NCBI GenBank assembly: GCA_035527835.1
Contig: DATKZS010000116.1
Location: 19,984 to 83,983 of the forward strand
Reading direction: 5' to 3'
From: a bacterium
GTDB lineage: Bacteria > RBG-13-61-14 > DATKZS01
Length of the DNA: 64,000 bases
Position numbers and translations under genes: made by a program. This document shows, piece after piece, positions 1 to 64,000 of this stretch. How positions within the stretch are numbered: position 1 is the stretch's first letter; the number at the start of each line of letters is the position of its first letter. The notes below the pieces were generated by a model. That model was given only the letters and a program-made list of their open reading frames with translations. It made no database searches and had not been told where the DNA came from.

Positions 1-1
1 G

Positions 2-742
2 CAGGTGCTTCTTGTCCGCGGAAACGATGTACGGCTCGGACAGGTCAATGGGCAGGCTCTGGCCGCCTTGCAGCAGGCGCGCGAAGATCTCGGTTTTCAG
101 TTTCTCCTGCTGTTGGCCCGGCCCGTTGATGGCGTAGTCCTTGAAGCCGCTCACCAGGTCGCGCATCGGCCCGAAGACCATGCCGAAATCAACGTCCTCC
201 TCGTTCAGCTCCGGGAGCTCGCCCTTCTCCACGTAGCTCTTGAGCATCTTGTCCATCCCGGTGATGGCGCTCACCAGGCCGGGGTCGTTCACCATCTTTG
301 CGATGTTGTCGCGGTTGCGCTCCGCGAGGTCCGCGATCATCGAGAGGTCGCGCGGAGGCAGGAAGAGCAGCGCGTCTTCAAGGTAGTCCTTGATCTCAAC
401 CTTGTTGAAGACGCGCGGGACGTAGTCGGGGTTCTTCACCAGCCGGAGCGCCAGCTCGTCCGCGTAGGCCTTGCTTGAGGAGAGGTCGTCCGATTCCACG
501 ATGACGAACAAAAACGAGAGCGCGCCGAACTCGGACACCGCGTGACGGTACTGAACCACCGCCGGATCGTCCGGCGAGAGCATGTCCGTGAAGTTCAGCT
601 TGAGCTCCAGGTGCTGGTACGAGTAGTACATGAAAACGCTGATCAGCACGATCGCCGCCAGCACCAGCCAGTGAAAGCGATAAATCAGGTCCGAGACCGC
701 CTGCATCACCCGCGCCCGGATCGTCAACTTGCTCTCCGTCAT
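2..742 (-). CDS. MMPL/RND-family transporter (HpnN-like), N-terminal part; runs off the left edge
   Basis: Not in the ORF track. Manual translation from ATG at 742 (RBS AAGGAAG): MTESKLTIRARVMQAVSDLIYRFHWLVLAAIVLISVFMYYSYQHLELKLNFTDMLSPDDPAVVQYRHAVSEFGALSFLFVIVES..., the typical MMPL TM1 plus L-x-F-x-D-M-L-x-x-D-D-P start; open to position 2. Confidence 0.75.
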   Translation of the reverse strand, partial: MTESKLTIRARVMQAVSDLIYRFHWLVLAAIVLISVFMYYSYQHLELKLNFTDMLSPDDPAVVQYRHAVSEFGALSFLFVIVESDDLSSSKAYADELALRLVKNPDYVPRVFNKVEIKDYLEDALLFLPPRDLSMIADLAERNRDNIAKMVNDPGLVSAITGMDKMLKSYVEKGELPELNEEDVDFGMVFGPMRDLVSGFKDYAINGPGQQQEKLKTEIFARLLQGGQSLPIDLSEPYIVSADKKHL

Positions 743-777
743 TGTTTACTTCCTTTTCATAATGAACTGCCTGCGGC

Positions 778-2406
778 CTATTCCATCCTGATCGTCTCGC
801 GCACCATGTTACCCTCGCGCACGGCCTCGCGGGTCAGCGTTCCCGGACCAATGGCGTCAACAATGCCTTGCAGGTCCTGCTGCACCGCGACATCGCTCTG
901 TGCGTGCGGCCAGGAATCGTAGCGCCCGAGCAGGTCCGCTGCCTTACGGAAATCATCCCCCGCCATCGCCGTGTCCCAGGTTGAGCGGTAAACCCCGCTG
1001 AACTTCACCGCCTGGCCTTGGTCCCGGCCCTTCGCGGCGCGGGCCAGGTCCAGGACCTGTTTATGGAGCGCCCCGTCGGATGACACCACCAGGAACGCGC
1101 CCGCCTGGTCCATCCACAACGCCTCGCCCTTGAACAACGGCAGCGCGCACGACGTACCGTACTCATCCTTTCGCCATTCGAGCCGGCCCCCGCCTTCCCC
1201 GAAAGCCCGCGCCCCAAGCTCCCGGGCCGTAAGCCCGCGCAATCCGTCCAGGTCAAGCCCGCGCGGGCTTTTCAGCTCGATCACGGCCGTGCGCGCGAGA
1301 CCGAAGAAAAACCGGTCGTCGCTCCATTTGATCCGTGCGGCCGAACCAGCGGCCTGCGGGCCGGCCGGCGCGAGCAGCTTCGCCACTTCATCCTGATCTC
1401 CGGGAACCAGGGAGCCGAGAAAAGCGCCGGCCTCTCTCTCATCGGCCACGGCCGAGCATTCGCCGAACAATCCCTCACTCACCAGCCTGAGGCACGGCGA
1501 CAGGTCGCGGTTGCCGGCCGACCCGGGAATGTTCCGGGAAACGTAAAAGCGCTCCTCCCTCCACGCCCCGCCCTTGATCTCCAGGTCAATGAGCGCGCTC
1601 TCGATCCATGACACGTCATCGAAGTTCCGGTAAATCCAGTAGTGGAGGAAATACGGATTATCCGCGAGCGCGGCCTGGTCCAGGAACAGGAGCAGGGAAT
1701 GGACCCGGAGACGGGCCGGAAACGCGGTCTTGAAGCCCGGATCATCGAGCAGGCTCCCCGGAAGCGGCCCATCAGTGAGCGCCCGCGCGAACGCGTCCTG
1801 GAAGCCGCCGTCCATGTTCGACACGATGAGAAAATCGTTGGCCGCGCCGAAGTACAACGCGCTCCCGCCTCCGCCCGGCTCCAGCCGGTAGCAGGGCGTA
1901 CCCTTGACCTGGAGTTCCTCGCCCCGCTCCCTGGCCGCCCACAAGGCCGTTTGTGTGAGCGCGCCGAGCGCGACCTTGCTCGCGTAAATAAACTTGAGCT
2001 CGCCGATGTCGTACAGCGCGAGCCCGCTCCGGTCACCGGCCAGCGGCGTGAGATCGCCCGGCGCAAGGCCGTCCTGTACCTGGCCCGCGAGCTCGTTGAA
2101 CCGGACCTCGAGCTTCTGTAAAAGCCGCGACTCCCGGAAGCGCTTCACGCCCTGCGAATCGAGGTAACGCCGGGCCGGGCCCGAACCGCGGGACGTTGCC
2201 ACGAACGCGGACAGGTCCGGAGCGTAGATGAAAACCAGCGGCCGGCCCGGGAAGATTGCGGCCACCGCCGCAACGTCCTGGGGCGGCGGGTTTTCGGGGA
2301 GCGTGACCTCGGCCGCGCCCGGTTGTGGTTTTTCCTTGCACGAAACACCCAGCGCCAGCGCCGCGGCGAGGACCGCGATCAGAAATTTTCGGCTCAATGA
2401 CGTCAC
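778..2406 (-). CDS. Hypothetical lipoprotein (about 540 aa)
   Basis: ORF 778..2514; start re-picked at GTG 2406 (GGAG 8 nt upstream; ATG 2424 is the alternative), giving signal MTSLSRKFLIAVLAAALALGVSC with a lipobox Cys. Confidence 0.75.
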   Translation of the reverse strand: MTSLSRKFLIAVLAAALALGVSCKEKPQPGAAEVTLPENPPPQDVAAVAAIFPGRPLVFIYAPDLSAFVATSRGSGPARRYLDSQGVKRFRESRLLQKLEVRFNELAGQVQDGLAPGDLTPLAGDRSGLALYDIGELKFIYASKVALGALTQTALWAARERGEELQVKGTPCYRLEPGGGGSALYFGAANDFLIVSNMDGGFQDAFARALTDGPLPGSLLDDPGFKTAFPARLRVHSLLLFLDQAALADNPYFLHYWIYRNFDDVSWIESALIDLEIKGGAWREERFYVSRNIPGSAGNRDLSPCLRLVSEGLFGECSAVADEREAGAFLGSLVPGDQDEVAKLLAPAGPQAAGSAARIKWSDDRFFFGLARTAVIELKSPRGLDLDGLRGLTARELGARAFGEGGGRLEWRKDEYGTSCALPLFKGEALWMDQAGAFLVVSSDGALHKQVLDLARAAKGRDQGQAVKFSGVYRSTWDTAMAGDDFRKAADLLGRYDSWPHAQSDVAVQQDLQGIVDAIGPGTLTREAVREGNMVRETIRME

Positions 2407-2462
2407 GTCAATAACTCCCATCATTCCTCTTTGTACCCCGTTTCCCGGGCCGGGCCCCGCGG

Positions 2463-5400
2463 TCACCGTGCCAGGTAAACGCTCTCGGGCGATTCCAGCT
2501 CGGGCATGAGCCACGACCAGTCCAGGCCATTGTCCAGGCCGGTTTGGATCGTGAGCCTCTGTTCATCGGAGCGGGCCTGGTCCTGTTCCAGCTTGGACAG
2601 GCGCTTCAATTCCCCGCGCAATTCACCGGCCAGGCCCGCTTCCGGGCCTTTCTCTCCCGGCAAGACGCATGGCGGCGCAAGGGCTTCATAATCGTCACCG
2701 CATTCCTCGCACTCCTCGCCCTCGTTGCCGGGCTCGAGGTAATCGAGCAGGGACTTTAGGAGGAGCGAGGCCGATCCGTACAATTTTTTCCTGGCGAGCT
2801 CGGCGGCGAGTGCGCGGACCAGCGCCGTTTTGGCGTCGAGGTCAAGGTCAGAGCCCAGGAGGTCGGAGGCCTCTGCCTCCGGCTGCTGGTGGTCCATGTG
2901 CTCCGCCGCGATCAGGTCCGACGCGGCCAGCGCCATGGCGATGGCCCTCTCCGGCTTGCCGGCGTCCAGATAGGCCTGGACCGCCACGAAGCGCGCGCGC
3001 GCGTCGGAGGGAAAGTATTTGATGCCCGCGAGCGCAAAGTCGAGCGCGGCGTCATATTGTTTCCGGCCGAGGTAAAATTCCGCGGCCGCGGGTCCAGTGA
3101 ATGAGGGGCACAGGGACACCGCGGACTCCATCATTTTCGCCGCGGCCTTGCCGTCGCCGGCCCTCTGGGCCACCGCCTCCGCGGCCAGCGGGAAAAATTC
3201 CTTCTTCAGCCCTCCCGCCTGGGCCTCTTTCACCAGAGCGGGCAGCCACTTCGCGGCCACCTCCTTGCCCTGCTGGTCGCCGAGCCAGGAGGTGAGCCCG
3301 CGGACGAGCTCATGCTTGTGGCCGCGCGTAACGGCCGGGTCCGCGAGAATGCCCTGGATCTCGGTCAGGGCCGCATCATGGCGGCCCAGGAGATACAGAT
3401 CGTGGGCATGGGCAATCCGGTTCGGCGCGTCGAACGGATCGAGTCCGGAGGCGAGCTCGCGGTAATGGGCGGCCTTGTCGTTCCATCCGTGTTTTTCCGC
3501 GGCCTGGGCCGCGCTGATCAGAGCTTCTTTGTCCCCGGGCTTCATGGCGATCATGCTCTCGAGCGTGGCCTTGGCTTCGGGGGCCTTGCCGAGCCTGGCC
3601 AGCACCTGGGCCAGATCCAGGTAAGCGGAGGCGGGCGCGGAGGGATCGTACAATTTGTCGGTCCCGATCTTTTTCTCGAGCTCCAGCGCGTCATTTGCGC
3701 GGCCTTCCCGGCAGTAGGCCTGGACCGCGGCCGTCAGCTTGGGGACCGGGTCCAGGTCCGCGCCCTGCCAGGCCGCCAGGTAGGACACGGCCTCATTGTC
3801 CTTGCCCCGCTGCAGCAGGGCCCGCAGTTTCCTCTGTGCGTCCGCCGCCGGGACGTCCACCGGATCGAGACCCAGCTCCCGGCTGTTCAGGGCCTTGATC
3901 ACGTCGTCGCTCCGGCCCACCGCGAGCCAGTAATCAAGCCGCTTGTCCTCCCAATCCTTGAGCTCCTGCTCCCGGCCTTCCTTGCCGGTCAGGGATGCCA
4001 CCATGTGATCGTAAGCAAAGCCCAGGTCGGCCGGGTCCAGCCAGCCCTCGCCAATGGCCCGGGAGGCCAGGTAGTCGTCGTCCGGCCGCGTTGGGGAAAT
4101 CTCTTGCATCAGCCCGGTCACCAGGTCAATCTCCTCGCGCGACTTGTTCCCGCGCGCGAGCCGGGCCAGGTCGGCCAGGGCCTCCGCCGCGGCCCACCGG
4201 TTCTGGCCGTAGGTGTTCCTGATCCACGCGGCCAATCGCTCCACCGCCTCCTTCTCCATCCCGCAGTTGAGCATGGCGTAGAACTGATACTTCTTGTCCG
4301 TCTCCCACGCGCCGGGAGCAGCCGTGTCGCCGGAAATCGCCTCGAGCATGGCGAGAGCGCCGTCGCGGTCGCCGCTCTTCAGCCTGGCGAGCGCGGCGCC
4401 GTAGCGCGATGGATTATCGCGGGGGTCGAGCTGGAGCGCGAAGTTAAAGCGCTCCTTGGCCTCCTCGTTCTTCCCCAGCTCGAGCAGAAGCTGTGCCGAG
4501 AAGCGGTAGGCCCGGTTCGAGCCCGGCCGGTCCTCCTCGCCCGCGTCCCACAATTCCATGGCGCCGGGCAGGTCGTTGCCCCGCGCCTTGAGCTCCGCGT
4601 ACTTCATCATCATCACGGCCTGCTCGTGCCCGCGCAGCTCCTTGTCCTCCGACCACGGCGTGTCCAGCCGCCGGCCGATGGGCCACAGCCGGAACAGGCT
4701 GACCGCTTCCTTGTTAAATTCCGCGCCGTAGTCCCTGGTGTCCAGCTTCAACAGCAACTGCTTGGAGACCGACCACGCGGGCTGACGGTATGACCTCAAC
4801 ACCCGCTCCGCCAGCTCGGGCCGGCCGCCGGCGATCAGATAATTGGCCTCGTCCGTAACCCACACGCCGTCGTCCAGGTATTGGCGCATCAAGTCCTGCC
4901 GGCCGAGCTTGACGATCAGGTCCAGGAACTCCATGTCGCCCGCGCTCAACGAGTCATGGTTGTGATAGGTTCCGGCCAGGACCGAGGCCGCCTCCTGCTC
5001 GCGGCCCAGCCACAGCCAGGCGTTGGCTTTTTCGTAGGGCGTTGTGGCCGGCGAGTCGGCGAGCTCTTGCCATGCGCCCCGCTCGCGGAGGAACTGGTCG
5101 CGGCCGGGAAGAAAGACATAGGACGAGGAATTCTCTTTCTCTCGGAGTGCCGCCGGAAGCAGGCGGGCGGCCTGGTCCGGGAGCCCGGCCCCGGCGGCCA
5201 GGTTAAAGAGAGTGATGGCGGAAAGCGCGGAGCCGCCGCCATCAAGCCTTTGGGCCAGCGCCTTATAATCGTCCGCGCCGCCATGGTCGCGGTACGCCCG
5301 GGCCAGCGGCCCCGCGGCCGCGGCCTCGATGTTGCCGCGGCTTTTATCCAGGCGCCACTTCACGAACTTGTTGGCCGGGTTGGCGGCCATCTTGCCGAGC

Positions 5401-8400
5401 CCGGCGGCGGCATCGTCGAGCGCGGCCAGGGCGATTATCAGCCGGCCGGACTCGGCATGGATAAGCACGTAGTCGGCGAGGTCCTGGCTGCTCAACACGT
5501 CGCGGTCCGCGCGCGAGAGGAATTCAGGGAGGCCCTGGTGCAGGAAGGGCAGCGCTTCGGCCGGGCGGCCGGAAATCAGGAGCGCATGGGCCGCCGCGAA
5601 ATAACGGTGGTGGCCCGAGCCGTGCTCCGCGGTGGCGCGGACCAGTGCCATGGCCTGGTCCGCCTCTCCAGCCAGGAAATGCATGCGCACCGCCAGCGGC
5701 CGCCACTCTTCCCCCGCCGGGTCAATGGCCGCGAGCTTCTCATAAGTCTCAGCGGCCCTCTTGAAATCGCCCTGGCCAAGCAGCAAGGCCGCGAGCTCCT
5801 GGTGCAGGGCGGCCATTCCCGGCTCGTCGCGGATGGCCGCCTGGTATGAGGCCAGGGCGCCGTCGGCGTCGCCCTGCCATGACAGCATCCGGGCCAGGAC
5901 CCAGGGCCAGCGGTAGTCCTTCCCGGATTCATCCGCCAGCTTCCGATAGTATTTGACCAGGCGGCCGCGACCGTCATCGCGGCCGGCAAAGGCCCAGGCC
6001 TCGTTAAGCCGCGGGGCTTCGCCCGGCGCCAGGTTGATCCACTCGATGAAATAATCCAGGGCCTCGGCGCCGCCTCCCGCCTGGGTCAGCGCCCGCGCCA
6101 CCGTATGATGGAGCGCGGAGAGCTGTTCCCGCTTTTCGCGCCGGCCAAGCGATGATTCATCAATCATGGCCTTGAGCCGCCGGTCGGATTCCACCAGGGC
6201 GTTGCGGTCCGAGCGCAGCGCGTGAACCTTCGCCAGCTCGCTGAACACCTCGGCGTCAAAGCCCCGCGCGCGAAGCATCGAGTCGAGCACCGCCACCGCT
6301 TCCGCGTACTCCTTGAGCTCGATGAGCCGCGATGCCAGGTTAAGCCCCGCCGCTCTGGCGTCCTCCCCTTGAGCCAGCGGCAGGGCCTTGCGCAACAGGT
6401 CCAGCGCCGGGTCGTGCTGTCCGTCGCTCCACAGCTCCGTGGCCAGGGAGTTGAGCCACGACAGGCGCGCCGACGGCCGGCTGAGCTTCAAAATCTCAGC
6501 CTTCATGGCGTCGGCCGCGGCCAGCATGTCCTGCGTCCGGCCCCGGCCATGGTAAAAGCGCACCAGCAAAAGCCGCGCCTCGAAATCGTTGGGCCGAAGC
6601 TCGCGCCAGCGCGTGAGCGCCTCCTCCTCCGCCTCCGGCGGGCCCAGCCGGTGCGCGGTCTCCCGCGCCCAGCGCAGGAACTCGACGTCGGCGATCCGCC
6701 CGGCCGCGGCGGCCAGCATTTTTCCGATCTCACCCTCCCGGCCCATCCGCTCCAGATAATCGGCGCGGGCCCGCGCCACTCTCGCGTCCGATGGCCGCAG
6801 GGCGATCCGTGAATTAAAGGCCGCCTCGATAGCGGCGCTCTGGCCGCGCTCCTTGGCCAGGTCCATGAGCCGCGTCACCACCCGGTATGAATCGGTGGTC
6901 TCGCCGGAGAGGGCCTGCACGTACTCGGTGACGGCCGCGCCGCAGTCGCCCGCGTCTTCCAGGACCGCGCCCAGCTCGAGCGCGAAAAGGTCCGGCGAGT
7001 CTAGGCGCGTCCGCGCCAGCCGGATCCGGTCCGCCGCGGCCTGGTACTGGAAATAGTCCCAGGCCGTCTCGGCCGCCGCCAGATAGCTTCCGCTCTCGCC
7101 GGGGGCCTGGCTGAGCAGATGGTCCCACCACGAAAGCGCTTCCTCGAACCGGCCCTCGCCCGCCAGAGCCTCCCCGAGGTGAACCGGATAATCGCGGTCC
7201 GCCGGATAAAGAGCGTTGAGCCCGGTCAGCAGCTTGAGCGCCCGGCCCCAGGCATCCGGGAACCGGCCGGGCCGAACCTTCTCCAATCCGAACAGCCGGG
7301 CCGCCGTCTCCTCCTGAAAATAAGGCGTCCCGGGCCAGCGCTCGGATGCGCGCCGCCAGAATTCCACGGACTGCTCGTAGCGGCCCTGGGCGTCCTGGGC
7401 CAGCGCCAGGAAATAGTCCTCCGCCGCGTTGGGGCTGTTCTTTTTCAAGAGCGCGTTCACCGCGTCATCGAGCAGCCCCCGGGCCATGAGCCGGCCGAGC
7501 AGGGCGCGGCCCGCTTCCTTTCCGGCCCGGTGGTCGTCCATGAGGCAATGCTTGGTGAAGTCCAGGAGCGGGTCGCGGCAGGACGCGTCCGCGCACGAGC
7601 CCTGGTTGTACACCAGTGACGCGAGCCTGATGTAGGAGCGCATGTATTCCGGGTTGCGCGGGTAGCGGCGCGCGGCCATGAGGTAGAGCGAGGCCTTGAA
7701 GGCGATGGTCTTGTCGTTGCGCGGCCATTCGGGAACGACCCGGTTCACAAGCTCGGCGATTTCCGGCTCGGGCAGGCGCGAGACCGCGTCGGTCAAGGAC
7801 TGCTGATACTGGCCGCTCATTTTCTTGCGCAGATAAAACCGGGCCAGGCGGGAATACCAGTCCGCGCCTTTGAGCTTCTCGGCCGCCTGCCGGTAGATTT
7901 TCAGCTCTTCATCGCCCAGCTCCATATTGGATATGGAGTCAAGGAAAGCCTTGTATGTCTCCGGCTGGTCCTGGTGCTTCCCGATTTCTCGCCAGTAAAG
8001 CCCGACCATCTCGCCGCCACGGCCGTCGTCAAGCAGATAGGACGCGTATTCGCCCAGCGTGTCCAGATAAAATTCCCCGCCGCTCTCGGAAGTGTCGAGC
8101 AAGTCATCGAACTGTTTCCGGGCCTCGTCCTTGCGCCCGAGCTTCCACAGCGCCCGCGCGCGGGCGAGCAGGGCCTCGGCAACGCCGGGGTCATCGGGGT
8201 GCGCGGATGCGAACGCCGCGGCCTCGTCCGCCGCCTTGCTCCAGGCCCCGAGCTCAGTGAGCCGGACGACCACCTCGAAGTCCATGTCAGCGAGCAGTTT
8301 GCCCTGGGCAAAGCTCTTTCGATACTCGTCGCGCACCTCGAGCGCCAGCGAAAAATTATGGTGCCGGGCGTCCATTTCCGCGAGGTCGGCCAGGACCTCC

Positions 8401-9665
8401 CCCATGTCGCGGCCGCTCAGCAAAAGGGAAAAGACGCCGCCGGAAATGCCCGGGTCCGGGTCGAGGGCGCGCGGGTCGTAAAGGCCGGCCACCGAGCCCG
8501 GATACGGCAGCGCCGCGGAGCGGCTCTCCATCAGCGCGCGAAACAGGGACCAGAGCCATAGCCCGCGCTCCTCCCCGCTCACTCGCTGCAGCCCGCCGTA
8601 CACCAGGACCGCGGCCTTCTCGGCCCTTGCGCAGCGCATGTCATAATCCGCCCACATCATGACCCGGCCGGGAGGAGGCGATTTCTCGGCGGCCATCCAC
8701 TCATCAACCACCCGCGCCGCGTCCGCATCATCACCGGCTTCCAGGTGCAAGTGGAACAGGATTGCATGATCCTGGTCCGACCAGTCGCCCTCTCTGGATT
8801 CCAGCTCGGACTTGAAATCACCGTACTCGTCCCAATCCCGGAGCAATGAGAAAAATGCGTTGAACAGAGACGGCGCGGAGTCTGGAACCAGCCCATCCAG
8901 GAACACCCGGCGGGCCTCATCGTTCCGTCCGTTCTTTCGAAGCAGACGGGCCTGGAGCGTCAGGAACGGCTCCGGATGGTCCGGGAATTTTTGGGCGTAG
9001 GCCAGGATGTCGCTGACGGCGTCATCGAGAGGCGCGGAGGCGGCGCGCTCATTGAGAAAATCGAGCGTCGCGTCCAGGTCGTCCGGGAAGAGGTCGAGCA
9101 TTTTACGGCGGTATGCCGCGCGGTCAATCTTGAGTCCCTGGGCCGCGCTCACGCTGAAGATCTCGTCAATGGCCGCCGCGATCGCTTTCTTGTTTTTTTT
9201 CGGCTCCCGGGCCAGGGCCTCGAAGAGCCGGTCGAGCGCGGCCATCTGCTCCTTGATCATCAGCCGGTCGCCGTAAAAATCGGCGAGGGCGCGGATGGCG
9301 GTCCCAGGGTCCGCGGCCTCGTCGGCATAGGCGCGAAAATCCTTCTCGGCCTCATCAAAGCGGCCGAGCGTGTAATACGCCCGCGCGCGCTCCAGGTACA
9401 GGCCGGGCTCGGCGGGGAACTCGGCCAGCAGCCTGGTGAGTCCATCCGCCACCTGGGACGGCTCTCGCGGCACGAGGCAAGTGGCGCCCAAGAGCGGCAT
9501 GACTTCCGTGTAAACGCTGTATAGGCGCGGCCGCAGCGTCTCCGACACCAGGACCTCGGCCGGGTCGCGGTCGAACGGATCATACTCCGCGGCCCGGGCC
9601 GCGGACGCAAGCAGGCCGAGCAGGATGAAGCCGAGGGCCGCTTTTTTGACGCCTCTCATCTTCAT
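2463..9665 (-). CDS. Giant (2400 aa) exported tetratricopeptide-repeat protein
   Basis: N-terminal signal peptide (..GFILLGLLASAARA); TPR-like helical repeats throughout (e.g. YLERARAYYTLGRFDEAEKDF, LLARARALWKLGRKDEARKQF); ATGA overlap with the upstream gene. Confidence 0.85.
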   Translation of the reverse strand: MKMRGVKKAALGFILLGLLASAARAAEYDPFDRDPAEVLVSETLRPRLYSVYTEVMPLLGATCLVPREPSQVADGLTRLLAEFPAEPGLYLERARAYYTLGRFDEAEKDFRAYADEAADPGTAIRALADFYGDRLMIKEQMAALDRLFEALAREPKKNKKAIAAAIDEIFSVSAAQGLKIDRAAYRRKMLDLFPDDLDATLDFLNERAASAPLDDAVSDILAYAQKFPDHPEPFLTLQARLLRKNGRNDEARRVFLDGLVPDSAPSLFNAFFSLLRDWDEYGDFKSELESREGDWSDQDHAILFHLHLEAGDDADAARVVDEWMAAEKSPPPGRVMMWADYDMRCARAEKAAVLVYGGLQRVSGEERGLWLWSLFRALMESRSAALPYPGSVAGLYDPRALDPDPGISGGVFSLLLSGRDMGEVLADLAEMDARHHNFSLALEVRDEYRKSFAQGKLLADMDFEVVVRLTELGAWSKAADEAAAFASAHPDDPGVAEALLARARALWKLGRKDEARKQFDDLLDTSESGGEFYLDTLGEYASYLLDDGRGGEMVGLYWREIGKHQDQPETYKAFLDSISNMELGDEELKIYRQAAEKLKGADWYSRLARFYLRKKMSGQYQQSLTDAVSRLPEPEIAELVNRVVPEWPRNDKTIAFKASLYLMAARRYPRNPEYMRSYIRLASLVYNQGSCADASCRDPLLDFTKHCLMDDHRAGKEAGRALLGRLMARGLLDDAVNALLKKNSPNAAEDYFLALAQDAQGRYEQSVEFWRRASERWPGTPYFQEETAARLFGLEKVRPGRFPDAWGRALKLLTGLNALYPADRDYPVHLGEALAGEGRFEEALSWWDHLLSQAPGESGSYLAAAETAWDYFQYQAAADRIRLARTRLDSPDLFALELGAVLEDAGDCGAAVTEYVQALSGETTDSYRVVTRLMDLAKERGQSAAIEAAFNSRIALRPSDARVARARADYLERMGREGEIGKMLAAAAGRIADVEFLRWARETAHRLGPPEAEEEALTRWRELRPNDFEARLLLVRFYHGRGRTQDMLAAADAMKAEILKLSRPSARLSWLNSLATELWSDGQHDPALDLLRKALPLAQGEDARAAGLNLASRLIELKEYAEAVAVLDSMLRARGFDAEVFSELAKVHALRSDRNALVESDRRLKAMIDESSLGRREKREQLSALHHTVARALTQAGGGAEALDYFIEWINLAPGEAPRLNEAWAFAGRDDGRGRLVKYYRKLADESGKDYRWPWVLARMLSWQGDADGALASYQAAIRDEPGMAALHQELAALLLGQGDFKRAAETYEKLAAIDPAGEEWRPLAVRMHFLAGEADQAMALVRATAEHGSGHHRYFAAAHALLISGRPAEALPFLHQGLPEFLSRADRDVLSSQDLADYVLIHAESGRLIIALAALDDAAAGLGKMAANPANKFVKWRLDKSRGNIEAAAAGPLARAYRDHGGADDYKALAQRLDGGGSALSAITLFNLAAGAGLPDQAARLLPAALREKENSSSYVFLPGRDQFLRERGAWQELADSPATTPYEKANAWLWLGREQEAASVLAGTYHNHDSLSAGDMEFLDLIVKLGRQDLMRQYLDDGVWVTDEANYLIAGGRPELAERVLRSYRQPAWSVSKQLLLKLDTRDYGAEFNKEAVSLFRLWPIGRRLDTPWSEDKELRGHEQAVMMMKYAELKARGNDLPGAMELWDAGEEDRPGSNRAYRFSAQLLLELGKNEEAKERFNFALQLDPRDNPSRYGAALARLKSGDRDGALAMLEAISGDTAAPGAWETDKKYQFYAMLNCGMEKEAVERLAAWIRNTYGQNRWAAAEALADLARLARGNKSREEIDLVTGLMQEISPTRPDDDYLASRAIGEGWLDPADLGFAYDHMVASLTGKEGREQELKDWEDKRLDYWLAVGRSDDVIKALNSRELGLDPVDVPAADAQRKLRALLQRGKDNEAVSYLAAWQGADLDPVPKLTAAVQAYCREGRANDALELEKKIGTDKLYDPSAPASAYLDLAQVLARLGKAPEAKATLESMIAMKPGDKEALISAAQAAEKHGWNDKAAHYRELASGLDPFDAPNRIAHAHDLYLLGRHDAALTEIQGILADPAVTRGHKHELVRGLTSWLGDQQGKEVAAKWLPALVKEAQAGGLKKEFFPLAAEAVAQRAGDGKAAAKMMESAVSLCPSFTGPAAAEFYLGRKQYDAALDFALAGIKYFPSDARARFVAVQAYLDAGKPERAIAMALAASDLIAAEHMDHQQPEAEASDLLGSDLDLDAKTALVRALAAELARKKLYGSASLLLKSLLDYLEPGNEGEECEECGDDYEALAPPCVLPGEKGPEAGLAGELRGELKRLSKLEQDQARSDEQRLTIQTGLDNGLDWSWLMPELESPESVYLAR

Positions 9666-12130
9666 CCTCCGATCCGGACCGCGGACTGCGCGGACGTGAT
9701 GTTATGGGCGAAGTCCTCGGCGGTGATGTTGATTACGTACTGCCCGGGCGGAAACGATGGCGGGATCAGGATGCGGCCGCGGTTCACTCCGGCCTCCCGG
9801 TCCCACTTGACGCTCACGGCGGGAAGCGCGGCGAGGCTGGCCGTGATCCGCCGCGTGTCGGGGTCCGCGTCCACGAACAGGTCGAGGCCCTGGCCCGGCC
9901 GGACCGCGCCGAGCCTGATCTTTAGGCGCGGCGGCGCGCTGTCCACGATGAATTCCTTGTACTCCATCCGCTTCGTCCCCGCCTCATCCGTGAGCACCAG
10001 CCGGCAGAAGTACCTCCCGTCCTTCATCCAGCCCGGGACCAGGAAGCGGGCCTCCCAGACCTGTGCCGACGCCACGTAGCGCATCGGGACCGCCAGGCCG
10101 AACGGGAACAGCGCGATGATCGAGCGCGTGCCCGCGTCGGCCTTCACCGTGAGGATCGGGTCGAACGGACGGATCACGCGCGGCCTGAGAAAAGCCCGCG
10201 GCGCCACCAGGTACGAGGTGTACGGAGTGGGGAACTTGTAGCGCTTGGACAGCGCCACGATCTCGTCAACCCATTCCTCGCGCCCGCCCTCGTCCCGGAT
10301 CCGGCCGAGCAACGCCTCCACCCTGCGCTCCGCCCACAGCCGCGCCACGAAATCGTTCTCAACTTTGTGCTCCGGGAACGCGGCCGTCTCCGCGAGCGTC
10401 ACCGCATTGCCCGCGCGCTGCCCCGTGACCTTCACCACCGACTGCGGCATGGGGGTGCGGTAACGTCCGACCCAGCTCAGCGACTCCTGGTTGAACGCGG
10501 CGAGCGGTACGGAGGGATATACCATCTCCGCGCCCAGCGCCGGGTCGAACGAAGGCGCCACTCCGCGCACCGGCACTCCGGAGAGCGCCGCGTTAAAAGC
10601 CTTAAGCTTGTCGCCCAGGTCCTCCGTCTCCCGCGCCCAGATATAATAGCCGCCCGAATCCCGCGCCAGGTCCGTGAGCAGAGGGCCATTGACGCCATCG
10701 CCGATACCGAAGATGTAGAGCGCGCCGATCTCTGCTCCCTGGCCGTCCTGGTTCTTTTCCCGCACGGCCTCCCGCACCGCGGCGTGCTTGATGGTGTCGA
10801 GCGTGGGCTGGCCGTCGGTGATGGCGATGACCTGCCGCCGCCGGCCGGAGTCCCGGCCGCCAAACGCCGCGAGCGCCAGGACCAGGCCCTGCTTAAGCGG
10901 CGTCCCGCCGGTGAGGGGCGTATCGCGGAGGAAGTCCATGGCGCTGTTCTTGGAAGAGGCCGTCGCGGGCGCGGGATTTTTCTTCCAGAAGGTCACCTCG
11001 CGGCCCATCGTGGCGACCGTGAAGTTGTCGCCGGCGGTGAGGCCGTCGAGCACCGACGCAAAAACCTGGGCCGCCTTCTCCAGTTTCTCGAACTGCATGG
11101 AGAGCGAGGTGTCGAAGAGCACGACCACGTCGCGGCCCGGCCCTCTTGCACTGCGTTTCTCCGCTTCCAGCGGCTCGGGTCCTGCCGTCTCATTGAAAAA
11201 CGCCTCGGCCAGGAAATATCCGGAGTCGTCCTGGTATTTTGGGCCGCCGGCGGCTGAGGTATCGAGCCGCTCGGTCTCGACGTCGCGATAGGCGAGAACG
11301 CTCAGCCTGCTCCGGCCGCGCCCGAACGGGATGGTGACCACGAGGTCGCGGTCAAGGTCAATGGAAGAGCCCTCATAGCCCGCCTCCCACGAACAGAAGC
11401 CGTCCCCCGCCGTCTTTACAAGCCCTCCGGACGACAGGCCCATGCCCGCCGGAACCATGACTTGCGGCTCCCCGAGCGGGCAGACGTCGGTGGCCTTGAT
11501 GGTGATCCGGCAATGGCCGGCCTTGTCCGCGGCAAGCTCGGGCCCGGACTTCGTGGGCAGGACGAACCCGCGCTTTGCCGACCGCACCGGGACCCAGGCA
11601 TGGAACGCGGCCTCCACCCTTCTGGTGCCGTAGCCCGGAATCGGCGCGACGCGCACCTGAAAAGCGTCGGTCATCTCGGCCTCCGGGGCCTCCAAGAGCG
11701 CCGGGTCAATCATGCGCTCCACGATGTCGGTAAAGGCGCGTTTTCCCCGCTCCCGCTCGATCACCACCGCATCCGTCCACCGCCCGTCGTCCCACACCCC
11801 GAAATCCATGAGCGAGGCGTCGGCCGGGAGCTTCAGGTAATACGAACCCATCACCGCCTGCTCATAATGGTTCTCGAAAACCTGCCGCACGCGCGTCTGG
11901 GCGAACCCGCCGTCAATCGTCACCTCGATTTCCAGGTCGCGCAGGCTGATCGCGCCCTTCGGAACATTGCCCTCCTGCCACTCCACCACCTTGAACGCGC
12001 CGATCTCCGCCCCCGCCCCCGCGCTCAAGATAATGAAGACGATGAGCATGGCCGCGCCGAGAAAAAAGGCCGCTCTGTTGCGAGGATGCCGGCCCGGTTC
12101 CGGGCCCTCGGCCGGCTTCAATATTTTCAT
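9662..12130 (-). CDS. VIT + von Willebrand A domain protein (inter-alpha-trypsin-inhibitor-like) with C-terminal Ig-like extension
   Basis: VIT pattern (IEVTIDGGFAQTRVRQVFEN..Y.LKLPADA..DPALLE); intact MIDAS DTSLSM..GGT..ITDG; ITIH-like ARLWAERRV..TPYTSYLV; start 12130 from ATGA overlap; N-terminal hydrophobic segment. Confidence 0.9.
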   Translation of the reverse strand: MKILKPAEGPEPGRHPRNRAAFFLGAAMLIVFIILSAGAGAEIGAFKVVEWQEGNVPKGAISLRDLEIEVTIDGGFAQTRVRQVFENHYEQAVMGSYYLKLPADASLMDFGVWDDGRWTDAVVIERERGKRAFTDIVERMIDPALLEAPEAEMTDAFQVRVAPIPGYGTRRVEAAFHAWVPVRSAKRGFVLPTKSGPELAADKAGHCRITIKATDVCPLGEPQVMVPAGMGLSSGGLVKTAGDGFCSWEAGYEGSSIDLDRDLVVTIPFGRGRSRLSVLAYRDVETERLDTSAAGGPKYQDDSGYFLAEAFFNETAGPEPLEAEKRSARGPGRDVVVLFDTSLSMQFEKLEKAAQVFASVLDGLTAGDNFTVATMGREVTFWKKNPAPATASSKNSAMDFLRDTPLTGGTPLKQGLVLALAAFGGRDSGRRRQVIAITDGQPTLDTIKHAAVREAVREKNQDGQGAEIGALYIFGIGDGVNGPLLTDLARDSGGYYIWARETEDLGDKLKAFNAALSGVPVRGVAPSFDPALGAEMVYPSVPLAAFNQESLSWVGRYRTPMPQSVVKVTGQRAGNAVTLAETAAFPEHKVENDFVARLWAERRVEALLGRIRDEGGREEWVDEIVALSKRYKFPTPYTSYLVAPRAFLRPRVIRPFDPILTVKADAGTRSIIALFPFGLAVPMRYVASAQVWEARFLVPGWMKDGRYFCRLVLTDEAGTKRMEYKEFIVDSAPPRLKIRLGAVRPGQGLDLFVDADPDTRRITASLAALPAVSVKWDREAGVNRGRILIPPSFPPGQYVINITAEDFAHNITSAQSAVRIGG

Positions 12131-14016
12131 TTTAGAAGCTCCTCCGCCTCCAGGACGCACAGTCCGCAGTCCGTGGCCAGCGCAACCTTCCGTCCCGACG
12201 GCGTGTTCCAGATAGCGATGCCGGTGACGTTTTCCGAGGTCAGCCCGCCCCGCCACGGCCTGTCCTCCCCGGTTTCCGGGTCAATCACAAAAAGGCCGGA
12301 GTCGAAAGTGCCGGCCACGAGCTTGTTGTCAGCGATGATCATGGCGTTCTGGTTGACATTGAGCCGGCCCAGGGCGGAAAAGGATGAGAGCCACTTCCCG
12401 TCCCCTGTGAGGGCCGACACGCCGCCGCCGAAGGTCCCCACATACAACCGCCCGCCGCCGGAGGCCAGCGCGGTGATCCAGTTGTGGCGAAGCGGCGAGC
12501 CGGCCGCGGTGAAGCTCTGTTGCGCGCGGCGGCCGTGGACCAGCGACAGTCCTCCCAACGTTCCCGCGGCCATTATATCTCCGATTGGGGCGAGAGAGTA
12601 AACGTGATTATTGACGAGTCCGTTGAAGGCGGTGATGCTCTCCAGCCCGGAGCTTAGCCGGAAGGTGATGCCCCGATTGGTGGCGATGGCAAGACCGCCG
12701 TTTTGAAGCGGCAGCACGTCGAACACGGTCTCTCCGATCAGCCCGTCCTCTTTGGTGATCTTGCCGGTGAGCCTGGCGCCGGAGTAGATCAGCACGCCGC
12801 GGCTCGTGCCCACGTACATGAGGCCCTCGCGGGCGCTGGGCCGGATGCAGTCAATGGCCTCGAAGCCCGGCTCGGTGAGGTTCGCGCGCAGGGCATAATC
12901 GGAACCCATCACGTCCACGCCGTGCTCGAACGTCCCGATCCATAAGCCGCCCTCCGGCCCGGCCGCCACGGCGGTCAGGCGGTTTTCCGAGAGCGCTTCC
13001 GTCTCGAGCGGGAACAGGGATGGAGGCCCGCCCGGGCCGTCCACCGCCGCCAGGCCTCGCTCGCCCATCGCCGTCAATGCCTGGCCGAGCACCGCCGCCT
13101 TGCTGACCATCCAGCCCAGCGGCTCTTTCTTCACGCTCCGGCCGCTGATCCGGATGACGCCCTGGTCCAGAGCCGCCACCACGACGTCCTCGCCCGCCGC
13201 CGTTATTGATGACACGTACACGTCGGGACGGACGACGCTGACCGGCTGGCCCCGCCGCCATTCCATGAGCGCGAGCGGGCTGCCGATGAGCAGTCTGCCG
13301 CCCTGGGAGGCCAGCGCCGTCACCGGTTCGAGCAGGCCCTGGTCCCCGCCAAGCCGCGTCTTTTGCCCGCCGGAAATAACGATGACACCGCTCTTCCACG
13401 TGCCCACCGCGAGCCCGGCCTCGAACGGGCACAATGCGCTCACCATCAGCTCCGGCTCGTCCGTGAACGCCTGAGAGTAACGGAACTCGCCGCCCTCGTA
13501 CTCGATGAGCCCCCCGCCCTGGGTGCCGATCAGCACGCTGTTGCCGCCGGCCTGCAGACAGGTGATTTTATTGGCGCGCGGGTTCTTGAAGCGATAGGAG
13601 CGCATGCGCTTCCGGCCGATCACCGCGAGTCCGCCGTCGGCCCCGGCAAAAAGCAGATCGCGCCAGAGGGCGAGGCAGGCGATCCTGGTCCCGGGCAGGC
13701 CGTCAACCGCCGTGAGCGCCGTGGCGCCCGAGTCGCGCCGGATGACCAGCCCGCCGTCAGTGGCCAGCACCAGCGCGCCTTGCCAATACACCGCGTCGTT
13801 CACCGGCAGAAGCCTGGTGACCGCCCGGACGCGGCCGGACGGGACCGAGGGCAGGGCAACATCGGACACCAGCTCCGCGCCCGGGCCTTTCCCGCCCCTT
13901 TCCTGTTCCGCCGTGGAAACCGCCCGCTCCACCGAGCGCCGGAGAGAAAAATACAGTGCGGCGCAGATGACCAGCAACACGGCCGCCGCCACGAACAGAT
14001 ATGCCTTCTTCCTCAC
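12127..14016 (-). CDS. Membrane-anchored two-component-regulator-type beta-propeller protein, no catalytic output domain
   Basis: Repeats such as LSENRLTAVAAGPEGGLWIGTFEHGV, LVNNHVYSL..AGTLGGL, LRHNWITAL..VGTFGGGV; N-terminal TM; start re-picked at GTG 14016 because the ORF-track start lies on a TATAAT box. Confidence 0.8.
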   Translation of the reverse strand: MRKKAYLFVAAAVLLVICAALYFSLRRSVERAVSTAEQERGGKGPGAELVSDVALPSVPSGRVRAVTRLLPVNDAVYWQGALVLATDGGLVIRRDSGATALTAVDGLPGTRIACLALWRDLLFAGADGGLAVIGRKRMRSYRFKNPRANKITCLQAGGNSVLIGTQGGGLIEYEGGEFRYSQAFTDEPELMVSALCPFEAGLAVGTWKSGVIVISGGQKTRLGGDQGLLEPVTALASQGGRLLIGSPLALMEWRRGQPVSVVRPDVYVSSITAAGEDVVVAALDQGVIRISGRSVKKEPLGWMVSKAAVLGQALTAMGERGLAAVDGPGGPPSLFPLETEALSENRLTAVAAGPEGGLWIGTFEHGVDVMGSDYALRANLTEPGFEAIDCIRPSAREGLMYVGTSRGVLIYSGARLTGKITKEDGLIGETVFDVLPLQNGGLAIATNRGITFRLSSGLESITAFNGLVNNHVYSLAPIGDIMAAGTLGGLSLVHGRRAQQSFTAAGSPLRHNWITALASGGGRLYVGTFGGGVSALTGDGKWLSSFSALGRLNVNQNAMIIADNKLVAGTFDSGLFVIDPETGEDRPWRGGLTSENVTGIAIWNTPSGRKVALATDCGLCVLEAEELLK

Positions 14017-14097
14017 CGGACAATAGTGTATATCAGGTCCGCGATTATACAAGGCTTGAGAACACGGCCCCCGCTAAGCCGCCGCCGGCCGCCGGAG

Positions 14098-14127
14098 TTG
14101 AACCAGGAACGCTTTTGCAACTATAAT
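14098..14127 (+). promoter_or_regulatory. Putative sigma70 promoter, near-leaderless
   Basis: TTGAAC-18 nt-TATAAT, ending 10 nt before ATG 14138; no SD sequence. Confidence 0.45.
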
Positions 14128-14137
14128 CTTTTGCACA

Positions 14138-14824
14138 ATGAACACGATCTATCATCTCCAGGCCGGCTCATTCATAGCCAACGCCCGGGACTATAATCTT
14201 CGGGAGCGGCGCCTCATCATGCTGGCCTCGCTGGCCCCCGACGCGGACGGCATCTTCTTTTTCAGCTCCGATTTATGGAACCGCTTCCATCACAGTTTCA
14301 GCCACAACATTTTTTCCATGCTCATCGTCGCGGCGGCGCTGGCCCTCTACAACCGCTCGCGCCGCATCGAGATCTTCGCGGTATGCGCCGTCTCGGCCAT
14401 TCTCCAGATCTTTATTGACGTCGTCACCAACGACCTCACCTGGCCCCAGCAGTTCCTCCGGCCCCTCACCGACGCCCAGATCAGCATCGGCTCTCTCACC
14501 GACTGGAAATACCTTAACACCCTCCAGGTGGTCTGGGTCCAGGGCTTCCTCATGATCGTGATCCTCGTGGGCACCGTCATTCTCTATAAAAAGACCGGCC
14601 GCACCTTCCTCGAGCTGATCTCTCCCCGCCTGGACCGGCTGCTCACGGATTTCATCGTGCTTTTCTTCACCCGGCGCTGCGCGGTGTGCAACGCGCGGGC
14701 GCTGTATCGCGATACCGGGCGCGGCGACTTTCTGTGCGCCAACCATGCCCGGGTCCGCCGCGACCTGACCATATCCAGGAAAAACGTTGGGGGAGAGGAC
14801 GGGACGGGAGATCATCATGATTGA
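14138..14824 (+). CDS. YdjM/LexA-binding-type inner-membrane metal-dependent hydrolase with C-terminal Cys/His motif
   Basis: YH..G, ASLAPDADG and HHSFSHN motifs, several TM segments; C-terminal CAVC-x15-CANH. Confidence 0.7.
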   Translation: MNTIYHLQAGSFIANARDYNLRERRLIMLASLAPDADGIFFFSSDLWNRFHHSFSHNIFSMLIVAAALALYNRSRRIEIFAVCAVSAILQIFIDVVTNDLTWPQQFLRPLTDAQISIGSLTDWKYLNTLQVVWVQGFLMIVILVGTVILYKKTGRTFLELISPRLDRLLTDFIVLFFTRRCAVCNARALYRDTGRGDFLCANHARVRRDLTISRKNVGGEDGTGDHHD

Positions 14825-15575
14825 CATGCACAGCCACATCCTGCCCGGCCTGGATGACGGCGCCAGGACCATCGAGCAATCCGTGGAGATGGCGCGCGAA
14901 CTCATGCTGAACGGCTTTGAGGGCGTGGTGGCCACCCCCCACATTTATGAAAAGGACGGGGGTCGCCTGGCCCCCGCGGCCATCGAGGAGACGCTGCACG
15001 CCTTCCAGTCGCGGCTCCAGAGCGAAGGCATCTCGCTTACGGTCTACGGCGGGGCCGAGTATCTGCTCGACCGGCCGCTGCCCGAGCTGGTACGGCGGTG
15101 CCATCCGCTCGCGACCCTGGCCGGCGGCCTCTACATGCTGATCGAGCTGCCGGTGATGCAGTGGCCGAACTACCTGGAGTACTCGGTCATGCCGCTGGAG
15201 CAAGACCCGCCGGAGCTGCGCCACGTCCTTCCGTTTCTGCGTCCGGTGATCGCTCATCCGGAGCGCAGCCAGGAGGTCATGCGCGACCATCATCGGTTGT
15301 CCGGACTGCGCGACCTGGGTTACATGTTCCAGGTCAATCTGGAAAGCATCCTGGGGCTCACCGGCCGGCACGCGGCCAAGGTGATCAAGAAAATGGCCAA
15401 GGACGGACTGATTGACCTGGTCGGCACCGACGGCCACAGCCTGGAAGGGCTTAAAAAGCTTTTGCCCGATTGGCGCCGCCACGCCGAAAAGGTCATCGGC
15501 CGCGAGCGCGCCGAGCTCGTCCTCGACGAAAACCCCCGCCGCGTCGTGAATAACCAGGCCATTGATCTCGATTAG
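14817..15575 (+). CDS. CpsB/CapC-family PHP tyrosine-protein phosphatase
   Basis: MIDMHSHILPGLDDGA, ATPH, IAHPERS and GTDGH motifs. Confidence 0.9.
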   Translation: MIDMHSHILPGLDDGARTIEQSVEMARELMLNGFEGVVATPHIYEKDGGRLAPAAIEETLHAFQSRLQSEGISLTVYGGAEYLLDRPLPELVRRCHPLATLAGGLYMLIELPVMQWPNYLEYSVMPLEQDPPELRHVLPFLRPVIAHPERSQEVMRDHHRLSGLRDLGYMFQVNLESILGLTGRHAAKVIKKMAKDGLIDLVGTDGHSLEGLKKLLPDWRRHAEKVIGRERAELVLDENPRRVVNNQAIDLD

Positions 15576-15585
15576 TGGAACGATC

Positions 15586-16677
15586 ATGACTCCGAAAAAA
15601 AATAATCCGCCCGCGCTGTACGCGGTGATCATGGCCGGCGGGTCCGGCCGCCGCTTCTGGCCCAGGAGCCGCAAGCAGCGGCCCAAGCAGCTCCTGGCCC
15701 TGGGCGCCGGCGGGCCCCTGGTGCGCGAGACCCTGGACCGGCTCCTGCCCCTTTGCCCGCCCCGCCGGATCTATGTCTCGTGCGGCCGGGACATCGCCGC
15801 GGCCATTGCCGCCGCGCTGCCCGAAGTCCCCCAAAGCAACTTCATCATCGAGCCGGTCGGACGCGACACCGCCCCTTGCGTGGGCCTCGCCCTCCAACAC
15901 CTCGCCGCCGCCGGCATTGCCGACGACGCGGTCATGGCCGTGCTGCCCGCCGACCATTGCATCGGCAGGCCCGCCCGCTTCCGATCAACCCTGGCCCGCG
16001 CCGCCGCCGCGGCCAGGCGCCAAAAGCTCATCGTGACCATCGGCATCGTACCCGACCGGCCCAGCGCCGCCTACGGATACATCCAGCCCGCGGCCCCGGC
16101 GCCGGGCGAAAAAGGCGCGCGCCGAGTCAAGCGCTTCGTGGAGAAGCCGGACCTGAAAACCGCGCGCAGGTACATCGAGCGCGGGTTCCTCTGGAACGCC
16201 GGCATGTTCGTGTTCCGCCTCGACGTCATGCGCGAGGCCTATCGAAAATTTCTTCCCGACATGGCCGCGGACCTCGAAAAAATCGGCGCGACCGACGCCG
16301 GGACGCGGGCGCGCATTATCGCGCGCGTCTTTCCGGGACTTCGCAAGGTGAGCATTGATTACGGGATCATGGAAAAGGCCGGGAACGTCGCCGTGGTCCC
16401 CGGCGAATTCGACTGGTGCGACGTGGGCGGATGGGACGCCCTCTACCGCATGCAAGGCGGAGACGGCATCAAGAACATCGCGCAGGGCCCGGCCGAGTTC
16501 GTGGGCTCGCGCGGCTGTTACGTGGAGAGCGGGAAACTGGCGGCCCTGGTGGGAGTTCACGGCCTGGTGGTGATCGAGACGGACGACGCGATCCTCATCC
16601 TGCGCCGCGAGAGCGAGGCGGACCTGAAAAAGCTCACCGACCGCCTCGCCGCCAAGGGCCTCGCCCGACTCTTATAA
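15586..16677 (+). CDS. manC: Mannose-1-phosphate guanylyltransferase
   Basis: IMAGGSGRRFWPRSR..PKQ, EPVGRDTAP, PADH, FVEKP, WNAGMF, SIDYGIMEK, WCDVGGW. Confidence 0.9.
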   Translation: MTPKKNNPPALYAVIMAGGSGRRFWPRSRKQRPKQLLALGAGGPLVRETLDRLLPLCPPRRIYVSCGRDIAAAIAAALPEVPQSNFIIEPVGRDTAPCVGLALQHLAAAGIADDAVMAVLPADHCIGRPARFRSTLARAAAAARRQKLIVTIGIVPDRPSAAYGYIQPAAPAPGEKGARRVKRFVEKPDLKTARRYIERGFLWNAGMFVFRLDVMREAYRKFLPDMAADLEKIGATDAGTRARIIARVFPGLRKVSIDYGIMEKAGNVAVVPGEFDWCDVGGWDALYRMQGGDGIKNIAQGPAEFVGSRGCYVESGKLAALVGVHGLVVIETDDAILILRRESEADLKKLTDRLAAKGLARLL

Positions 16678-16701
16678 TTATGGAGTGCGGCGGCGGAACC
16701 T

Positions 16702-17646
16702 GTGGGAGGCAGTAATAACTTGAAAATTTTGGTCACCGGCGGCGCGGGCTTCATCGGCTCTCACGTCGCGGAGGCGTTCCATAACGCCGGCCACCAGGCG
16801 CTGGCCCTGGACGACCTGTCGCGCGGCAAAAAGGATAACCTGGCGCCGGGCATCGGGCTCGAAGCCGCGGACATCAGGGACCGGGCCGCGCTGGAAAAAA
16901 TCTTCAAGGAGTTCGGGCCGGAGGTCGTGTGCCATCACGCCGCGCAGGTGAGCGTGCGCGATTCGGTGGCCGACCCGGTGCATGACGCGGACATCAACGT
17001 GAAGGGGAGCCTGTGCCTGCTCGAGGCCTGCGTCCGGCGCCGGGTCAAGCGCTTCATGTTCGCGTCCACCGGCGGCGCCATTTACGGCGAGCAGGAAAAG
17101 TTCCCGGCGGCCGAGGACCACCCGGCGCGGCCGCTCTCGCCCTATGCCGTGGCCAAGCTCGCCGTGGAAAAGTATCTTTACTTTTACGAGCGGACCTACG
17201 GGCTCGCCTGGACGGCGCTGCGCTACAGCAACGTTTACGGGCCGCGGCAGGACCCTCACGGGGAGGCCGGCGTGGTCGCCATCTTCACCGAGCGCCTGCT
17301 TCAGGGGGAGGCGCCGGTGATCAACGGCGACGGCGGCCAGACGCGCGACTTCGTATTTGTGGAGGACGTGGCGCGGGCGAACCTCATGGCGCTTACGCGC
17401 GGCGTGACCGGCCCGGTGAACGTGGCCACGGGCCGGGAGGCGTCGGTCAACGATATTTTCGGTCTGCTCCGCGGTCTCACCGGCTCGCGCGCCGAAGAGA
17501 TCCACGGCCCGGCCAAGCCGGGAGAGCAGAGACGGAGCGTGCTCGATCCGTCGCTGGCCAGGAAGGTCATGGGCTGGGAGCCGAGGGTCGGGCTCAAGGA
17601 CGGGCTGGCGAGGACGGCGGCCTATTTTTCCCAGATTTCTCCGTAG
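16702..17646 (+). CDS. NAD-dependent epimerase/dehydratase (UDP-glucose 4-epimerase-like SDR)
   Basis: TGGAGFIGS, ASTGGAIYG, YAVAK (YxxxK), RYSNVYGPRQ, RDFVFV. Confidence 0.9.
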   Translation: MGGSNNLKILVTGGAGFIGSHVAEAFHNAGHQALALDDLSRGKKDNLAPGIGLEAADIRDRAALEKIFKEFGPEVVCHHAAQVSVRDSVADPVHDADINVKGSLCLLEACVRRRVKRFMFASTGGAIYGEQEKFPAAEDHPARPLSPYAVAKLAVEKYLYFYERTYGLAWTALRYSNVYGPRQDPHGEAGVVAIFTERLLQGEAPVINGDGGQTRDFVFVEDVARANLMALTRGVTGPVNVATGREASVNDIFGLLRGLTGSRAEEIHGPAKPGEQRRSVLDPSLARKVMGWEPRVGLKDGLARTAAYFSQISP

Positions 17647-18359
17647 TCCCTTCCCAGGTAGGCCCTTTTCACTTCCGGGTCGCGGATCAGCTTCTGGGCC
17701 TCCCCCTGCAGCACCACGCGGCCGACTTCCAGGACGTAGGCGCGGTCGGCCACCGCCAGCGCGGCCCGGGCGTTCTGCTCCACCAGCAGGATGGTGACGC
17801 CCTCCCCGCGCAGCGCGACAATGGTCGAGAAGACCTCCGCCACCAGCCGGGGCGCGAGCCCCATGGACGGCTCGTCGAGCAGCATGATGCGGGGCCGGCT
17901 CATGAGCGCCCGGGCAATGGCCAGCATCTGCTGCTCTCCGCCCGACAGCGTCCCCGCGATCTGGCGCTCACGCTCCTTGAGCACGGGGAAGCGCGCGAAC
18001 ATCCGCTCGATGTCCCGGCCCACCTCGCGCCGGCCCTCGCCGCGGAAGCGCAGGTAGGCCCCGAGCTCGAGGTTCTCGCGCACGGTCTGGCGCGAGAAGA
18101 TCTGCCTGCCCTCCGGCACCTGGCACACCCCGAGCCGCACGATCCGGTCCGGCCGCCTCCCCAAGATTTCCTCGTCCCGGAAGCGGATGCTGCCCTCCAC
18201 GCTCGGCATCACCCCGCTGATGGCGTTCAGGAGCGTGGTCTTGCCCGCCCCGTTCGCGCCGATCAGCGCCACGATCTCCTTTTCCTGAACGTGCAGCGAC
18301 ACTCCGTGCAGCGCCTTGATCTTGCCGTAGGCCGCGGTGAGGTTCTTGAGGCGCAGCAT
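17622..18359 (-). CDS. livF: Branched-chain/HAAT-family ABC transporter ATP-binding protein
   Basis: GANGAGKTT, VPEGRQIF, LSGGEQQMLAIARALM, LLDEPSMGL. Confidence 0.92.
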   Translation of the reverse strand: MLRLKNLTAAYGKIKALHGVSLHVQEKEIVALIGANGAGKTTLLNAISGVMPSVEGSIRFRDEEILGRRPDRIVRLGVCQVPEGRQIFSRQTVRENLELGAYLRFRGEGRREVGRDIERMFARFPVLKERERQIAGTLSGGEQQMLAIARALMSRPRIMLLDEPSMGLAPRLVAEVFSTIVALRGEGVTILLVEQNARAALAVADRAYVLEVGRVVLQGEAQKLIRDPEVKRAYLGRDYGEIWEK

Positions 18360-19195
18360 TACGCGCCCCCCTCGCCGTCCGCGCACTCCGCCACGGACCC
18401 GCGCTCCGGCGTGTCCTTGACATGGCAGGCGGCGTCGCCCAGGTAGGCGGCGATGACCTCGGGATTGTTCTGGACCTCCCGCGGCAGGCCCTCCGCCAGC
18501 TTCCGCCCCTGGTTCAGCACCACCACGCGGTCGGAAATCTCCATGACCAGGCGCATGTCGTGCTCGACCACGATCACGGCGATGCCGCGGTCGCGGATGC
18601 CGCGGATGGTGTCGGCCATGCGGTCGGTCTCGGCGTGGTTCAGGCCGGCGGCGGGCTCGTCGAGGAGCAGGAGGCGGGGCTCGGAGGCCAGGGCGCGGGC
18701 GATCTCCAGCGCGCGCATCTTGCCGAACGGCAGGTTGGAGGCCAGGTCGGAGGCGCGGTCGGACATGGCGAGGTCATGGAGCAGCGAGAGCGCCCGGTCC
18801 CGGACCGCCCGCTCCTCGCGCCGCTCGGAGGGCAGCTTGAGCAGGCCGGAGACCAGGCCGGCCCGCGTGCGCGAGTGCATGCCGACCATCACCGTCTCCT
18901 GCACGGTCATGCCCGGGAAGAGGCGGACGTTCTGGAAGGTGCGGGCGATGCCGGCGGCGTTGATCTGGTGGGGCGCGAGCCGGGTGATCGGCTTGCCGTC
19001 GAAGACGACGTCGCCCCGGTCCGGCGCGATGATGCCGCTGATGACGTTGAACAGCGTGGTCTTGCCCGCGCCGTTGGGGCCGATCAGTCCGAGGATCTCG
19101 TCCTGGCCGACCCGCGCGTCCACCTCCGAGAGCGCGAGCACGCCTCCGAAGGCCTTGGTGACGCCCGCGATGCGGATGATCTCCGGGCCCCTCAT
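18359..19195 (-). CDS. livG: HAAT-family ABC transporter ATP-binding protein
   Basis: GPNGAGKTT, RTFQN, LLDEPAAGLN, VEHDM, AAYLG; start 19195 by ATGA overlap. Confidence 0.92.
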   Translation of the reverse strand: MRGPEIIRIAGVTKAFGGVLALSEVDARVGQDEILGLIGPNGAGKTTLFNVISGIIAPDRGDVVFDGKPITRLAPHQINAAGIARTFQNVRLFPGMTVQETVMVGMHSRTRAGLVSGLLKLPSERREERAVRDRALSLLHDLAMSDRASDLASNLPFGKMRALEIARALASEPRLLLLDEPAAGLNHAETDRMADTIRGIRDRGIAVIVVEHDMRLVMEISDRVVVLNQGRKLAEGLPREVQNNPEVIAAYLGDAACHVKDTPERGSVAECADGEGGA

Positions 19196-20220
19196 TTTCT
19201 CTCTCCCGCGGCCCGGCGCCAGGCCGCGTCCAGGAGCCCGGCCAGTCCGCGCGGCGCCGTCATCATCACGATGATCAGGACCGCGCCGAAGATCAGCATC
19301 TCGTAGTCCTCGAACACGGTCAGGAACTGCGGAAGCACGTCGAGCAGGCCCACGCCCAACAGCGCCCCCCAGATGCTCCCCATGCCGCCCACCACCACCA
19401 TGGTCACCAGCTTGACCGAGAACATGAACCCGAACGGCGACGGGTTCACGTGGGTGATGTAGTGCGCGTACAGCGTCCCCGCCACCGAGGCGTACATGGC
19501 GCTGATCGAGAAGACCATGAGCTTCATGCGCATCACCGGGACGCCGGAGGCCGCGGCCGCGGTCTCGTCGGCCCGGATGGCCCGGAGCGCGCGGCCCAGA
19601 CGCGAGTGGACCAGGTGGATGGCCAGGAGCGTGAGCGCAATGACCACCAGCCACACCGCGTAATAATAGCTCAAGGTGTTGGGGTCGAGATCGCGGCCCA
19701 GGATCCGGAAGTAGGGCACCGACAATCCGGTCGGCCCGCCGGTCAGCGCGATCTCCTCGATGAACACGATCTGGATGATGATGCCCAGCCCCAGGGTGGC
19801 CATGGCCAGGTAATGGCCCTTGAGCTTCAGCGTGGGAATGCCCACAATGAGCGCCAGCGCGCCGGTGAAGGCCGCGGCGAAGGCGGCGGCGGCGATCATG
19901 TGCTGCGCGGTGAAATGCTGGAAAGCGCCGGCGGCCGCCACCGCGAACTCCGGCATCCAGGAGAATTCCCCGAGCCAGGCGGTGAGCTCATGCCGCGGCG
20001 ACGTCAGGATCAGCGACATGTAAGCGCCGATGCCGTAGAAGGCGGCGTGGCCGAGCGAGATCTGCCCGGCGTAGCCCATTACCAGGTTCAAGCCCAGCGC
20101 CAGGATGATGTGGATGGCGATGATGGTGAGGACCGAGAGGTAGTAGATGTTGGAAACGAACAGCGGCAGCCCGCAGACCAGGGCCGTGATCGCGGCCAGC
20201 GCGACGTAGTCTTTCTTCAT
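19192..20220 (-). CDS. livM: HAAT-family ABC transporter permease
   Basis: GYAGQISLGHAAFYGIGAY, LKGHYLAMATLGL, SRLGRALRAIR, GGMGSIWG. Confidence 0.92.
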   Translation of the reverse strand: MKKDYVALAAITALVCGLPLFVSNIYYLSVLTIIAIHIILALGLNLVMGYAGQISLGHAAFYGIGAYMSLILTSPRHELTAWLGEFSWMPEFAVAAAGAFQHFTAQHMIAAAAFAAAFTGALALIVGIPTLKLKGHYLAMATLGLGIIIQIVFIEEIALTGGPTGLSVPYFRILGRDLDPNTLSYYYAVWLVVIALTLLAIHLVHSRLGRALRAIRADETAAAASGVPVMRMKLMVFSISAMYASVAGTLYAHYITHVNPSPFGFMFSVKLVTMVVVGGMGSIWGALLGVGLLDVLPQFLTVFEDYEMLIFGAVLIIVMMTAPRGLAGLLDAAWRRAAGERK

Positions 20221-20230
20221 GCCGCGCCCT

Positions 20231-21118
20231 TTAGGCCCTCTCACCCGCCGCCTCCCCCAGGAGGCCGCGCGGCCGGACGAAGAGCATGAGCAGCATCACC
20301 ACGAAGGCGAAGGCGTCCATGTAACCGGACGACACGTGGGTGCCGAACAGGGTCTCGAGCACGCCGATGAGCAGGCCGCCGAGCACCGCGCCGTAGATCG
20401 AGCCCATGCCGCCCAGGATGGCGGCGCAGAAGCCCTTGAGCCCGATCAGCGTCCCCACCTGGTAGTTGGCGAAGATCAGCGGCGTGATGATGACGCCGGC
20501 CAGCGCGCCCAGCCCGCCGGAGAGGGCGAAGGTGATGAGCACCATCCAGCGCACGTTGATGCCCATCAAAGAGGACGCGGTGCGGTTATGGGCGCAGGCC
20601 CGGAGCGCTTTGCCGGTGATGGTCCGGGAGAAGAACTGGTGGAGCACGATGACCGCCGCCAGCGTCGCGCCCCACACCCACAGGCTTTGCGGGGTCACCG
20701 CGGCCGACCCCAGGTGGATCGGCTCGGTGCCGGTGAAGGCCCGGAGCGGATGGCTGTCCTTGCCCCAGATCAGCATGGCCGCCCCCTTGAAAAAGATGGA
20801 CCCGCCGATGGTGATGATGATCAGGTTGATCACGGTGGGCGACTTGAGCGGATGGATGGTCACGGCCTCGAACAGGGCCCCGATCAGGACGCCCGCGGCC
20901 ACCGCTCCCGGCACCGCCGCCCACAGCGGCAGGTGGAAACTGCTGGCCAGGCTGATCGCGATCAGCCCGCCCAGCATGGCGAACTCGCCCTGCGCGAAGT
21001 TGAGGATGTCGGTGGAGTTATAGATGATGGTGAAACCGATGGCGATCAGGGCGTAGATGCTGCCCCGCGTCAGCCCGTTCATCAGGCACTGCGGCAAGGA
21101 GGAGATGAAAAAATCCAC
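20231..21118 (-). CDS. livH: HAAT-family ABC transporter permease
   Basis: NGLTRGSIYALIAIGFT, LNFAQGE, KGFCAAILGGMGS, RPRGLLG; GTG start with GGAGAG. Confidence 0.92.
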   Translation of the reverse strand: MDFFISSLPQCLMNGLTRGSIYALIAIGFTIIYNSTDILNFAQGEFAMLGGLIAISLASSFHLPLWAAVPGAVAAGVLIGALFEAVTIHPLKSPTVINLIIITIGGSIFFKGAAMLIWGKDSHPLRAFTGTEPIHLGSAAVTPQSLWVWGATLAAVIVLHQFFSRTITGKALRACAHNRTASSLMGINVRWMVLITFALSGGLGALAGVIITPLIFANYQVGTLIGLKGFCAAILGGMGSIYGAVLGGLLIGVLETLFGTHVSSGYMDAFAFVVMLLMLFVRPRGLLGEAAGERA

Positions 21119-21133
21119 GGCGCTCTCCAAAAA

Positions 21134-21227
21134 GAATATAGAATACGGAATGCGGAATATAGAATAAGACGGCGGGCCGCGCGGCGGAGACAATTCTATA
21201 TTCTACATTCTATATTCTATATTCTCT
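21134..21227. repeat. Inverted pair of heptamer tandem arrays
   Basis: Five GAATATA-like units (21134-21168) facing five ATTCTAT-like units (21193-21227). Confidence 0.85.
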
Positions 21228-21241
21228 AATCCGGAGCGGGG

Positions 21242-21269
21242 AAGGGGCCCGGACCCCGCCGGGCCCCTT
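21242..21269 (-). terminator. GC-rich hairpin downstream of livK (partial terminator or mRNA-stabilising stem)
   Basis: AAGGGGCCCGG-6 nt-CCGGGCCCCTT, 11-bp stem. Confidence 0.55.
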
Positions 21270-21286
21270 GCGCCCGCGTTCCTTTT

Positions 21287-22507
21287 TTATTCGCTCGAGA
21301 GCTTCCAGTCCTTGTTTTCGATCTTGATCATGACGAAGGCGTCCTTGGTGAGGCCGTTATGGTCGGCGGCGCTCATGTTGAAGATGCCTCCGGTGCCGAC
21401 GAAGCCGTGGACCTGCTCCAGCGCGTCGCGGACCTTGGCGGGATCGTCGGTCCCGGCCATTTCCATGGCCTTGACCAGGATGGTCAGGGCGTCATAGGCA
21501 TGGCCGCCGAAGGTGGAGACGGGCCCGAACCGTGACTCGAACTCGTTTTTGTACGTGACGAGCATGGCCTTCTGGGGGTCGGAGTCGGGGAGCTGGTCGG
21601 CCACGATCAGCCGGCCGGCGGGCAGGATCTGGCCGTCGGCGGCGTCGCCGCAGAGCTCGATGAATTTCTTGGAGGCCACGCCGTGGCTCTGCACGATGAG
21701 CAGGGTCAGCCCGAGCTCCTTGGCGTTCTGGACCACGACCGCGGGGGCCTTCTGGATGGACCATACCACGATGGCCTGGGCGTCGGTGCCCTTGATCTTG
21801 GTGAGCTGCGCCTTCATGTCCACGTCGTCCTGCCCAAAGCGCTCGTCGGCCGTGATGGTGATGTTGAAGTTGGGCGCGAGGCGGAGGAGCTCGCCGCGGC
21901 CGGAGTCGCCGTAGCCGTTGGACACGGTCATGATGGCGATCTTGGAGATCTGGTGCTTGTTGAAATAGTCGTAGATTCTCTCGACGGCCATGGAGTCGGA
22001 CTGGGGCGTCTTGAAGATCCACTTGCGGGCCTGGCCATTCTCGTCGGTGACGATCTTGTAGCTGGCCGCGCAGGAAATGAGCGGGATCTGCGTATTATTG
22101 ATGGTGTCGAGGATGGCGAACGAGGTCCCCGAAGTGGTCGGCCCGATGATGGCCTTGACCATGTCGTTGGCGATCAGACGCTTGGTGTAGGTGACGGTTT
22201 TGGTCTCGTCGCCCTCGTCATCATAGATGATCACCTGGAGGGGATGGCCGTTCACGCCGCCCTTTTGGTTGATCTTTTCCACCAGCATCTCCACGGTCTG
22301 CTTCTCGGGCAGCCCGAGCGAGCTGGCCGGGCCGGTCACCGCGAAGATCGCGCCCACCTTATAAGCCGCGGGAGCCGGGGCCGCCTCCGGCGCCGCCGGC
22401 TTTTCCACCGGCGCGGGAGCCGGCGCCTCCTCCTTGGGCTTGCAGCCCATCACCATGAACGCGGCCATGAAAATAAACAACAGGGTGATAATGCTTGCTC
22501 GCTTCAT
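21287..22507 (-). CDS. livK: HAAT-family ABC substrate-binding lipoprotein
   Basis: Lipobox FMVMGC; YKVGAIFAVTGPASSLG, YDDEGD, GPTTSG, YDAL; AGGAGG RBS. Confidence 0.88.
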   Translation of the reverse strand: MKRASIITLLFIFMAAFMVMGCKPKEEAPAPAPVEKPAAPEAAPAPAAYKVGAIFAVTGPASSLGLPEKQTVEMLVEKINQKGGVNGHPLQVIIYDDEGDETKTVTYTKRLIANDMVKAIIGPTTSGTSFAILDTINNTQIPLISCAASYKIVTDENGQARKWIFKTPQSDSMAVERIYDYFNKHQISKIAIMTVSNGYGDSGRGELLRLAPNFNITITADERFGQDDVDMKAQLTKIKGTDAQAIVVWSIQKAPAVVVQNAKELGLTLLIVQSHGVASKKFIELCGDAADGQILPAGRLIVADQLPDSDPQKAMLVTYKNEFESRFGPVSTFGGHAYDALTILVKAMEMAGTDDPAKVRDALEQVHGFVGTGGIFNMSAADHNGLTKDAFVMIKIENKDWKLSSE

Positions 22508-22660
22508 CAGTTTCCTCCTTTTGGGATGTGACCTGGCTTGCACGCTTGGCAAGCCGCCATTATCCGTCCCCTTGCCGGAACGCAATATTCTCCGCCGGCG
22601 CGGGCCTTTCCTGATGCCCCGCCACGACGGCCAACCGATTCATCAATAGCATTAAGCAAC

Positions 22661-22691
22661 GGGGACCGGCGGCCTTCTCCCGCCGGTCCCC
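22661..22691 (-). terminator. Hairpin downstream of the porin gene
   Basis: GGGGACCGGCGG-7 nt-CCGCCGGTCCCC, 12-bp stem; weak U-tract on the minus strand. Confidence 0.55.
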
Positions 22692-22701
22692 GAAGGGCCG
22701 C

Positions 22702-24072
22702 TTAGAATATGTACCAGAAGCTCAGCGTGTAGCGGTTGACCACGCCGTTGTCAAACTGGCGGTGCGGAATTCCGGGGCCAGGGCCGCCAGCCGCCGCGGT
22801 GACGTGCTTGGCCGTGGCATTCTCGTACTCGCTGATGACCTGGAGCCATTCCATAGTGATCATGGTGGAGGAGGTCACGTTGTAGCCGACGTTGGCGAAC
22901 CACATCTGGTTCTTGGTGATGGCGAGGTCGCCGGGCATTCCGTAGTAACCGGGCTTGAGCGTGGCCAGGCGGAGCTGGTTGTCGCTCACATCGTCCAACC
23001 CCCAGCCGCCGTTGATCTTGACATTGTCCATGGGCTTGAGCTCGATGTCGGCCCATCCGCCGGAGCAGTGCAGCGGCTCGATGTCGCCGTGGCGGTTCAT
23101 GAGCCATCCGTTCTCCTGGGCGCCGGTGATCCAGCCGTCCAGGTTGGCGCCCTCGAAATACTCGCCGCCGATGGCGATGGCATCGCCGATGGGCACCTTG
23201 ATGGAGACGTTGTTCGAGTAGCTGTTGACCCTTTCGCCGAAGTGGCCCAAATTCCCGCGGCGGGTGCTCTGGATTTCCTCTTCCGCCCAGTGGCCGGTGT
23301 ACGCGATCATGAGCCCTTCGCTCGCATAGGTGATGCCGTACTCGTAGGCGGGTGCTCCGAAGGCGCGTCCGGTGTCAACGTCGAAGCCGAAGGCCTCGGG
23401 GTCGCCCAGCTTGTTGTCGAAGGCCACTTCCAGCTTGAGCTTCTTGTCCAGGGCATAGCCGGTGAGGCGGATCTGGGGAGTGCGGTATCCGAGGCTCCCG
23501 ATGTCCGCGCCGTAGGGATAGTTGCCGGTGAGCATGGGGAAGATGGGGCTGATGACCATCCACTCGTTGCCGGCGAGCACGCTCCAGTTGTCGCCCATGA
23601 TCTCGACGTAGGCCCGGCGCAGCCGGAGCTCGCCCGAGTTCTCGATCGGGTCCTGGTTACTGGACGCCTTGCGGCCTGGATCATAGCCGTAGAAGTCCAT
23701 TTCCAGGCGGGCCCGGGTGGTGATCCCGCCGTCGGTCTGGGGGCCGGTGATCAGGAACCCGAACCGGCTCTGGCGCGCGGTCATGCCGAAGGCGTCCGCG
23801 TCCCGGTTCTCCTGCTCGTCCCCGCGGGGCCGCCGGATCGTAGAGGTGGCGCTGCCGTAGGCGGCATTGTTGGGGAAGCCAACATAATTTCCGGGAGGCG
23901 CGTTCAGAATGAAGTCAAGCCCCGGGAACGCGTACCCCATCTGGTAGATCGCATCCAGTTTCACGTAGCCGTAAAAGTCAACGTCGTACTTGGACTTGAC
24001 TTCGCCGGCCCCCGCTAAAAGCGGGCACAACAGAGCCGCCATCAAAACCACTAACCAAACCTTTTTACCCAT
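22702..24072 (-). CDS. DcaP-like outer-membrane porin
   Basis: Signal peptide; VDFYGYVKLD, RQSRFG and LRLRRAY motifs; alternating aromatic beta-strands; C-terminal Phe; GGAGGAG RBS. Confidence 0.75.
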   Translation of the reverse strand: MGKKVWLVVLMAALLCPLLAGAGEVKSKYDVDFYGYVKLDAIYQMGYAFPGLDFILNAPPGNYVGFPNNAAYGSATSTIRRPRGDEQENRDADAFGMTARQSRFGFLITGPQTDGGITTRARLEMDFYGYDPGRKASSNQDPIENSGELRLRRAYVEIMGDNWSVLAGNEWMVISPIFPMLTGNYPYGADIGSLGYRTPQIRLTGYALDKKLKLEVAFDNKLGDPEAFGFDVDTGRAFGAPAYEYGITYASEGLMIAYTGHWAEEEIQSTRRGNLGHFGERVNSYSNNVSIKVPIGDAIAIGGEYFEGANLDGWITGAQENGWLMNRHGDIEPLHCSGGWADIELKPMDNVKINGGWGLDDVSDNQLRLATLKPGYYGMPGDLAITKNQMWFANVGYNVTSSTMITMEWLQVISEYENATAKHVTAAAGGPGPGIPHRQFDNGVVNRYTLSFWYIF

Positions 24073-24178
24073 TACCTTTCTCCTCCTTTTTCTGTTGCCT
24101 GTAAATATGGGCTGCGCCGATGCCGGTGCATAATGGCCATCTTCGCACCCTTCCAACCACTTGTCCGCCCGATCCGAT

Positions 24179-24361
24179 GGTAGGCCCGACACTCTTGTCG
24201 GGCCGGCGCGGGACAAGAGTGTCCCGCCTACTACTCGATGGTGGGCCCGACACTCTTGTCGGGCCAGAGCGGGACAGGAGTGTCCCGCCTACCTTGCACG
24301 GGGTGGGACCGGAGTGTCCCGCCTACCTTGCACGGAGCGGGACCGGAGTGTCCCGCCCACC
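24179..24361. repeat. BIME-like cluster of six GTAG/GTGG-type REP units
   Basis: GGTAGGCCCGACACTCTTGTCGGGCC-type units at 24179 and 24240; GCGGGAC(A/C)(A/G)GAGTGTCCCGCC(T/C)AC-type units at 24208, 24269, 24303 and 24337; the last two lie in a 34-bp tandem. Confidence 0.85.
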
Positions 24362-24363
24362 AT

Positions 24364-25698
24364 TCAGATGCGCCTCTTATCTACCACTCTTACGGCCTTG
24401 CCCTCGAACCGTTGGATGGTCCGCGGCTCGACCAGCTTGACTTTGGCCCCCACCTGGTAGAGGTCCTTGATCTCCTTGGCAATGAATTCCTGGAGGCTTT
24501 GCAATTTCTGGACCTCGTCGCTCATCATCTTCTCGTTGACCTCGATCTGGATCTCCAGGGTGTCCAGGTTGTTCACCCGGTCCACGATGATCTGATAGTG
24601 CGGCGCCACGCCCTCGACCTTCATCAGCAGGTCCTCGATCTGGCTGGGGAACAGGTTCACGCCCCGCACTATGATCATGTCGTCGTTTCTGCCCATCACC
24701 TTCTCGATGCGCCTCCCGGTGCGCCCGCACTTGCACCTGCCCGGCAAGAACCGCGTCACGTCGCGGGTCCGGTAGCGCAGCAGCGGGAAGGCCTCCTTGT
24801 TGATGGTGGTCACCACCAGCTCGCCCTTGGCGCCCTCGGGTACCGGCTTTTGCGTCGCCGGATCAATGATCTCATAAATAAAGCTGTCCTCGAACAGGTG
24901 CAGCCCGTCCTTGTGCAGGCATTCGCCGGCCACCCCGGGCCCCATCACCTCGGACAGCCCGTAATTGTCGGTCGCCACGATCGGCAGCTTCTCCTCGAGC
25001 TCCCGGCGCATCCGCTCCGACCAGGCCTCCGCCCCGAACAGGCCCCAGCGCAGCGCGAGGCCCTTGGGCTCCGCCCCCATCTCCGCCATGCTCTCGGCCA
25101 GGTACAGCGCGTAGCTCGGGGTGCAGATCAGGGCCGTGCTCTTGTAGTCCTGCATGATCATGATCTGCTTCCGGGTGTTGCCGGAGGACATGGGGATCAC
25201 GGTGGCGCCGATCTTTTCCGCGCCGTAGTGGTGGCCGAAGGCGCCGGTGAACAGGCCGTAGGCGAAGGCGATCTGGAGAATGTCGTCCTTGCTGATGCCG
25301 GCCATGGTATGGACGCGGGCCATGAGGTCGGCCCAATTATCGAGGTCGTTTCTGGTATAGCCGACCACGGTGGGCTTGCCGGTGGTGCCGGACGAGCTGT
25401 GCACCCGCACCACGTCGCGCATGGGCACGGCGAACATTCCGTAAGGATAATTGTCGCGCAGGTCCTGCTTGGTGGTGAAGGGGAGCGCGGACAGGTCGGA
25501 GAGGTCCTTGATCCCGTCAGGGTCCATGCCGTGTTTCTCAAAGAGCCGCCGGTAAAACGTGACGTTTCTGGAAACGCGGTGTATGGTCGCTTGCAGACGC
25601 TCGAGCTGGAGCTGGGCGAGCTCGCCTTGCTCCATGGTCTCGAACTTCGGGTTCCAGATTCGATGATGTTCAGGTCGGATTTCCACTGCTTCTACCAA
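24364..25698 (-). CDS. paaK: Phenylacetate-CoA ligase family protein (paralog 1)
   Basis: [62 protein letters not shown]; start uncertain. Confidence 0.9.
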
Positions 25699-25739
25699 CC
25701 TTGCTGACTCACTTACCGACTCGAATTCAGGGCCAATGT

Positions 25740-25768
25740 ATTCTAAGCGCCGGGCAACATGATGTCAA
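25740..25768 (-). promoter_or_regulatory. Putative sigma70 promoter for paaK paralog 1
   Basis: Minus strand TTGACA-17 nt-TAGAAT. Confidence 0.6.
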
Positions 25769-25861
25769 ACCTGGCGCAGCGCCGGCGCTTGGCCGGCAAA
25801 ACGCGCCGGCCAGCGGCGGGCGCTAGAGATCAATACCAAGATGCCGCCGGGCCGGCGGCGC

Positions 25862-26143
25862 TACAACTGGTTTCATCACCCGCACCATTGTCCCCGACCC
25901 GAAGATAAGAAACAATGATGTCAAGGATTTCAAGGATAAATCCAGGGGTTTTTCTTATCCTGATTATCCTTAATATCCTTGTTTCTTTTTCTTGAGCCTC
26001 TTGCAAAAAGATTCCGGGGGGTAGCGCCGGCATCTTGCCGGCAACGTAACCCCCTAATATTACTGGTGCCTGTTTTTGCCGCCAAGATGGCGGCGCTACA
26101 TTTTGCAAGAGGCTCTCTTGAAAGGGTTATGAAACCAGCTCTA
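25862..26143. mobile_element. MITE-like element A, copy 1 (carries a nested insertion)
   Basis: Imperfect terminal inverted repeats (TACAACTGGTTTCATCACCC ... GGGTTATGAAACCAGCTCTA); internal nonamer hairpin nearly identical to the copy at 33626-33780. Confidence 0.7.
25994..26115. mobile_element. MITE-like element B (122 bp) with 15-bp TIR and 4-bp TSD, enclosing a REP pair
   Basis: Perfect TIR GAGCCTCTTGCAAAA (25994-26008 / 26101-26115); TCTT on both sides; internal GTAGCGCCGGCATCTTGCCGGC and GCCGCCAAGATGGCGGCGCTAC. Confidence 0.8.
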
Positions 26144-26578
26144 CTTTTCCAGCGTCAGCACTTCCTCGTTCGTCAGCACCTTGACCCCCGTGCCCGCCAG
26201 CGCCTGGATCGCCTGGTCCGGGTCGTCGAAGCGGAACACCAGGATGGCCGTGCCCTCCCGCTTGGCCACGAAAGCGTACATGTACTCGACATTGAGGCCC
26301 CGACTCACGAACACCTCCAGCACCTTGGCCAGCGCCCCCGGGTTGTCCTTCACCTCGATGGCCAGAACGTCGGTGGTCGTCACCGTGAAGCCGGATTCCT
26401 TCAAGAACTTTATGCCCCGCTCCCAGTCCGCCACGATCATCCGCACCACCCCGAACTCCCGCGTCTCCGCGATCGTCATCGCCATGATGTTGATCCCGGC
26501 GCCGCCCAGGGACTTGGCCACCGACGCCAGCCGGCCCGGCTGGTTCTCCACGAACACCGAAAGCTGCTTGACCTTCAT
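26141..26578 (-). CDS. Tandem ACT-domain protein
   Basis: MKVKQLSVFVENQPGRL..; second ACT KDNPGALAKVL..NVEYMYAF; a family commonly found next to paaK. Confidence 0.9.
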   Translation of the reverse strand: MKVKQLSVFVENQPGRLASVAKSLGGAGINIMAMTIAETREFGVVRMIVADWERGIKFLKESGFTVTTTDVLAIEVKDNPGALAKVLEVFVSRGLNVEYMYAFVAKREGTAILVFRFDDPDQAIQALAGTGVKVLTNEEVLTLEK

Positions 26579-26626
26579 CTCTCCCCTCCTCCAATCATGC
26601 AGGAGCGACTTCAGTCGCGACCCGCT

Positions 26627-26737
26627 CGAATGTCGTAGCTCGAATGTCGTAGCGCGAATGTCGTAGCGCGAATGTCGTAGCGCGGAGGAAGCGTGGATCT
26701 TCACGCCATTCGCTCTCCGCCCTACGCTATTCGTCGC
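26627..26737. repeat. 14-bp tandem repeat x4 with a complementary heptamer arm
   Basis: CGAATGTCGTAGC(T/G) at 26627, 26641, 26655 and 26669; ATTCGCT/CTACGCT-like arm at about 26708-26737. Confidence 0.85.
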
Positions 26738-26738
26738 T

Positions 26739-28040
26739 TCAGATCTTCCGCTTGTCTATCACCCTCTTGGCCTTGCCCTCGCTCCGCGCGATGCTCCGCG
26801 GCTCCGTGAGCTTCACCTTCGCGTTCACTCCCAGGTAGTCCTTGATGTCGTGCTCGATCTTCCTGGTGAGCGAGTCAAGCTCCTTCATCTCGTCCGAGAA
26901 CAGCTTCTCGCTCATCTCGATCTGGACCTCCATCACGTCCAGGTTGTTCACCCGGTCCACGATGATCTGGTAGTGCGGCTCCAGGCCCTCCACGTCCAAA
27001 AGCACGTGCTCGATCTGGCTCGGGAACACGTTCACGCCCCGGATGATCAGCATGTCGTCCGTCCGCCCCGTGACCCGGCTCATCCGGGCCGCGGTCCGGC
27101 CGCATACGCACCGCTCCTGGTTCAACGAGCTCAGGTCCCGCGTCCGGTAGCGGATCAGCGGGAAGGCCTCCTTGGTCAGCGTCGTGAACACCAGCTCGCC
27201 CTTCTCGCCCGGCTTAAGCGCCGCCCCCGTCTGCGGGTTGATGATCTCCACCAGGAAATGGTCCTCGTAAACGTGCGGGCCGCTCTGCCCCTCCACGCAC
27301 TCGCACGAGACCCCCGGACCCATCACCTCCGACAGGCCGTAGATGTCAATCGCCTTGATCGAAAGCCGCTTCTCGATCTCGGAGCGCATGTTCTCGCTCC
27401 ACGGCTCGGCCCCGAGAACGCCGACCTTGAGCGGAAGCTTTTTCCAGTCCACCCCCAGCTTGTCCCCGACCTCGGCCAGGTTCAGGGCATAGGACGGGGT
27501 GCAGCAGATCACGTCCGGGCCGAAGTCAACCAGCAGCATGATCTGGCGCTGCGTCTGCCCGCCCGACACCGGAACCACCGTGGCCCCCAGCCGCTCCGCC
27601 CCGTAATGCGCCCCCAGGCCGCCCGTGAACAGCCCGTAGCCGTAAGCGTTGTGGATGATGCTCCGGGGCGTCGCGCCCGCCGACACGAACGACCGCGCCA
27701 TCAGCTCCGCCCACATCGCGATGTCCTTCCTGGTGTACCCCGCCACCGTGGGCTTGCCCGTGGTCCCCGAGCTCGCGTGGATCCGAACCACCTTGTTCAT
27801 GGGCACCGCGAACATCCCGAACGGGTAGTTGTCCCGCAGGTCCTGCTTCACCGTGAACGGCAGCTTCTCCACGTCCTTTAACTTCTTGATGTCCCCGGGC
27901 TTCACTCCCGCCCGGTCAAAAGACTTCTTGTAAAAGGGGACCTTGCGGTACGCCCGGTCCGCCAGCGCCTTCAGCCGCTCGAGTTGCAGGGCCTCGAGCT
28001 TCTTCCGGGGCAGCCTTTCCTCTTCGCTCCTGATCGCCAC
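26739..28040 (-). CDS. paaK: Phenylacetate-CoA ligase family protein (paralog 2)
   Basis: [56 protein letters not shown]; GGAGGA RBS before GTG 28040. Confidence 0.92.
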
Positions 28041-28220
28041 GGCCAATCCTCCTTGTTATGCGTTCCATGAAAATCCGGCGGGGCCGGATGAATGACCCGA
28101 ATGAACGCATGATTAAATAATATTATCTGGAACGGGAGAGATGCGGATTTTTGTGAGGCGCGACCCCCGGCCGCCGCTGAAAACCAGCGCGCCGCCCGAC
28201 CCCCGAAATGACAGGGTTAA

Positions 28221-28248
28221 ATTATCTTGGTTTCCCGTGAAAAGTCAA
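28221..28248 (-). promoter_or_regulatory. Putative sigma70 promoter upstream of paaK paralog 2
   Basis: Minus strand TTGACT-16 nt-GATAAT. Confidence 0.4.
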
Positions 28249-28287
28249 CTGGCGGGGGAGCGGGGGAGCGGGTGTCCGGGCCGGGGA

Positions 28288-28782
28288 TCATAAAGGGATG
28301 ATTCGCGCGCTGATCCGGTCGTCTTCAATCGTGAGCACCGCCACCGATTTCGGGCCTTCCAGCGGGTCGGGACCGCAGTAGCCCGGATTGATGAACCAGA
28401 TGCCGTGAAGCTCCTCGCATACGCTGAAATGGGTATGGCCGAAGACGACCAGCCGCGGCGGTGACGGGCCTTGTGCCATCAGGGAGGCGATGGTTTGTTT
28501 GTTTTCGTTCCAGCCCAGGGTGAACATGCGGTGGGTGAGCATGGCGGGAAGGCCGGCGATTTCGATGCCGCTGGGGTCGGGCAGGAGCAGTTGGGCGAGC
28601 TCCGGCGAGGTGTCGTAGTTGCCGCGGACCCCGGTGACCGGCGCGATCCGCTCGAGCGAGCGGATCACGGCAATGTCGCCGACGTCGCCCGCGTGGATGA
28701 TCCGCTCCACGCCCTGGAAAACGCGGGCCACGCCCGCAGGCAAGAACCCGTGGGTGTCGCCGATGATCCCGATCCTTGCCAT
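28288..28782 (-). CDS. YfcE/MJ0936-family metallophosphoesterase
   Basis: GDTH, HAGD, GNYD, GHTH and NPG motifs. Confidence 0.88.
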   Translation of the reverse strand: MARIGIIGDTHGFLPAGVARVFQGVERIIHAGDVGDIAVIRSLERIAPVTGVRGNYDTSPELAQLLLPDPSGIEIAGLPAMLTHRMFTLGWNENKQTIASLMAQGPSPPRLVVFGHTHFSVCEELHGIWFINPGYCGPDPLEGPKSVAVLTIEDDRISARIIPL

Positions 28783-28848
28783 AAAATCAGGTTCTTCATT
28801 TCCCGGAGCGGGCCTGGGAAAGTAAGGTTGATGCCGTCTTGAGGCGGG

Positions 28849-28941
28849 TAGGGCGTAGAGAGTAGGGCGCAGGGCGTGGGAAACCGCTACATTGCCGCCG
28901 ATTCGATTTACGCCCTTCGCCCTTCGCTCTACGCCCTACGC
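28849..28941. repeat. Inverted pair of heptamer tandem arrays
   Basis: TAGGGCG-like x4 (28849-28876) facing CGCCCT(T/A)-like x4 (28911-28941). Confidence 0.8.
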
Positions 28942-29176
28942 GATCCGCGCCCATGTTTCCATTCTCCCGCGCGAAGAACCTTAAAATTAAAGCGCCGGCT
29001 GCCGCGCACAGGGAACACGGCCAGCCGGCTCCTCGCAACGACAGGTGGGAATTGCGAGTGCTATTTACGATACTCCATCTTGGGCCGGAGATCAAGGAAA
29101 AAAATTCTGGTTTTTCGATGCGGTCAAATATCAAAAAGCATGGCCTGGCGATTAACCGGCGCGATAAGGGGCCGCT

Positions 29177-29695
29177 TTACTCCTTGTTCGCCGCCAGGGC
29201 CTTTTTCCGCTGCCGGACGTAGCGCTGCCTTTTGAGCTTGCCGATGTGGTCTATGTAGAGCGTGCCGTGGAGGTGGTCTATCTCGTGCTGGAGCACGCGG
29301 GCGAAGAAGCCCTCGGCCGTGATCTCGACTTCCTCCCCTTGGAGGTCCTTGCCCAGGACCACGATGCGCACCGCCCGCTCCACCTCGGCGCGGAACTCGG
29401 GCACCGACAGGCAGCCCTCCTCCGCGGTCTCGGTCTCATCGCTTAGCTCGATGATCCTGGGGTTGACGATGACGATGGTGTTCCTGGCCTCCTCGGCGCT
29501 GGACACGTCGGCCACCAGGACCTGCTTGAGCGCGCCCACCTGGTTGGCGGCCAGGCCCACGCCCGGGGCCTGGTACATGGTGTCGGTCATGTCCCGGATC
29601 AGCTTCTCGATCGCCGGGTTGATCCCGTCGAGCGGCCTGGCTTTTTCCTTGAGCACCGGGTCCGGGAATTCGAGGATGCGGAGCAGCGCCATCAT
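29177..29695 (-). CDS. def: Peptide deformylase
   Basis: GVGLAANQVG, EGCLS, QHEIDHL. Confidence 0.96.
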   Translation of the reverse strand: MMALLRILEFPDPVLKEKARPLDGINPAIEKLIRDMTDTMYQAPGVGLAANQVGALKQVLVADVSSAEEARNTIVIVNPRIIELSDETETAEEGCLSVPEFRAEVERAVRIVVLGKDLQGEEVEITAEGFFARVLQHEIDHLHGTLYIDHIGKLKRQRYVRQRKKALAANKE

Positions 29696-29706
29696 GCACT
29701 CCGGGA

Positions 29707-32151
<2,445 letters not shown>

Positions 32152-32420
32152 TTAACAATTTCCTCCTGATTTTATCCGGATCCGAGCGGGAAATTCACGG
32201 AAAAAAGGACATCATCCGCTTATATCATAAGGGTATCATCAAACGCCCTTTTTTGCAAGAGAAAAATGCAAGGGAATGAATTATTTTATCGTTATTTATC
32301 AGGGAGTTATACCGATCAGGAAAGTGCCGGGCGCGGGCTCGCGAAAAAAACCGAAAAACCTTTAAATTCCCAGCTTTTTCGTGCTTAAAAAGAGGCTTGG
32401 AAATCAGCCTGGCGCGGATG

Positions 32421-33602
32421 CTATTCCGGACCCATCGGCCCGGCCCCGGCCGATGGTTCCACGGCCCAGGCCTGGGCCGGTCGGCCGGTCTGTTCGCTGT
32501 ATCGTCTCAGGACTTCGGCCCGGAATTCGGGTGCGCGGTCCCTCTCCACCAGCGCCAGCAGGCACCCGCCCCAGCCGGCCCCGCAGATCCGCACGCCGTA
32601 CACCCCCGGCAGGGCGGCGGCGAGGTCGTGGAGGGCGTCGAGCTCGGGGATGGAGTTCTCATAGTCGCCGCGCGAGCTCTCATATCCCTGCTCCATGATC
32701 CGGCCCAGCGCGGGCATGTCTCCGGACTTCATGGCCTCGCCCGCTTGGCGCACGCGCTGGTTCTCCGTCACCACGTGCCGGGCCCGGCGGTACAGGGTAT
32801 GGCCCAGCGCCTCCCTCGATTCTTCCAGGTCGGCCAGGGACGCGTCCCGGAGCGCCTTGATGTCCTGGCGGCTCTTTCTCAGGACCTTGACGGCCTCGGT
32901 GCACTCCCGGACCCGCTCCTGGTATTTCCCGGCCACCAGCGCCCGCCCCAGCCCCGAGTCTATCACCATGAGCACCGCGCCCGCCGCGAACGGGACCGTC
33001 TCGAAGTCCAGGCTGCGGCAGTCGAGGAGCAGGGCCTTTTTCTCGCTCCCCATGAACACCGTGAACTGGTCCATGATCCCGCAGGGCAGGCCCACGAAGA
33101 GGTTCTCCGCCCGCAAACAGAGCTGGACCCGCTCCCACGGCGGCAGCTCCGTGTCCGTCACCCCCAGCGCCGCCTCGCACGTCACCGCCTCCAAGGCCGC
33201 CGAGCTGGACAGGTTGCCGCCCACCGGGATCTCGCCGTGGACCACCAGGTCAAGCCCGGAAAGACCGACCTTGAGATCGAGCAGCTCCCGGATCACGCCC
33301 TTGGCGTAATTGGCCCAGCCGTGCTCCGGGTCATTGGCCAGCTTGTCCTTGTGAACCCGGACCTCCAGCCCGGTGTTGAGCGAGTACAGGTTGAGAACCC
33401 CGCCCTCCCGCGCCCGCGCGCCCGCCAGGATGTCCTTGTCCACCGTGCACGCCAGGATCAAGCCCTCGTTATAGTCAGTGTGCGAGCCCATCACGTCAAC
33501 CCGGCCCGGCGACCGGAAAAAAACCGCCGGACCCCGCGCCCCGAACCGCGCGTCCAGCTCCTTTTCGATCAGCCGCATCCGTTCCGAGATCTCCATCCCC
33601 AC
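32421..33602 (-). CDS. galK: Galactokinase-family GHMP sugar kinase with an atypical substrate motif
   Basis: PVGGNLSSSAA, CGIMDQ, GAGWGG; substrate motif PGRVDVMGSHTDYNEG. Confidence 0.8.
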   Translation of the reverse strand: MGMEISERMRLIEKELDARFGARGPAVFFRSPGRVDVMGSHTDYNEGLILACTVDKDILAGARAREGGVLNLYSLNTGLEVRVHKDKLANDPEHGWANYAKGVIRELLDLKVGLSGLDLVVHGEIPVGGNLSSSAALEAVTCEAALGVTDTELPPWERVQLCLRAENLFVGLPCGIMDQFTVFMGSEKKALLLDCRSLDFETVPFAAGAVLMVIDSGLGRALVAGKYQERVRECTEAVKVLRKSRQDIKALRDASLADLEESREALGHTLYRRARHVVTENQRVRQAGEAMKSGDMPALGRIMEQGYESSRGDYENSIPELDALHDLAAALPGVYGVRICGAGWGGCLLALVERDRAPEFRAEVLRRYSEQTGRPAQAWAVEPSAGAGPMGPE

Positions 33603-33625
33603 TCCAATTGTAAACGCTCAGTCCC

Positions 33626-33780
33626 TGGAGCTGGTTTCATAACCCTCCCAAGCATCCCCAACAAGAAGATCAGGAACAAGGATGTTAAGGATTTCAAGGA
33701 TAAATCCGGGACTTTTCTTATCCTGATTATCCTTAATATCCTTGTTTCTTATTCTTGAAATGGTTATGAAACCGGTTCTA
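33626..33780. mobile_element. MITE-like element A, copy 2 (empty-site allele for element B)
   Basis: Ends TGGAGCTGGTTTCATAACCC ... TGGTTATGAAACCGGTTCTA; internal CAAGGAT/ATCCTT nonamer hairpin; a single TCTT at 33753-33756. Confidence 0.7.
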
Positions 33781-34683
33781 CCTCTCCGCGCACCAATGAG
33801 TCAAGTCACGGTCTAAAAGCGCGCTCAATTCCTCGACCTCCGGCAAAAATTCGCGCTGGAGGGACCGCAGCAAGTCCTCCTCGATCTCCGGGCGCGTCTC
33901 GCTCGGCGTGTTCAGACGCATCGCGGTCCGTCCCGGGTGCCAGCCCTTGGGGACCAGGAGCCGCCTAAGCTTCCACGCCAGCGGCGGCGGGCTTTGTAGA
34001 AAGCGGTGCAGGCTGAGGCTCCGTGGCCGCTTGCGCACGTTTACCGCCTTGAGCTCGGGCGCGAAGTCGTCGCGGACTTCGAGGAACCGGAGCACGTTTT
34101 TGTAGGTGAGCGCGGGGTCACGGGCCAGGTCATCGTAAATTATGATGTGGACCCGGTCTTGCCCCAGAACGTCTTGCCACCTTTTCACGTGGCGCGTGAA
34201 TTTCACGGTCTCGCGGTAGAACACGGGGGCCACCGGCGTGGTCCCGTCGGGCCGGAGCCGGGGCCGTTTCCTTTCTTGCTCCGCGCCCAGCGCCGCGCGG
34301 AAATCGCGGATGGTCTCGTCGCCGATCAGCAGGAGCTTGGCGTGCAGGGAAAAGATCATGTCCACCGGGTTCCGGAGCATGATGATGGCCCGGGAGGCCG
34401 GGTTGAACTCCAGCATCTCCCGCGGCGCCGACTCGGAATACAGATACCATACCGAGGCCTCGCCGCAGCGCTTCTGGCCGGCCGCCGCCCGGAATTGCTC
34501 CAGGTATTTCTCCCGGTCCTGGTGATAGGCCGAGGCCGATTTGAGGTCCGCGCCGAAAAAGTGCATCTCCTTGACCGGGGGGATGTAAATCTCCGGATGC
34601 CGCCCGAGCCAGGCATTGAGTGAGGTGGTCCCGCAGCGCGGCGCGCCCACGATAAAGAAATCAGGTATGGTCATCCTTGGCAT
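33778..34683 (-). CDS. PAPS-dependent sulfotransferase
   Basis: PDFFIVGAPRCGTTSL (5'-PSB loop), GEASVWY, RNPVDMIFS (3'-PB). Confidence 0.9.
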   Translation of the reverse strand: MPRMTIPDFFIVGAPRCGTTSLNAWLGRHPEIYIPPVKEMHFFGADLKSASAYHQDREKYLEQFRAAAGQKRCGEASVWYLYSESAPREMLEFNPASRAIIMLRNPVDMIFSLHAKLLLIGDETIRDFRAALGAEQERKRPRLRPDGTTPVAPVFYRETVKFTRHVKRWQDVLGQDRVHIIIYDDLARDPALTYKNVLRFLEVRDDFAPELKAVNVRKRPRSLSLHRFLQSPPPLAWKLRRLLVPKGWHPGRTAMRLNTPSETRPEIEEDLLRSLQREFLPEVEELSALLDRDLTHWCAER

Positions 34684-34722
34684 CCCGGCCGCGTGAGGCT
34701 CGAGGAGTAATGGCGGAACCCC

Positions 34723-35643
34723 CTATTCGAACCATGCCTCTCCATCACCGCCCAGGTCGGTCAGGCGGGGAAGGTGCAGGTCTTCGAACTTCACTTTGAC
34801 ATAGACCCTGCGCACTTCCTCGGCATAGGTCTTTTCGTCCGGAAAGGTGAAATTGACCTTATAGGTGCGCAGCCCGTCCATCTCGTCCATGTAATGCCTG
34901 CCGTTGATCTCGACCCAGGCATGCCCGATGTAGCGGCCATTGCTTCCGCCGGGAGAGCGGATCCCCGGGAACGTGCCGGAAGCCGGGAGGTCCTCGTCGG
35001 CGTCAAGCTTCCTCACTCCCAGAAACCACCGCGCCGGCACGCCGTAGGCCCGGAGGAAATGGTAGAGCACCAGCGAGCGCCGAAAGCACATGTGGTTGCG
35101 CTGGCTCGGGTATTGGTTGAGAATGGCCACGATGTAACCGTTGATGCGCCGCATCTTCTCCTCTAATTCCGGCATAACTGGTATTTCGAAAATGCGGTCG
35201 CCCCTGTTGATGCGCCATTTTTCCCATTCCGCTTCCGGGGGAATGGTCGTATGGGGCCAGGTGGAGGGAGTGATGGCCTTGAGGAAGCCGGGCATGGAGT
35301 TGTGCTTGTAATTATAAGGGACCAGCACCGCGCTCCACAGCGCCACGCGGCAGAATAGAAAGGACTGGCCGAAGGTGCGGACGTTCTCCCGGTACCAAGC
35401 CCACGACGCCCGAGCCTTGCCCAGAAGCTCCCAAGCCCACTTCAAAAGCCGCCGATATTTTCCCGGGTTGAGCAGCACCAGGATGCAAATCAAACAAAAA
35501 ATTATGGGCAGCGCCTGCAGATAGTCCCTGTCCTCGCCGCTTGGCAGCTTCGCGAGGTACGACGACAACCGCAGCTCCACGTAGATGGACGCCGCCATGC
35601 CGGCGACGGCGAACGCGGAGATGATGATATTCTTCTTCTGCAC
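34723..35643 (-). CDS. Lasso-peptide B2-like transglutaminase-fold peptidase with two N-terminal TM helices
   Basis: CFRRSLVLYHFLRAYGVPARWFLGVR ... GHAWVEING (Cys/His); two hydrophobic N-terminal segments; GAGGA RBS. Confidence 0.8.
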   Translation of the reverse strand: MQKKNIIISAFAVAGMAASIYVELRLSSYLAKLPSGEDRDYLQALPIIFCLICILVLLNPGKYRRLLKWAWELLGKARASWAWYRENVRTFGQSFLFCRVALWSAVLVPYNYKHNSMPGFLKAITPSTWPHTTIPPEAEWEKWRINRGDRIFEIPVMPELEEKMRRINGYIVAILNQYPSQRNHMCFRRSLVLYHFLRAYGVPARWFLGVRKLDADEDLPASGTFPGIRSPGGSNGRYIGHAWVEINGRHYMDEMDGLRTYKVNFTFPDEKTYAEEVRRVYVKVKFEDLHLPRLTDLGGDGEAWFE

Positions 35644-35654
35644 CTTTCAATTCC

Positions 35655-37220
35655 TCACGGGATCAGCGGGAAGAACTCGGACAATACCGGGGGCATGAGC
35701 GCCGGCGTCCGGTTATAATGGCCGTCCGCGAGGAAGCTGATCCTCTGGTTGAACACCGTGGGCGCGTAATCGCTGATCGGGGTGTACTGCAGGTCGGTCC
35801 AGGCCGAGTTGTGGAACCGGTCATAAAATAGCCGGGAACCGTCCGCGCTGAAGCAGGGGAAGTTGGGGTTTCCGGCCGCGGTGTCCACCACCCTGGTTAT
35901 GTCCGGCACGTCGGGCAGCGTGGTGTCGCCGCTCAGCTCCGCGAAATCGAAAATGGCCAGTCCGCTGAACACCGGGGGCCAGGAGACGTCGCCGTCCCAC
36001 TGCCGGAGCTCGGTGTTGACGACCACGTGCCGCGAGTCCGGCCCCCACCCGAAGTCCCACGGCACGAGCCGGTAATACTTCCCGTCGGGCTTGAGCGCGC
36101 CCTTGTTGCCCCGGATGAAGACCACGGGAGAGCTGAGCGAGTCGCCGGTCGCCGGGTCCATATCCGAGTACACCCATTGCACCACGCCGTCGGAAGCCCG
36201 GTTGCCCCGCATGATCATGTATTTTCCGTCCGGCGACCATCTGGGGATCAAGAGCTGGTCGCCTACAAAACCGTAGTTGTGTCCGTTGAACAGCATCTTC
36301 TGTGTTCCGGCCGCGAGATCGTAGAGGCAGATGTCCGTAGTGGTGCCCGGCTGGCACTCGGGCTGGCAGTCGTAGGCCAGCAAGCGGCCGGAGGGGTTGA
36401 AGCTCACGTCGGAGGCGAACGACATGCCCCGCGACAAGCGCGTGAGGTTCGACCCGTCCGGATGGGCCGCGAACACCTGGAGCCGCGTGGCCACCGTGCT
36501 TCCGCACATGACCACGTCCGCGAAGCGCTCGAAGGCGATCCATTCGCGGCCCGGCGACCAGACCGGGCTCACGTTGTCGTAGATTGAGCCGCTGGTCACG
36601 GCCTGGGCGTCGGCGCCGTCGGGCCGGACCGTGAATATTTCCTTGGGCTTGCCCGCCCCGGGATTGGCGCGGTCGGACATGAAGGCGATGCGCTCGCCGA
36701 TCATGAAGAAGTGGAAATAGAGTTTATATCCGTCGGGGCCGGCCGGAGTGAGCTTTACGGTCATTGGCGACGGAGTCCCGGGAACCAGCGGCCCGGCCAC
36801 GAAGATATTTTCTCCCCTCCCGTTGACCACGGTGGGTCCGGCGGCCAGCAACGTCCCGGCGCTGGTCCATAATTTGAACCATGCCATGTCCAGGGCGTCG
36901 CCGGCGGTGGCCTCGATGTTAAAGGCGACCCGCGACCCGTCCGGGCTTACGGCCACGTTGGTGAGCCTGATGCGGTTGTTGACGAGATAGGCGTCCACCC
37001 CGGGATACCACCATGGCCGGCTGCTGTTGGACGGTGTTGCCTGTCCGAGGAATCCGCCGGCATCGGGGGTGACGGTGATGACAATGGGGACCGGGTCCGA
37101 TGGGGGGGGCGGGAAAAACGGCGACCCGCCATCCCCCGAGCCGTCGTCCAAGCAGGAACCCAACAATACCAGCAAGCAGGCAAGTAAAACCGTAGCTAAG
37201 CGCCCTGTTTTGCTTTTCAT
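35655..37220 (-). CDS. Lipoprotein with TolB-like (PD40) beta-propeller
   Basis: Lipobox LLGSC; IAFMSDR, IFTVRPDG, SPVWSPG..IAF, SFNPSG, PRWSPDG, WGPDS, CFSADG repeats. Confidence 0.85.
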   Translation of the reverse strand: MKSKTGRLATVLLACLLVLLGSCLDDGSGDGGSPFFPPPPSDPVPIVITVTPDAGGFLGQATPSNSSRPWWYPGVDAYLVNNRIRLTNVAVSPDGSRVAFNIEATAGDALDMAWFKLWTSAGTLLAAGPTVVNGRGENIFVAGPLVPGTPSPMTVKLTPAGPDGYKLYFHFFMIGERIAFMSDRANPGAGKPKEIFTVRPDGADAQAVTSGSIYDNVSPVWSPGREWIAFERFADVVMCGSTVATRLQVFAAHPDGSNLTRLSRGMSFASDVSFNPSGRLLAYDCQPECQPGTTTDICLYDLAAGTQKMLFNGHNYGFVGDQLLIPRWSPDGKYMIMRGNRASDGVVQWVYSDMDPATGDSLSSPVVFIRGNKGALKPDGKYYRLVPWDFGWGPDSRHVVVNTELRQWDGDVSWPPVFSGLAIFDFAELSGDTTLPDVPDITRVVDTAAGNPNFPCFSADGSRLFYDRFHNSAWTDLQYTPISDYAPTVFNQRISFLADGHYNRTPALMPPVLSEFFPLIP

Positions 37221-37221
37221 C

Positions 37222-38244
37222 TCAGGACCCCTTCTTCTTCCCGGACCTGCTCCAGGGGTTGTCGGGAAGGGCGTCGAGCCATTCCATCTTCTTGAAATAA
37301 CGGGCGCAGGCCAGACACTGGAAATGGTCGGTCTCTCCGAGGTCGCCCTTGCCGATGCGGCCCAGCCGTTTTTTCTGGAAGGCGCTGATCACGTTGATAA
37401 GTTTTTTCTGGGCGTCCCACAGGTCCATCTTATTGAGGTCGGCGACGACCTCCGGCTCCGGGTGCTTTACGCTCCGGGCCCGGAAGCCGGGGAGCATGCA
37501 GCAGACGCAGAGCCGGCCCTTCACGTCCACGTACAGGTCCATCATGGTGAGCGACGAGCAGGTATAGAGGCTCTGCTTGACGTAGGTGCCCGCGTTCATG
37601 GCGATGGGGGTCTTGAGCTCGCTGGCCATCCGGTACACCGCCGACTCGGCCCTCCGATAATCCGCGGGTTCCGGGATCAGGCCCGCGGCCACGTTGTCGG
37701 GCGTGGGCAGCGTGAGCGAGAACTCGATCCGCTTGAGTTCCAGGTGGGACAGGCTCAGCGCCGCCTGCTCCAGGGAGTCCAGGTTGTGCCGCCCGATGGT
37801 GTACTTGACCACCACCGGGATCCCCGCCCCCTTGAGCATGACGATGGCCTGCATGACCTTTTTGAACGAGCCCTCGCCCCGGATCAGGTCGTGCAGCTCC
37901 GCCTCGTACCCGTCCAGGCTCACCGCCACGTGCTCGATGCGGCACTTCACGTCCGGCCGCTTGAGCAGGCCAAGGCGCTTGGGAATCAGGTGGCCGTTGG
38001 TGACCAGGGAGAAGATGTAGTCATGCTCGGCGAGCAGGTCGAGGAGCCGGCCAAGGTGAGGGTAAAGCAGCGGCTCGCCGCCGGTGATGCCCGCGTTCTG
38101 GACCCCGTAGGCCTCCTTGGACTGGCGAAGGATGCGCTCCGCCAGCGCGATCGGAAAGTCCCGGTTCCGCTCCGAATCATCGCGCAGGCAGTGCCGGCAA
38201 TGCAGATTGCAGCGGTTGGTGATCTCGAAGGTGACCCGGTTCAT
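37222..38244 (-). CDS. Radical SAM protein with SPASM/twitch-type C-terminal cysteines
   Basis: CNLHCRHC, ITGGEP, VSLDG; C-terminal C-x13-GRLCVCC and CLAC; start 38244 by ATGA overlap. Confidence 0.9.
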   Translation of the reverse strand: MNRVTFEITNRCNLHCRHCLRDDSERNRDFPIALAERILRQSKEAYGVQNAGITGGEPLLYPHLGRLLDLLAEHDYIFSLVTNGHLIPKRLGLLKRPDVKCRIEHVAVSLDGYEAELHDLIRGEGSFKKVMQAIVMLKGAGIPVVVKYTIGRHNLDSLEQAALSLSHLELKRIEFSLTLPTPDNVAAGLIPEPADYRRAESAVYRMASELKTPIAMNAGTYVKQSLYTCSSLTMMDLYVDVKGRLCVCCMLPGFRARSVKHPEPEVVADLNKMDLWDAQKKLINVISAFQKKRLGRIGKGDLGETDHFQCLACARYFKKMEWLDALPDNPWSRSGKKKGS

Positions 38245-39290
38245 TGCCCCGCCTCCGCCCGGTCCAATGCCAGGTCCCGCGCCCGTTCCACCAGAGAGCG
38301 GGCGAGCGCCGGGTCTCCCTTGACCTCCGGCCCCGTGAACAGGCGGAAGCCCCGGCCGTGCCGCGCCATCCGCTTTAAAGCCTCCAGATGCGCGGCCGCG
38401 GTCGCCGGGTTGAACATCACCGATAGACTTTGCGGCAATAGAATGTTTAATGCCTGGGACATGGACAGCGGTTCCATACCCGAGTCTCGATCCCGGATAC
38501 AAGGAAACAATATTACACGCGGATTCAAGAGCCCGTCAAGCCGCATCCCGGGAAAGCACCGGTCCGGAGGCAGGAGCTTCCGGCCGCGCCGCGCACCGAA
38601 ATCGGGAAGGTCCCGGTACTCCCGTAAACGCTCGTGGTCCTCGACCAGGTCGGAGGGCAGATGGAAATCCCGCGCGAACCCCAGAGCCTCAACGTCCCGA
38701 TCCCCGCGAAGACGCAGGAAGATCGTGTCGTCGGACAGGAACTTGAAGCCCGACTGGATCAGCGCCAGCGTCAAACTGGTCTTGCCCGAACCCGCGTTCC
38801 CGCTGAGCACGTAGCCCGTCCCGTCCGGACCCGCGAGCGCCGAGGCGTGCAGATAGTACAGCCCGTGCCACCGGAGCGCCTCGAATAACGTGAGCGTGAA
38901 GAGCATGGCCACGAAGGAGTTGAGACCGTAGTCCTTGACCGTCGCCGGGCTCAGGTTGCCGCGCACCGCGCGGCCCCCCGGCTCCACCGTGAGCGTCGAG
39001 AAATAGTCCGTGAAATACATCCGGCCCGAGAGGTAATAACACCGGATGGAATCGTAAAGCAGCACCCGCTTGGCGTGAAGCGGGACCGGATACATAACGT
39101 CGCCGGAAACGATCTCGATGGCAATCCCGGCCCCGCCGCCGGGCAGGACCGGCGCCGCATAGACCTTGAGATGGTCCCGGATCCGCTCCCGCGCCTCCCC
39201 GTGATCGCAATTCAGGGCCACCGGGACCCCGTGGACCAAAAAAAACAGCCGGTCCTCGGCCTCCCGCGCTATCGCCGATCCCCTCGCCAT
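38241..39290 (-). CDS. HPr kinase-related P-loop kinase
   Basis: YLHASAL, SGNAGSGKTS (Walker A), FLSDD. Confidence 0.85.
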   Translation of the reverse strand: MARGSAIAREAEDRLFFLVHGVPVALNCDHGEARERIRDHLKVYAAPVLPGGGAGIAIEIVSGDVMYPVPLHAKRVLLYDSIRCYYLSGRMYFTDYFSTLTVEPGGRAVRGNLSPATVKDYGLNSFVAMLFTLTLFEALRWHGLYYLHASALAGPDGTGYVLSGNAGSGKTSLTLALIQSGFKFLSDDTIFLRLRGDRDVEALGFARDFHLPSDLVEDHERLREYRDLPDFGARRGRKLLPPDRCFPGMRLDGLLNPRVILFPCIRDRDSGMEPLSMSQALNILLPQSLSVMFNPATAAAHLEALKRMARHGRGFRLFTGPEVKGDPALARSLVERARDLALDRAEAGQ

Positions 39291-39303
39291 ACCCTTAATG
39301 CTG

Positions 39304-39332
39304 ATTCTAGTTAATGGGCAGGGAAATGTAAA
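39304..39332 (-). promoter_or_regulatory. Putative sigma70 promoter of the kinase-rSAM operon
   Basis: Minus strand TTTACA-17 nt-TAGAAT, ending 13 nt before ATG 39290. Confidence 0.6.
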
Positions 39333-39390
39333 GCGGGCGGGGAGAGCATTCTTGATTCATCTTGGCGGCCTTGGCGGCTGGGCGTTCCTC

Positions 39391-40143
39391 TTATGCCTCA
39401 CGCGCCCTCGCCAGCTCCACGAGCCGGCCCGGAAAGTCCGAGATGATGCCGTCAACCTTCAGCTCGAGCAGCCGCTTGATCTCCTCCGGCTCGTTCACGC
39501 CCCACGGGATCACCTTGATCCCGCGCTTTTGCTGCCGCCGCATGTATTCCCCGTCCACCTGCCCCGGCTGCGGGTGCTTCGAGTACGGCTTCAATAAAGG
39601 AGCGAACCACACCCGCCGAAGCTCCCGGATCCGGTCCGCGATGTAGTTCGAGCCCGTCCTCACCCCCGGCTCCAGAATCTTCACCCGCCGCAGCATCAAC
39701 GGATTAAAACTCGAAATGATCACCCGGTCCAGCAAACCCCGCTCCCGGACCAGCTTCAGCACCACCTCCTCGATCCCCTCGTTCAAAGGGTTCAGACCCT
39801 TGATCTCGATGTCCAGGATCATCTGGCCGCCGAAGCGATCGAGGACCTCGGCCAGCACGGGGATGCGCTCGCCCGCGAACCGCGCGTGAAAGTGGCTGCC
39901 CGCGTCCAGCCGCGAGAGCTCCGCGAAGTTCATGGACTGGATGGCGCCGTGCCCGCCCGCGATCCGGTGCAGCGTCAGGTCATGCGCGCACACCGGGATG
40001 CGGTCGCGCGTGAGCAGAACGTCAATCTCGAAGCCGTGCGCGCCGCTCTCCCGGGCCTTCTCGAACGCCGGCCAGGTGTTCTCCGGCGCTTCCCCGGCCG
40101 CCCCGCGATGGCCGAGGAGCAAGGGACAAGGAAAATCGCTCAT
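39391..40143 (-). CDS. Glycerophosphodiester phosphodiesterase
   Basis: GHRGAAGEAPENT, EIDV..TRD, HD.TL, DIEIK, SSFN, DGIISD. Confidence 0.92.
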   Translation of the reverse strand: MSDFPCPLLLGHRGAAGEAPENTWPAFEKARESGAHGFEIDVLLTRDRIPVCAHDLTLHRIAGGHGAIQSMNFAELSRLDAGSHFHARFAGERIPVLAEVLDRFGGQMILDIEIKGLNPLNEGIEEVVLKLVRERGLLDRVIISSFNPLMLRRVKILEPGVRTGSNYIADRIRELRRVWFAPLLKPYSKHPQPGQVDGEYMRRQQKRGIKVIPWGVNEPEEIKRLLELKVDGIISDFPGRLVELARAREA

Positions 40144-40622
40144 GGCGCCGGCTTGACCTCCGGACCGATCTCGGCGATGATCTCGATCCCCACGCTCGCC
40201 CGGCCCGGAAGCTCCGCCACCCCCACCGCCATCCGAGCGTGCCGGCCCGCGTCCCCGAAAATCTCCACCATTACCTCCGAGGCCCCGTTCACCACCTGCG
40301 GCTGGCCCGTGAAACCAGGGCTCGACGCCACGCTCCCCGTAAGCTTCACGATCCTTTTCACCCGGTCCAGGTCACCCACCGCGGCCTTCAGAACCGCCAC
40401 CGCGTTCAGCGCCGCCAGCCGGGCCGCCTCCCGCGCCCGCTCCACCGAAACCTCCGAGTCAACCTTGCCCGCATAACGCATCTCGTCGCCAAAGCGCGGA
40501 AGCTGGCCCGAAACGAACACCAGCGGCCCCGCCGTCACCGCCGCCACGTACGCCCCCATCGGCGCCGGCGCCGGTGGCAGCTCGATCCCCCGCGCCTTGA
40601 TCCGGTCCTCAACCTCTCCCAT
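40140..40622 (-). CDS. RidA/YjgF-family protein
   Basis: P.GAYV, VFVSGQLP, VNGAS, GRHARMAVGVAELP; AAGGAGG RBS; start re-picked at 40622. Confidence 0.9.
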   Translation of the reverse strand: MGEVEDRIKARGIELPPAPAPMGAYVAAVTAGPLVFVSGQLPRFGDEMRYAGKVDSEVSVERAREAARLAALNAVAVLKAAVGDLDRVKRIVKLTGSVASSPGFTGQPQVVNGASEVMVEIFGDAGRHARMAVGVAELPGRASVGIEIIAEIGPEVKPAP

Positions 40623-40789
40623 GGCTTGCCTCCTTATCCTTCTTCCGGCCGCCGCCGGCCCGCCTTGAATTATATCTTGACTTTGGCCCGCCGCCAAAAA
40701 TTCACCGCCAAAAATATTTCCCCGAAGGGGGACCAGATGATCCTTTCCTCATCCGGCGAGCCGACGCCCGGAGATCGTGAAAATTTTTC

Positions 40790-40873
40790 GAGACGGGATT
40801 AACAGGATTTACAGGATGAAAAGAAACAAAAGGCGTATTCCGAAAATCCTGTAAATCCTGTTAATCCCGTCTC
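40790..40873. repeat. Perfect 28-bp inverted repeat built from nonamer units
   Basis: GAGACGGGATTAACAGGATTTACAGGAT (40790-40817) and its exact reverse complement (40846-40873). Confidence 0.9.
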
Positions 40874-41024
40874 CGAATTCTCTGAAAAAAACTGAAGTTC
40901 TGACCCAGCAGTCACCTGCGGCTGCTCACATTCCCGCCATTTGCGGAGTTCCGAAAACTTGAAGCGAAAAGGACAGAAGGCTCCGTGCATTTTAAAGTGG
41001 ATGATACTTGCAGCATGAACCGCT

Positions 41025-41260
41025 AAGAGTTTTACACGGATGGAACGGATTTGAACGGATTTCACGGATCGGACCAGGAGATCAGTGCGATCCGTATCCC
41101 ATCCGTCGGCGTCAAGTTGAATCGCGCCCCTTCAAGTCATCGAGATCAGTGCTCTTTTCCCAGGCTTACGGATGGAAACTGATCTCACGGATTGGGAAGT
41201 TTCCCGCCATTCTCTGATCCGTGACATCCGTCGCATCCGTGTTCATCCGTGTAAATTCTT
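41025..41260. repeat. Composite nonamer-repeat element (two nested hairpins)
   Basis: ACGGAT-containing units on the left arms and ATCCGT units on the right arms; outer ends AAGAGTTTTACACGGATG / CATCCGTGTAAATTCTT. Confidence 0.75.
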
Positions 41261-41638
41261 AAACCCCGCCCGAGGATGATCCACTCTCGAGGGCACAGAA
41301 CCGGACAGAAAAACAAATCCAGCTTCGCGAGTTCGCCCCGCCGGTTACTGCCGAAATGATTTTTATTTCAATCAGGCCATCGGAGCGTATAAAATTTATT
41401 AGCGATAACAGCTACTTGCCTTGCAACCAATGTCTTTTAGATTTTTTTTCTTGAAGAATTTTTCAAAATATGGTATTTTGCAAAATTGAGAAAGGACAAA
41501 AGGGTAGGAGAGTTCCAACACCAAGCACTTCAGGCCAGGCAGTCCCGAGATCAGCAACCGGTAAAACCTGTTCCAAAGCGCCGCGGCCTTTGGCAAGGCC
41601 CCGATATGCGATTATTCCGTGCCATGGGATGGACCGAT

Positions 41639-41812
41639 ATGAATGAGAAAAATCTGGGGGTTGATGAAAAGGGCCTGCGCGACGAGCGCTGCGAATGCGG
41701 CAATCTGCTGTGCAAGGTCTCGGCCGAGGCCATCGAAATCAAGTGCCGCCGCTGCAAAAGGATCCACGTCATCGCGCTGGAACGCCTCGGCCGCGCTCCC
41801 AGGCGCGATTAA
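41639..41812 (+). CDS. Com-family (phage Mu Com-like) zinc-finger protein
   Basis: RCECGNLLCKVSAEAIEIKCRRCK matches the Mu Com pattern RCxxCxxLL-K...IEIxCxRCK; start uncertain (41606/41624/41639). Confidence 0.8.
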   Translation: MNEKNLGVDEKGLRDERCECGNLLCKVSAEAIEIKCRRCKRIHVIALERLGRAPRRD

Positions 41813-41831
41813 TCCCCCGCCGTCCCCGTGC

Positions 41832-41906
41832 GCGGGAGGCAGCCTTCGGCCGGCGACTCTTGATGCTCGAGTGTGGCCGGGTCGCCCGTGGGAGCCGGCC
41901 TCCCAC
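41832..41906. repeat. Inverted REP-like pair (GYGGGAGGC...GGCGAC family)
   Basis: GCGGGAGGCAGCCTTCGGCCGGCGAC (41832-41857) facing GTCGCCCGTGGGAGCCGGCCTCCCAC (41881-41906). Confidence 0.6.
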
Positions 41907-41982
41907 ATTATTTTCCTTTCAGCATGCGCCGCCGCCAAGATTGACAAGGATGAGCAGCCGGCCCCGCGACTGTTGACAAAGG

Positions 41983-42009
41983 GGAGCGGGCGCCCCCGCC
42001 CGCTCCTTT
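41983..42009 (+). terminator. Terminator-like hairpin after the Com-like gene
   Basis: GGAGCGGGCG-CCCC-CGCCCGCTCC-TTT. Confidence 0.5.
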
Positions 42010-42078
42010 CCGGGATTGACAATTCTTCCGCGATGTTCTTTTATAATACCCAGCTTCCCTTCAGGTGGATCTGGCCGC

Positions 42079-43323
42079 ATGGTTTCCAAATTATTATTGA
42101 GCGCGTTCCTGGTCACGGCCGCGCCCTCGCTGAGCGAGGTGAATCCGGTGACGGTCACGGACACGGGCTTCGCCCTTACCTGGACCACCGCCTGGCCCGT
42201 GGCCGGCGCCGTGAGTTACGGGACCGATCCGCGCTCGCTCGCCATGACCGCCTCCGCAACCGGTCCGCGCACCCGCTTCCACTATCTTTCCGTTACCGGC
42301 CTGGCTCCCGGCGTCACGTATTATTACCGCATCCGGATGGGTGATGAGCAGTGGCCCCGGCCTTATCTCCCGCCGCGCTCCGTCACCACCCTTTGCCCGC
42401 CGCCCGGACGGGAGCTCTTCACCTTCGCCGTGATGAACGACCTCCACGCGGGCGAGGACATCGCCGGCGTCTTCTTCCTGCCCGTGCCCGGGATCCCGCC
42501 GCTCACCCCGGGCTTCACCTGGAAAAATCCCGTGGACAATTACTGGTCGTTCACCCTGCGCTCCAGCATCAGCGCCATCAACCGCGCCCAGGCCGACCTG
42601 TGCGTGATCAACGGCGACCTGACCTCGTGGTTCACCCCGGACGAATTCCGGATTGCCAAGTCCTACCTCGACCGCCTCGACATGCCCTATTACGTCACCC
42701 GCGGCAACCACGACCGGGTGGGAGATTATCCGGCGGACTATTTCCTCGAGACCTTCGGACTTGAGTCCTCATGGTACAGCGTTGACCACAAGGGCTTCCA
42801 CTTCATTTTCCTCGACGACAACCGCCTGGCCGACGGCTGGATGGAGGTCCCGGAACAAGAGTTGGGCTGGCTCGAAGCCGACCTGGCCGCGAGCCGCGAT
42901 GCGCCCACCTTCATTTTCGAGCACCATACGGTGGGGGCTTTCTGGGCGGACGTGGACAAAAAAGCCCGCGCCCGCCTGCTCCGCATCTTCGCGAAGAACC
43001 CGCAGGTCGTCGGCGTGTTCAACGGCCACAGCCACCGGGCCAAGTTCACCACCGTGCCCGGGGTCACCGGCGGCCTGCCCTATATCGAGGTCCCCTCGGT
43101 CAAGGAGTACCCGGTGGGCTATGGCCTGGTCAGGGTTTACGAGGGCGGCTTCATGTATAATTTCTTCATGGCCGACTGCCCCGACTGCCTGGAATGGAAC
43201 CACATCACCCGCGGCGAGGATCTGGGAATGGCGCCCCGTCTTCTGAATCGCAAGCTCACCGACCGGAACATGGTATACGTCTTCCCGGCCACGGCGACCC
43301 GAGGAGCAGATGATGAAAATTAA
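42079..43323 (+). CDS. Exported metallophosphoesterase (N-terminal FN3/purple-acid-phosphatase domain + calcineurin-like domain)
   Basis: Signal-like N-terminus; LAPGVTYYYRI; NDLH, NGDLT, RGNHD, HH and GHSH motifs. Confidence 0.88.
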   Translation: MVSKLLLSAFLVTAAPSLSEVNPVTVTDTGFALTWTTAWPVAGAVSYGTDPRSLAMTASATGPRTRFHYLSVTGLAPGVTYYYRIRMGDEQWPRPYLPPRSVTTLCPPPGRELFTFAVMNDLHAGEDIAGVFFLPVPGIPPLTPGFTWKNPVDNYWSFTLRSSISAINRAQADLCVINGDLTSWFTPDEFRIAKSYLDRLDMPYYVTRGNHDRVGDYPADYFLETFGLESSWYSVDHKGFHFIFLDDNRLADGWMEVPEQELGWLEADLAASRDAPTFIFEHHTVGAFWADVDKKARARLLRIFAKNPQVVGVFNGHSHRAKFTTVPGVTGGLPYIEVPSVKEYPVGYGLVRVYEGGFMYNFFMADCPDCLEWNHITRGEDLGMAPRLLNRKLTDRNMVYVFPATATRGADDEN

Positions 43324-43951
43324 CCAGAAAAGGCAGCGGCCCGGCCCCAGAGCCGGCTTTGACCCCGGCGCCCCTGCCCCGAATGCCCCGGCCGGGCCCC
43401 CGCCCGGCGACTATTTCCCGCCACCCGCTGACCCGTACGGCCAATTTTACCAGCAAGGGCCCCTGGGCCAGGCCCCCGGCAAGGGACCCTCCACCGCAAA
43501 GATCATGATCTTCACCGGATGCGGATGCCTCACCTTGATCGGCGTCGCCGTGGCGGCCCTGTTCATCTGGGCCATGACCCTGCCCGACTACGGCGCCATC
43601 CACGGCGACAAGCTCACCCCCGAGATCACCGAGTACCTCTACTCGCACGACCTGCTGGCCGCGGACGAGAACGTCATCTACTTTTACGACAACACCCTCT
43701 ACCTCACCAACGAGGACCTGTGCTTCTTCACCGACCGGAAGATCGTCTCTTACCTGGAAGGAGAACGAAACGACCAGGTCCCATGGGAGGACGTGGAGGA
43801 CATCGAGAGCGGAGAGGCCTTCCTGGCCTTTACCATCACCGTCAAGGCCGAGGACCACCGCTTCCTCAAGTGCGAGATAAAGACCGATGACAACGAAGAC
43901 CTCTTTTACAAGGCCCTGCTCGACACCTGGGAGGAGAAGAAAGCCGAGTAA
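43310..43951 (+). CDS. Hypothetical membrane protein (Pro-rich N-terminus, one TM, possible PH-like domain)
   Basis: Pro/Gly-rich first 60 aa, hydrophobic segment, host-like codon usage; 14-bp overlap with the upstream gene. Confidence 0.7.
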   Translation: MMKINQKRQRPGPRAGFDPGAPAPNAPAGPPPGDYFPPPADPYGQFYQQGPLGQAPGKGPSTAKIMIFTGCGCLTLIGVAVAALFIWAMTLPDYGAIHGDKLTPEITEYLYSHDLLAADENVIYFYDNTLYLTNEDLCFFTDRKIVSYLEGERNDQVPWEDVEDIESGEAFLAFTITVKAEDHRFLKCEIKTDDNEDLFYKALLDTWEEKKAE

Positions 43952-43971
43952 TTGTAAGAAAGGTGTAAGGC

Positions 43972-45002
43972 GGGGTCAGGTCTTAACATTTAACATTCGA
44001 CCTTGACTTCGCTCCCGGGGGGTTGTAAGATTCCGGGCATGGCCCGGCCATGGAGGATAGAATTCCCCGAGGCGGTCTACCACGTGACCGCCCGCGGCAA
44101 CAACCGCGCCGCCGTCTTCCAGGGCGACGCCGACCGCCGCGACTTCCTCGCCCTCCTCGCCGCCGCCGGTCTCCGCTTCAACCTGAAAATCTTCGCCTTC
44201 TGCCTCATGACCAACCACTACCACCTCTTCTTCCGCACCCCCGACGCCAACCTCACCCGCGCCATGCACTGGCTCAACGCCACCTACACCATCCGCATGA
44301 ACCGCCGCCATCGCCGCTCCGGCCACGTCTTCCAGGGCCGGTACAAGGCCATGCTCGTCAGCGACACCGCCCACTGGAGCGTGCTCTCCATCTACATCCA
44401 CCTCAACCCCGTCCGCGCCGGCATCGTCACGCATCCCGCCGACTACGAGTGGTCCAGCTTCCGCGACTACGCCCGCGCCCGACCGCTCCACGACTGGCTC
44501 CGGCCCGATGACGTGATCGCAGACTACGGCGCAACCCCCGCCGCCCGCCGTAAAAGATACGCCGCCGACCTCACGGCCCGGTCCGCGGAGCGCCGCTCAT
44601 ACTGGAAGAATTTTCAGGCCGCGATGCAGGAGGCGGCGCGGGAAGAAATGCGGACGCTCGCCCCGCGCCATCCGCCGCGCGGCAATAAATCCGCGGTCCC
44701 CGAATTCAAATTGGCATCACCCCGGCCCGGCCTCGCCGCCGGCCTGGCCCAGGTCGCCGACGCCTTCGCAACCGACGTCCCGCAAATCCTCTCCACCCGC
44801 CGCAACGGCCCCGCCCGCCTCGCCGCATACTGGCACCTGACCCGGAACCTCGGGATCAGGCCGGGAGAGGTCGCGGCAATCTTCAACATCACCGGCGCCG
44901 CCGTCACCATGGGGGCCAAACGCTTCGAACACAATCTCCAATCCGAAAAGCCCCTCCATGACCAAACAAGGAGGCTAATGTTAAATGTTAAGACCTGACC
45001 CC
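43972..45002. mobile_element. RAYT unit bounded by perfect 26-bp inverted repeats
   Basis: GGGGTCAGGTCTTAACATTTAACATT at 43972-43997 and its exact reverse complement at 44977-45002. Confidence 0.88.
44039..44998 (+). CDS. REP-associated tyrosine (Y1 HUH) transposase with C-terminal helical/HTH extension
   Basis: MARPWRIEFP..YHVTARGNNR, CLMTNHYHL (HUH), HVFQGRYKA, YIHLNPVRAG, YEWSS. Confidence 0.92.
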   Translation: MARPWRIEFPEAVYHVTARGNNRAAVFQGDADRRDFLALLAAAGLRFNLKIFAFCLMTNHYHLFFRTPDANLTRAMHWLNATYTIRMNRRHRRSGHVFQGRYKAMLVSDTAHWSVLSIYIHLNPVRAGIVTHPADYEWSSFRDYARARPLHDWLRPDDVIADYGATPAARRKRYAADLTARSAERRSYWKNFQAAMQEAAREEMRTLAPRHPPRGNKSAVPEFKLASPRPGLAAGLAQVADAFATDVPQILSTRRNGPARLAAYWHLTRNLGIRPGEVAAIFNITGAAVTMGAKRFEHNLQSEKPLHDQTRRLMLNVKT

Positions 45003-45036
45003 ATCCGCCGCCCCATCCGCCTGACCATCCGCCTGA
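45001..45036 (+). repeat. 12-bp tandem repeat x3 at the right RAYT end
   Basis: CCATCCGCC(GCC/TGA) at 45001, 45013 and 45025. Confidence 0.8.
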
Positions 45037-45068
45037 TAAAAAATATATTTATCAATGTCGGCGGCTTT

Positions 45069-46064
45069 TTGCAAAGAAATGTTTGGACTATCGTTCCCGC
45101 GCTGGGCGCGTTAGGCGGGATAATCATTGTAATTGGAATGCCTTTTCTGAACTTTGGAGGCGACAGCTTGCGGGAGAGCTCCAAAAACGCCGAATGCGGC
45201 CATGACCTTCAGGAAAGCCTTCGCGCCTTCAGTCAGCAAATGGATATGCAATATGATATTGGAGCTGATGATTATAAAGTTATTTTTAATACGGGTGAAA
45301 TTCAAAAGGAATATTATCGTGACGGAATACGCTACACTGCGTATTTTCATCTGGATAAAACTGATTCCGGGTGTTGCCTGAAATTCTACAAGCGGGGAAT
45401 GAAGGAGCCCGGCGTTCAAACAACCTCTTTAGGCAACTATGGCAGCATTGCCCTGGATAAATGCCAGTGTAATGGCGGGAAGGACCAGGCTGCCGGGCCG
45501 AGCGGGGAGGGGGAAAAGGTTCAGGAGAGGATTGAGCCCAAAGAGGGGAAAAATTTTATCTGGATCGACCTCGGGAAAAAGGATCAAGCTTTGCTTCTGA
45601 CTCTGGCGCCGAACAGCGGTGATGGGATCACCGAACCGGACGTTAAATCAGGCGTTGATTGCAGGAAATTACCTTTCCCCTATGACGGGTCCGGTGATAA
45701 CCACATGTATTTTGGGATTGATGATGAATTTCTGCGTAGCGGCAATAATGAGGTCTGGATCGTCATGGAATATTTCGACAGCGGGACCCGGATAAACTGC
45801 CAGTATGACGGCAATGGCGCAGGGCCCGTGGACGGAGCGTTCCGGGGAGCTCATGATGGGGCCTTTCCCATGCTGGAGTTAACGAACACCAATACGTGGA
45901 AATTTCATGGATGGCACATCACGGACGGAAAATTCGCCAACCGCTGTAACGGTTTTGATTTCCGGTTCTCAACTCATGCCGGAGGCAGTATGTGGGTTAA
46001 CCGGGTATGGCTTTTCCTTTATGAACCGCCGGACCCTTTCAATCCCGGCGCCATATTGCCGTAA
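45069..46064 (+). CDS. Low-GC hypothetical membrane-anchored two-domain protein; C-terminal domain resembles a carbohydrate-binding beta-sandwich
   Basis: Open frame 44985-46064, TTG 45069 a plausible start; N-terminal TM; C-terminal YFGIDD..VMEYFD.G..QYD..TNTWK..F.N..NGFDFR pattern. Confidence 0.7.
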   Translation: MQRNVWTIVPALGALGGIIIVIGMPFLNFGGDSLRESSKNAECGHDLQESLRAFSQQMDMQYDIGADDYKVIFNTGEIQKEYYRDGIRYTAYFHLDKTDSGCCLKFYKRGMKEPGVQTTSLGNYGSIALDKCQCNGGKDQAAGPSGEGEKVQERIEPKEGKNFIWIDLGKKDQALLLTLAPNSGDGITEPDVKSGVDCRKLPFPYDGSGDNHMYFGIDDEFLRSGNNEVWIVMEYFDSGTRINCQYDGNGAGPVDGAFRGAHDGAFPMLELTNTNTWKFHGWHITDGKFANRCNGFDFRFSTHAGGSMWVNRVWLFLYEPPDPFNPGAILP

Positions 46065-46074
46065 TTCTGGAGAC

Positions 46075-46159
46075 AAACGCAGACGGGGTCAAAACGCAGA
46101 CGGGGTCAAACGCAGACGGGGTCAAACGCAGACGGGGTCAGGTCTTAACATTTAACATT
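46075..46159 (+). repeat. 16-bp tandem repeat x4 running into a third copy of the 26-bp RAYT end
   Basis: AAACGCAGACGGGGTC at 46075, 46092, 46108 and 46124; GGGGTCAGGTCTTAACATTTAACATT at 46134-46159. Confidence 0.9.
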
Positions 46160-46264
46160 GTCCTTTGGGTCTTTGTGGTTCTCTTCTTTTCCCTCTGTCC
46201 GCTTGCCGGCGCGGCGGCGGAGAATAAATATTTTTTCCAGCGAACACTATGGTGGTGCCTCTCT

Positions 46265-46530
46265 TCCCCAGGGGATGCCGTGGACGTCCAACCCTGGGCT
46301 CTGTTAAGGAGGCCCCGTTGGGGCTTTGGAGTGCGATGGCTTGACGTCGCTTTCCGGTCCGGGGCTTGACTCGGACCATTATCGCAGACGTCAATCCATT
46401 ATTGGACTCAGATTCAGCCGGCCCCCGGTTCTTTTCAATATTCCAAGCTTGGACCCGGGTGAATTGAAGAGGAAGAGGGGGCGTCAAGCCGCCCCGAAGA
46501 AAAGCGCCGTCGAGCCGGCGCACTCCAAAG
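46265..46530. repeat. Cluster of further REP-like elements
   Basis: CCCAGGG...CCCTGGGCT...CCCCGTTGGGG unit at about 46265-46323; imperfect inverted pair CTTTGGAGTGCGATGGCTTGACGTCGCTTT (46324-) / AAAGCGCCGTCGAGCCGGCGCACTCCAAAG (-46530). Confidence 0.65.
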
Positions 46531-46562
46531 CGCGTTGCGCCGGCGTTGGGGGAAGGTTCCGC

Positions 46563-46676
46563 CGTCCCGGGACTTCGCGCAATACTCCTGAATAGCTGAA
46601 ACTTGAACCTTCAATCCATACTTCTGCTTGTCCTCGTTTGTTGAGATCCGAACGTACCGCCCTGATTTTTGCGCAC
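46563..46676 (-). pseudogene. 5' remnant of a serine recombinase
   Basis: Manual translation ..GRYVRISTNEDKQKYGLKVQVSAIQEYCAK (Y-x-R-x-S-T catalytic motif, then Q..I.EYC); GGAGA RBS and GTG 46676 one base out of frame across an A5 run; similarity ends near the REP cluster. Confidence 0.6.
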
Positions 46677-46686
46677 TCTCCTGCTG

Positions 46687-46780
46687 GGGGCTTGGGGCTT
46701 GGGGCTAAAGGCGTGGTTCGAGAGGCGCGGCATACGCATCGTCCGTTGCTCCAAGCTTCAAGCTCGACGCCCCAGGCCTC
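46687..46780. repeat. Inverted pair of heptamer arrays
   Basis: GGGGCT(T/A) x3 facing CCAAGCT/TCAAGCT/CCCCAGG-like units. Confidence 0.6.
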
Positions 46781-46837
46781 GCTCGCCGCGGCTCATTGCT
46801 GTTGTTACGCTGAGCGGCGTATGTTAACATTCCGGTT

Positions 46838-49327
46838 ATGAGCCCGCAGTCGAGCCGGCACGAACAGATCCAGGACGCGGCCCTGCGTGACCTGCGCCGC
46901 CGCCGCCGCGAGCGGGTCGGCATCGTGGCCGCGGCCCTGCTCGTCACCGGACTCCTCTACCTCGCCATTCACCTCTCCCGTTTCGCCGAGCAGAGCACCC
47001 TGATGCAGCCGTTCGTCATCTATTTCTTCAACTTCGCGGTCTGGGCGCTGCTGGTGGTCCTGATCCTGGTGCTGGTGTTCCTGATCGTGCGTAACGTGGC
47101 CAAGTTCGTCCTGGAGCGCCGCCGCGGCGTGCTCGGCTCGAAGATCCGCATCCGGCTGATTATGGTTTTCATGTCGCTCACCCTGGGCCCGGCCGCCGTG
47201 CTTTTTTTCCTGTCCACCTTCATTCTCAACACCTCCATCGAGCGGCTCTACTCGCCGCACGTGGCCAACATGGTGAGCTCGTCCAAGGACGTGATCCAGG
47301 CCTCCGCCCGCATCAGCGAGGCCGCCCGCGAGATCGTCGAGGGCAAGTACGAGGCGGACGGCGAGGACGCGCTCCACTTTGCCCAGGAAATCTCCCGCGC
47401 CATCCTGGAGCAGGGATGGATCAGCGCGCTCACCGGCGAGGACACCACGGTCCCCAAACCGGGCCGGCAAGCGGCCGACGCGAACCTGGGAATCTCCACC
47501 GAAAGCGCCCTGGACATGGGCCCGACCGGATCATCCCCCAGCCCGCCCTCCATGAGCGAGCAGCTCTCCCACTTCCTCGAATACAAGCGCCGCGAGTACA
47601 ACCTGGCCTTGGTGGCGGTGTTCGACAAGTCGGGAAGAGCGGTGGTCCGCACCGACGCCCCGGGCTTGAAGCTCCCGGAGGTCCCGGCCGCGGACATCGA
47701 GAAGGCGCTCTCCGGCGAGCAGGGCTTTAACCCTCCGGTGTCGGTGGGGGACGGCGCCGTCATTTACGCGTTTTATCCGGTCCCTCGCCGGGGCACGGAC
47801 AGCAAGGAGATCGCGGGAGTGGCCGCGGCCGGCCGTTACATCAGCTGGATCCCGGAGCGGCAGTGGAAGGAGCTCTCCATCGCCGACGATTCCAAGGACG
47901 TGATCCGCGACTACGAGACCCTGGCCCGGCTCGAACTCCCGGTCAAGGCCTCGTACTTCATCCTCCTCGTCATGGTGACCCTCATCGTCATCTTCCTCGC
48001 CATCTGGTTCGGCTTCTACATGGCCAAGGGCATCACCGAGCCCATCCAGCTCCTGGCCGAGGGCACCGCCATGGTCAGCTCCGGAAACCTCGACTACCGG
48101 ATCGAGGTCGCCGCCGAGGGCGACGACGAGATCTCCACCCTGGTCCGCTCCTTCAATAAAATGACCGGCGACCTCGGAAAGAGCCGCGCCGAGCTGCAGG
48201 AGACCTACCAGAACCTGGCCAAGTCCAACCTCGAGCTCGAACAGCGGCGCCGCTACATGGAGACCGTCCTGGCCCAGGTCGCCGCCGGGGTCATCTCCGT
48301 GGACCGCGAGGAAAACGTCTCCACCGTCAACACCGCCGCCCTGCGCATGTTGGGGAAGAGCGCGGCCAACGAGGTCATGGGCCGGCCCCTGTCCCAGGTG
48401 CTCGGACCCGAGGACATGGAGGTCTACCGCGCCCTGGTCGCCGAGCTGGCCGGCAAGGACAAGGAGATCGTCCAGCGCCAGGTCAACATGGTCAGAAAGC
48501 AGCGCACCGTGGTCCTGCTCATAACCGTGTCCCCCCTCAAGGACGAGAAGGGCAACCCGCTCGGAATGGTCATCGTCATTGACGACATGACCGAGCTGAT
48601 CCGGGCCCACCGCGCCATGGCCTGGAGAGAGGTCGCCCGCCGCATCGCCCACGAGATCAAGAACCCGCTCACCCCCATCCAGCTCTCCGCCCAGCGCCTC
48701 GAACGACGCTACGCCGAGACCCTCCAGGGGGAGGACGCCAAGATCTTCTCCGAGAGCGTCCACACCATCATCACCCAGGTCGAGGAGCTGAAACACCTGG
48801 TCAACGAGTTCTCCCTCTTCGCCCGGCTCCCCTCAACCTCCCCCGAGCCCTCCGACCTCCACCAGATCATCCGCGAGGTCCTGCCCCTCTACCGCGAGGC
48901 CCACGCCAACATCGCCTTCCAGTTCATCGAGGACCCGAGGCTGCCCTCCCTCGAGCTCGACCGCGAGCAGATGAAGCGCGTGCTCATCAACCTCCTCGAT
49001 AACGCCGCCGCCAGCATCGAGGGAGAGGGACAGGTCTTCATCGAGATCATGTACAACCCGCAGCTCCAGCTCGTCCGCCTTGAAATCCGGGACACCGGCC
49101 AGGGCATCCTGCCCCACGTCAAGGACCGGCTCTTCGAGCCTTACTACTCCACCAAGCCCCACGGCTCCGGGCTCGGGCTCACCATTGTCCAGCGCATCAT
49201 CTCCGACCATTACGGGTACATCCGTGTCGTTGACAACGAGCCCCGCGGCACCAAGATGATCATCGAGCTCCCCGTCATCCTGGCCGAGCGCCACGTCCGC
49301 GACCTCGACCGCGCCAAGACCATGTGA
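46838..49327 (+). CDS. NtrY-like sensor histidine kinase (TM-HAMP-PAS-HisKA-HATPase)
   Basis: AWREVARRIAHEIKNPLTPIQLSAQR, NLLDNA, DTGQG, PYYSTKPHGSGLGL. Confidence 0.92.
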   Translation: MSPQSSRHEQIQDAALRDLRRRRRERVGIVAAALLVTGLLYLAIHLSRFAEQSTLMQPFVIYFFNFAVWALLVVLILVLVFLIVRNVAKFVLERRRGVLGSKIRIRLIMVFMSLTLGPAAVLFFLSTFILNTSIERLYSPHVANMVSSSKDVIQASARISEAAREIVEGKYEADGEDALHFAQEISRAILEQGWISALTGEDTTVPKPGRQAADANLGISTESALDMGPTGSSPSPPSMSEQLSHFLEYKRREYNLALVAVFDKSGRAVVRTDAPGLKLPEVPAADIEKALSGEQGFNPPVSVGDGAVIYAFYPVPRRGTDSKEIAGVAAAGRYISWIPERQWKELSIADDSKDVIRDYETLARLELPVKASYFILLVMVTLIVIFLAIWFGFYMAKGITEPIQLLAEGTAMVSSGNLDYRIEVAAEGDDEISTLVRSFNKMTGDLGKSRAELQETYQNLAKSNLELEQRRRYMETVLAQVAAGVISVDREENVSTVNTAALRMLGKSAANEVMGRPLSQVLGPEDMEVYRALVAELAGKDKEIVQRQVNMVRKQRTVVLLITVSPLKDEKGNPLGMVIVIDDMTELIRAHRAMAWREVARRIAHEIKNPLTPIQLSAQRLERRYAETLQGEDAKIFSESVHTIITQVEELKHLVNEFSLFARLPSTSPEPSDLHQIIREVLPLYREAHANIAFQFIEDPRLPSLELDREQMKRVLINLLDNAAASIEGEGQVFIEIMYNPQLQLVRLEIRDTGQGILPHVKDRLFEPYYSTKPHGSGLGLTIVQRIISDHYGYIRVVDNEPRGTKMIIELPVILAERHVRDLDRAKTM

Positions 49328-49349
49328 CTTCCGCGGGCAATGGCCCGGC

Positions 49350-49379
49350 TTGATTTTTCTTGGCCCGCGTCCCTATAAT
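49350..49379 (+). promoter_or_regulatory. Putative sigma70 promoter for lipB
   Basis: TTGATT-18 nt-TATAAT. Confidence 0.45.
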
Positions 49380-49409
49380 AAGCAACATGGGGCCGGAACG
49401 GACGCCGAG

Positions 49410-50117
49410 ATGCTCTACCATGTGATCTGGTCGGACTTGGGCCTCGTGGAGTACGACGCCGCGCGCGGCCTGATGAATGCATTGCGCGACGCGAGCGCGG
49501 GCGGGGGAGTGCCCGGCCACGTCATCTTTCTGGAGCACCCGCCCACCATCACGCTGGGCTACTCCTTGAAGGGCGACGAGGGCCGGTCGGCCATCAGGTC
49601 GAGCGACGCCGAGCTTCGGGCCGAGGGCGTCAAGGTGGAGCTGGTGGACCGCGGCGGCAAAGCCACTTACCACGGGCCGGGCCAGGTGATATGCTATTTG
49701 ATGCTGAGCTTGAAGGAGCTGCGGCTGGGCGTCAAGCGCTACGTGGGCAAGCTGATGGAGGTGGTGCTGGGCTCGCTCCGGGACCTGGGCGTGCCGGCCG
49801 AGCTCGACCCGGCGTATCCCGGGGTGTGGATTCGAGGCGCCAAGGTGGCGGCGGTCGGGATCAAGGTGGCCGACGGGATCACCACCCACGGCTTCGCCGT
49901 CAACCTCGACCCGGACCTCGCAAAGTTTAGGCACATCGTGCCCTGCGGCATCGCCGACCGCCCGGTGACGTCGCTCGCCGCGCTCGGCATCGGGACCGCC
50001 GACCGCGGATCGCTCCGCGCAAGGCTGCTTGCGCACATGGAGCAGGAGTTAAAGATCGAGCTCAGTTATAAAGCTCCGGAGAAAGTCTGGTCCGGCATCA
50101 AAAGGGAGGCAGGATAA
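49410..50117 (+). CDS. lipB: Lipoyl(octanoyl) transferase
   Basis: LEHPPTITLG, DRGGKATYHGPGQ, KVAAVG, HGFAVN, IVPCG. Confidence 0.92.
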   Translation: MLYHVIWSDLGLVEYDAARGLMNALRDASAGGGVPGHVIFLEHPPTITLGYSLKGDEGRSAIRSSDAELRAEGVKVELVDRGGKATYHGPGQVICYLMLSLKELRLGVKRYVGKLMEVVLGSLRDLGVPAELDPAYPGVWIRGAKVAAVGIKVADGITTHGFAVNLDPDLAKFRHIVPCGIADRPVTSLAALGIGTADRGSLRARLLAHMEQELKIELSYKAPEKVWSGIKREAG

Positions 50118-50533
50118 TGACGATACGGGAGTGGCTCACGCCCGACTTTTTCGCGCTCAACGTGATCCTGGTCACGATCATGATCAACTGGACCCTCTAC
50201 AGCATCGTCTCCAATTTCCTGGAGGACTTCCACATCCCCGAGCGCGTCCAGGCCGCCAATTATTTCGGAGTGGTGGTCATGACCGCGGTCTATTTCATCC
50301 TGACCGCTGTGCTCGACCCGATCAAGACCATCTACCCCAACCGCTACGACTGGCTCCTCATCGGAAACTGGCCGGTGTTCGGCGGCATTCTCGCGGGCGT
50401 GGCCGCCGGCGCCGTGCTCGGGTATTTGTTCGGAGGCAAGAAAATGCTCCGCATCGGCGCGGCCGGACTCGCCGTGGTCGGTGAAGGCCTGATCGGCATG
50501 TTCACCCTGCTCTGGATCCTCAACCAGCAATAA
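50117..50533 (+). CDS. Hypothetical 4-TM membrane protein
   Basis: Four hydrophobic segments; TAATG stop/start overlap with lipB. Confidence 0.75.
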   Translation: MTIREWLTPDFFALNVILVTIMINWTLYSIVSNFLEDFHIPERVQAANYFGVVVMTAVYFILTAVLDPIKTIYPNRYDWLLIGNWPVFGGILAGVAAGAVLGYLFGGKKMLRIGAAGLAVVGEGLIGMFTLLWILNQQ

Positions 50534-50545
50534 ACGGGGACCCTG

Positions 50546-53224
50546 ATGCCAACCCCCAAGTCCGGACAGGAGGAGGCCAAAGCCCTTAGAACCGGGATCC
50601 GATGGGCCATTACTCTCACCAATCTCATCGTCATGCCCGCCCTGGCCGTCTACCTCTTCGCCATCCTCGGAGCATTCAGCCGCAACATCGCCGTTGATTT
50701 CAAGAGCGACCCGCTCTTCATGCCCGTCACCTTCACCCTGCTCCTCAGCGTGTCCGCAAGCTTCATCCTCATCCATTACTTCCACGTGATCCGGCTCCTG
50801 AAGCCGGCCGAGGATTTTCTGGCCATGAAGAACGGAGGCGCCGCCAAGGACCGCCGCCGCATTGCCCGCGAAGCCCTGGCCGCATCCGTGTGGATGCCAT
50901 ATCATTCCATGTACTGGTCCATTATCTATTACCTGATCGGCACCCCCATCGCCATCCTGCTCATCCAGCTTACTTACTGCTTCTCATGGCGACAGGACGC
51001 CGCCCTCATGCTCGGAGTCATCCCATCAGGAATGCTCGTCTCCGTGTTCCAGTTCTACTCATGCCGCCGCCGGCTTTATGAGTTCCAGGCCGCGCTCCTC
51101 GCCGAGTTCCCCGACCTCATGCTCGAAGAGGAATCATCGCGCATCAGTGCCCTCGCGCTGGGCATCAAGGGAAAGTCCCTGGGCGCAATGGTCATCCTGG
51201 CCGCCGCCCTCATCATTCTCACCGCCGTCGCGTCCCTCAACTCCGCCCACCGAAGCCTCCAGTTCCAGATCGGAAACCTCTACCTCGACCGCCTGACCGC
51301 CGCCGCCGGGCAAATCCAGAAAATAGTTGCGGGCGGCGCGTCCCAGCTCGAGCTTAAAAACTACGTCGAGCAAATCCTCCTCGACAACCAGGACACCGTG
51401 CTCATGGTGGACAACCAGCACAACGACGTCCTCGGCATAGCCCTCGACCCCAAGGTCAAGACCATGGCCCAGATCATTGAGCACGGCGCCGGATACACCG
51501 TATCGTTCCAGAGGCCGGCCATTCACACGCTCGCCGACAACATCTTCGACGTCACCCTCGGACGCGAGCAATACGTCGTCACCCAGCTCGACCTCCCCCA
51601 ACACCACGTCTTCGTCCTCTGCCCCGCCAACCGGTACGCCGCGCCCATCAAGGGGATGTACATCATGGTACTCGCCGTCATGGCCGCGCTCTTCTTCCTG
51701 GTCGTCATCTACGCCAAGCTCTCCGCCGAGGAAGTGCAGGCCCCCCTCAACTCCCTCATGATCTCCCTCCAGGCCATGGCCCGCGGAGACCTCTCCCGGA
51801 ACGTACTCGTCACCGGCCGCGACGAGATCGGGGTCCTGTCCCGCTCCCTGGCCCGCGCCATCTTCGGACTCCGCCGGCTCATCGGAAGGGTCGGGGAGGC
51901 CGCCGAAGGACTCGACCACGCCGCCCACGCCATCGGCTCCCAGTCCGGAGACGTGTCCACCGGCTCCAATACCCAGACCCAGGCCGTGGACGAAACCTTC
52001 CAGTCCATGGAGGAAATGAAAATATCGGTCCAGTCAATCACCGACTCCATCCAGACCCTGGCATCATCCACCGAGCAGTCCAGCGCCTCCATCCTCGAAG
52101 TGCAGGCCACCGTCGAGGAGGTCGCCAAGAACGTCGAGAGCCTCTTCGCCGCCGTCGAGGAGACCACCAGCTCCATCCACGAGATGAGCTCGTCCATCAA
52201 GCAGGTCGCCGAAAACGTCCAGCACCTCACCCGCCAGGCCGGAGAAGCCGTGACCTCCCTCTCCGAGATGGAGCGAATGATCGGACAGGTGAGCATGGGC
52301 TCCAAGGAGACCGAGGGCATAACCTGGCAGGTCGCATCCGACGCCGAGCAGGGCGGAAAGTCCGTGGCCAAGACCATCGAGGGCATGGGACGCATCCAGG
52401 AAGACTCCAAGAGCGTGGCCGAGGTCATAACCCGCTTGGGCCAGAGGGCCCAGGAGATCGGGAACATCCTCACCGTGATCGAGGACGTGACCGAGGAAAC
52501 CAATCTGCTTGCCTTGAACGCCGCCATCATCGCCGCCCAGGCCGGGGAGCACGGCCGAGGATTCGCCGTGGTCGCCGACGAGATCAAGGACCTGGCCGAG
52601 CGAACCGCCGCCAGCACCCAGGAGATCGCCGACCTCATCCTCTCCGTCCAGGAAGACTCCACCCAGGCCGTCGAGCGCATGCGCGCCGGACAGGACTCAA
52701 TCGCCGAGGGCGCCAAGCGCTCCGAGGAGGCCGGACGCGCGCTCCAAAAAATCCAGGAGAGCGTCGCCAAGGCCATGGAGCAGACCCACACCATCGCCCA
52801 GGCCGCAATGGTCCAGAACGAAAAAGCACAGGGAGTCATGGCCTTCATCGAGGCCCTCAATTCATCCATCACCGAGGTGCACCAGGCCACCCAGGAGCAG
52901 GCACGCTCCGCCGACCAAATCATGGGCGCCGCCGAAAAAATGGAGGAAATCTCCAGGCAGGTCAAGCGCGCAACCCAGGAGCAGACCCAGGGAAGCCGCC
53001 AGATCACCCAGTCCATCGAGCATATCGCCGAGATCACCCACTACATCAACACCGCGCAGACCGACCAGCTCAAGGGAACCGAGAAGGTAGGGGTAGCGGT
53101 GGGACGCATCAAGGAGGTCGCCGCCGACAACGGCGCCCGCGTCAAGGCCATGGCCGACACCGTCGAAAAATTAAGGAAGCTCGCCGACGGACTCCGCGCC
53201 CTCCTCGCCGAGTTCAAGCTGTGA
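50546..53224 (+). CDS. Methyl-accepting chemotaxis protein with extra N-terminal TM bundle
   Basis: Six TM-like segments, HAMP (GRDEIGVL), signalling tip [39 protein letters not shown]. Confidence 0.92.
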
Positions 53225-53227
53225 GCA

Positions 53228-53322
53228 AAGGCTTGGGGCGTGAGGCCTGGGGCTTGAGACTACCGGTGGTCAGCGTCATTCGCGCTTTCTTCCTCAAGCC
53301 GCAAGCCTCAAGCCTCAAGCCC
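53228..53322. repeat. Inverted pair of heptamer arrays
   Basis: GGGGCTT-like x5 (53228-53262) facing CCTCAAG-like x4 (53292-53319). Confidence 0.8.
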
Positions 53323-53363
53323 GCCGTTCCGATTCAACCCGGCAGTGGCGAATAAGGAAAACC

Positions 53364-54239
53364 ATGCAATACGACATGCCCCTCTACCGCCCGCCCTCCG
53401 AGGCCGACAGCCTCATCATCCAGGCCACCTACGGATGCTCCGCCAACACCTGCGCCTTCTGCCTCATGTATAAGTCAAAGCGCTTCAAGATCCGCCGCGT
53501 CCCGGACGTGAAAAAAGACATTGACCACTGTCGCCGCGACTGGCCCTCCGCCACCAGGGTCTTCCTGGCCGACGGCGACGCCCTCGTCATCCGCACCGCC
53601 CAGCTCCTGGAAATCCTCGAACACCTTTATCAGACCTTCCCCCGGCTCCAGCGCGTCACCTCCTACGCCAATCCGCTCAACCTCATCGTAAAAAGCCAGG
53701 CCGAGCTCGACGAGATCCGCAACGCCGGACTCACCATGCTCTATTACGGGGTCGAGTCCGGCGATCCCCTGGTGCTGCAAAAGGTCAAGAAAAAAGGAAC
53801 GCCCGAGACCATGATCGCCGGAGTGGAAAAGGCCCACGCCGCCGGCTTCGAGCTCTCCGTCACCGTGCTCCTCGGACTCGGCGGCAAAAACGCCTCCCGC
53901 CGCCACGCCGCCATGACCGCCGAGCTCATCAATCAACTTCAACCCGAGTACGTGAGCGCTCTCACCCTCATGCTCGGCCCCTTCGAGCGGCAGTTCGCCC
54001 AGTTCATGGGCGACGGCTTCACCTTCCTGGACAAGATGGAGACGCTTCGCGAGCTGCGCGGCCTGGTCGCAGGCCTCGACCTCGAGAATTCCGTCTTCCG
54101 CACCAACCACGCCAGCAACTGGCTGCCCCTCAAGGGCACGCTCAGCCGTGACAAAAAACAACTCCTCCACATAATTGACCAGGCCCTAGCCGACCCCGAA
54201 TTCCCCCTCCTCCGCCCCGACGAATGGAGAGCGCTGTGA
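53364..54239 (+). CDS. Radical SAM protein (uncharacterised YRPPSE family)
   Basis: YRPPSEA, GCSANTCAFC, FLADGDA, GVESG, NHASN. Confidence 0.88.
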   Translation: MQYDMPLYRPPSEADSLIIQATYGCSANTCAFCLMYKSKRFKIRRVPDVKKDIDHCRRDWPSATRVFLADGDALVIRTAQLLEILEHLYQTFPRLQRVTSYANPLNLIVKSQAELDEIRNAGLTMLYYGVESGDPLVLQKVKKKGTPETMIAGVEKAHAAGFELSVTVLLGLGGKNASRRHAAMTAELINQLQPEYVSALTLMLGPFERQFAQFMGDGFTFLDKMETLRELRGLVAGLDLENSVFRTNHASNWLPLKGTLSRDKKQLLHIIDQALADPEFPLLRPDEWRAL

Positions 54240-54257
54240 GAATGGAGATCTTTATTT

Positions 54258-54329
54258 CACACAGAGGCACAGAGGACACAGAGTTAAAAATATTTCATAA
54301 TAACTCTGTGCTCTCCGTGTCTCTGTGCG
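54258..54329. repeat. CACAGAG-type tandem-repeat hairpin
   Basis: CACACAGAGGCACAGAGGACACAGAG facing CTCTGTGCTCTCCGTGTCTCTGTGCG. Confidence 0.8.
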
Positions 54330-54366
54330 AAATGGAACTTGTATCGTCTGGCAACGGTGGCGATAC

Positions 54367-55710
54367 ATGACTCGGAACATTGACTGGAAAAAGGCCGGCT
54401 GGGAAGCCGCCGGAATGCTCGCGGACCTGATCCGCATCAACACCACCAATCCGCCGGGCAACGAGTCCCTGGCCTGCTCCTACTTGAAGCCCCGCTACAA
54501 AGAGATCGGCCTCGAGACCGCCGTGGTCGAGTCCGCGCCCGGACGCGGCTCCATCATCGGCCGGCTCCGCGCCCCGGACCCGCAAGGCCCTCCGCTCCTA
54601 CTCCTCGCCCACCTTGACGTCGTACCCGCCGAGCCCGAAGGATGGACCGTGCCGCCGTTCAGCGGAGAGATGAAGGACGATTACATCTACGGGCGCGGCG
54701 CCCTCGACTGCAAGAACGCCGTCACCGCCGAGTGGCACGCGCTGCGCCTCTTTCAGCGCGCCGGCCTCGCTCCCCGCCGCGACGTCATCCTGGCCGCAAC
54801 CGCCGACGAGGAGGCCGGTGGAAAGTTCGGAGTGCCCTGGATCCTGGAAAACCGCCCCGAGCTCCTCGCCCCCGGATTCTGCGTCAACGAGGGCGGAGGA
54901 TTCGGCTACTCGCTCGGCGACAAGGAAATCTACTTCTGCCAGGCCGCGGAAAAGGGAGTGTGCTGGTTCAGCCTCACCGCCCTGGGCGAGCCCGGACATG
55001 CCTCCGTGCCCCGGCCCGACTCCGCCATGGACCGGATGCTCGAGGCGCTTGCCGCCCTCAAAAAAATGGGGTCGCCGATCAGCGTCTCCCGCACCATGAA
55101 GGCCTTGGTCGCGGGCGTGGCAACGGCCATGGGCGGGACCGTCGCCCCCGACAAGCTCGGTGACAACAAAATCGCCGCGCTCCTCGACGCCTCCGCCCGC
55201 TCCGAGGAAATGAAACGGATTTTCTACGCGCTCACCCGGAACACCCTCTCCATAACCATGGTCCACGGCGGCGTCAAGACCAACGTCATCCCGGCCCGCG
55301 TCGAGGCCGCCATTGACTGCCGCATCGTGCCCGGCCACGACCCGCAAAAACTCCTCGCGGACATCCGTAAAGTCGCGGCCCCCTTCCAGGTCAGCGTCGA
55401 GCCGCTGCACATTTCCGCCGGCGTCGAGGTCGAGCCGGAGGGCGAGCTCTACGACGCGCTGGACGCCGCGCTCCGGGCCAGCCGGCCCAATACCTCCATG
55501 GTCCCCTTCATGGTCCCCGGCGGAACCGACGGCCGCTTCTTGGCCGAGCGCGGGGTCAAGGTCTACGGCTTCATCCCCGTCCTCGCCGACCCCGGAGGCG
55601 ACGTCTCCGTCTTCCGCCGCGCCCACGGCGTCAACGAGCGCGTCTCCATCCATGACCTCGCCTTCGCAATTCGGGTGCTGTATGAAATGCTGGCGAGGTT
55701 TTGCGTTTGA
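54367..55710 (+). CDS. M20/M25/M40-family metallopeptidase or amidohydrolase
   Basis: AHLDVVP, GRGALDCK, ADEEAGG, GHAS, KTNVIP, GGTDG, HGVNER. Confidence 0.9.
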   Translation: MTRNIDWKKAGWEAAGMLADLIRINTTNPPGNESLACSYLKPRYKEIGLETAVVESAPGRGSIIGRLRAPDPQGPPLLLLAHLDVVPAEPEGWTVPPFSGEMKDDYIYGRGALDCKNAVTAEWHALRLFQRAGLAPRRDVILAATADEEAGGKFGVPWILENRPELLAPGFCVNEGGGFGYSLGDKEIYFCQAAEKGVCWFSLTALGEPGHASVPRPDSAMDRMLEALAALKKMGSPISVSRTMKALVAGVATAMGGTVAPDKLGDNKIAALLDASARSEEMKRIFYALTRNTLSITMVHGGVKTNVIPARVEAAIDCRIVPGHDPQKLLADIRKVAAPFQVSVEPLHISAGVEVEPEGELYDALDAALRASRPNTSMVPFMVPGGTDGRFLAERGVKVYGFIPVLADPGGDVSVFRRAHGVNERVSIHDLAFAIRVLYEMLARFCV

Positions 55711-55759
55711 TTGAAGGAATATTGAGTAACTTGGCAGGAGCCACTGGCCACATACTCGT

Positions 55760-58588
55760 TTATTTTTCGGCTTCTACTATTTTAATTTCTTCTTCACCAA
55801 GTCCATAAAGCTTATAAACCAATTCATCAATTTTCCGGTCCGTAGCCTCGGCTTGACGCTTAATCACCGTTTTTTGATGTTGCAACCATTCTTCCTCTAC
55901 TTGCTGATTCAATTTTAACATTTCAATTACCATCTTCACTATTTCGTCATGAAGCGATTTTACCCTGTCTTTTGGAGGAAAAGGCAATGACAAGATGTCA
56001 TGAATCGTGACCTGTGGAAAATCGTCTTTCGCGGCCTGCGAAATCTGATGTATATATAAATAGGAGATCAATTTACTGTTTAGAAGACCCAAAATAAAAT
56101 ATAATTTTATCGCTTCATCCGTTGCTAGGATACAATAAATATTTTTATTTGTTATAAAAGAATCCTTAGTAAATGTTGCCATCAGTCTTTGGCGACGATT
56201 TACCAGGCGGCGCAATAAAATTCTTTCTCCTTCGAACCAACAAATTTCCTTGGGACGCTCCGTCATTTGCTCGCCGAATTCCACCCAATGATCGAGGACA
56301 AGATTAAGTTGATAACGGTAAACGTCCCCTTCAAAATATTGGTAACTGGAGGAAGAGGTGCGCTTCGTTGTGAGCAAATTATTCTCGAAAAGTACGCCAC
56401 GCTTCATCTTGATCGCGTCATTAAAAGTAAGTGGGGCGGTTTTTTGAAGCCGTCCGAGAATATTTATGGCGTTGGCGTCCAAGACAATTTTATTGCTCTC
56501 AAAACGCTTCCAATGACATTGCTTGACCTGCTGATATTTATCCGCCTTCAGATCAATTTTTAATAACTTTTCGCGCTTATCATAAATGTAAGTATAGGTT
56601 TTGTGATTTAATGTCGGCTTCTCTTTGGAGAGCACAAATATCGAATTGTCAACATAGGCGTCCGCGAAAACATCAAATGGCAGTTGAATCAGGTTATCAA
56701 TCCGGTGAGCCAAGAGCAACTTTCTAAGATGATCATACTCGGGCCCACCGAGCCAAGCTGAAGGTACAATGAAAGAAAACCTTGCCCCATTTTTCAATAA
56801 GCCCAGGCATTTCTCGATAAAAAGAACATAAACATCTCGAACCCTCTGAAACGTGGAGTAATGATTTTTAAAATAAAGGGCGTCTCTGGATTCAAACGAA
56901 GCGCCATAGGGGGGATTTCCAATTACAACGTCGAATCCAGGATTGTTTCCCTTGAAGATTCCCGGAAAGCCGCCTTTCCAGTCAAAAGCGTTGATTCGGT
57001 AACGTTCTTCGTCCTCAAGAAAATTCATCTGGTGATTATGGTAAATATCCGGGCCGATCAACGAATTGCCACACTTAATGTTGTCGCCAAGATCAGGCAG
57101 AGCTCGTTCTTTGTAAATGAGCTTGAATTGTTTGAGGGTTTCGTAAGTCTCATTTTCCAGGACTTTGAGGAGTAGTGAAAGCTTGGTCACTTCTACGGCC
57201 TGGGGATCTATATCCACCCCAAAAATATTATTGCAGAGGATGCACTTTTTTTCAGCAGTTGTAAGCCGATACCCGCCTCCGAGCACAGGGTAGATTTGTT
57301 TTTGATACTTTTCCGGAGTTTTTTCGGTGTAATATTCGAGATGCCAATCGAGAAGCTTCTGATAAGCCCCCAGAAGGAATGATCCGGAACCGCAGGCGGG
57401 ATCCAGGATTTTCATTTTCGCCGCCTGTGCCGGAGTTTTCCCTTCTAAAAGCTTTTCTACGGTATTGGCGGCAATGTATTCAACGATGTAGCTGGGCGTA
57501 TAAAAAACTCCTCCGGCTTTTTTGACTTCAGGTTTCTCTCTCACTCTGGCCTGGTGGCCTTCGGTTAGGATGATGACGTTGCCAAGAAATTTTTCATAAA
57601 TTTGACCGAGGATTTCAACCGGCATCAAAGAAAAATCATAGAAATTATCATAGAGACTCCTAATAATGATTCTTAACTTGTCATCATCAATCTTGAGGTA
57701 CGGAGTAATGCTGTCGGGTTCGGTGGTCCGATCCTTATCTCGGAAATGAAATAGCCCTGAATTGTAACGGTCGTCAGCTTCCTCGAAGATCTTGAATAGA
57801 CGTAGGTAGATGCGCTCGCCATTAGTGACTGATAGTAGCCGGCCCGCATTTTCGATTGCACGGTCTTCAGCTATGCGGAGGAAAATAATGCGGTCAATGG
57901 TCGCCTGCACCGCAAAGTTTAGTTGTTGCTGAGTAAGTTTTGAATTGCGGAGAGCAATATTTGCCGCCAGCAATTTTCGCCAGTGCTCAATTTCCCGCAA
58001 AAAAGCGTCGTCAACTTCGATTGTTCCCTTGGCGGCCTTCCTTGATTCGATAAATTTTTCTAACTTCCCGTGTTCCACGGCATCGCGGGAAAATATGTTA
58101 TAAATGTCGTCCCATCGCTCAGCATAATCCTTGTATAGAAAATAGTCTGCGAGGCCGACATCGGGTTTATCACTTTTTCGAGGCTGTTGCCGGCGGTAGA
58201 CGGCAAACTCATGAAAATTTGTCAGGATGGCGATTGGAAGCTTGCGGTTCCAAATATAACTTCTTACTTGAAGCGCAGCCTTCGCATCTTGTTTGATTCT
58301 TATTGATGGCTTTTTGGCTTCAACAATAAAGACTTCGGTCTTGCCAATTTTAAAAATGTAATCAGGCGCTTCACGAGTCGGGCCGCTGGGGATGGAATGC
58401 TGCCTCAGGACGTCCCGCCAGGATTCGGGTTTGCCGGACTTGTTGCTGACATCCCAGCCTAAAATTTCGAAAAAAGGATCTATAAACTGGCTTTTGGTGG
58501 TGTCTTCATTGAAGGAAGCTCCGGTGTGTTCTTCGAGGTTCTCATCGAAATTCTTAATGAGGTCAAGTAATTCTTTTGGTGCCGGCAT
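55760..58588 (-). CDS. Type IIG restriction-modification enzyme (nuclease + N6-adenine MTase + TRD), low GC
   Basis: PDY..IVEAKK (PD-(D/E)xK), YEKFL..GVFYTP, ILDPACGSGSFL, FDVVIGNPPY, TaqI-like C-terminal TRD; 23-43% GC in spot-counted lines. Confidence 0.9.
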   Translation of the reverse strand: MPAPKELLDLIKNFDENLEEHTGASFNEDTTKSQFIDPFFEILGWDVSNKSGKPESWRDVLRQHSIPSGPTREAPDYIFKIGKTEVFIVEAKKPSIRIKQDAKAALQVRSYIWNRKLPIAILTNFHEFAVYRRQQPRKSDKPDVGLADYFLYKDYAERWDDIYNIFSRDAVEHGKLEKFIESRKAAKGTIEVDDAFLREIEHWRKLLAANIALRNSKLTQQQLNFAVQATIDRIIFLRIAEDRAIENAGRLLSVTNGERIYLRLFKIFEEADDRYNSGLFHFRDKDRTTEPDSITPYLKIDDDKLRIIIRSLYDNFYDFSLMPVEILGQIYEKFLGNVIILTEGHQARVREKPEVKKAGGVFYTPSYIVEYIAANTVEKLLEGKTPAQAAKMKILDPACGSGSFLLGAYQKLLDWHLEYYTEKTPEKYQKQIYPVLGGGYRLTTAEKKCILCNNIFGVDIDPQAVEVTKLSLLLKVLENETYETLKQFKLIYKERALPDLGDNIKCGNSLIGPDIYHNHQMNFLEDEERYRINAFDWKGGFPGIFKGNNPGFDVVIGNPPYGASFESRDALYFKNHYSTFQRVRDVYVLFIEKCLGLLKNGARFSFIVPSAWLGGPEYDHLRKLLLAHRIDNLIQLPFDVFADAYVDNSIFVLSKEKPTLNHKTYTYIYDKREKLLKIDLKADKYQQVKQCHWKRFESNKIVLDANAINILGRLQKTAPLTFNDAIKMKRGVLFENNLLTTKRTSSSSYQYFEGDVYRYQLNLVLDHWVEFGEQMTERPKEICWFEGERILLRRLVNRRQRLMATFTKDSFITNKNIYCILATDEAIKLYFILGLLNSKLISYLYIHQISQAAKDDFPQVTIHDILSLPFPPKDRVKSLHDEIVKMVIEMLKLNQQVEEEWLQHQKTVIKRQAEATDRKIDELVYKLYGLGEEEIKIVEAEK

Positions 58589-58614
58589 CCAGCTCTCCTG
58601 GTTTGATGACTGAA

Positions 58615-58651
58615 ATTATAATATATTCATTTACCAAGTCAAATCTTGACT
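58615..58651 (-). promoter_or_regulatory. Putative promoter of the RM gene with palindrome over the -35 box
   Basis: Minus strand TTGACT-16 nt-TATAAT; AGTCAA-ATC-TTGACT palindrome at 58637-58651. Confidence 0.55.
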
Positions 58652-58762
58652 CATCCGAAACATTCCAGCCGGCATCAATTATTTCTTCCAAACATGGTCT
58701 GAGAGCGAAGCCAGGCTACGCCCTCCTGATCGAATCTGAATGCTGACGTATCCGCGGCGGAG

Positions 58763-60385
58763 TCAGTAGATCTTCAGGTGCTGGCCTTGCCAGAAAGTGC
58801 ATTTTCCCGCGTCTTCCGTGGCGCGGACGGATTGGGGCAGGTCGAGGTACATGCGGGAGCGGGAGGACGATTCGTAGCGGGGCCAGGCCATGAGCCCGGG
58901 GCCGTTGGGGTCGCCGGTCTTGGCGAAATTGGTCCAGTAGCTCATCATGTCCTCGGAGAGCGGCGCGGCCTCCGCGATCAGCCGCTCCGTGAAGAACTGG
59001 TCCATGTCCGGGCGGTCCAGGGTGGAGAAGATGAACGGGATTTCGAGCGCGTGGGCCGCGCCGAACAGGTGCGGCGCCAGGTGGCGGTCGTAATCGAAGC
59101 GGTAGTAATAGACCGGCGTGAAGGGGGATGCGGCCTGGGCCGCGTCAAAGCACTTGCAGGCGAGCATGGCGTCGCCGAGCGCGGCGCTGAGCGCGTCCGC
59201 CGGCCGGCGGTAGTCGGAAAAAGGATACAGCCGCTCGATCTCGGCCAACAGCCCATCGCCGAAGCTCTGGCGTACCACCATCCGGACGAGCGGCCGCGGC
59301 GCCAGCCGCACCCCCGGCATGCCCACCGTGAAAATCTTGGCCTCGTCCCGGTTCGCGCCCACCAGCAGCGGCACCCGCTGGAAGCGGCCCGCCCGCAGCG
59401 CCTCGATCGGTATCTCCGGGAGCGCCCACCCGTCCCGATGCGCCAACCAGGTGTACCGGAGTATCGCGGCCAGATCGAGCGGGTTGGTGTCGTTCTTCTT
59501 AGGCTGATCCGCCCGGATTTCCGCGACCGGCTTTGAACGCAGGCACTCGATCACGCCGTCGCCCCCGCAACCCATGCGGGCCGCGAATTCTTCTCCGGCG
59601 GCGTAGCCCTGTTCCATCGGCGCCACCGCGTCGCACCCGCCGCTCTGGATGACGGCCTGGTGGAACAGCCCGGCCGAGAGCGGGCTGACGAGCAGGTTGC
59701 ACACGCTCCAGCCTCCCGCCGACTCGCCGAAGACCGTGATATTGTCCGGGTCGCCGGCAAAGGCCGCGATGTTCCCGCGCACCCACTTGAGCGCCGCGAT
59801 CTGGTCGAGAAAGCCGTAGTCGCCGGAGCTGGAATGCGGGTCCTCCGAGCTGAGCGCCGGCAGGGCCAGGAACCCGAACACGCCGATCCGGTAGTTGATC
59901 GTCACCACCACCACGTCCCGCGACCCGGCCAGGCGCGACCCGTCGTACATCGGCGCGTTGCCGGAACCCGTCTCCAGCCCGCCGCCGTGCATCCAGAACA
60001 TCACAGGAAACGTCCCGCTCTTTTGCGGACGCCACACGTTCAGATACAGGCAGTCCTCGCTGATCTCCGTCTTGGGGTCGCTCGCGGTCAAGAACCCCCT
60101 GGCGATCGGCTGCACGCACCACGGCCCGTACTCGCCGGCCTCCAGCACGTCTTCATGAGCGGCCGGTAACGCCGGCGGCCGCCACCTGAGCCCGCCCACC
60201 GGCGGCGCGGCGTAGGGGATGCCCAGGTAAGCGCAGGCCGCGTCCGCGTCATGGCCCGCTACCTGGCCGTACGCGGTCCGCGCCGGTTCCGCGCACAACT
60301 CATCCGCCCGCGCCGTCGCGGCCGTGAAAATCAGCGCCAGTGCGGCCGCGCCGATTAATATTTTCCCGCGTCCGTTCATGCTCAT
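58763..60385 (-). CDS. Exported type-B carboxylesterase (paralog 1)
   Basis: SEDCLYLNVW, HGGG, GESAGG, NRDE, GAAHALEI; signal peptide; ATGA overlap. Confidence 0.92.
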   Translation of the reverse strand: MSMNGRGKILIGAAALALIFTAATARADELCAEPARTAYGQVAGHDADAACAYLGIPYAAPPVGGLRWRPPALPAAHEDVLEAGEYGPWCVQPIARGFLTASDPKTEISEDCLYLNVWRPQKSGTFPVMFWMHGGGLETGSGNAPMYDGSRLAGSRDVVVVTINYRIGVFGFLALPALSSEDPHSSSGDYGFLDQIAALKWVRGNIAAFAGDPDNITVFGESAGGWSVCNLLVSPLSAGLFHQAVIQSGGCDAVAPMEQGYAAGEEFAARMGCGGDGVIECLRSKPVAEIRADQPKKNDTNPLDLAAILRYTWLAHRDGWALPEIPIEALRAGRFQRVPLLVGANRDEAKIFTVGMPGVRLAPRPLVRMVVRQSFGDGLLAEIERLYPFSDYRRPADALSAALGDAMLACKCFDAAQAASPFTPVYYYRFDYDRHLAPHLFGAAHALEIPFIFSTLDRPDMDQFFTERLIAEAAPLSEDMMSYWTNFAKTGDPNGPGLMAWPRYESSSRSRMYLDLPQSVRATEDAGKCTFWQGQHLKIY

Positions 60386-62025
60386 TTCCGTTCCTTCTTT
60401 CTCGTGCCCAGGCTCTCGAGCGATCCCTTGTGCGTCTTGGTGTACTCGTCCCAGAAGGCGCAACGCGCCACGTTGGGGGCCGGTTCCGTGCGCACCGTGG
60501 CATCGAAGACCTGGACCATCCGCGTGTCCGGATTGAACGCGGGCCACTGGGGCAGGCCCTGGCCGTTGGGATCGCCGGTCTTGGCGAAGTTGAGCCAATA
60601 GCCCCGGATGACGCGGCCGAGCGCGCGGGCCGGGGCGATGTTCTGGTCGTTGTAAAAGAGGCTCATGGGCAGGCGGTCGAAGGAGTCGAAGATGAAGGGG
60701 ATCTCCATGGCGTGCGCCGCGCCCATGTACTTGCCGAATCTGAAGTCGTCGTAATCGAAGCGGTAGTAATAGGTGTCCTGCTGCTGCCGGGCCGCGGCCA
60801 GCAGGCCCTCGTAAGTGGGGCAGGCCAGGCTGGCGTCCGCGCCCAACATGCGGCCGTAGGCCTCCACCGGACGGTTGCCGTAATCGCCGAGCGGATAGAG
60901 CGCCGTGAGCTTCGCGGCGTCTTCCGGCGCGATGCCGATGACATCAATCAGGGTCTTCTCGTAGTCTGAGGGCTTGGCGTTTTTTAAGTCGCGCTTGAGC
61001 TTCATGGCCTTGCCGAACTCGTCGCGGTTGGACCCGGCCATGAACGACACGCGGTTGTAATCGCCGGCCCGGATCATGGCGAGCGACGTCGCGGTGAGCA
61101 GCCAGCCGTCGTGATGCGGCATGAACCCCATGCCGGACGTGAGTCCCGACGCGCCCTTGTCCTCGACCTGCTTGGCGGACAGCCGGCGCAGGCAGGCCAG
61201 GTCGTCGGGCCGGCAGCCGAGGTTCGCGGCGATGGAGTCGCCCTGCGCGTAGCCGGGTTCGAGGTCCGCGCTCACGTCGCAGCCGCCGCTCTCCAGGATG
61301 GCGCGCTGAAACAGGCCTTTCGCGAGCGGCGTCGCGATCATGGTGCAGATGGAAAAGCCCCCGGCCGATTCGCCGAAGATGGTGACGTTTTCCGGGTCGC
61401 CGCCGAAGGCCGCGATGTTGGCGTGGACCCATTGAAGAGCCGCGACCTGGTCGAGCGAGCCGTACGAGCCCACCGACCCGTTCTTGTCCTCCGCCCGGAG
61501 CGCGGCGAGCGCCAGGAACCCGAAAACGTTGAGCCGGTAATTGGTGGTAACCACCACCACGTCTCCGGCCTGCGCCAGACGGTCACCCCAGTACATCGGA
61601 GTAAACGCCGCGCCGCCCACGTAGCCCCCGCCGTGGATCCACACCATCACCGGGAACGTCCCGCTCTTCCTCGGACGCCACACGTTAAGGTACAGGCAGT
61701 CCTCGGACATGCCCTCCTTCCCGGCCAGGCCCTCCAGCGCCATCACGCCCTTCTGCAGGCACCGGTCGCTGAACGCGAGCGCGTCGCGCACCCCGGACCA
61801 CGGCGCCGGCGGCTCGGGCGCCTTCCACCGCAGCTCGCCCACCGGCGGCGCCGCGAACGGGATCCCCTTCCACACGCACGTCTCCGTCCCCGTCTCCGCC
61901 GCGCCCCGCACCATCCCCGCGCCCGTCCGCACCGGCTCCGTGCAAACATCCTCCGTTCCCGCGCGCCCCGCGCCGATCAGAATCACAGCGCAGCAGATAA
62001 TAAAAATAGCCCTTACCTTTTTCAT
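60382..62025 (-). CDS. Exported type-B carboxylesterase (paralog 2)
   Basis: SEDCLYLNVW, HGGG, GESAGG, NRDE, GAAHAMEI; signal peptide. Confidence 0.92.
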   Translation of the reverse strand: MKKVRAIFIICCAVILIGAGRAGTEDVCTEPVRTGAGMVRGAAETGTETCVWKGIPFAAPPVGELRWKAPEPPAPWSGVRDALAFSDRCLQKGVMALEGLAGKEGMSEDCLYLNVWRPRKSGTFPVMVWIHGGGYVGGAAFTPMYWGDRLAQAGDVVVVTTNYRLNVFGFLALAALRAEDKNGSVGSYGSLDQVAALQWVHANIAAFGGDPENVTIFGESAGGFSICTMIATPLAKGLFQRAILESGGCDVSADLEPGYAQGDSIAANLGCRPDDLACLRRLSAKQVEDKGASGLTSGMGFMPHHDGWLLTATSLAMIRAGDYNRVSFMAGSNRDEFGKAMKLKRDLKNAKPSDYEKTLIDVIGIAPEDAAKLTALYPLGDYGNRPVEAYGRMLGADASLACPTYEGLLAAARQQQDTYYYRFDYDDFRFGKYMGAAHAMEIPFIFDSFDRLPMSLFYNDQNIAPARALGRVIRGYWLNFAKTGDPNGQGLPQWPAFNPDTRMVQVFDATVRTEPAPNVARCAFWDEYTKTHKGSLESLGTRKKERK

Positions 62026-62111
62026 TTCTTCACCTCATTATCTTGGCGGCCTTGGCGCCTTGGCGTTATTCTTTGTCCCGACAACGCAGACGCGGATAAA
62101 ACTTAGGCCAT

Positions 62112-63029
62112 TCAGGATTTATTATCAAGCACCTGGTCGAGGAAGTCGAGGATGGCGCGGAGGTAGGGGAAGTCGTCGCGGTTTTCGAGGTAGTTGAACT
62201 CGTGCCTGGCATCGGCGACGAAGAAGGCCTTGTTGTACACTCCCTTCTGGTCGAGGGCGTTATGGAGGAAGTCGGATTCGGGGAACACGGAGTCGGCGGT
62301 GCCGCACATGATGAAGAAGGGCGGGATGTCCTTGCGGTCAAGGTAGGACGCGGGCGAGGCCTTTTTGTATTCGAGGGGCTTTTGCTCGGGCGTGCCTCCC
62401 ATGAAGGCCACGACCATGGGCCGGGTGAGGATGAGGCCCCACAGTTTGGGGTCCTGGTTGGCGATCCAGTCCATGCGGTAGCCGCCGTACATGAGCACGC
62501 CGGCCTGGACCCGGGCGCTGTAGCGTCCGTCGCCGGCGTAGGTGGGCGTGAAATACGGGTCGTCCCAGGCCAGGGCCACCATGGCCGAGAGATGGCCTCC
62601 CGCCGAGTCTCCCATCACCGCCACGCGGGCGGGGTCGCCGTGGTAGAGCTCGGCCTTCTCCTTGGCGTAGATCACCGCGCCCATGGCGTCGTTGACCGCC
62701 GCCGGGAACCGGGCCTCCTGCGACAGCCGGTAGTTGGCGTTGAACACCACGTACCCGGACTGCGCCAGCAGGCGCATGCGGTGGCGGAACATGGACTTGT
62801 CACCCATGGACCAGCCCCCGCCGTGGAGGTAAACGATCATTGGGTATGAGCCGTCGGCCATGGGCCAGGCGACGTCGAGCTTGAGGCTGCCGGTCGAAGT
62901 ATCGGCATAGGTCACGTCAAAGATGGTGTCCACCTTCGGCACCACCACCACCTCGTCCCCGGCCCGCGCCGGAGAAAAAAACAGCAGCAACAATAAACCG
63001 GTTATAGCGGCGATCCTATCTTGCTTCAT
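62112..63029 (-). CDS. Exported alpha/beta hydrolase (HSL/BD-FAE-like esterase)
   Basis: LHGGGW, GDSAGGHL, GTADSV, RHEF; signal peptide from MKQDRIAA.. Confidence 0.9.
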   Translation of the reverse strand: MKQDRIAAITGLLLLLFFSPARAGDEVVVVPKVDTIFDVTYADTSTGSLKLDVAWPMADGSYPMIVYLHGGGWSMGDKSMFRHRMRLLAQSGYVVFNANYRLSQEARFPAAVNDAMGAVIYAKEKAELYHGDPARVAVMGDSAGGHLSAMVALAWDDPYFTPTYAGDGRYSARVQAGVLMYGGYRMDWIANQDPKLWGLILTRPMVVAFMGGTPEQKPLEYKKASPASYLDRKDIPPFFIMCGTADSVFPESDFLHNALDQKGVYNKAFFVADARHEFNYLENRDDFPYLRAILDFLDQVLDNKS

Positions 63030-63114
63030 CCACCGTTCCTTCACTCTCGTGGTCTTGATTGTACCGGCGCCTTGATGGGACCGCGGGAGCGGCCTGTTGC
63101 CGGCTGCTGGAAAT

Positions 63115-63993
63115 TCATGGAGGTCCGGGCGGGGCATGGAATTCCATGAGCTCCATGTCCACGTGCCCGAAATAGACGTCGCTTCTGGCCTTGAGGAAAG
63201 GCCGGGGCGGGTCCGCGGCCATCCACAGGGTAAAGGATGTCATGTCGGCCGTGCGCTTTTGGTCCTTCATCTTCTGCCGCTCAAAGTAGCGCTTGGTCTC
63301 GCGCGCCCGCTCGCCGGGCAGCTCGAAGATGCTGGGCTGAATTCGTATGGCCTTGAACGTCCCCGCCGGCACCGTGACCTCGCCCTCCTCTGCCGCTTCG
63401 ACCACCAGCAGGTAGCGCTCGTTCCCGTCAACGACCTCGAAGCTCCGCTGGTCGCCCGGCTTCCAGGGCAGGCTCCGGATCAGCATGGCCGCGCTCATCG
63501 GGCAGAAGGCGTTGGTGAACTCGAACGAGCGCTCCGTGGTCCGGGTCAGCCTCTTCTTCACCCGCTCGGCCGCGCCCTGCTCATGGTTGAACCGGACGTT
63601 CATGTCGTAATAGTCCAGCGACTCGCGGATCTGGATGTTGTAAACCTCCGGCTGGAGCGTCTCCGGCATCATGCACGAAGAGACCCAGTCCTGGGCCAGG
63701 TACAACAGCGCCGCGGCCCCCACCGTCTCCGCGTCGGCGCGCGCGCAGATCCGTCCCGCCTTTTTCGGGTCCTTGCTGATCTCGAACACCGCCCGCGCCG
63801 CGTCGATCCCGTTCCAACTGAACCGGTAAACGCTCTTCTCTCCGGGCCGCACCGTGGCCGGGTCGAACTGGTAGCTCTCGAACGTCACCGGCCCCTGCGG
63901 ATACGGCGCCGGGCCCAGCGCCAGAAGCAAGGAAGGCCCCACGGCGATAACGCCGCCAATGGCGAGCAAGGCATGGATGAGTTTGCGGCGCAT
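63115..63993 (-). CDS. DUF3108-domain protein
   Basis: GEKSVYRFSW.G, VTVPAGTFKAIRI, W..D..R..LK pattern; N-terminal hydrophobic segment. Confidence 0.75.
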   Translation of the reverse strand: MRRKLIHALLAIGGVIAVGPSLLLALGPAPYPQGPVTFESYQFDPATVRPGEKSVYRFSWNGIDAARAVFEISKDPKKAGRICARADAETVGAAALLYLAQDWVSSCMMPETLQPEVYNIQIRESLDYYDMNVRFNHEQGAAERVKKRLTRTTERSFEFTNAFCPMSAAMLIRSLPWKPGDQRSFEVVDGNERYLLVVEAAEEGEVTVPAGTFKAIRIQPSIFELPGERARETKRYFERQKMKDQKRTADMTSFTLWMAADPPRPFLKARSDVYFGHVDMELMEFHAPPGPP

Positions 63994-64000
63994 GGCTATA

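What the first reader, a model, noticed from the sequence alone, without database searches (positions are those of the whole stretch)
44977..46159. Low-GC cargo gene held between two RAYT ends, with tandem amplification at both junctions
Seen: a third exact 26-bp end at 46134 faces the right end at 44977, enclosing about 1.1 kb of lower-GC DNA. The left junction has three 12-bp units reusing the outer CCTGACC bases; the right junction has four 16-bp units each ending in GGGGTC, the start of the repeat. Inference: iterative HUH cleavage/strand transfer at the repeat foot duplicates end-plus-flank and can capture foreign genes, i.e. a RAYT-driven gene-capture or array-building system.
Basis: partly seen in the sequence, partly recalled or inferred. 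Interest (0 to 1): 0.7.

Follow-up and report, generated by a model that had tools for sequence, protein, structure and literature searches.

The report
TIRtron with junction repeats and cargo
A known but little-studied mobile-DNA gene (a TIRYT tyrosine transposase between 26-bp inverted ends) sits beside a foreign gene closed off by a third copy of the end. Short tandem repeats of variable copy number pile up at those ends, a pattern that recurs across many phyla and may be a footprint of the enzyme's activity.

Summary
Three exact 26-mers lie at 43972(-), 44977(+) and 46134(-). There is a 12-bp x3 array at 45001-45036 and a 16-bp x4 array at 46074-46140. The DNA between copies 2 and 3 has GC3 0.55, against 0.82-0.93 in the neighbours.

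The "RAYT" is a TIRYT, and the unit is a TIRtron (Di Nocera 2013; Quentin 2018, subclass 2.1.2). It has a Y1-HUH domain, a DnaA-domain-IV-like HTH, non-palindromic TIRs and the outer motif GGGGWSAS.

Copy 3 is a solo member of a dispersed composite repeat. It is not an end made at this locus.

The 16-bp array has 3, 4 or 5 units in otherwise identical assemblies. Tandem duplications straddling the outer TIR boundary occur at about 11% of about 300 independent TIR copies from many phyla. The rate 60-200 nt further out is 2.5% (p=3e-9). Most junctions have 0-2 nt of microhomology.

The cargo is a foreign, membrane-anchored protein with a CBM-like jelly-roll domain. Its first ~10 or so codons are replaced by an ATG in the TIR plus the array.

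The layout TIRYT, TIR, low-GC gene-sized segment, inverted TIR recurs at three other TIRtrons with unrelated contents.

HUH-driven duplication and capture remain inferred.

The parts
43972..43997 (-). TIR copy 1 (left end of the TIRtron; reads GGGGTCAGGTCTTAACATTTAACATT on the + strand). No tandem array on its outer side.
   Evidence: Exact match; 100% complementary to copy 2 with 979 nt between, (I15); sequence.
44003..44031 (+). Promoter-like site (TTGACT-17-TAAGAT) just inside the left TIR, upstream of the TIRYT gene. A similar TTGAC motif sits at the same place in L006 and L009.
   Evidence: Consensus scan; sequences. A consensus match only.
44039..44998 (+). TIRYT gene (319 aa). N-terminal Y1-HUH domain with H60/H62 and Y119 invariant in the family. 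C-terminal DnaA-domain-IV-like HTH. The last seven codons and the TGA stop (44996-44998) lie inside TIR copy 2.
   Evidence: PF01797 E=4.9e-15. NCBIfam REP_Tyr_transpos 74.3 bits (cut-off 80). 38-sequence alignment. The profile matches A. aeolicus DnaA residues 214-313 at E=1.4e-3. PF08299 is found in 4 of 38 members.
44969..44987 (+). Outward-reading translation start carried by the TIRYT 3' end and TIR: AGGAGG (44969-44974), 10 nt, then ATG (44985-44987) in the +1 frame relative to TIRYT. It opens the cargo ORF.
   Evidence: Read from the sequence; ORF 44985-46064. The same AGGAGGCTAATGTTAAATG... start opens a 46-aa ORF at the solo TIR L006:1408.
44977..45002 (+). TIR copy 2 (right end of the TIRtron).
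   Evidence: Exact match.
45001..45036 (+). 12-bp x3 tandem array (CCATCCGCCGCC / CCATCCGCCTGA / CCATCCGCCTGA). It starts in the last bases of the TIR, is in frame with the cargo ORF (4 codons per unit), and is invariant among assemblies.
   Evidence: TRF; comparison of assemblies; N-terminal alignment.
44985..46064 (+). Cargo ORF (359 aa as called). It has a signal-anchor helix, an alpha/beta N-domain and a C-terminal jelly-roll (CBM-like) domain. Homology to relatives starts near residue 18, so the native first ~10 or so codons are replaced by TIR plus array. GC3 is 0.55.
   Evidence: ORF. 77 homologues; the C-terminal ~170 aa are 55-74% identical to ~220-aa proteins. Alignment with P0122/P0123. 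AlphaFold2 model with mean pLDDT 79 and mostly 81-97 in residues 151-320. Foldseek hits to CBMs, the gingipain adhesin domain and the Eph ligand-binding domain. Composition. No Pfam or NCBIfam hit.
46074..46140 (+). 16-bp x4.1 tandem array (CAAACGCAGACGGGGT). Read outward from copy 3, each unit is TGACCCC plus 9 nt of flank. There are 3, 4 or 5 units in different assemblies. It begins 9 nt after the cargo stop codon.
   Evidence: TRF; direct repeats D12; copy-number differences.
46134..46159 (-). TIR copy 3: a solo copy in the same orientation as copy 1. Its outer end faces the outer end of copy 2.
   Evidence: Exact match; inverted repeat I3 (37 nt, 89%).
46160..46200 (+). Inner flank of copy 3 (GTCCTTTGGGTCTTTGTGGTTCTCTTCTTTT...). 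It is one arm of a second repeat type (CTTTGKG heptamers). The same TIR-plus-arm composite occurs at L182:580 and L150:12820, on a contig from a sister sample.
   Evidence: MAFFT alignment of solo copies.

Best explanation
What it is (shown). The locus is a TIRtron: a gene for a TIRYT, the TIR-associated Y1-HUH tyrosine transposase (TnpA_REP subclass 2.1.2, with a C-terminal DnaA-domain-IV-like HTH). It lies between two perfect 26-bp terminal inverted repeats. Their outer end is GGGGTCAG and their inner part is two 7-nt tandem units (AATGTTA AATGTTA). A third, solo TIR lies 1.1 kb downstream and belongs to a dispersed composite repeat family. Between the outward-facing ends of copies 2 and 3 lies one horizontally acquired gene. 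It encodes a membrane-anchored protein with a CBM-like jelly-roll domain. Its native start has been replaced, so it now reads in frame from an SD and ATG supplied by the TIRYT 3' end and TIR, overlapping the TIRYT stop codon.

How the junction arrays arise (inferred). They are one instance of a family-wide property. The outer boundary of this TIR is a hot spot for short tandem duplications of 9-60 bp, occasionally about 170 bp. These straddle the boundary, need little or no microhomology, and then vary in copy number like any minisatellite. The most likely cause is TIRYT bound to, and nicking and rejoining at, the GGGG/CCCC end of the TIR. Synthesis from the nick followed by religation of the displaced strand would give duplications anchored at the end. 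Ordinary slippage then expands or contracts the perfect 16-bp array.

How the cargo got there (unresolved). Both foreign/host junctions coincide with TIR outer ends, and three other TIRtrons show the same layout with unrelated low-GC inserts. TIR-end-directed insertion is therefore plausible but not shown. I put TIR-end-directed insertion, enzymatic or by recombination, at about one third.
For: Identity:
- PF01797.
- Invariant HUH and Tyr residues in 38 homologues.
- DnaA domain IV match E=1.4e-3 and PF08299 in 4 of 38 members.
- The 26-mer has no self-structure, MFE 0.
- The outer motif fits the published GGGGWSAS, and the published description has TIRs as singles, dimers and groups.

Dispersal:
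- An exact solo copy at L006:1408.
- 70 metagenome stretches with the exact 25-mer.
- At least 118 genome stretches across more than 15 phyla matching ATGTnnnATGTnnAGACCTGAnCCC.
- 132 of 196 adjacent pairs are inner-facing doublets or TIRtrons.
- TIRYT genes only 27-36% identical to this one are flanked by almost the same TIR.

Arrays:
- 3, 4 or 5 units among otherwise identical assemblies.
- Other polymorphic end duplications: L007 against L006/L008 (170 bp), L009 against L010, L190 against L138.
- Enrichment: 29/245 against 31/2052 random positions, p=8e-14. Also 33/294 against 29/1176 positions 60-200 nt further out, odds ratio 5.0, p=2.7e-9.
- Solo copies (21%) carry arrays more often than tight doublets (7%). 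That is the opposite of what a local-hairpin stalling model predicts.
- Junction microhomology is 0-2 nt in 30 of 36 cases, against 35 of 60 control arrays.

Cargo:
- GC3 is 0.55 against 0.82-0.93 in the neighbours.
- Its nearest relatives come from 42-47% GC loci.
- N-terminal replacement.
- Fold.
- Recurrent layout at L009, L103 and L208.
Against: - No biochemical data exist for any TIRYT, so its cleavage site is unknown.
- The duplicated units start at several positions inside the TIR. They cluster at -1/-2 and -8 to -4, but also occur at -15 to -46 and include whole-TIR duplications. A single nick site cannot explain that.
- Only assembled contigs were available for the runs that hold this locus. 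Within-sample heterogeneity, excision circles and empty junctions could not be looked for.
- Copy-number change of a perfect 16-bp x4 array needs no enzyme.
- Array frequencies by class rest on small numbers.
- The cargo/TIR association rests on four loci. Outward-facing TIR pairs enclosing native genes are common. Two further TIRtrons (L209, L213) have housekeeping neighbours and no cassette.
Confidence: 0.6

Rival explanations
1. Passive replication errors. The arrays arise and vary purely by slipped-strand mispairing or template switching, because paired TIR copies (or protein bound to them) stall the fork at the TIR boundary. No HUH cleavage is involved.
For: Copy-number change of 3, 4 or 5 units in a perfect 16-bp array is classic minisatellite behaviour. 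Unit start points inside the TIR are variable. The TIR end itself contains a short direct repeat (GACC-T-GACC) that could seed slippage. Larger duplications of 170-174 bp have 1-3 nt junction microhomology.
Against: Tight doublets, which form the best hairpins, carry arrays least often (7% against 21% for solo copies). Most primary duplications show 0-2 nt of microhomology, less than control arrays. The enrichment is sharply localised at the boundary and is gone 60 nt further out.
Confidence: 0.3
2. Iterative HUH cleavage and strand transfer at the end both builds the arrays and captures foreign genes, so the three-TIR structure is an HUH-run gene-capture platform. In single-stranded DNA, copies 2 and 3 would pair into the same stem as a normal TIR pair, with the cargo as the loop. 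Cutting at CCCC| and |GGGG would then excise or insert the cargo as the reciprocal product.
For: Both foreign/host composition breaks fall at TIR outer ends. The layout (-)TIRYT(+), X, (-) with a low-GC, gene-sized and unrelated X is seen at the window (1131 nt), L009 (424 nt), L103 (769 nt) and L208 (521 nt). A head-to-head junction with only 8 nt between outer ends exists at L029. The TIR provides SD and ATG for the insert. The window segment is the most GC-deviant of 25 outward-facing intervals.
Against: The RAYT-cargo unit is found in a single context in all 7-8 contigs that carry it. The cargo's homologues have no TIR nearby. Copy 3 is part of another dispersed repeat. No junction arrays were seen at the cassette junctions of L103 and L208, read by eye. 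No empty or circular form was seen, though contigs cannot show rare forms. There are only four cases.
Confidence: 0.2
3. The TIRs act as portable homology. This 25-26-nt sequence is nearly identical in distant phyla. Incoming DNA carrying a TIR-flanked gene could therefore replace the segment between two resident TIRs by RecA-type recombination, with no need for the transposase.
For: The TIR is extremely conserved across phyla. TIR-flanked genes are common in some genomes (L173, L193). The foreign segment is bounded by exact TIRs.
Against: 26 bp is at the lower limit for homologous recombination. The GC-rich arrays between the TIR and the AT-rich foreign DNA do not look donor-derived. The cargo has lost its native start, which a clean double crossover in the TIRs would not cause.
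Confidence: 0.1
4. Assembly artefact: the arrays or the third copy are mis-assemblies of short reads.
For: All sources are short-read metagenome assemblies. Logan k=31 contigs break inside the 16-bp array and at the TIR.
Against: The same architecture appears in five assemblies from ENA, JGI and Logan, besides the window. The arrays (36-80 bp) are shorter than a read. Analogous arrays occur at dozens of unrelated loci.
Confidence: 0.03

Closest known systems
TIRtron / TIRYT (Di Nocera, De Gregorio & Rocco 2013, BMC Genomics 14:522, PMC3733652)
   Same: A RAYT-like Y1-HUH gene flanked by long terminal inverted repeats instead of REP hairpins. The TIR outer motif is GGGGWSAS (here GGGGTCAG). The TIR overlaps the 3' end of the gene. 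TIR copies are dispersed as singles, dimers and groups.
   Different: The passages read of that paper (searched for 'TIRYT') mention none of the following: tandem duplications anchored at the TIR outer end, a low-GC passenger between the 3' TIR and an inverted third copy, an SD/ATG in the TIR, or near-identity of this particular TIR across more than 15 phyla.
TnpA_REP subclass 2.1.2 (Quentin, Siguier, Chandler & Fichant 2018, BMC Genomics 19:475, PMC6006769)
   Same: A Y1 domain plus a C-terminal Bac_DnaA_C/HTH extension. That paper equates the subclass with TIRYT.
   Different: That study reports finding no REP-like repeats near subclass 2.1 genes and doubts that the HTH reads the TIR. Here the TIR's inner half is two tandem 7-mers, a plausible double-stranded DNA target for the HTH (inference). 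The repeats are abundant.
REPIN-RAYT systems (Bertels & Rainey 2011, PMC3116915; RAYT groups 2 and 3)
   Same: A Y1 transposase gene flanked by its cognate repeat. Non-autonomous doublets in inverted orientation form hairpins and are spread through intergenic DNA.
   Different: The single repeat here is not a palindrome. The score against the NCBIfam RAYT model is below cut-off. A 79% paralogue occurs in the same samples. The same repeat is shared by distant phyla rather than being lineage-specific.
IS200/IS605 (IS608 TnpA) single-strand 'peel and paste'
   Same: The same catalytic fold, and presumably single-strand chemistry with cleavage at the foot of a DNA stem. In that mechanism the DNA between the right end of one element and the left end of the next is the reciprocal product. 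This is the basis for the cassette idea (established knowledge plus inference).
   Different: IS200/IS605 ends are two different subterminal hairpins with guide and cleavage tetranucleotides. They have no TIRs and no HTH domain. The NCBIfam IS200 model scores 15.6 against a cut-off of 55.
ISCR/IS91 rolling-circle capture and integron cassettes (analogies only)
   Same: A compact, promoterless gene inserted next to a recombination site and expressed from signals in the platform. In single-stranded DNA the cassette is flanked by sequences that can pair.
   Different: There is no Rep-like HUH transposase with distinct ori and ter ends, and no sign of an integron system (this was not specifically searched for). 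The enzyme here is a Y1 transposase and the sites are identical TIRs.

Membership tests
TIRtron / TIRYT | Encodes a Y1 (IS200-like) HUH tyrosine transposase domain with an intact HUH motif and catalytic Tyr | tested here: met
   PF01797 E=4.9e-15. H60, H62 and Y119 are invariant in 38 homologues.
TIRtron / TIRYT | The gene is flanked by terminal inverted repeats that are not themselves REP-type palindromes | tested here: met
   26/26 complementary arms 979 nt apart. Each arm alone folds with MFE 0 kcal/mol.
TIRtron / TIRYT | The TIR outer end fits GGGGWSAS | tested here: met
   GGGGTCAG at 43972-43979, and its complement at 44995-45002. Consensus quoted.
TIRtron / TIRYT (subclass 2.1.2) | C-terminal HTH related to Bac_DnaA_C / HTH_23 | tested here: inconclusive
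   The window protein alone gives no Pfam HTH hit. The family profile matches DnaA domain IV at E=1.4e-3. 4 of 38 members hit PF08299 and 3 hit HTH_23.
TIRtron / TIRYT | TIR copies form a repeat family (singles, dimers, groups) in the host genome | tested here: met
   The solo copy 3. Exact solo copies on contigs of sister samples (L006:1408, L140, L150, L182, L194, L200). Doublets in many genomes. The source genome as a whole was not available.
TIRtron / TIRYT | The enzyme binds, cleaves or mobilises its TIRs | not testable with these tools
   No biochemical data found in the two papers that mention TIRYT.
REPIN-RAYT (classical RAYT) | The flanking repeat is a 20-40 nt imperfect palindrome (REP), typically GTAG-tagged | tested here: not met
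   No self-complementarity. There is no GTAG tag; the outer end is GGGGTCAG.
REPIN-RAYT (classical RAYT) | Scores above the curated cut-off of the NCBIfam REP_Tyr_transpos model | tested here: not met
   74.3 bits against a cut-off of 80.
IS200/IS605 | Matches the IS200 transposase model; ends are two different subterminal hairpins; no TIRs | tested here: not met
   NF033573 scores 15.6 bits against a cut-off of 55. Perfect TIRs are present.
Gene-capture platform (integron-like or ISCR-like) | The same platform carries different cassettes, and a given cassette is found at different platforms or as a free or empty form | tested here: inconclusive
   Different low-GC inserts lie next to four different TIRtrons. 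This cargo is seen in one context only, and its homologues lack TIRs. No empty or circular form is detectable in contig-only data.

The most novel reading that the evidence does not exclude
TIRYT cuts single-stranded DNA at the GGGG/CCCC end of any stem formed by two TIR copies. DNA lying between two outward-facing TIR ends would then be the reciprocal product of transposition and would behave as an exchangeable cassette. Foreign single-stranded DNA would be spliced next to a TIRtron and translated from the SD and ATG built into the TIR. The copy-number-variable junction arrays would be scars of repeated cut-and-rejoin. This would amount to an integron-like gene-capture platform run by an HUH enzyme, on a site conserved from Atribacterota to Planctomycetes.
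Probability: 0.17. Interest if true: 0.85.

Novelty: new variant of a known kind. Interest (0 to 1): 0.6.

Why it matters
TIRYTs are a large family of HUH enzymes that, as far as I found, has not been studied experimentally: 1860 relatives were recovered here, and the library search found two papers that name them. Nobody knows whether or where they cut.

A duplication hot spot sits exactly at the TIR outer end. It is sharply localised, poor in microhomology and polymorphic, and is seen in hundreds of independent copies. This is a testable in-silico footprint of activity, and it points to where the cleavage site should be sought.

The near-identity of a 25-nt site in genomes from many phyla, including candidate-phyla-radiation and archaeal bins, is itself unusual, because the cognate proteins are only about 30% identical.

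If the recurrent low-GC inserts between outward-facing ends are enzyme-mediated, this would be a new route of gene acquisition that acts on single-stranded DNA and supplies translation signals. If they are not, the locus is still a clean example of how TIR repeats reshape gene starts, since a foreign gene is now translated from a start codon inside a transposon end.

Tried and rejected
1. Inversion or excision of the segments between inverted TIRs. The runs holding the locus (X1-X4) are available only as Logan contigs. The one 'joint' (43998 to 44976) has only the 27-nt TIR on one side, so it is ambiguous. No joint skipping the cargo was seen. Nothing can be concluded either way.

2. RNA evidence for co-transcription. 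No RNA run holds the stretch.

3. Known RNA families in 43800-46900. None at E<=1.

4. Empty allele. The only close relative of the upstream genes (L207, 85% nt identity) loses similarity at the stop codon. It has no TIR or TIRYT in the 254 nt that follow, but the contig ends before the next gene. This shows the TIRtron is lineage-specific and no more.

5. Literature search by TIR sequence. Only unrelated primer hits.

6. Phage carriage of the TIR. 0 matches in 2.9 million viral contigs.

7. 'RAYT/REP' membership. Rejected in favour of TIRYT.

8. The idea that tandem arrays reflect target-site duplications of the doublets. The flanks of doublets extend the palindrome and are not direct repeats (read).

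9. The idea that the outward-facing arrangement has a preferred short spacing, like a junction site. Spacings run from 8 to 7025 nt with no peak, apart from one 8-nt case.

10. Pfam, NCBIfam and sequence-level function for the cargo. No hit. Only the fold gave a lead.

11. P0021 locus. No DNA on file.
Full report
**1. The observation**

The 26-mer AATGTTAAATGTTAAGACCTGACCCC occurs exactly three times in the 64-kb window, at 43972-43997(-), 44977-45002(+) and 46134-46159(-). None is expected by chance.

Copies 1 and 2 are perfectly complementary arms 979 nt apart and enclose one ORF, 44039-44998. Copies 2 and 3 have their ...GACCCC / GGGGTC... ends facing each other across 1131 nt.

That interval has GC 0.45-0.54 against 0.65-0.70 around it. 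Its GC3 is 0.55 against 0.82-0.93 for the four neighbouring genes, including the transposase gene at 0.86.

Tandem Repeats Finder reports 45001-45036 (12 bp x3.0, 87%) and 46074-46140 (16 bp x4.1, 96%). CCTGACC of the repeat recurs in the 12-bp array. Each 16-bp unit ends in GGGGTC, and the last is the start of copy 3.

**2. Not an artefact, and variable**

The same locus is present in independent assemblies: L001/L004 and L003 from ENA, L002 from JGI, and L005 from Logan.

Over 2.5 kb they are identical to the window except for whole 16-bp units. L001 and L003 have 3 units, the window has 4 and L002 has 5. The 12-bp array does not vary.

**3. What the gene between copies 1 and 2 is**

It carries a Y1_Tnp domain (PF01797, E=4.9e-15). 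It falls just below the NCBIfam RAYT cut-off (74.3 against 80) and far below the IS200 model.

It belongs to a large family of proteins about 316-320 aa long. 1860 hits were recovered, and several paralogues occur in single MAGs. In an alignment of 38 members, the HUH histidines (H60, H62) and Y119 are invariant.

A profile of that alignment matches domain IV of Aquifex DnaA (E=1.4e-3, profile positions 219-313). Four members hit Pfam Bac_DnaA_C. The 26-mer does not fold on itself (MFE 0).

This is the entity named TIRYT/TIRtron by Di Nocera et al. 2013, whose TIR consensus is GGGGWSAS; ours is GGGGTCAG. Quentin et al. 2018 place it in TnpA_REP subclass 2.1.2, with a Bac_DnaA_C-like C-terminus. 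It is a RAYT relative but not a REP/RAYT system.

**4. The repeat family**

The closest homologues keep the architecture.
- P0003 (71% identity; L009) has the identical 26-mer at both ends. It has a third copy 424 nt beyond the right end, in the same orientation as in the window.
- P0002 (79%; L006-L008; same samples as the window) has a variant TIR. Its contig also holds an exact solo copy of the window's 26-mer.

The taxa were Atribacterota, Clostridia, several deltaproteobacterial lineages, Aminicenantes, Elusimicrobia, Aerophobetes, Planctomycetes, Verrucomicrobia, Methylomirabilota, Nitrospirota, beta- and gamma-proteobacteria, a Doudnabacteria bin and a Thermoplasmata bin. Only about four matches would be expected by chance in 596 Gb (my estimate), and the free positions are also non-random.

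The exact 25-mer of the window occurs in 70 metagenome stretches.

Among 386 copies, 132 of 196 adjacent pairs are inner-facing. These are tight doublets with preferred spacers of 2-4, 9-11, 32, 42 and about 75 nt, plus TIRtrons at 979-1007 nt. Another 33 pairs are outward-facing, with spacings of 8-7025 nt and no peak. The remaining 31 are tandem.

Some operons have a doublet in every intergenic gap (L173, L193). TIRYT genes only 27-36% identical to ours are flanked by almost the same TIR. The TIR is therefore far more conserved than the protein. No copy was found in viral contigs.

**5. Copy 3**

Its inner flank (46160 onward; AACCACAAAGACCCAAAGGACA when read toward the TIR) is shared with solo copies at L182:580 and L150:12820. 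Both lie on a contig from a sister sample, where that flank is one arm of a second, heptamer-built hairpin repeat.

Other solo copies in those samples (L140, L200, L168, L187, L194) carry an inner flank that resembles the 3' end of a TIRYT gene.

Copy 3 is thus a member of a dispersed composite repeat. It is not an end produced by local amplification.

**6. The junction arrays are a family-wide property**

Reading outward from the TIR, many unrelated copies show tandem units that begin with the last 2-7 bases of the TIR followed by 4-15 nt of flank. Examples:
- L131: GACCCC-ATGTGTATATA x3
- L042: TGACCCC-TATC x4
- L046, L033, L127, L141, L103
- L182: 9 nt x3
- L200 and L140

Others duplicate 13-25 nt of the TIR or the whole TIR plus flank: L073, L124, L172, L205, L045, L153, L190. 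The closest paralogue has a 174-bp tandem duplication of gene end plus TIR. In one sample only, it also has an exact 170-bp duplication of TIR plus gene start.

Counts with a simple detector:

| Comparison | At TIR boundary | Control | Statistic |
|---|---|---|---|
| Random positions in the same loci | 29/245 unique copies | 31/2052 | p=8e-14 |
| Looser TIR pattern | 40/327 | 110/5154 | - |
| 60-200 nt further out in the same flanks | 33/294 | 29/1176 | odds ratio 5.0, p=2.7e-9 |

The third comparison is the fairest control.

Array starts cluster at -1/-2 and at -8 to -4 relative to the TIR end, but also occur from -15 to beyond -46.

Junction microhomology is 0-2 nt in 30 of 36 cases, against 35 of 60 control arrays. 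Solo copies carry arrays more often (15/72) than tight doublets (17/229).

Several arrays differ between near-identical strains: the window locus, L009 against L010, L190 against L138, and L007 against L006.

**7. Reading of the arrays**

What is shown is a sharply localised, recurrent, polymorphic duplication hot spot at the outer TIR boundary.

My inference on cause is as follows. Three features make a purely hairpin-stalling/slippage origin less attractive:
- The scarcity of microhomology.
- The higher rate at solo copies.
- The loss of enrichment 60 nt away.

They fit a process tied to something acting at the TIR end. The obvious candidate is TIRYT nicking and rejoining, with limited synthesis from the nick before religation.

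The spread of start points is the main argument against one fixed nick. Once a perfect multi-copy array exists, slippage alone explains the 3, 4 or 5 units.

**8. The cargo**

Its C-terminal ~170 aa are 55-74% identical to a domain found in ~220-aa proteins of Poribacteria and others. Only two proteins share the N-terminal half: P0122 (73%) and P0123 (59%). Their loci have 42-47% GC, no TIR and no TIRYT.

An AlphaFold2 model has mean pLDDT 79, with block means mostly 81-97 from about residue 151 to 320. It shows a signal-anchor helix, an alpha/beta domain and a jelly-roll. The best PDB matches for the jelly-roll are carbohydrate-binding modules, the gingipain adhesin domain and the Eph ligand-binding domain. 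It is probably an extracytoplasmic binding protein. Its exact function is unknown.

Alignment with the two full-length relatives shows that homology begins near residue 18 of the called ORF. The native first ~10 or so codons are replaced by MLRPDP (from the TIR) plus PIRRPIRLTIRL (from the 12-bp array, four codons per unit).

The ORF starts at ATG 44985 inside the TIR, 10 nt after AGGAGG (44969-44974). It overlaps the TIRYT stop codon at 44996-44998. The same TIR-borne start opens a 46-aa ORF at the solo copy L006:1408. Translation from the TIR is inferred from sequence only, because no RNA data exist.

**9. Is the cargo 'captured'?**

Against capture:
- Outward-facing TIR pairs enclosing native genes are common.
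- The unit occurs in one context only.
- Copy 3 belongs to another repeat.
- Two further TIRtrons (L209, L213) sit between housekeeping genes with no insert. L213 has a doublet 110 nt downstream.

For capture:
- Both composition breaks coincide with TIR outer ends. The AT-rich foreign DNA starts right after the 12-bp array, and the 16-bp array starts 9 nt after the stop codon. No foreign DNA lies left of the TIRtron.
- In gene orientation, the layout (-)TIRYT(+), X, (-) with a low-GC, gene-sized and unrelated X recurs, as tabulated below.
- A head-to-head junction with only 8 nt between outer ends exists at L029.
- Of 25 outward-facing intervals, the window's is the most GC-deviant.

| Locus | X length | X GC against locus GC | Content |
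|---|---|---|---|
| L009 | 424 nt | 0.54 against 0.62 | - |
| L103 (Pirellulales) | 769 nt | 0.48 against 0.59 | A multi-TM ORF on the other strand, ending 6 nt from the TIR |
| L208 (51% homologue) | 521 nt | about 0.35 against 0.53 for the locus (0.60 in the flanking TIRYT gene) | A 160-aa ORF whose stop lies in a degenerate third TIR, GGGCTCAGGTCTTAAG |

In IS200/IS605-type chemistry, the DNA between the right end of one element and the left end of the next is the reciprocal product of excision. A TIR-end-directed exchange is therefore mechanistically conceivable (established knowledge plus inference).

With four cases and no mobile intermediate seen, I rate enzyme-mediated capture at about 0.2. 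I rate any TIR-end-directed insertion, including recombination on the conserved TIRs, at about one third.

**10. Comparison and novelty**

The element is a member of a known kind (TIRtron/TIRYT). In the parts I read of the two papers that name this class, the following are not described:
- The end-anchored, polymorphic tandem duplications.
- The recurrent low-GC insert closed by an inverted third TIR.
- The translation start inside the TIR.
- The cross-phylum near-identity of this TIR.

I therefore file the finding as a new variant of a known kind. It is of real interest to people working on HUH enzymes and bacterial repeats. The mechanism is unproven.

**11. Limits**

- All loci come from short-read metagenome assemblies or MAGs.
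- My array detector is simple and misses imperfect arrays.
- Some related strains may be counted twice despite de-duplication. A conservative recount still gives about 10% against 2-2.5%.
- The source organism was not identified.

Noticed in passing
window 21133-21225; 28845-28942; 40790-40873; 41031-41255; 25867-25995 and 33631-33758: Several intergenic hairpins have arms built of 7-10-nt tandem sub-repeats, for example AGAATAT..., GGATTAACA/GGATTTACA, ACGGATTT... and CAAGGATNT/TTATCCTNA. Their layout is similar to the TIR doublets: a GC-richer foot, tandem short units and a loop. Two copies (25867-25995 and 33631-33758) are 80-94% alike. They may be repeat families of other TIRYT-like genes elsewhere in the genome. 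Some units resemble DnaA boxes (TTATCCTGA).
   Followed up: partly
L019-L136 (genome scan) and L137-L206 (metagenome scan): The 25-nt TIR ATGTCAAATGTTGAGACCTGACCCC and its close variants are nearly identical in MAGs of more than 15 phyla, including a Doudnabacteria (CPR) bin and a Thermoplasmata (archaeal) bin. The associated TIRYT proteins are only 27-48% identical to the window's. Bin contamination cannot be excluded for the odd taxa.
   Followed up: partly
L006:8799-9145; L007:1035-1374 and 2075-2421; L008:1878-2224: The 79% paralogue has a 174-bp tandem duplication of its gene 3' end plus right TIR (98% identical copies), followed by a third, degenerate TIR end. One sample (L007) also has an exact 170-bp tandem duplication of the left TIR plus gene start, which is absent from L006 and L008.
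   Followed up: yes
L173:2340-6267; L193:2194-8427; L197: In one freshwater-sediment lineage, a run of genes (including a TIRYT gene) has a TIR doublet in every intergenic gap. The spacing is about 1.0-1.6 kb, like REP/BIME clusters in enterobacterial operons.
   Followed up: partly
L194:8675-8860: A complex cluster on a contig from a sister sample. It has two 95-nt-spaced direct copies of TIR plus TIRYT-like inner flank. These are followed by GTCTTCCC(C/G)-type tandem units and a partial TIR (TTAAATGTTAAGACCTGACCCC), which suggests repeated rounds of end duplication.
   Followed up: no
window 46323-46353 / 46501-46531: A 31-nt inverted repeat (87% complementary, 147 nt between the arms) lies in the 678-nt repeat-rich spacer between copy 3 and the histidine-kinase gene. 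A terminator-like stem at 46504-46521(-) lies within its right arm.
   Followed up: no
window 24175-24372 and 26624-26693: There is a 61-nt x1.9 plus 34-nt x2.8 array of palindromic units (GGGACAAGAGTGTCCCGCCTAC...), and a 14-bp x4.1 array (CGAATGTCGTAGCG). Each lies just upstream of one of two paralogous gene segments (24363-25486 and 26738-27864, about 74% identical).
   Followed up: no
window 59711-60224, 61357-61867 and 62595-62853: Three tandem paralogous gene segments, 72-86% identical over short stretches, spaced 1646 and about 1200 nt apart. They are unrelated to the finding.
   Followed up: no
L029:2714-2771: In a Methylomirabilota MAG, the TIR on the 5' side of a TIRYT gene is followed after only 8 nt (AATTACTT) by an inverted solo TIR. 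The two outer ends are therefore almost abutting. This is the arrangement expected for an 'empty' cassette site.
   Followed up: partly
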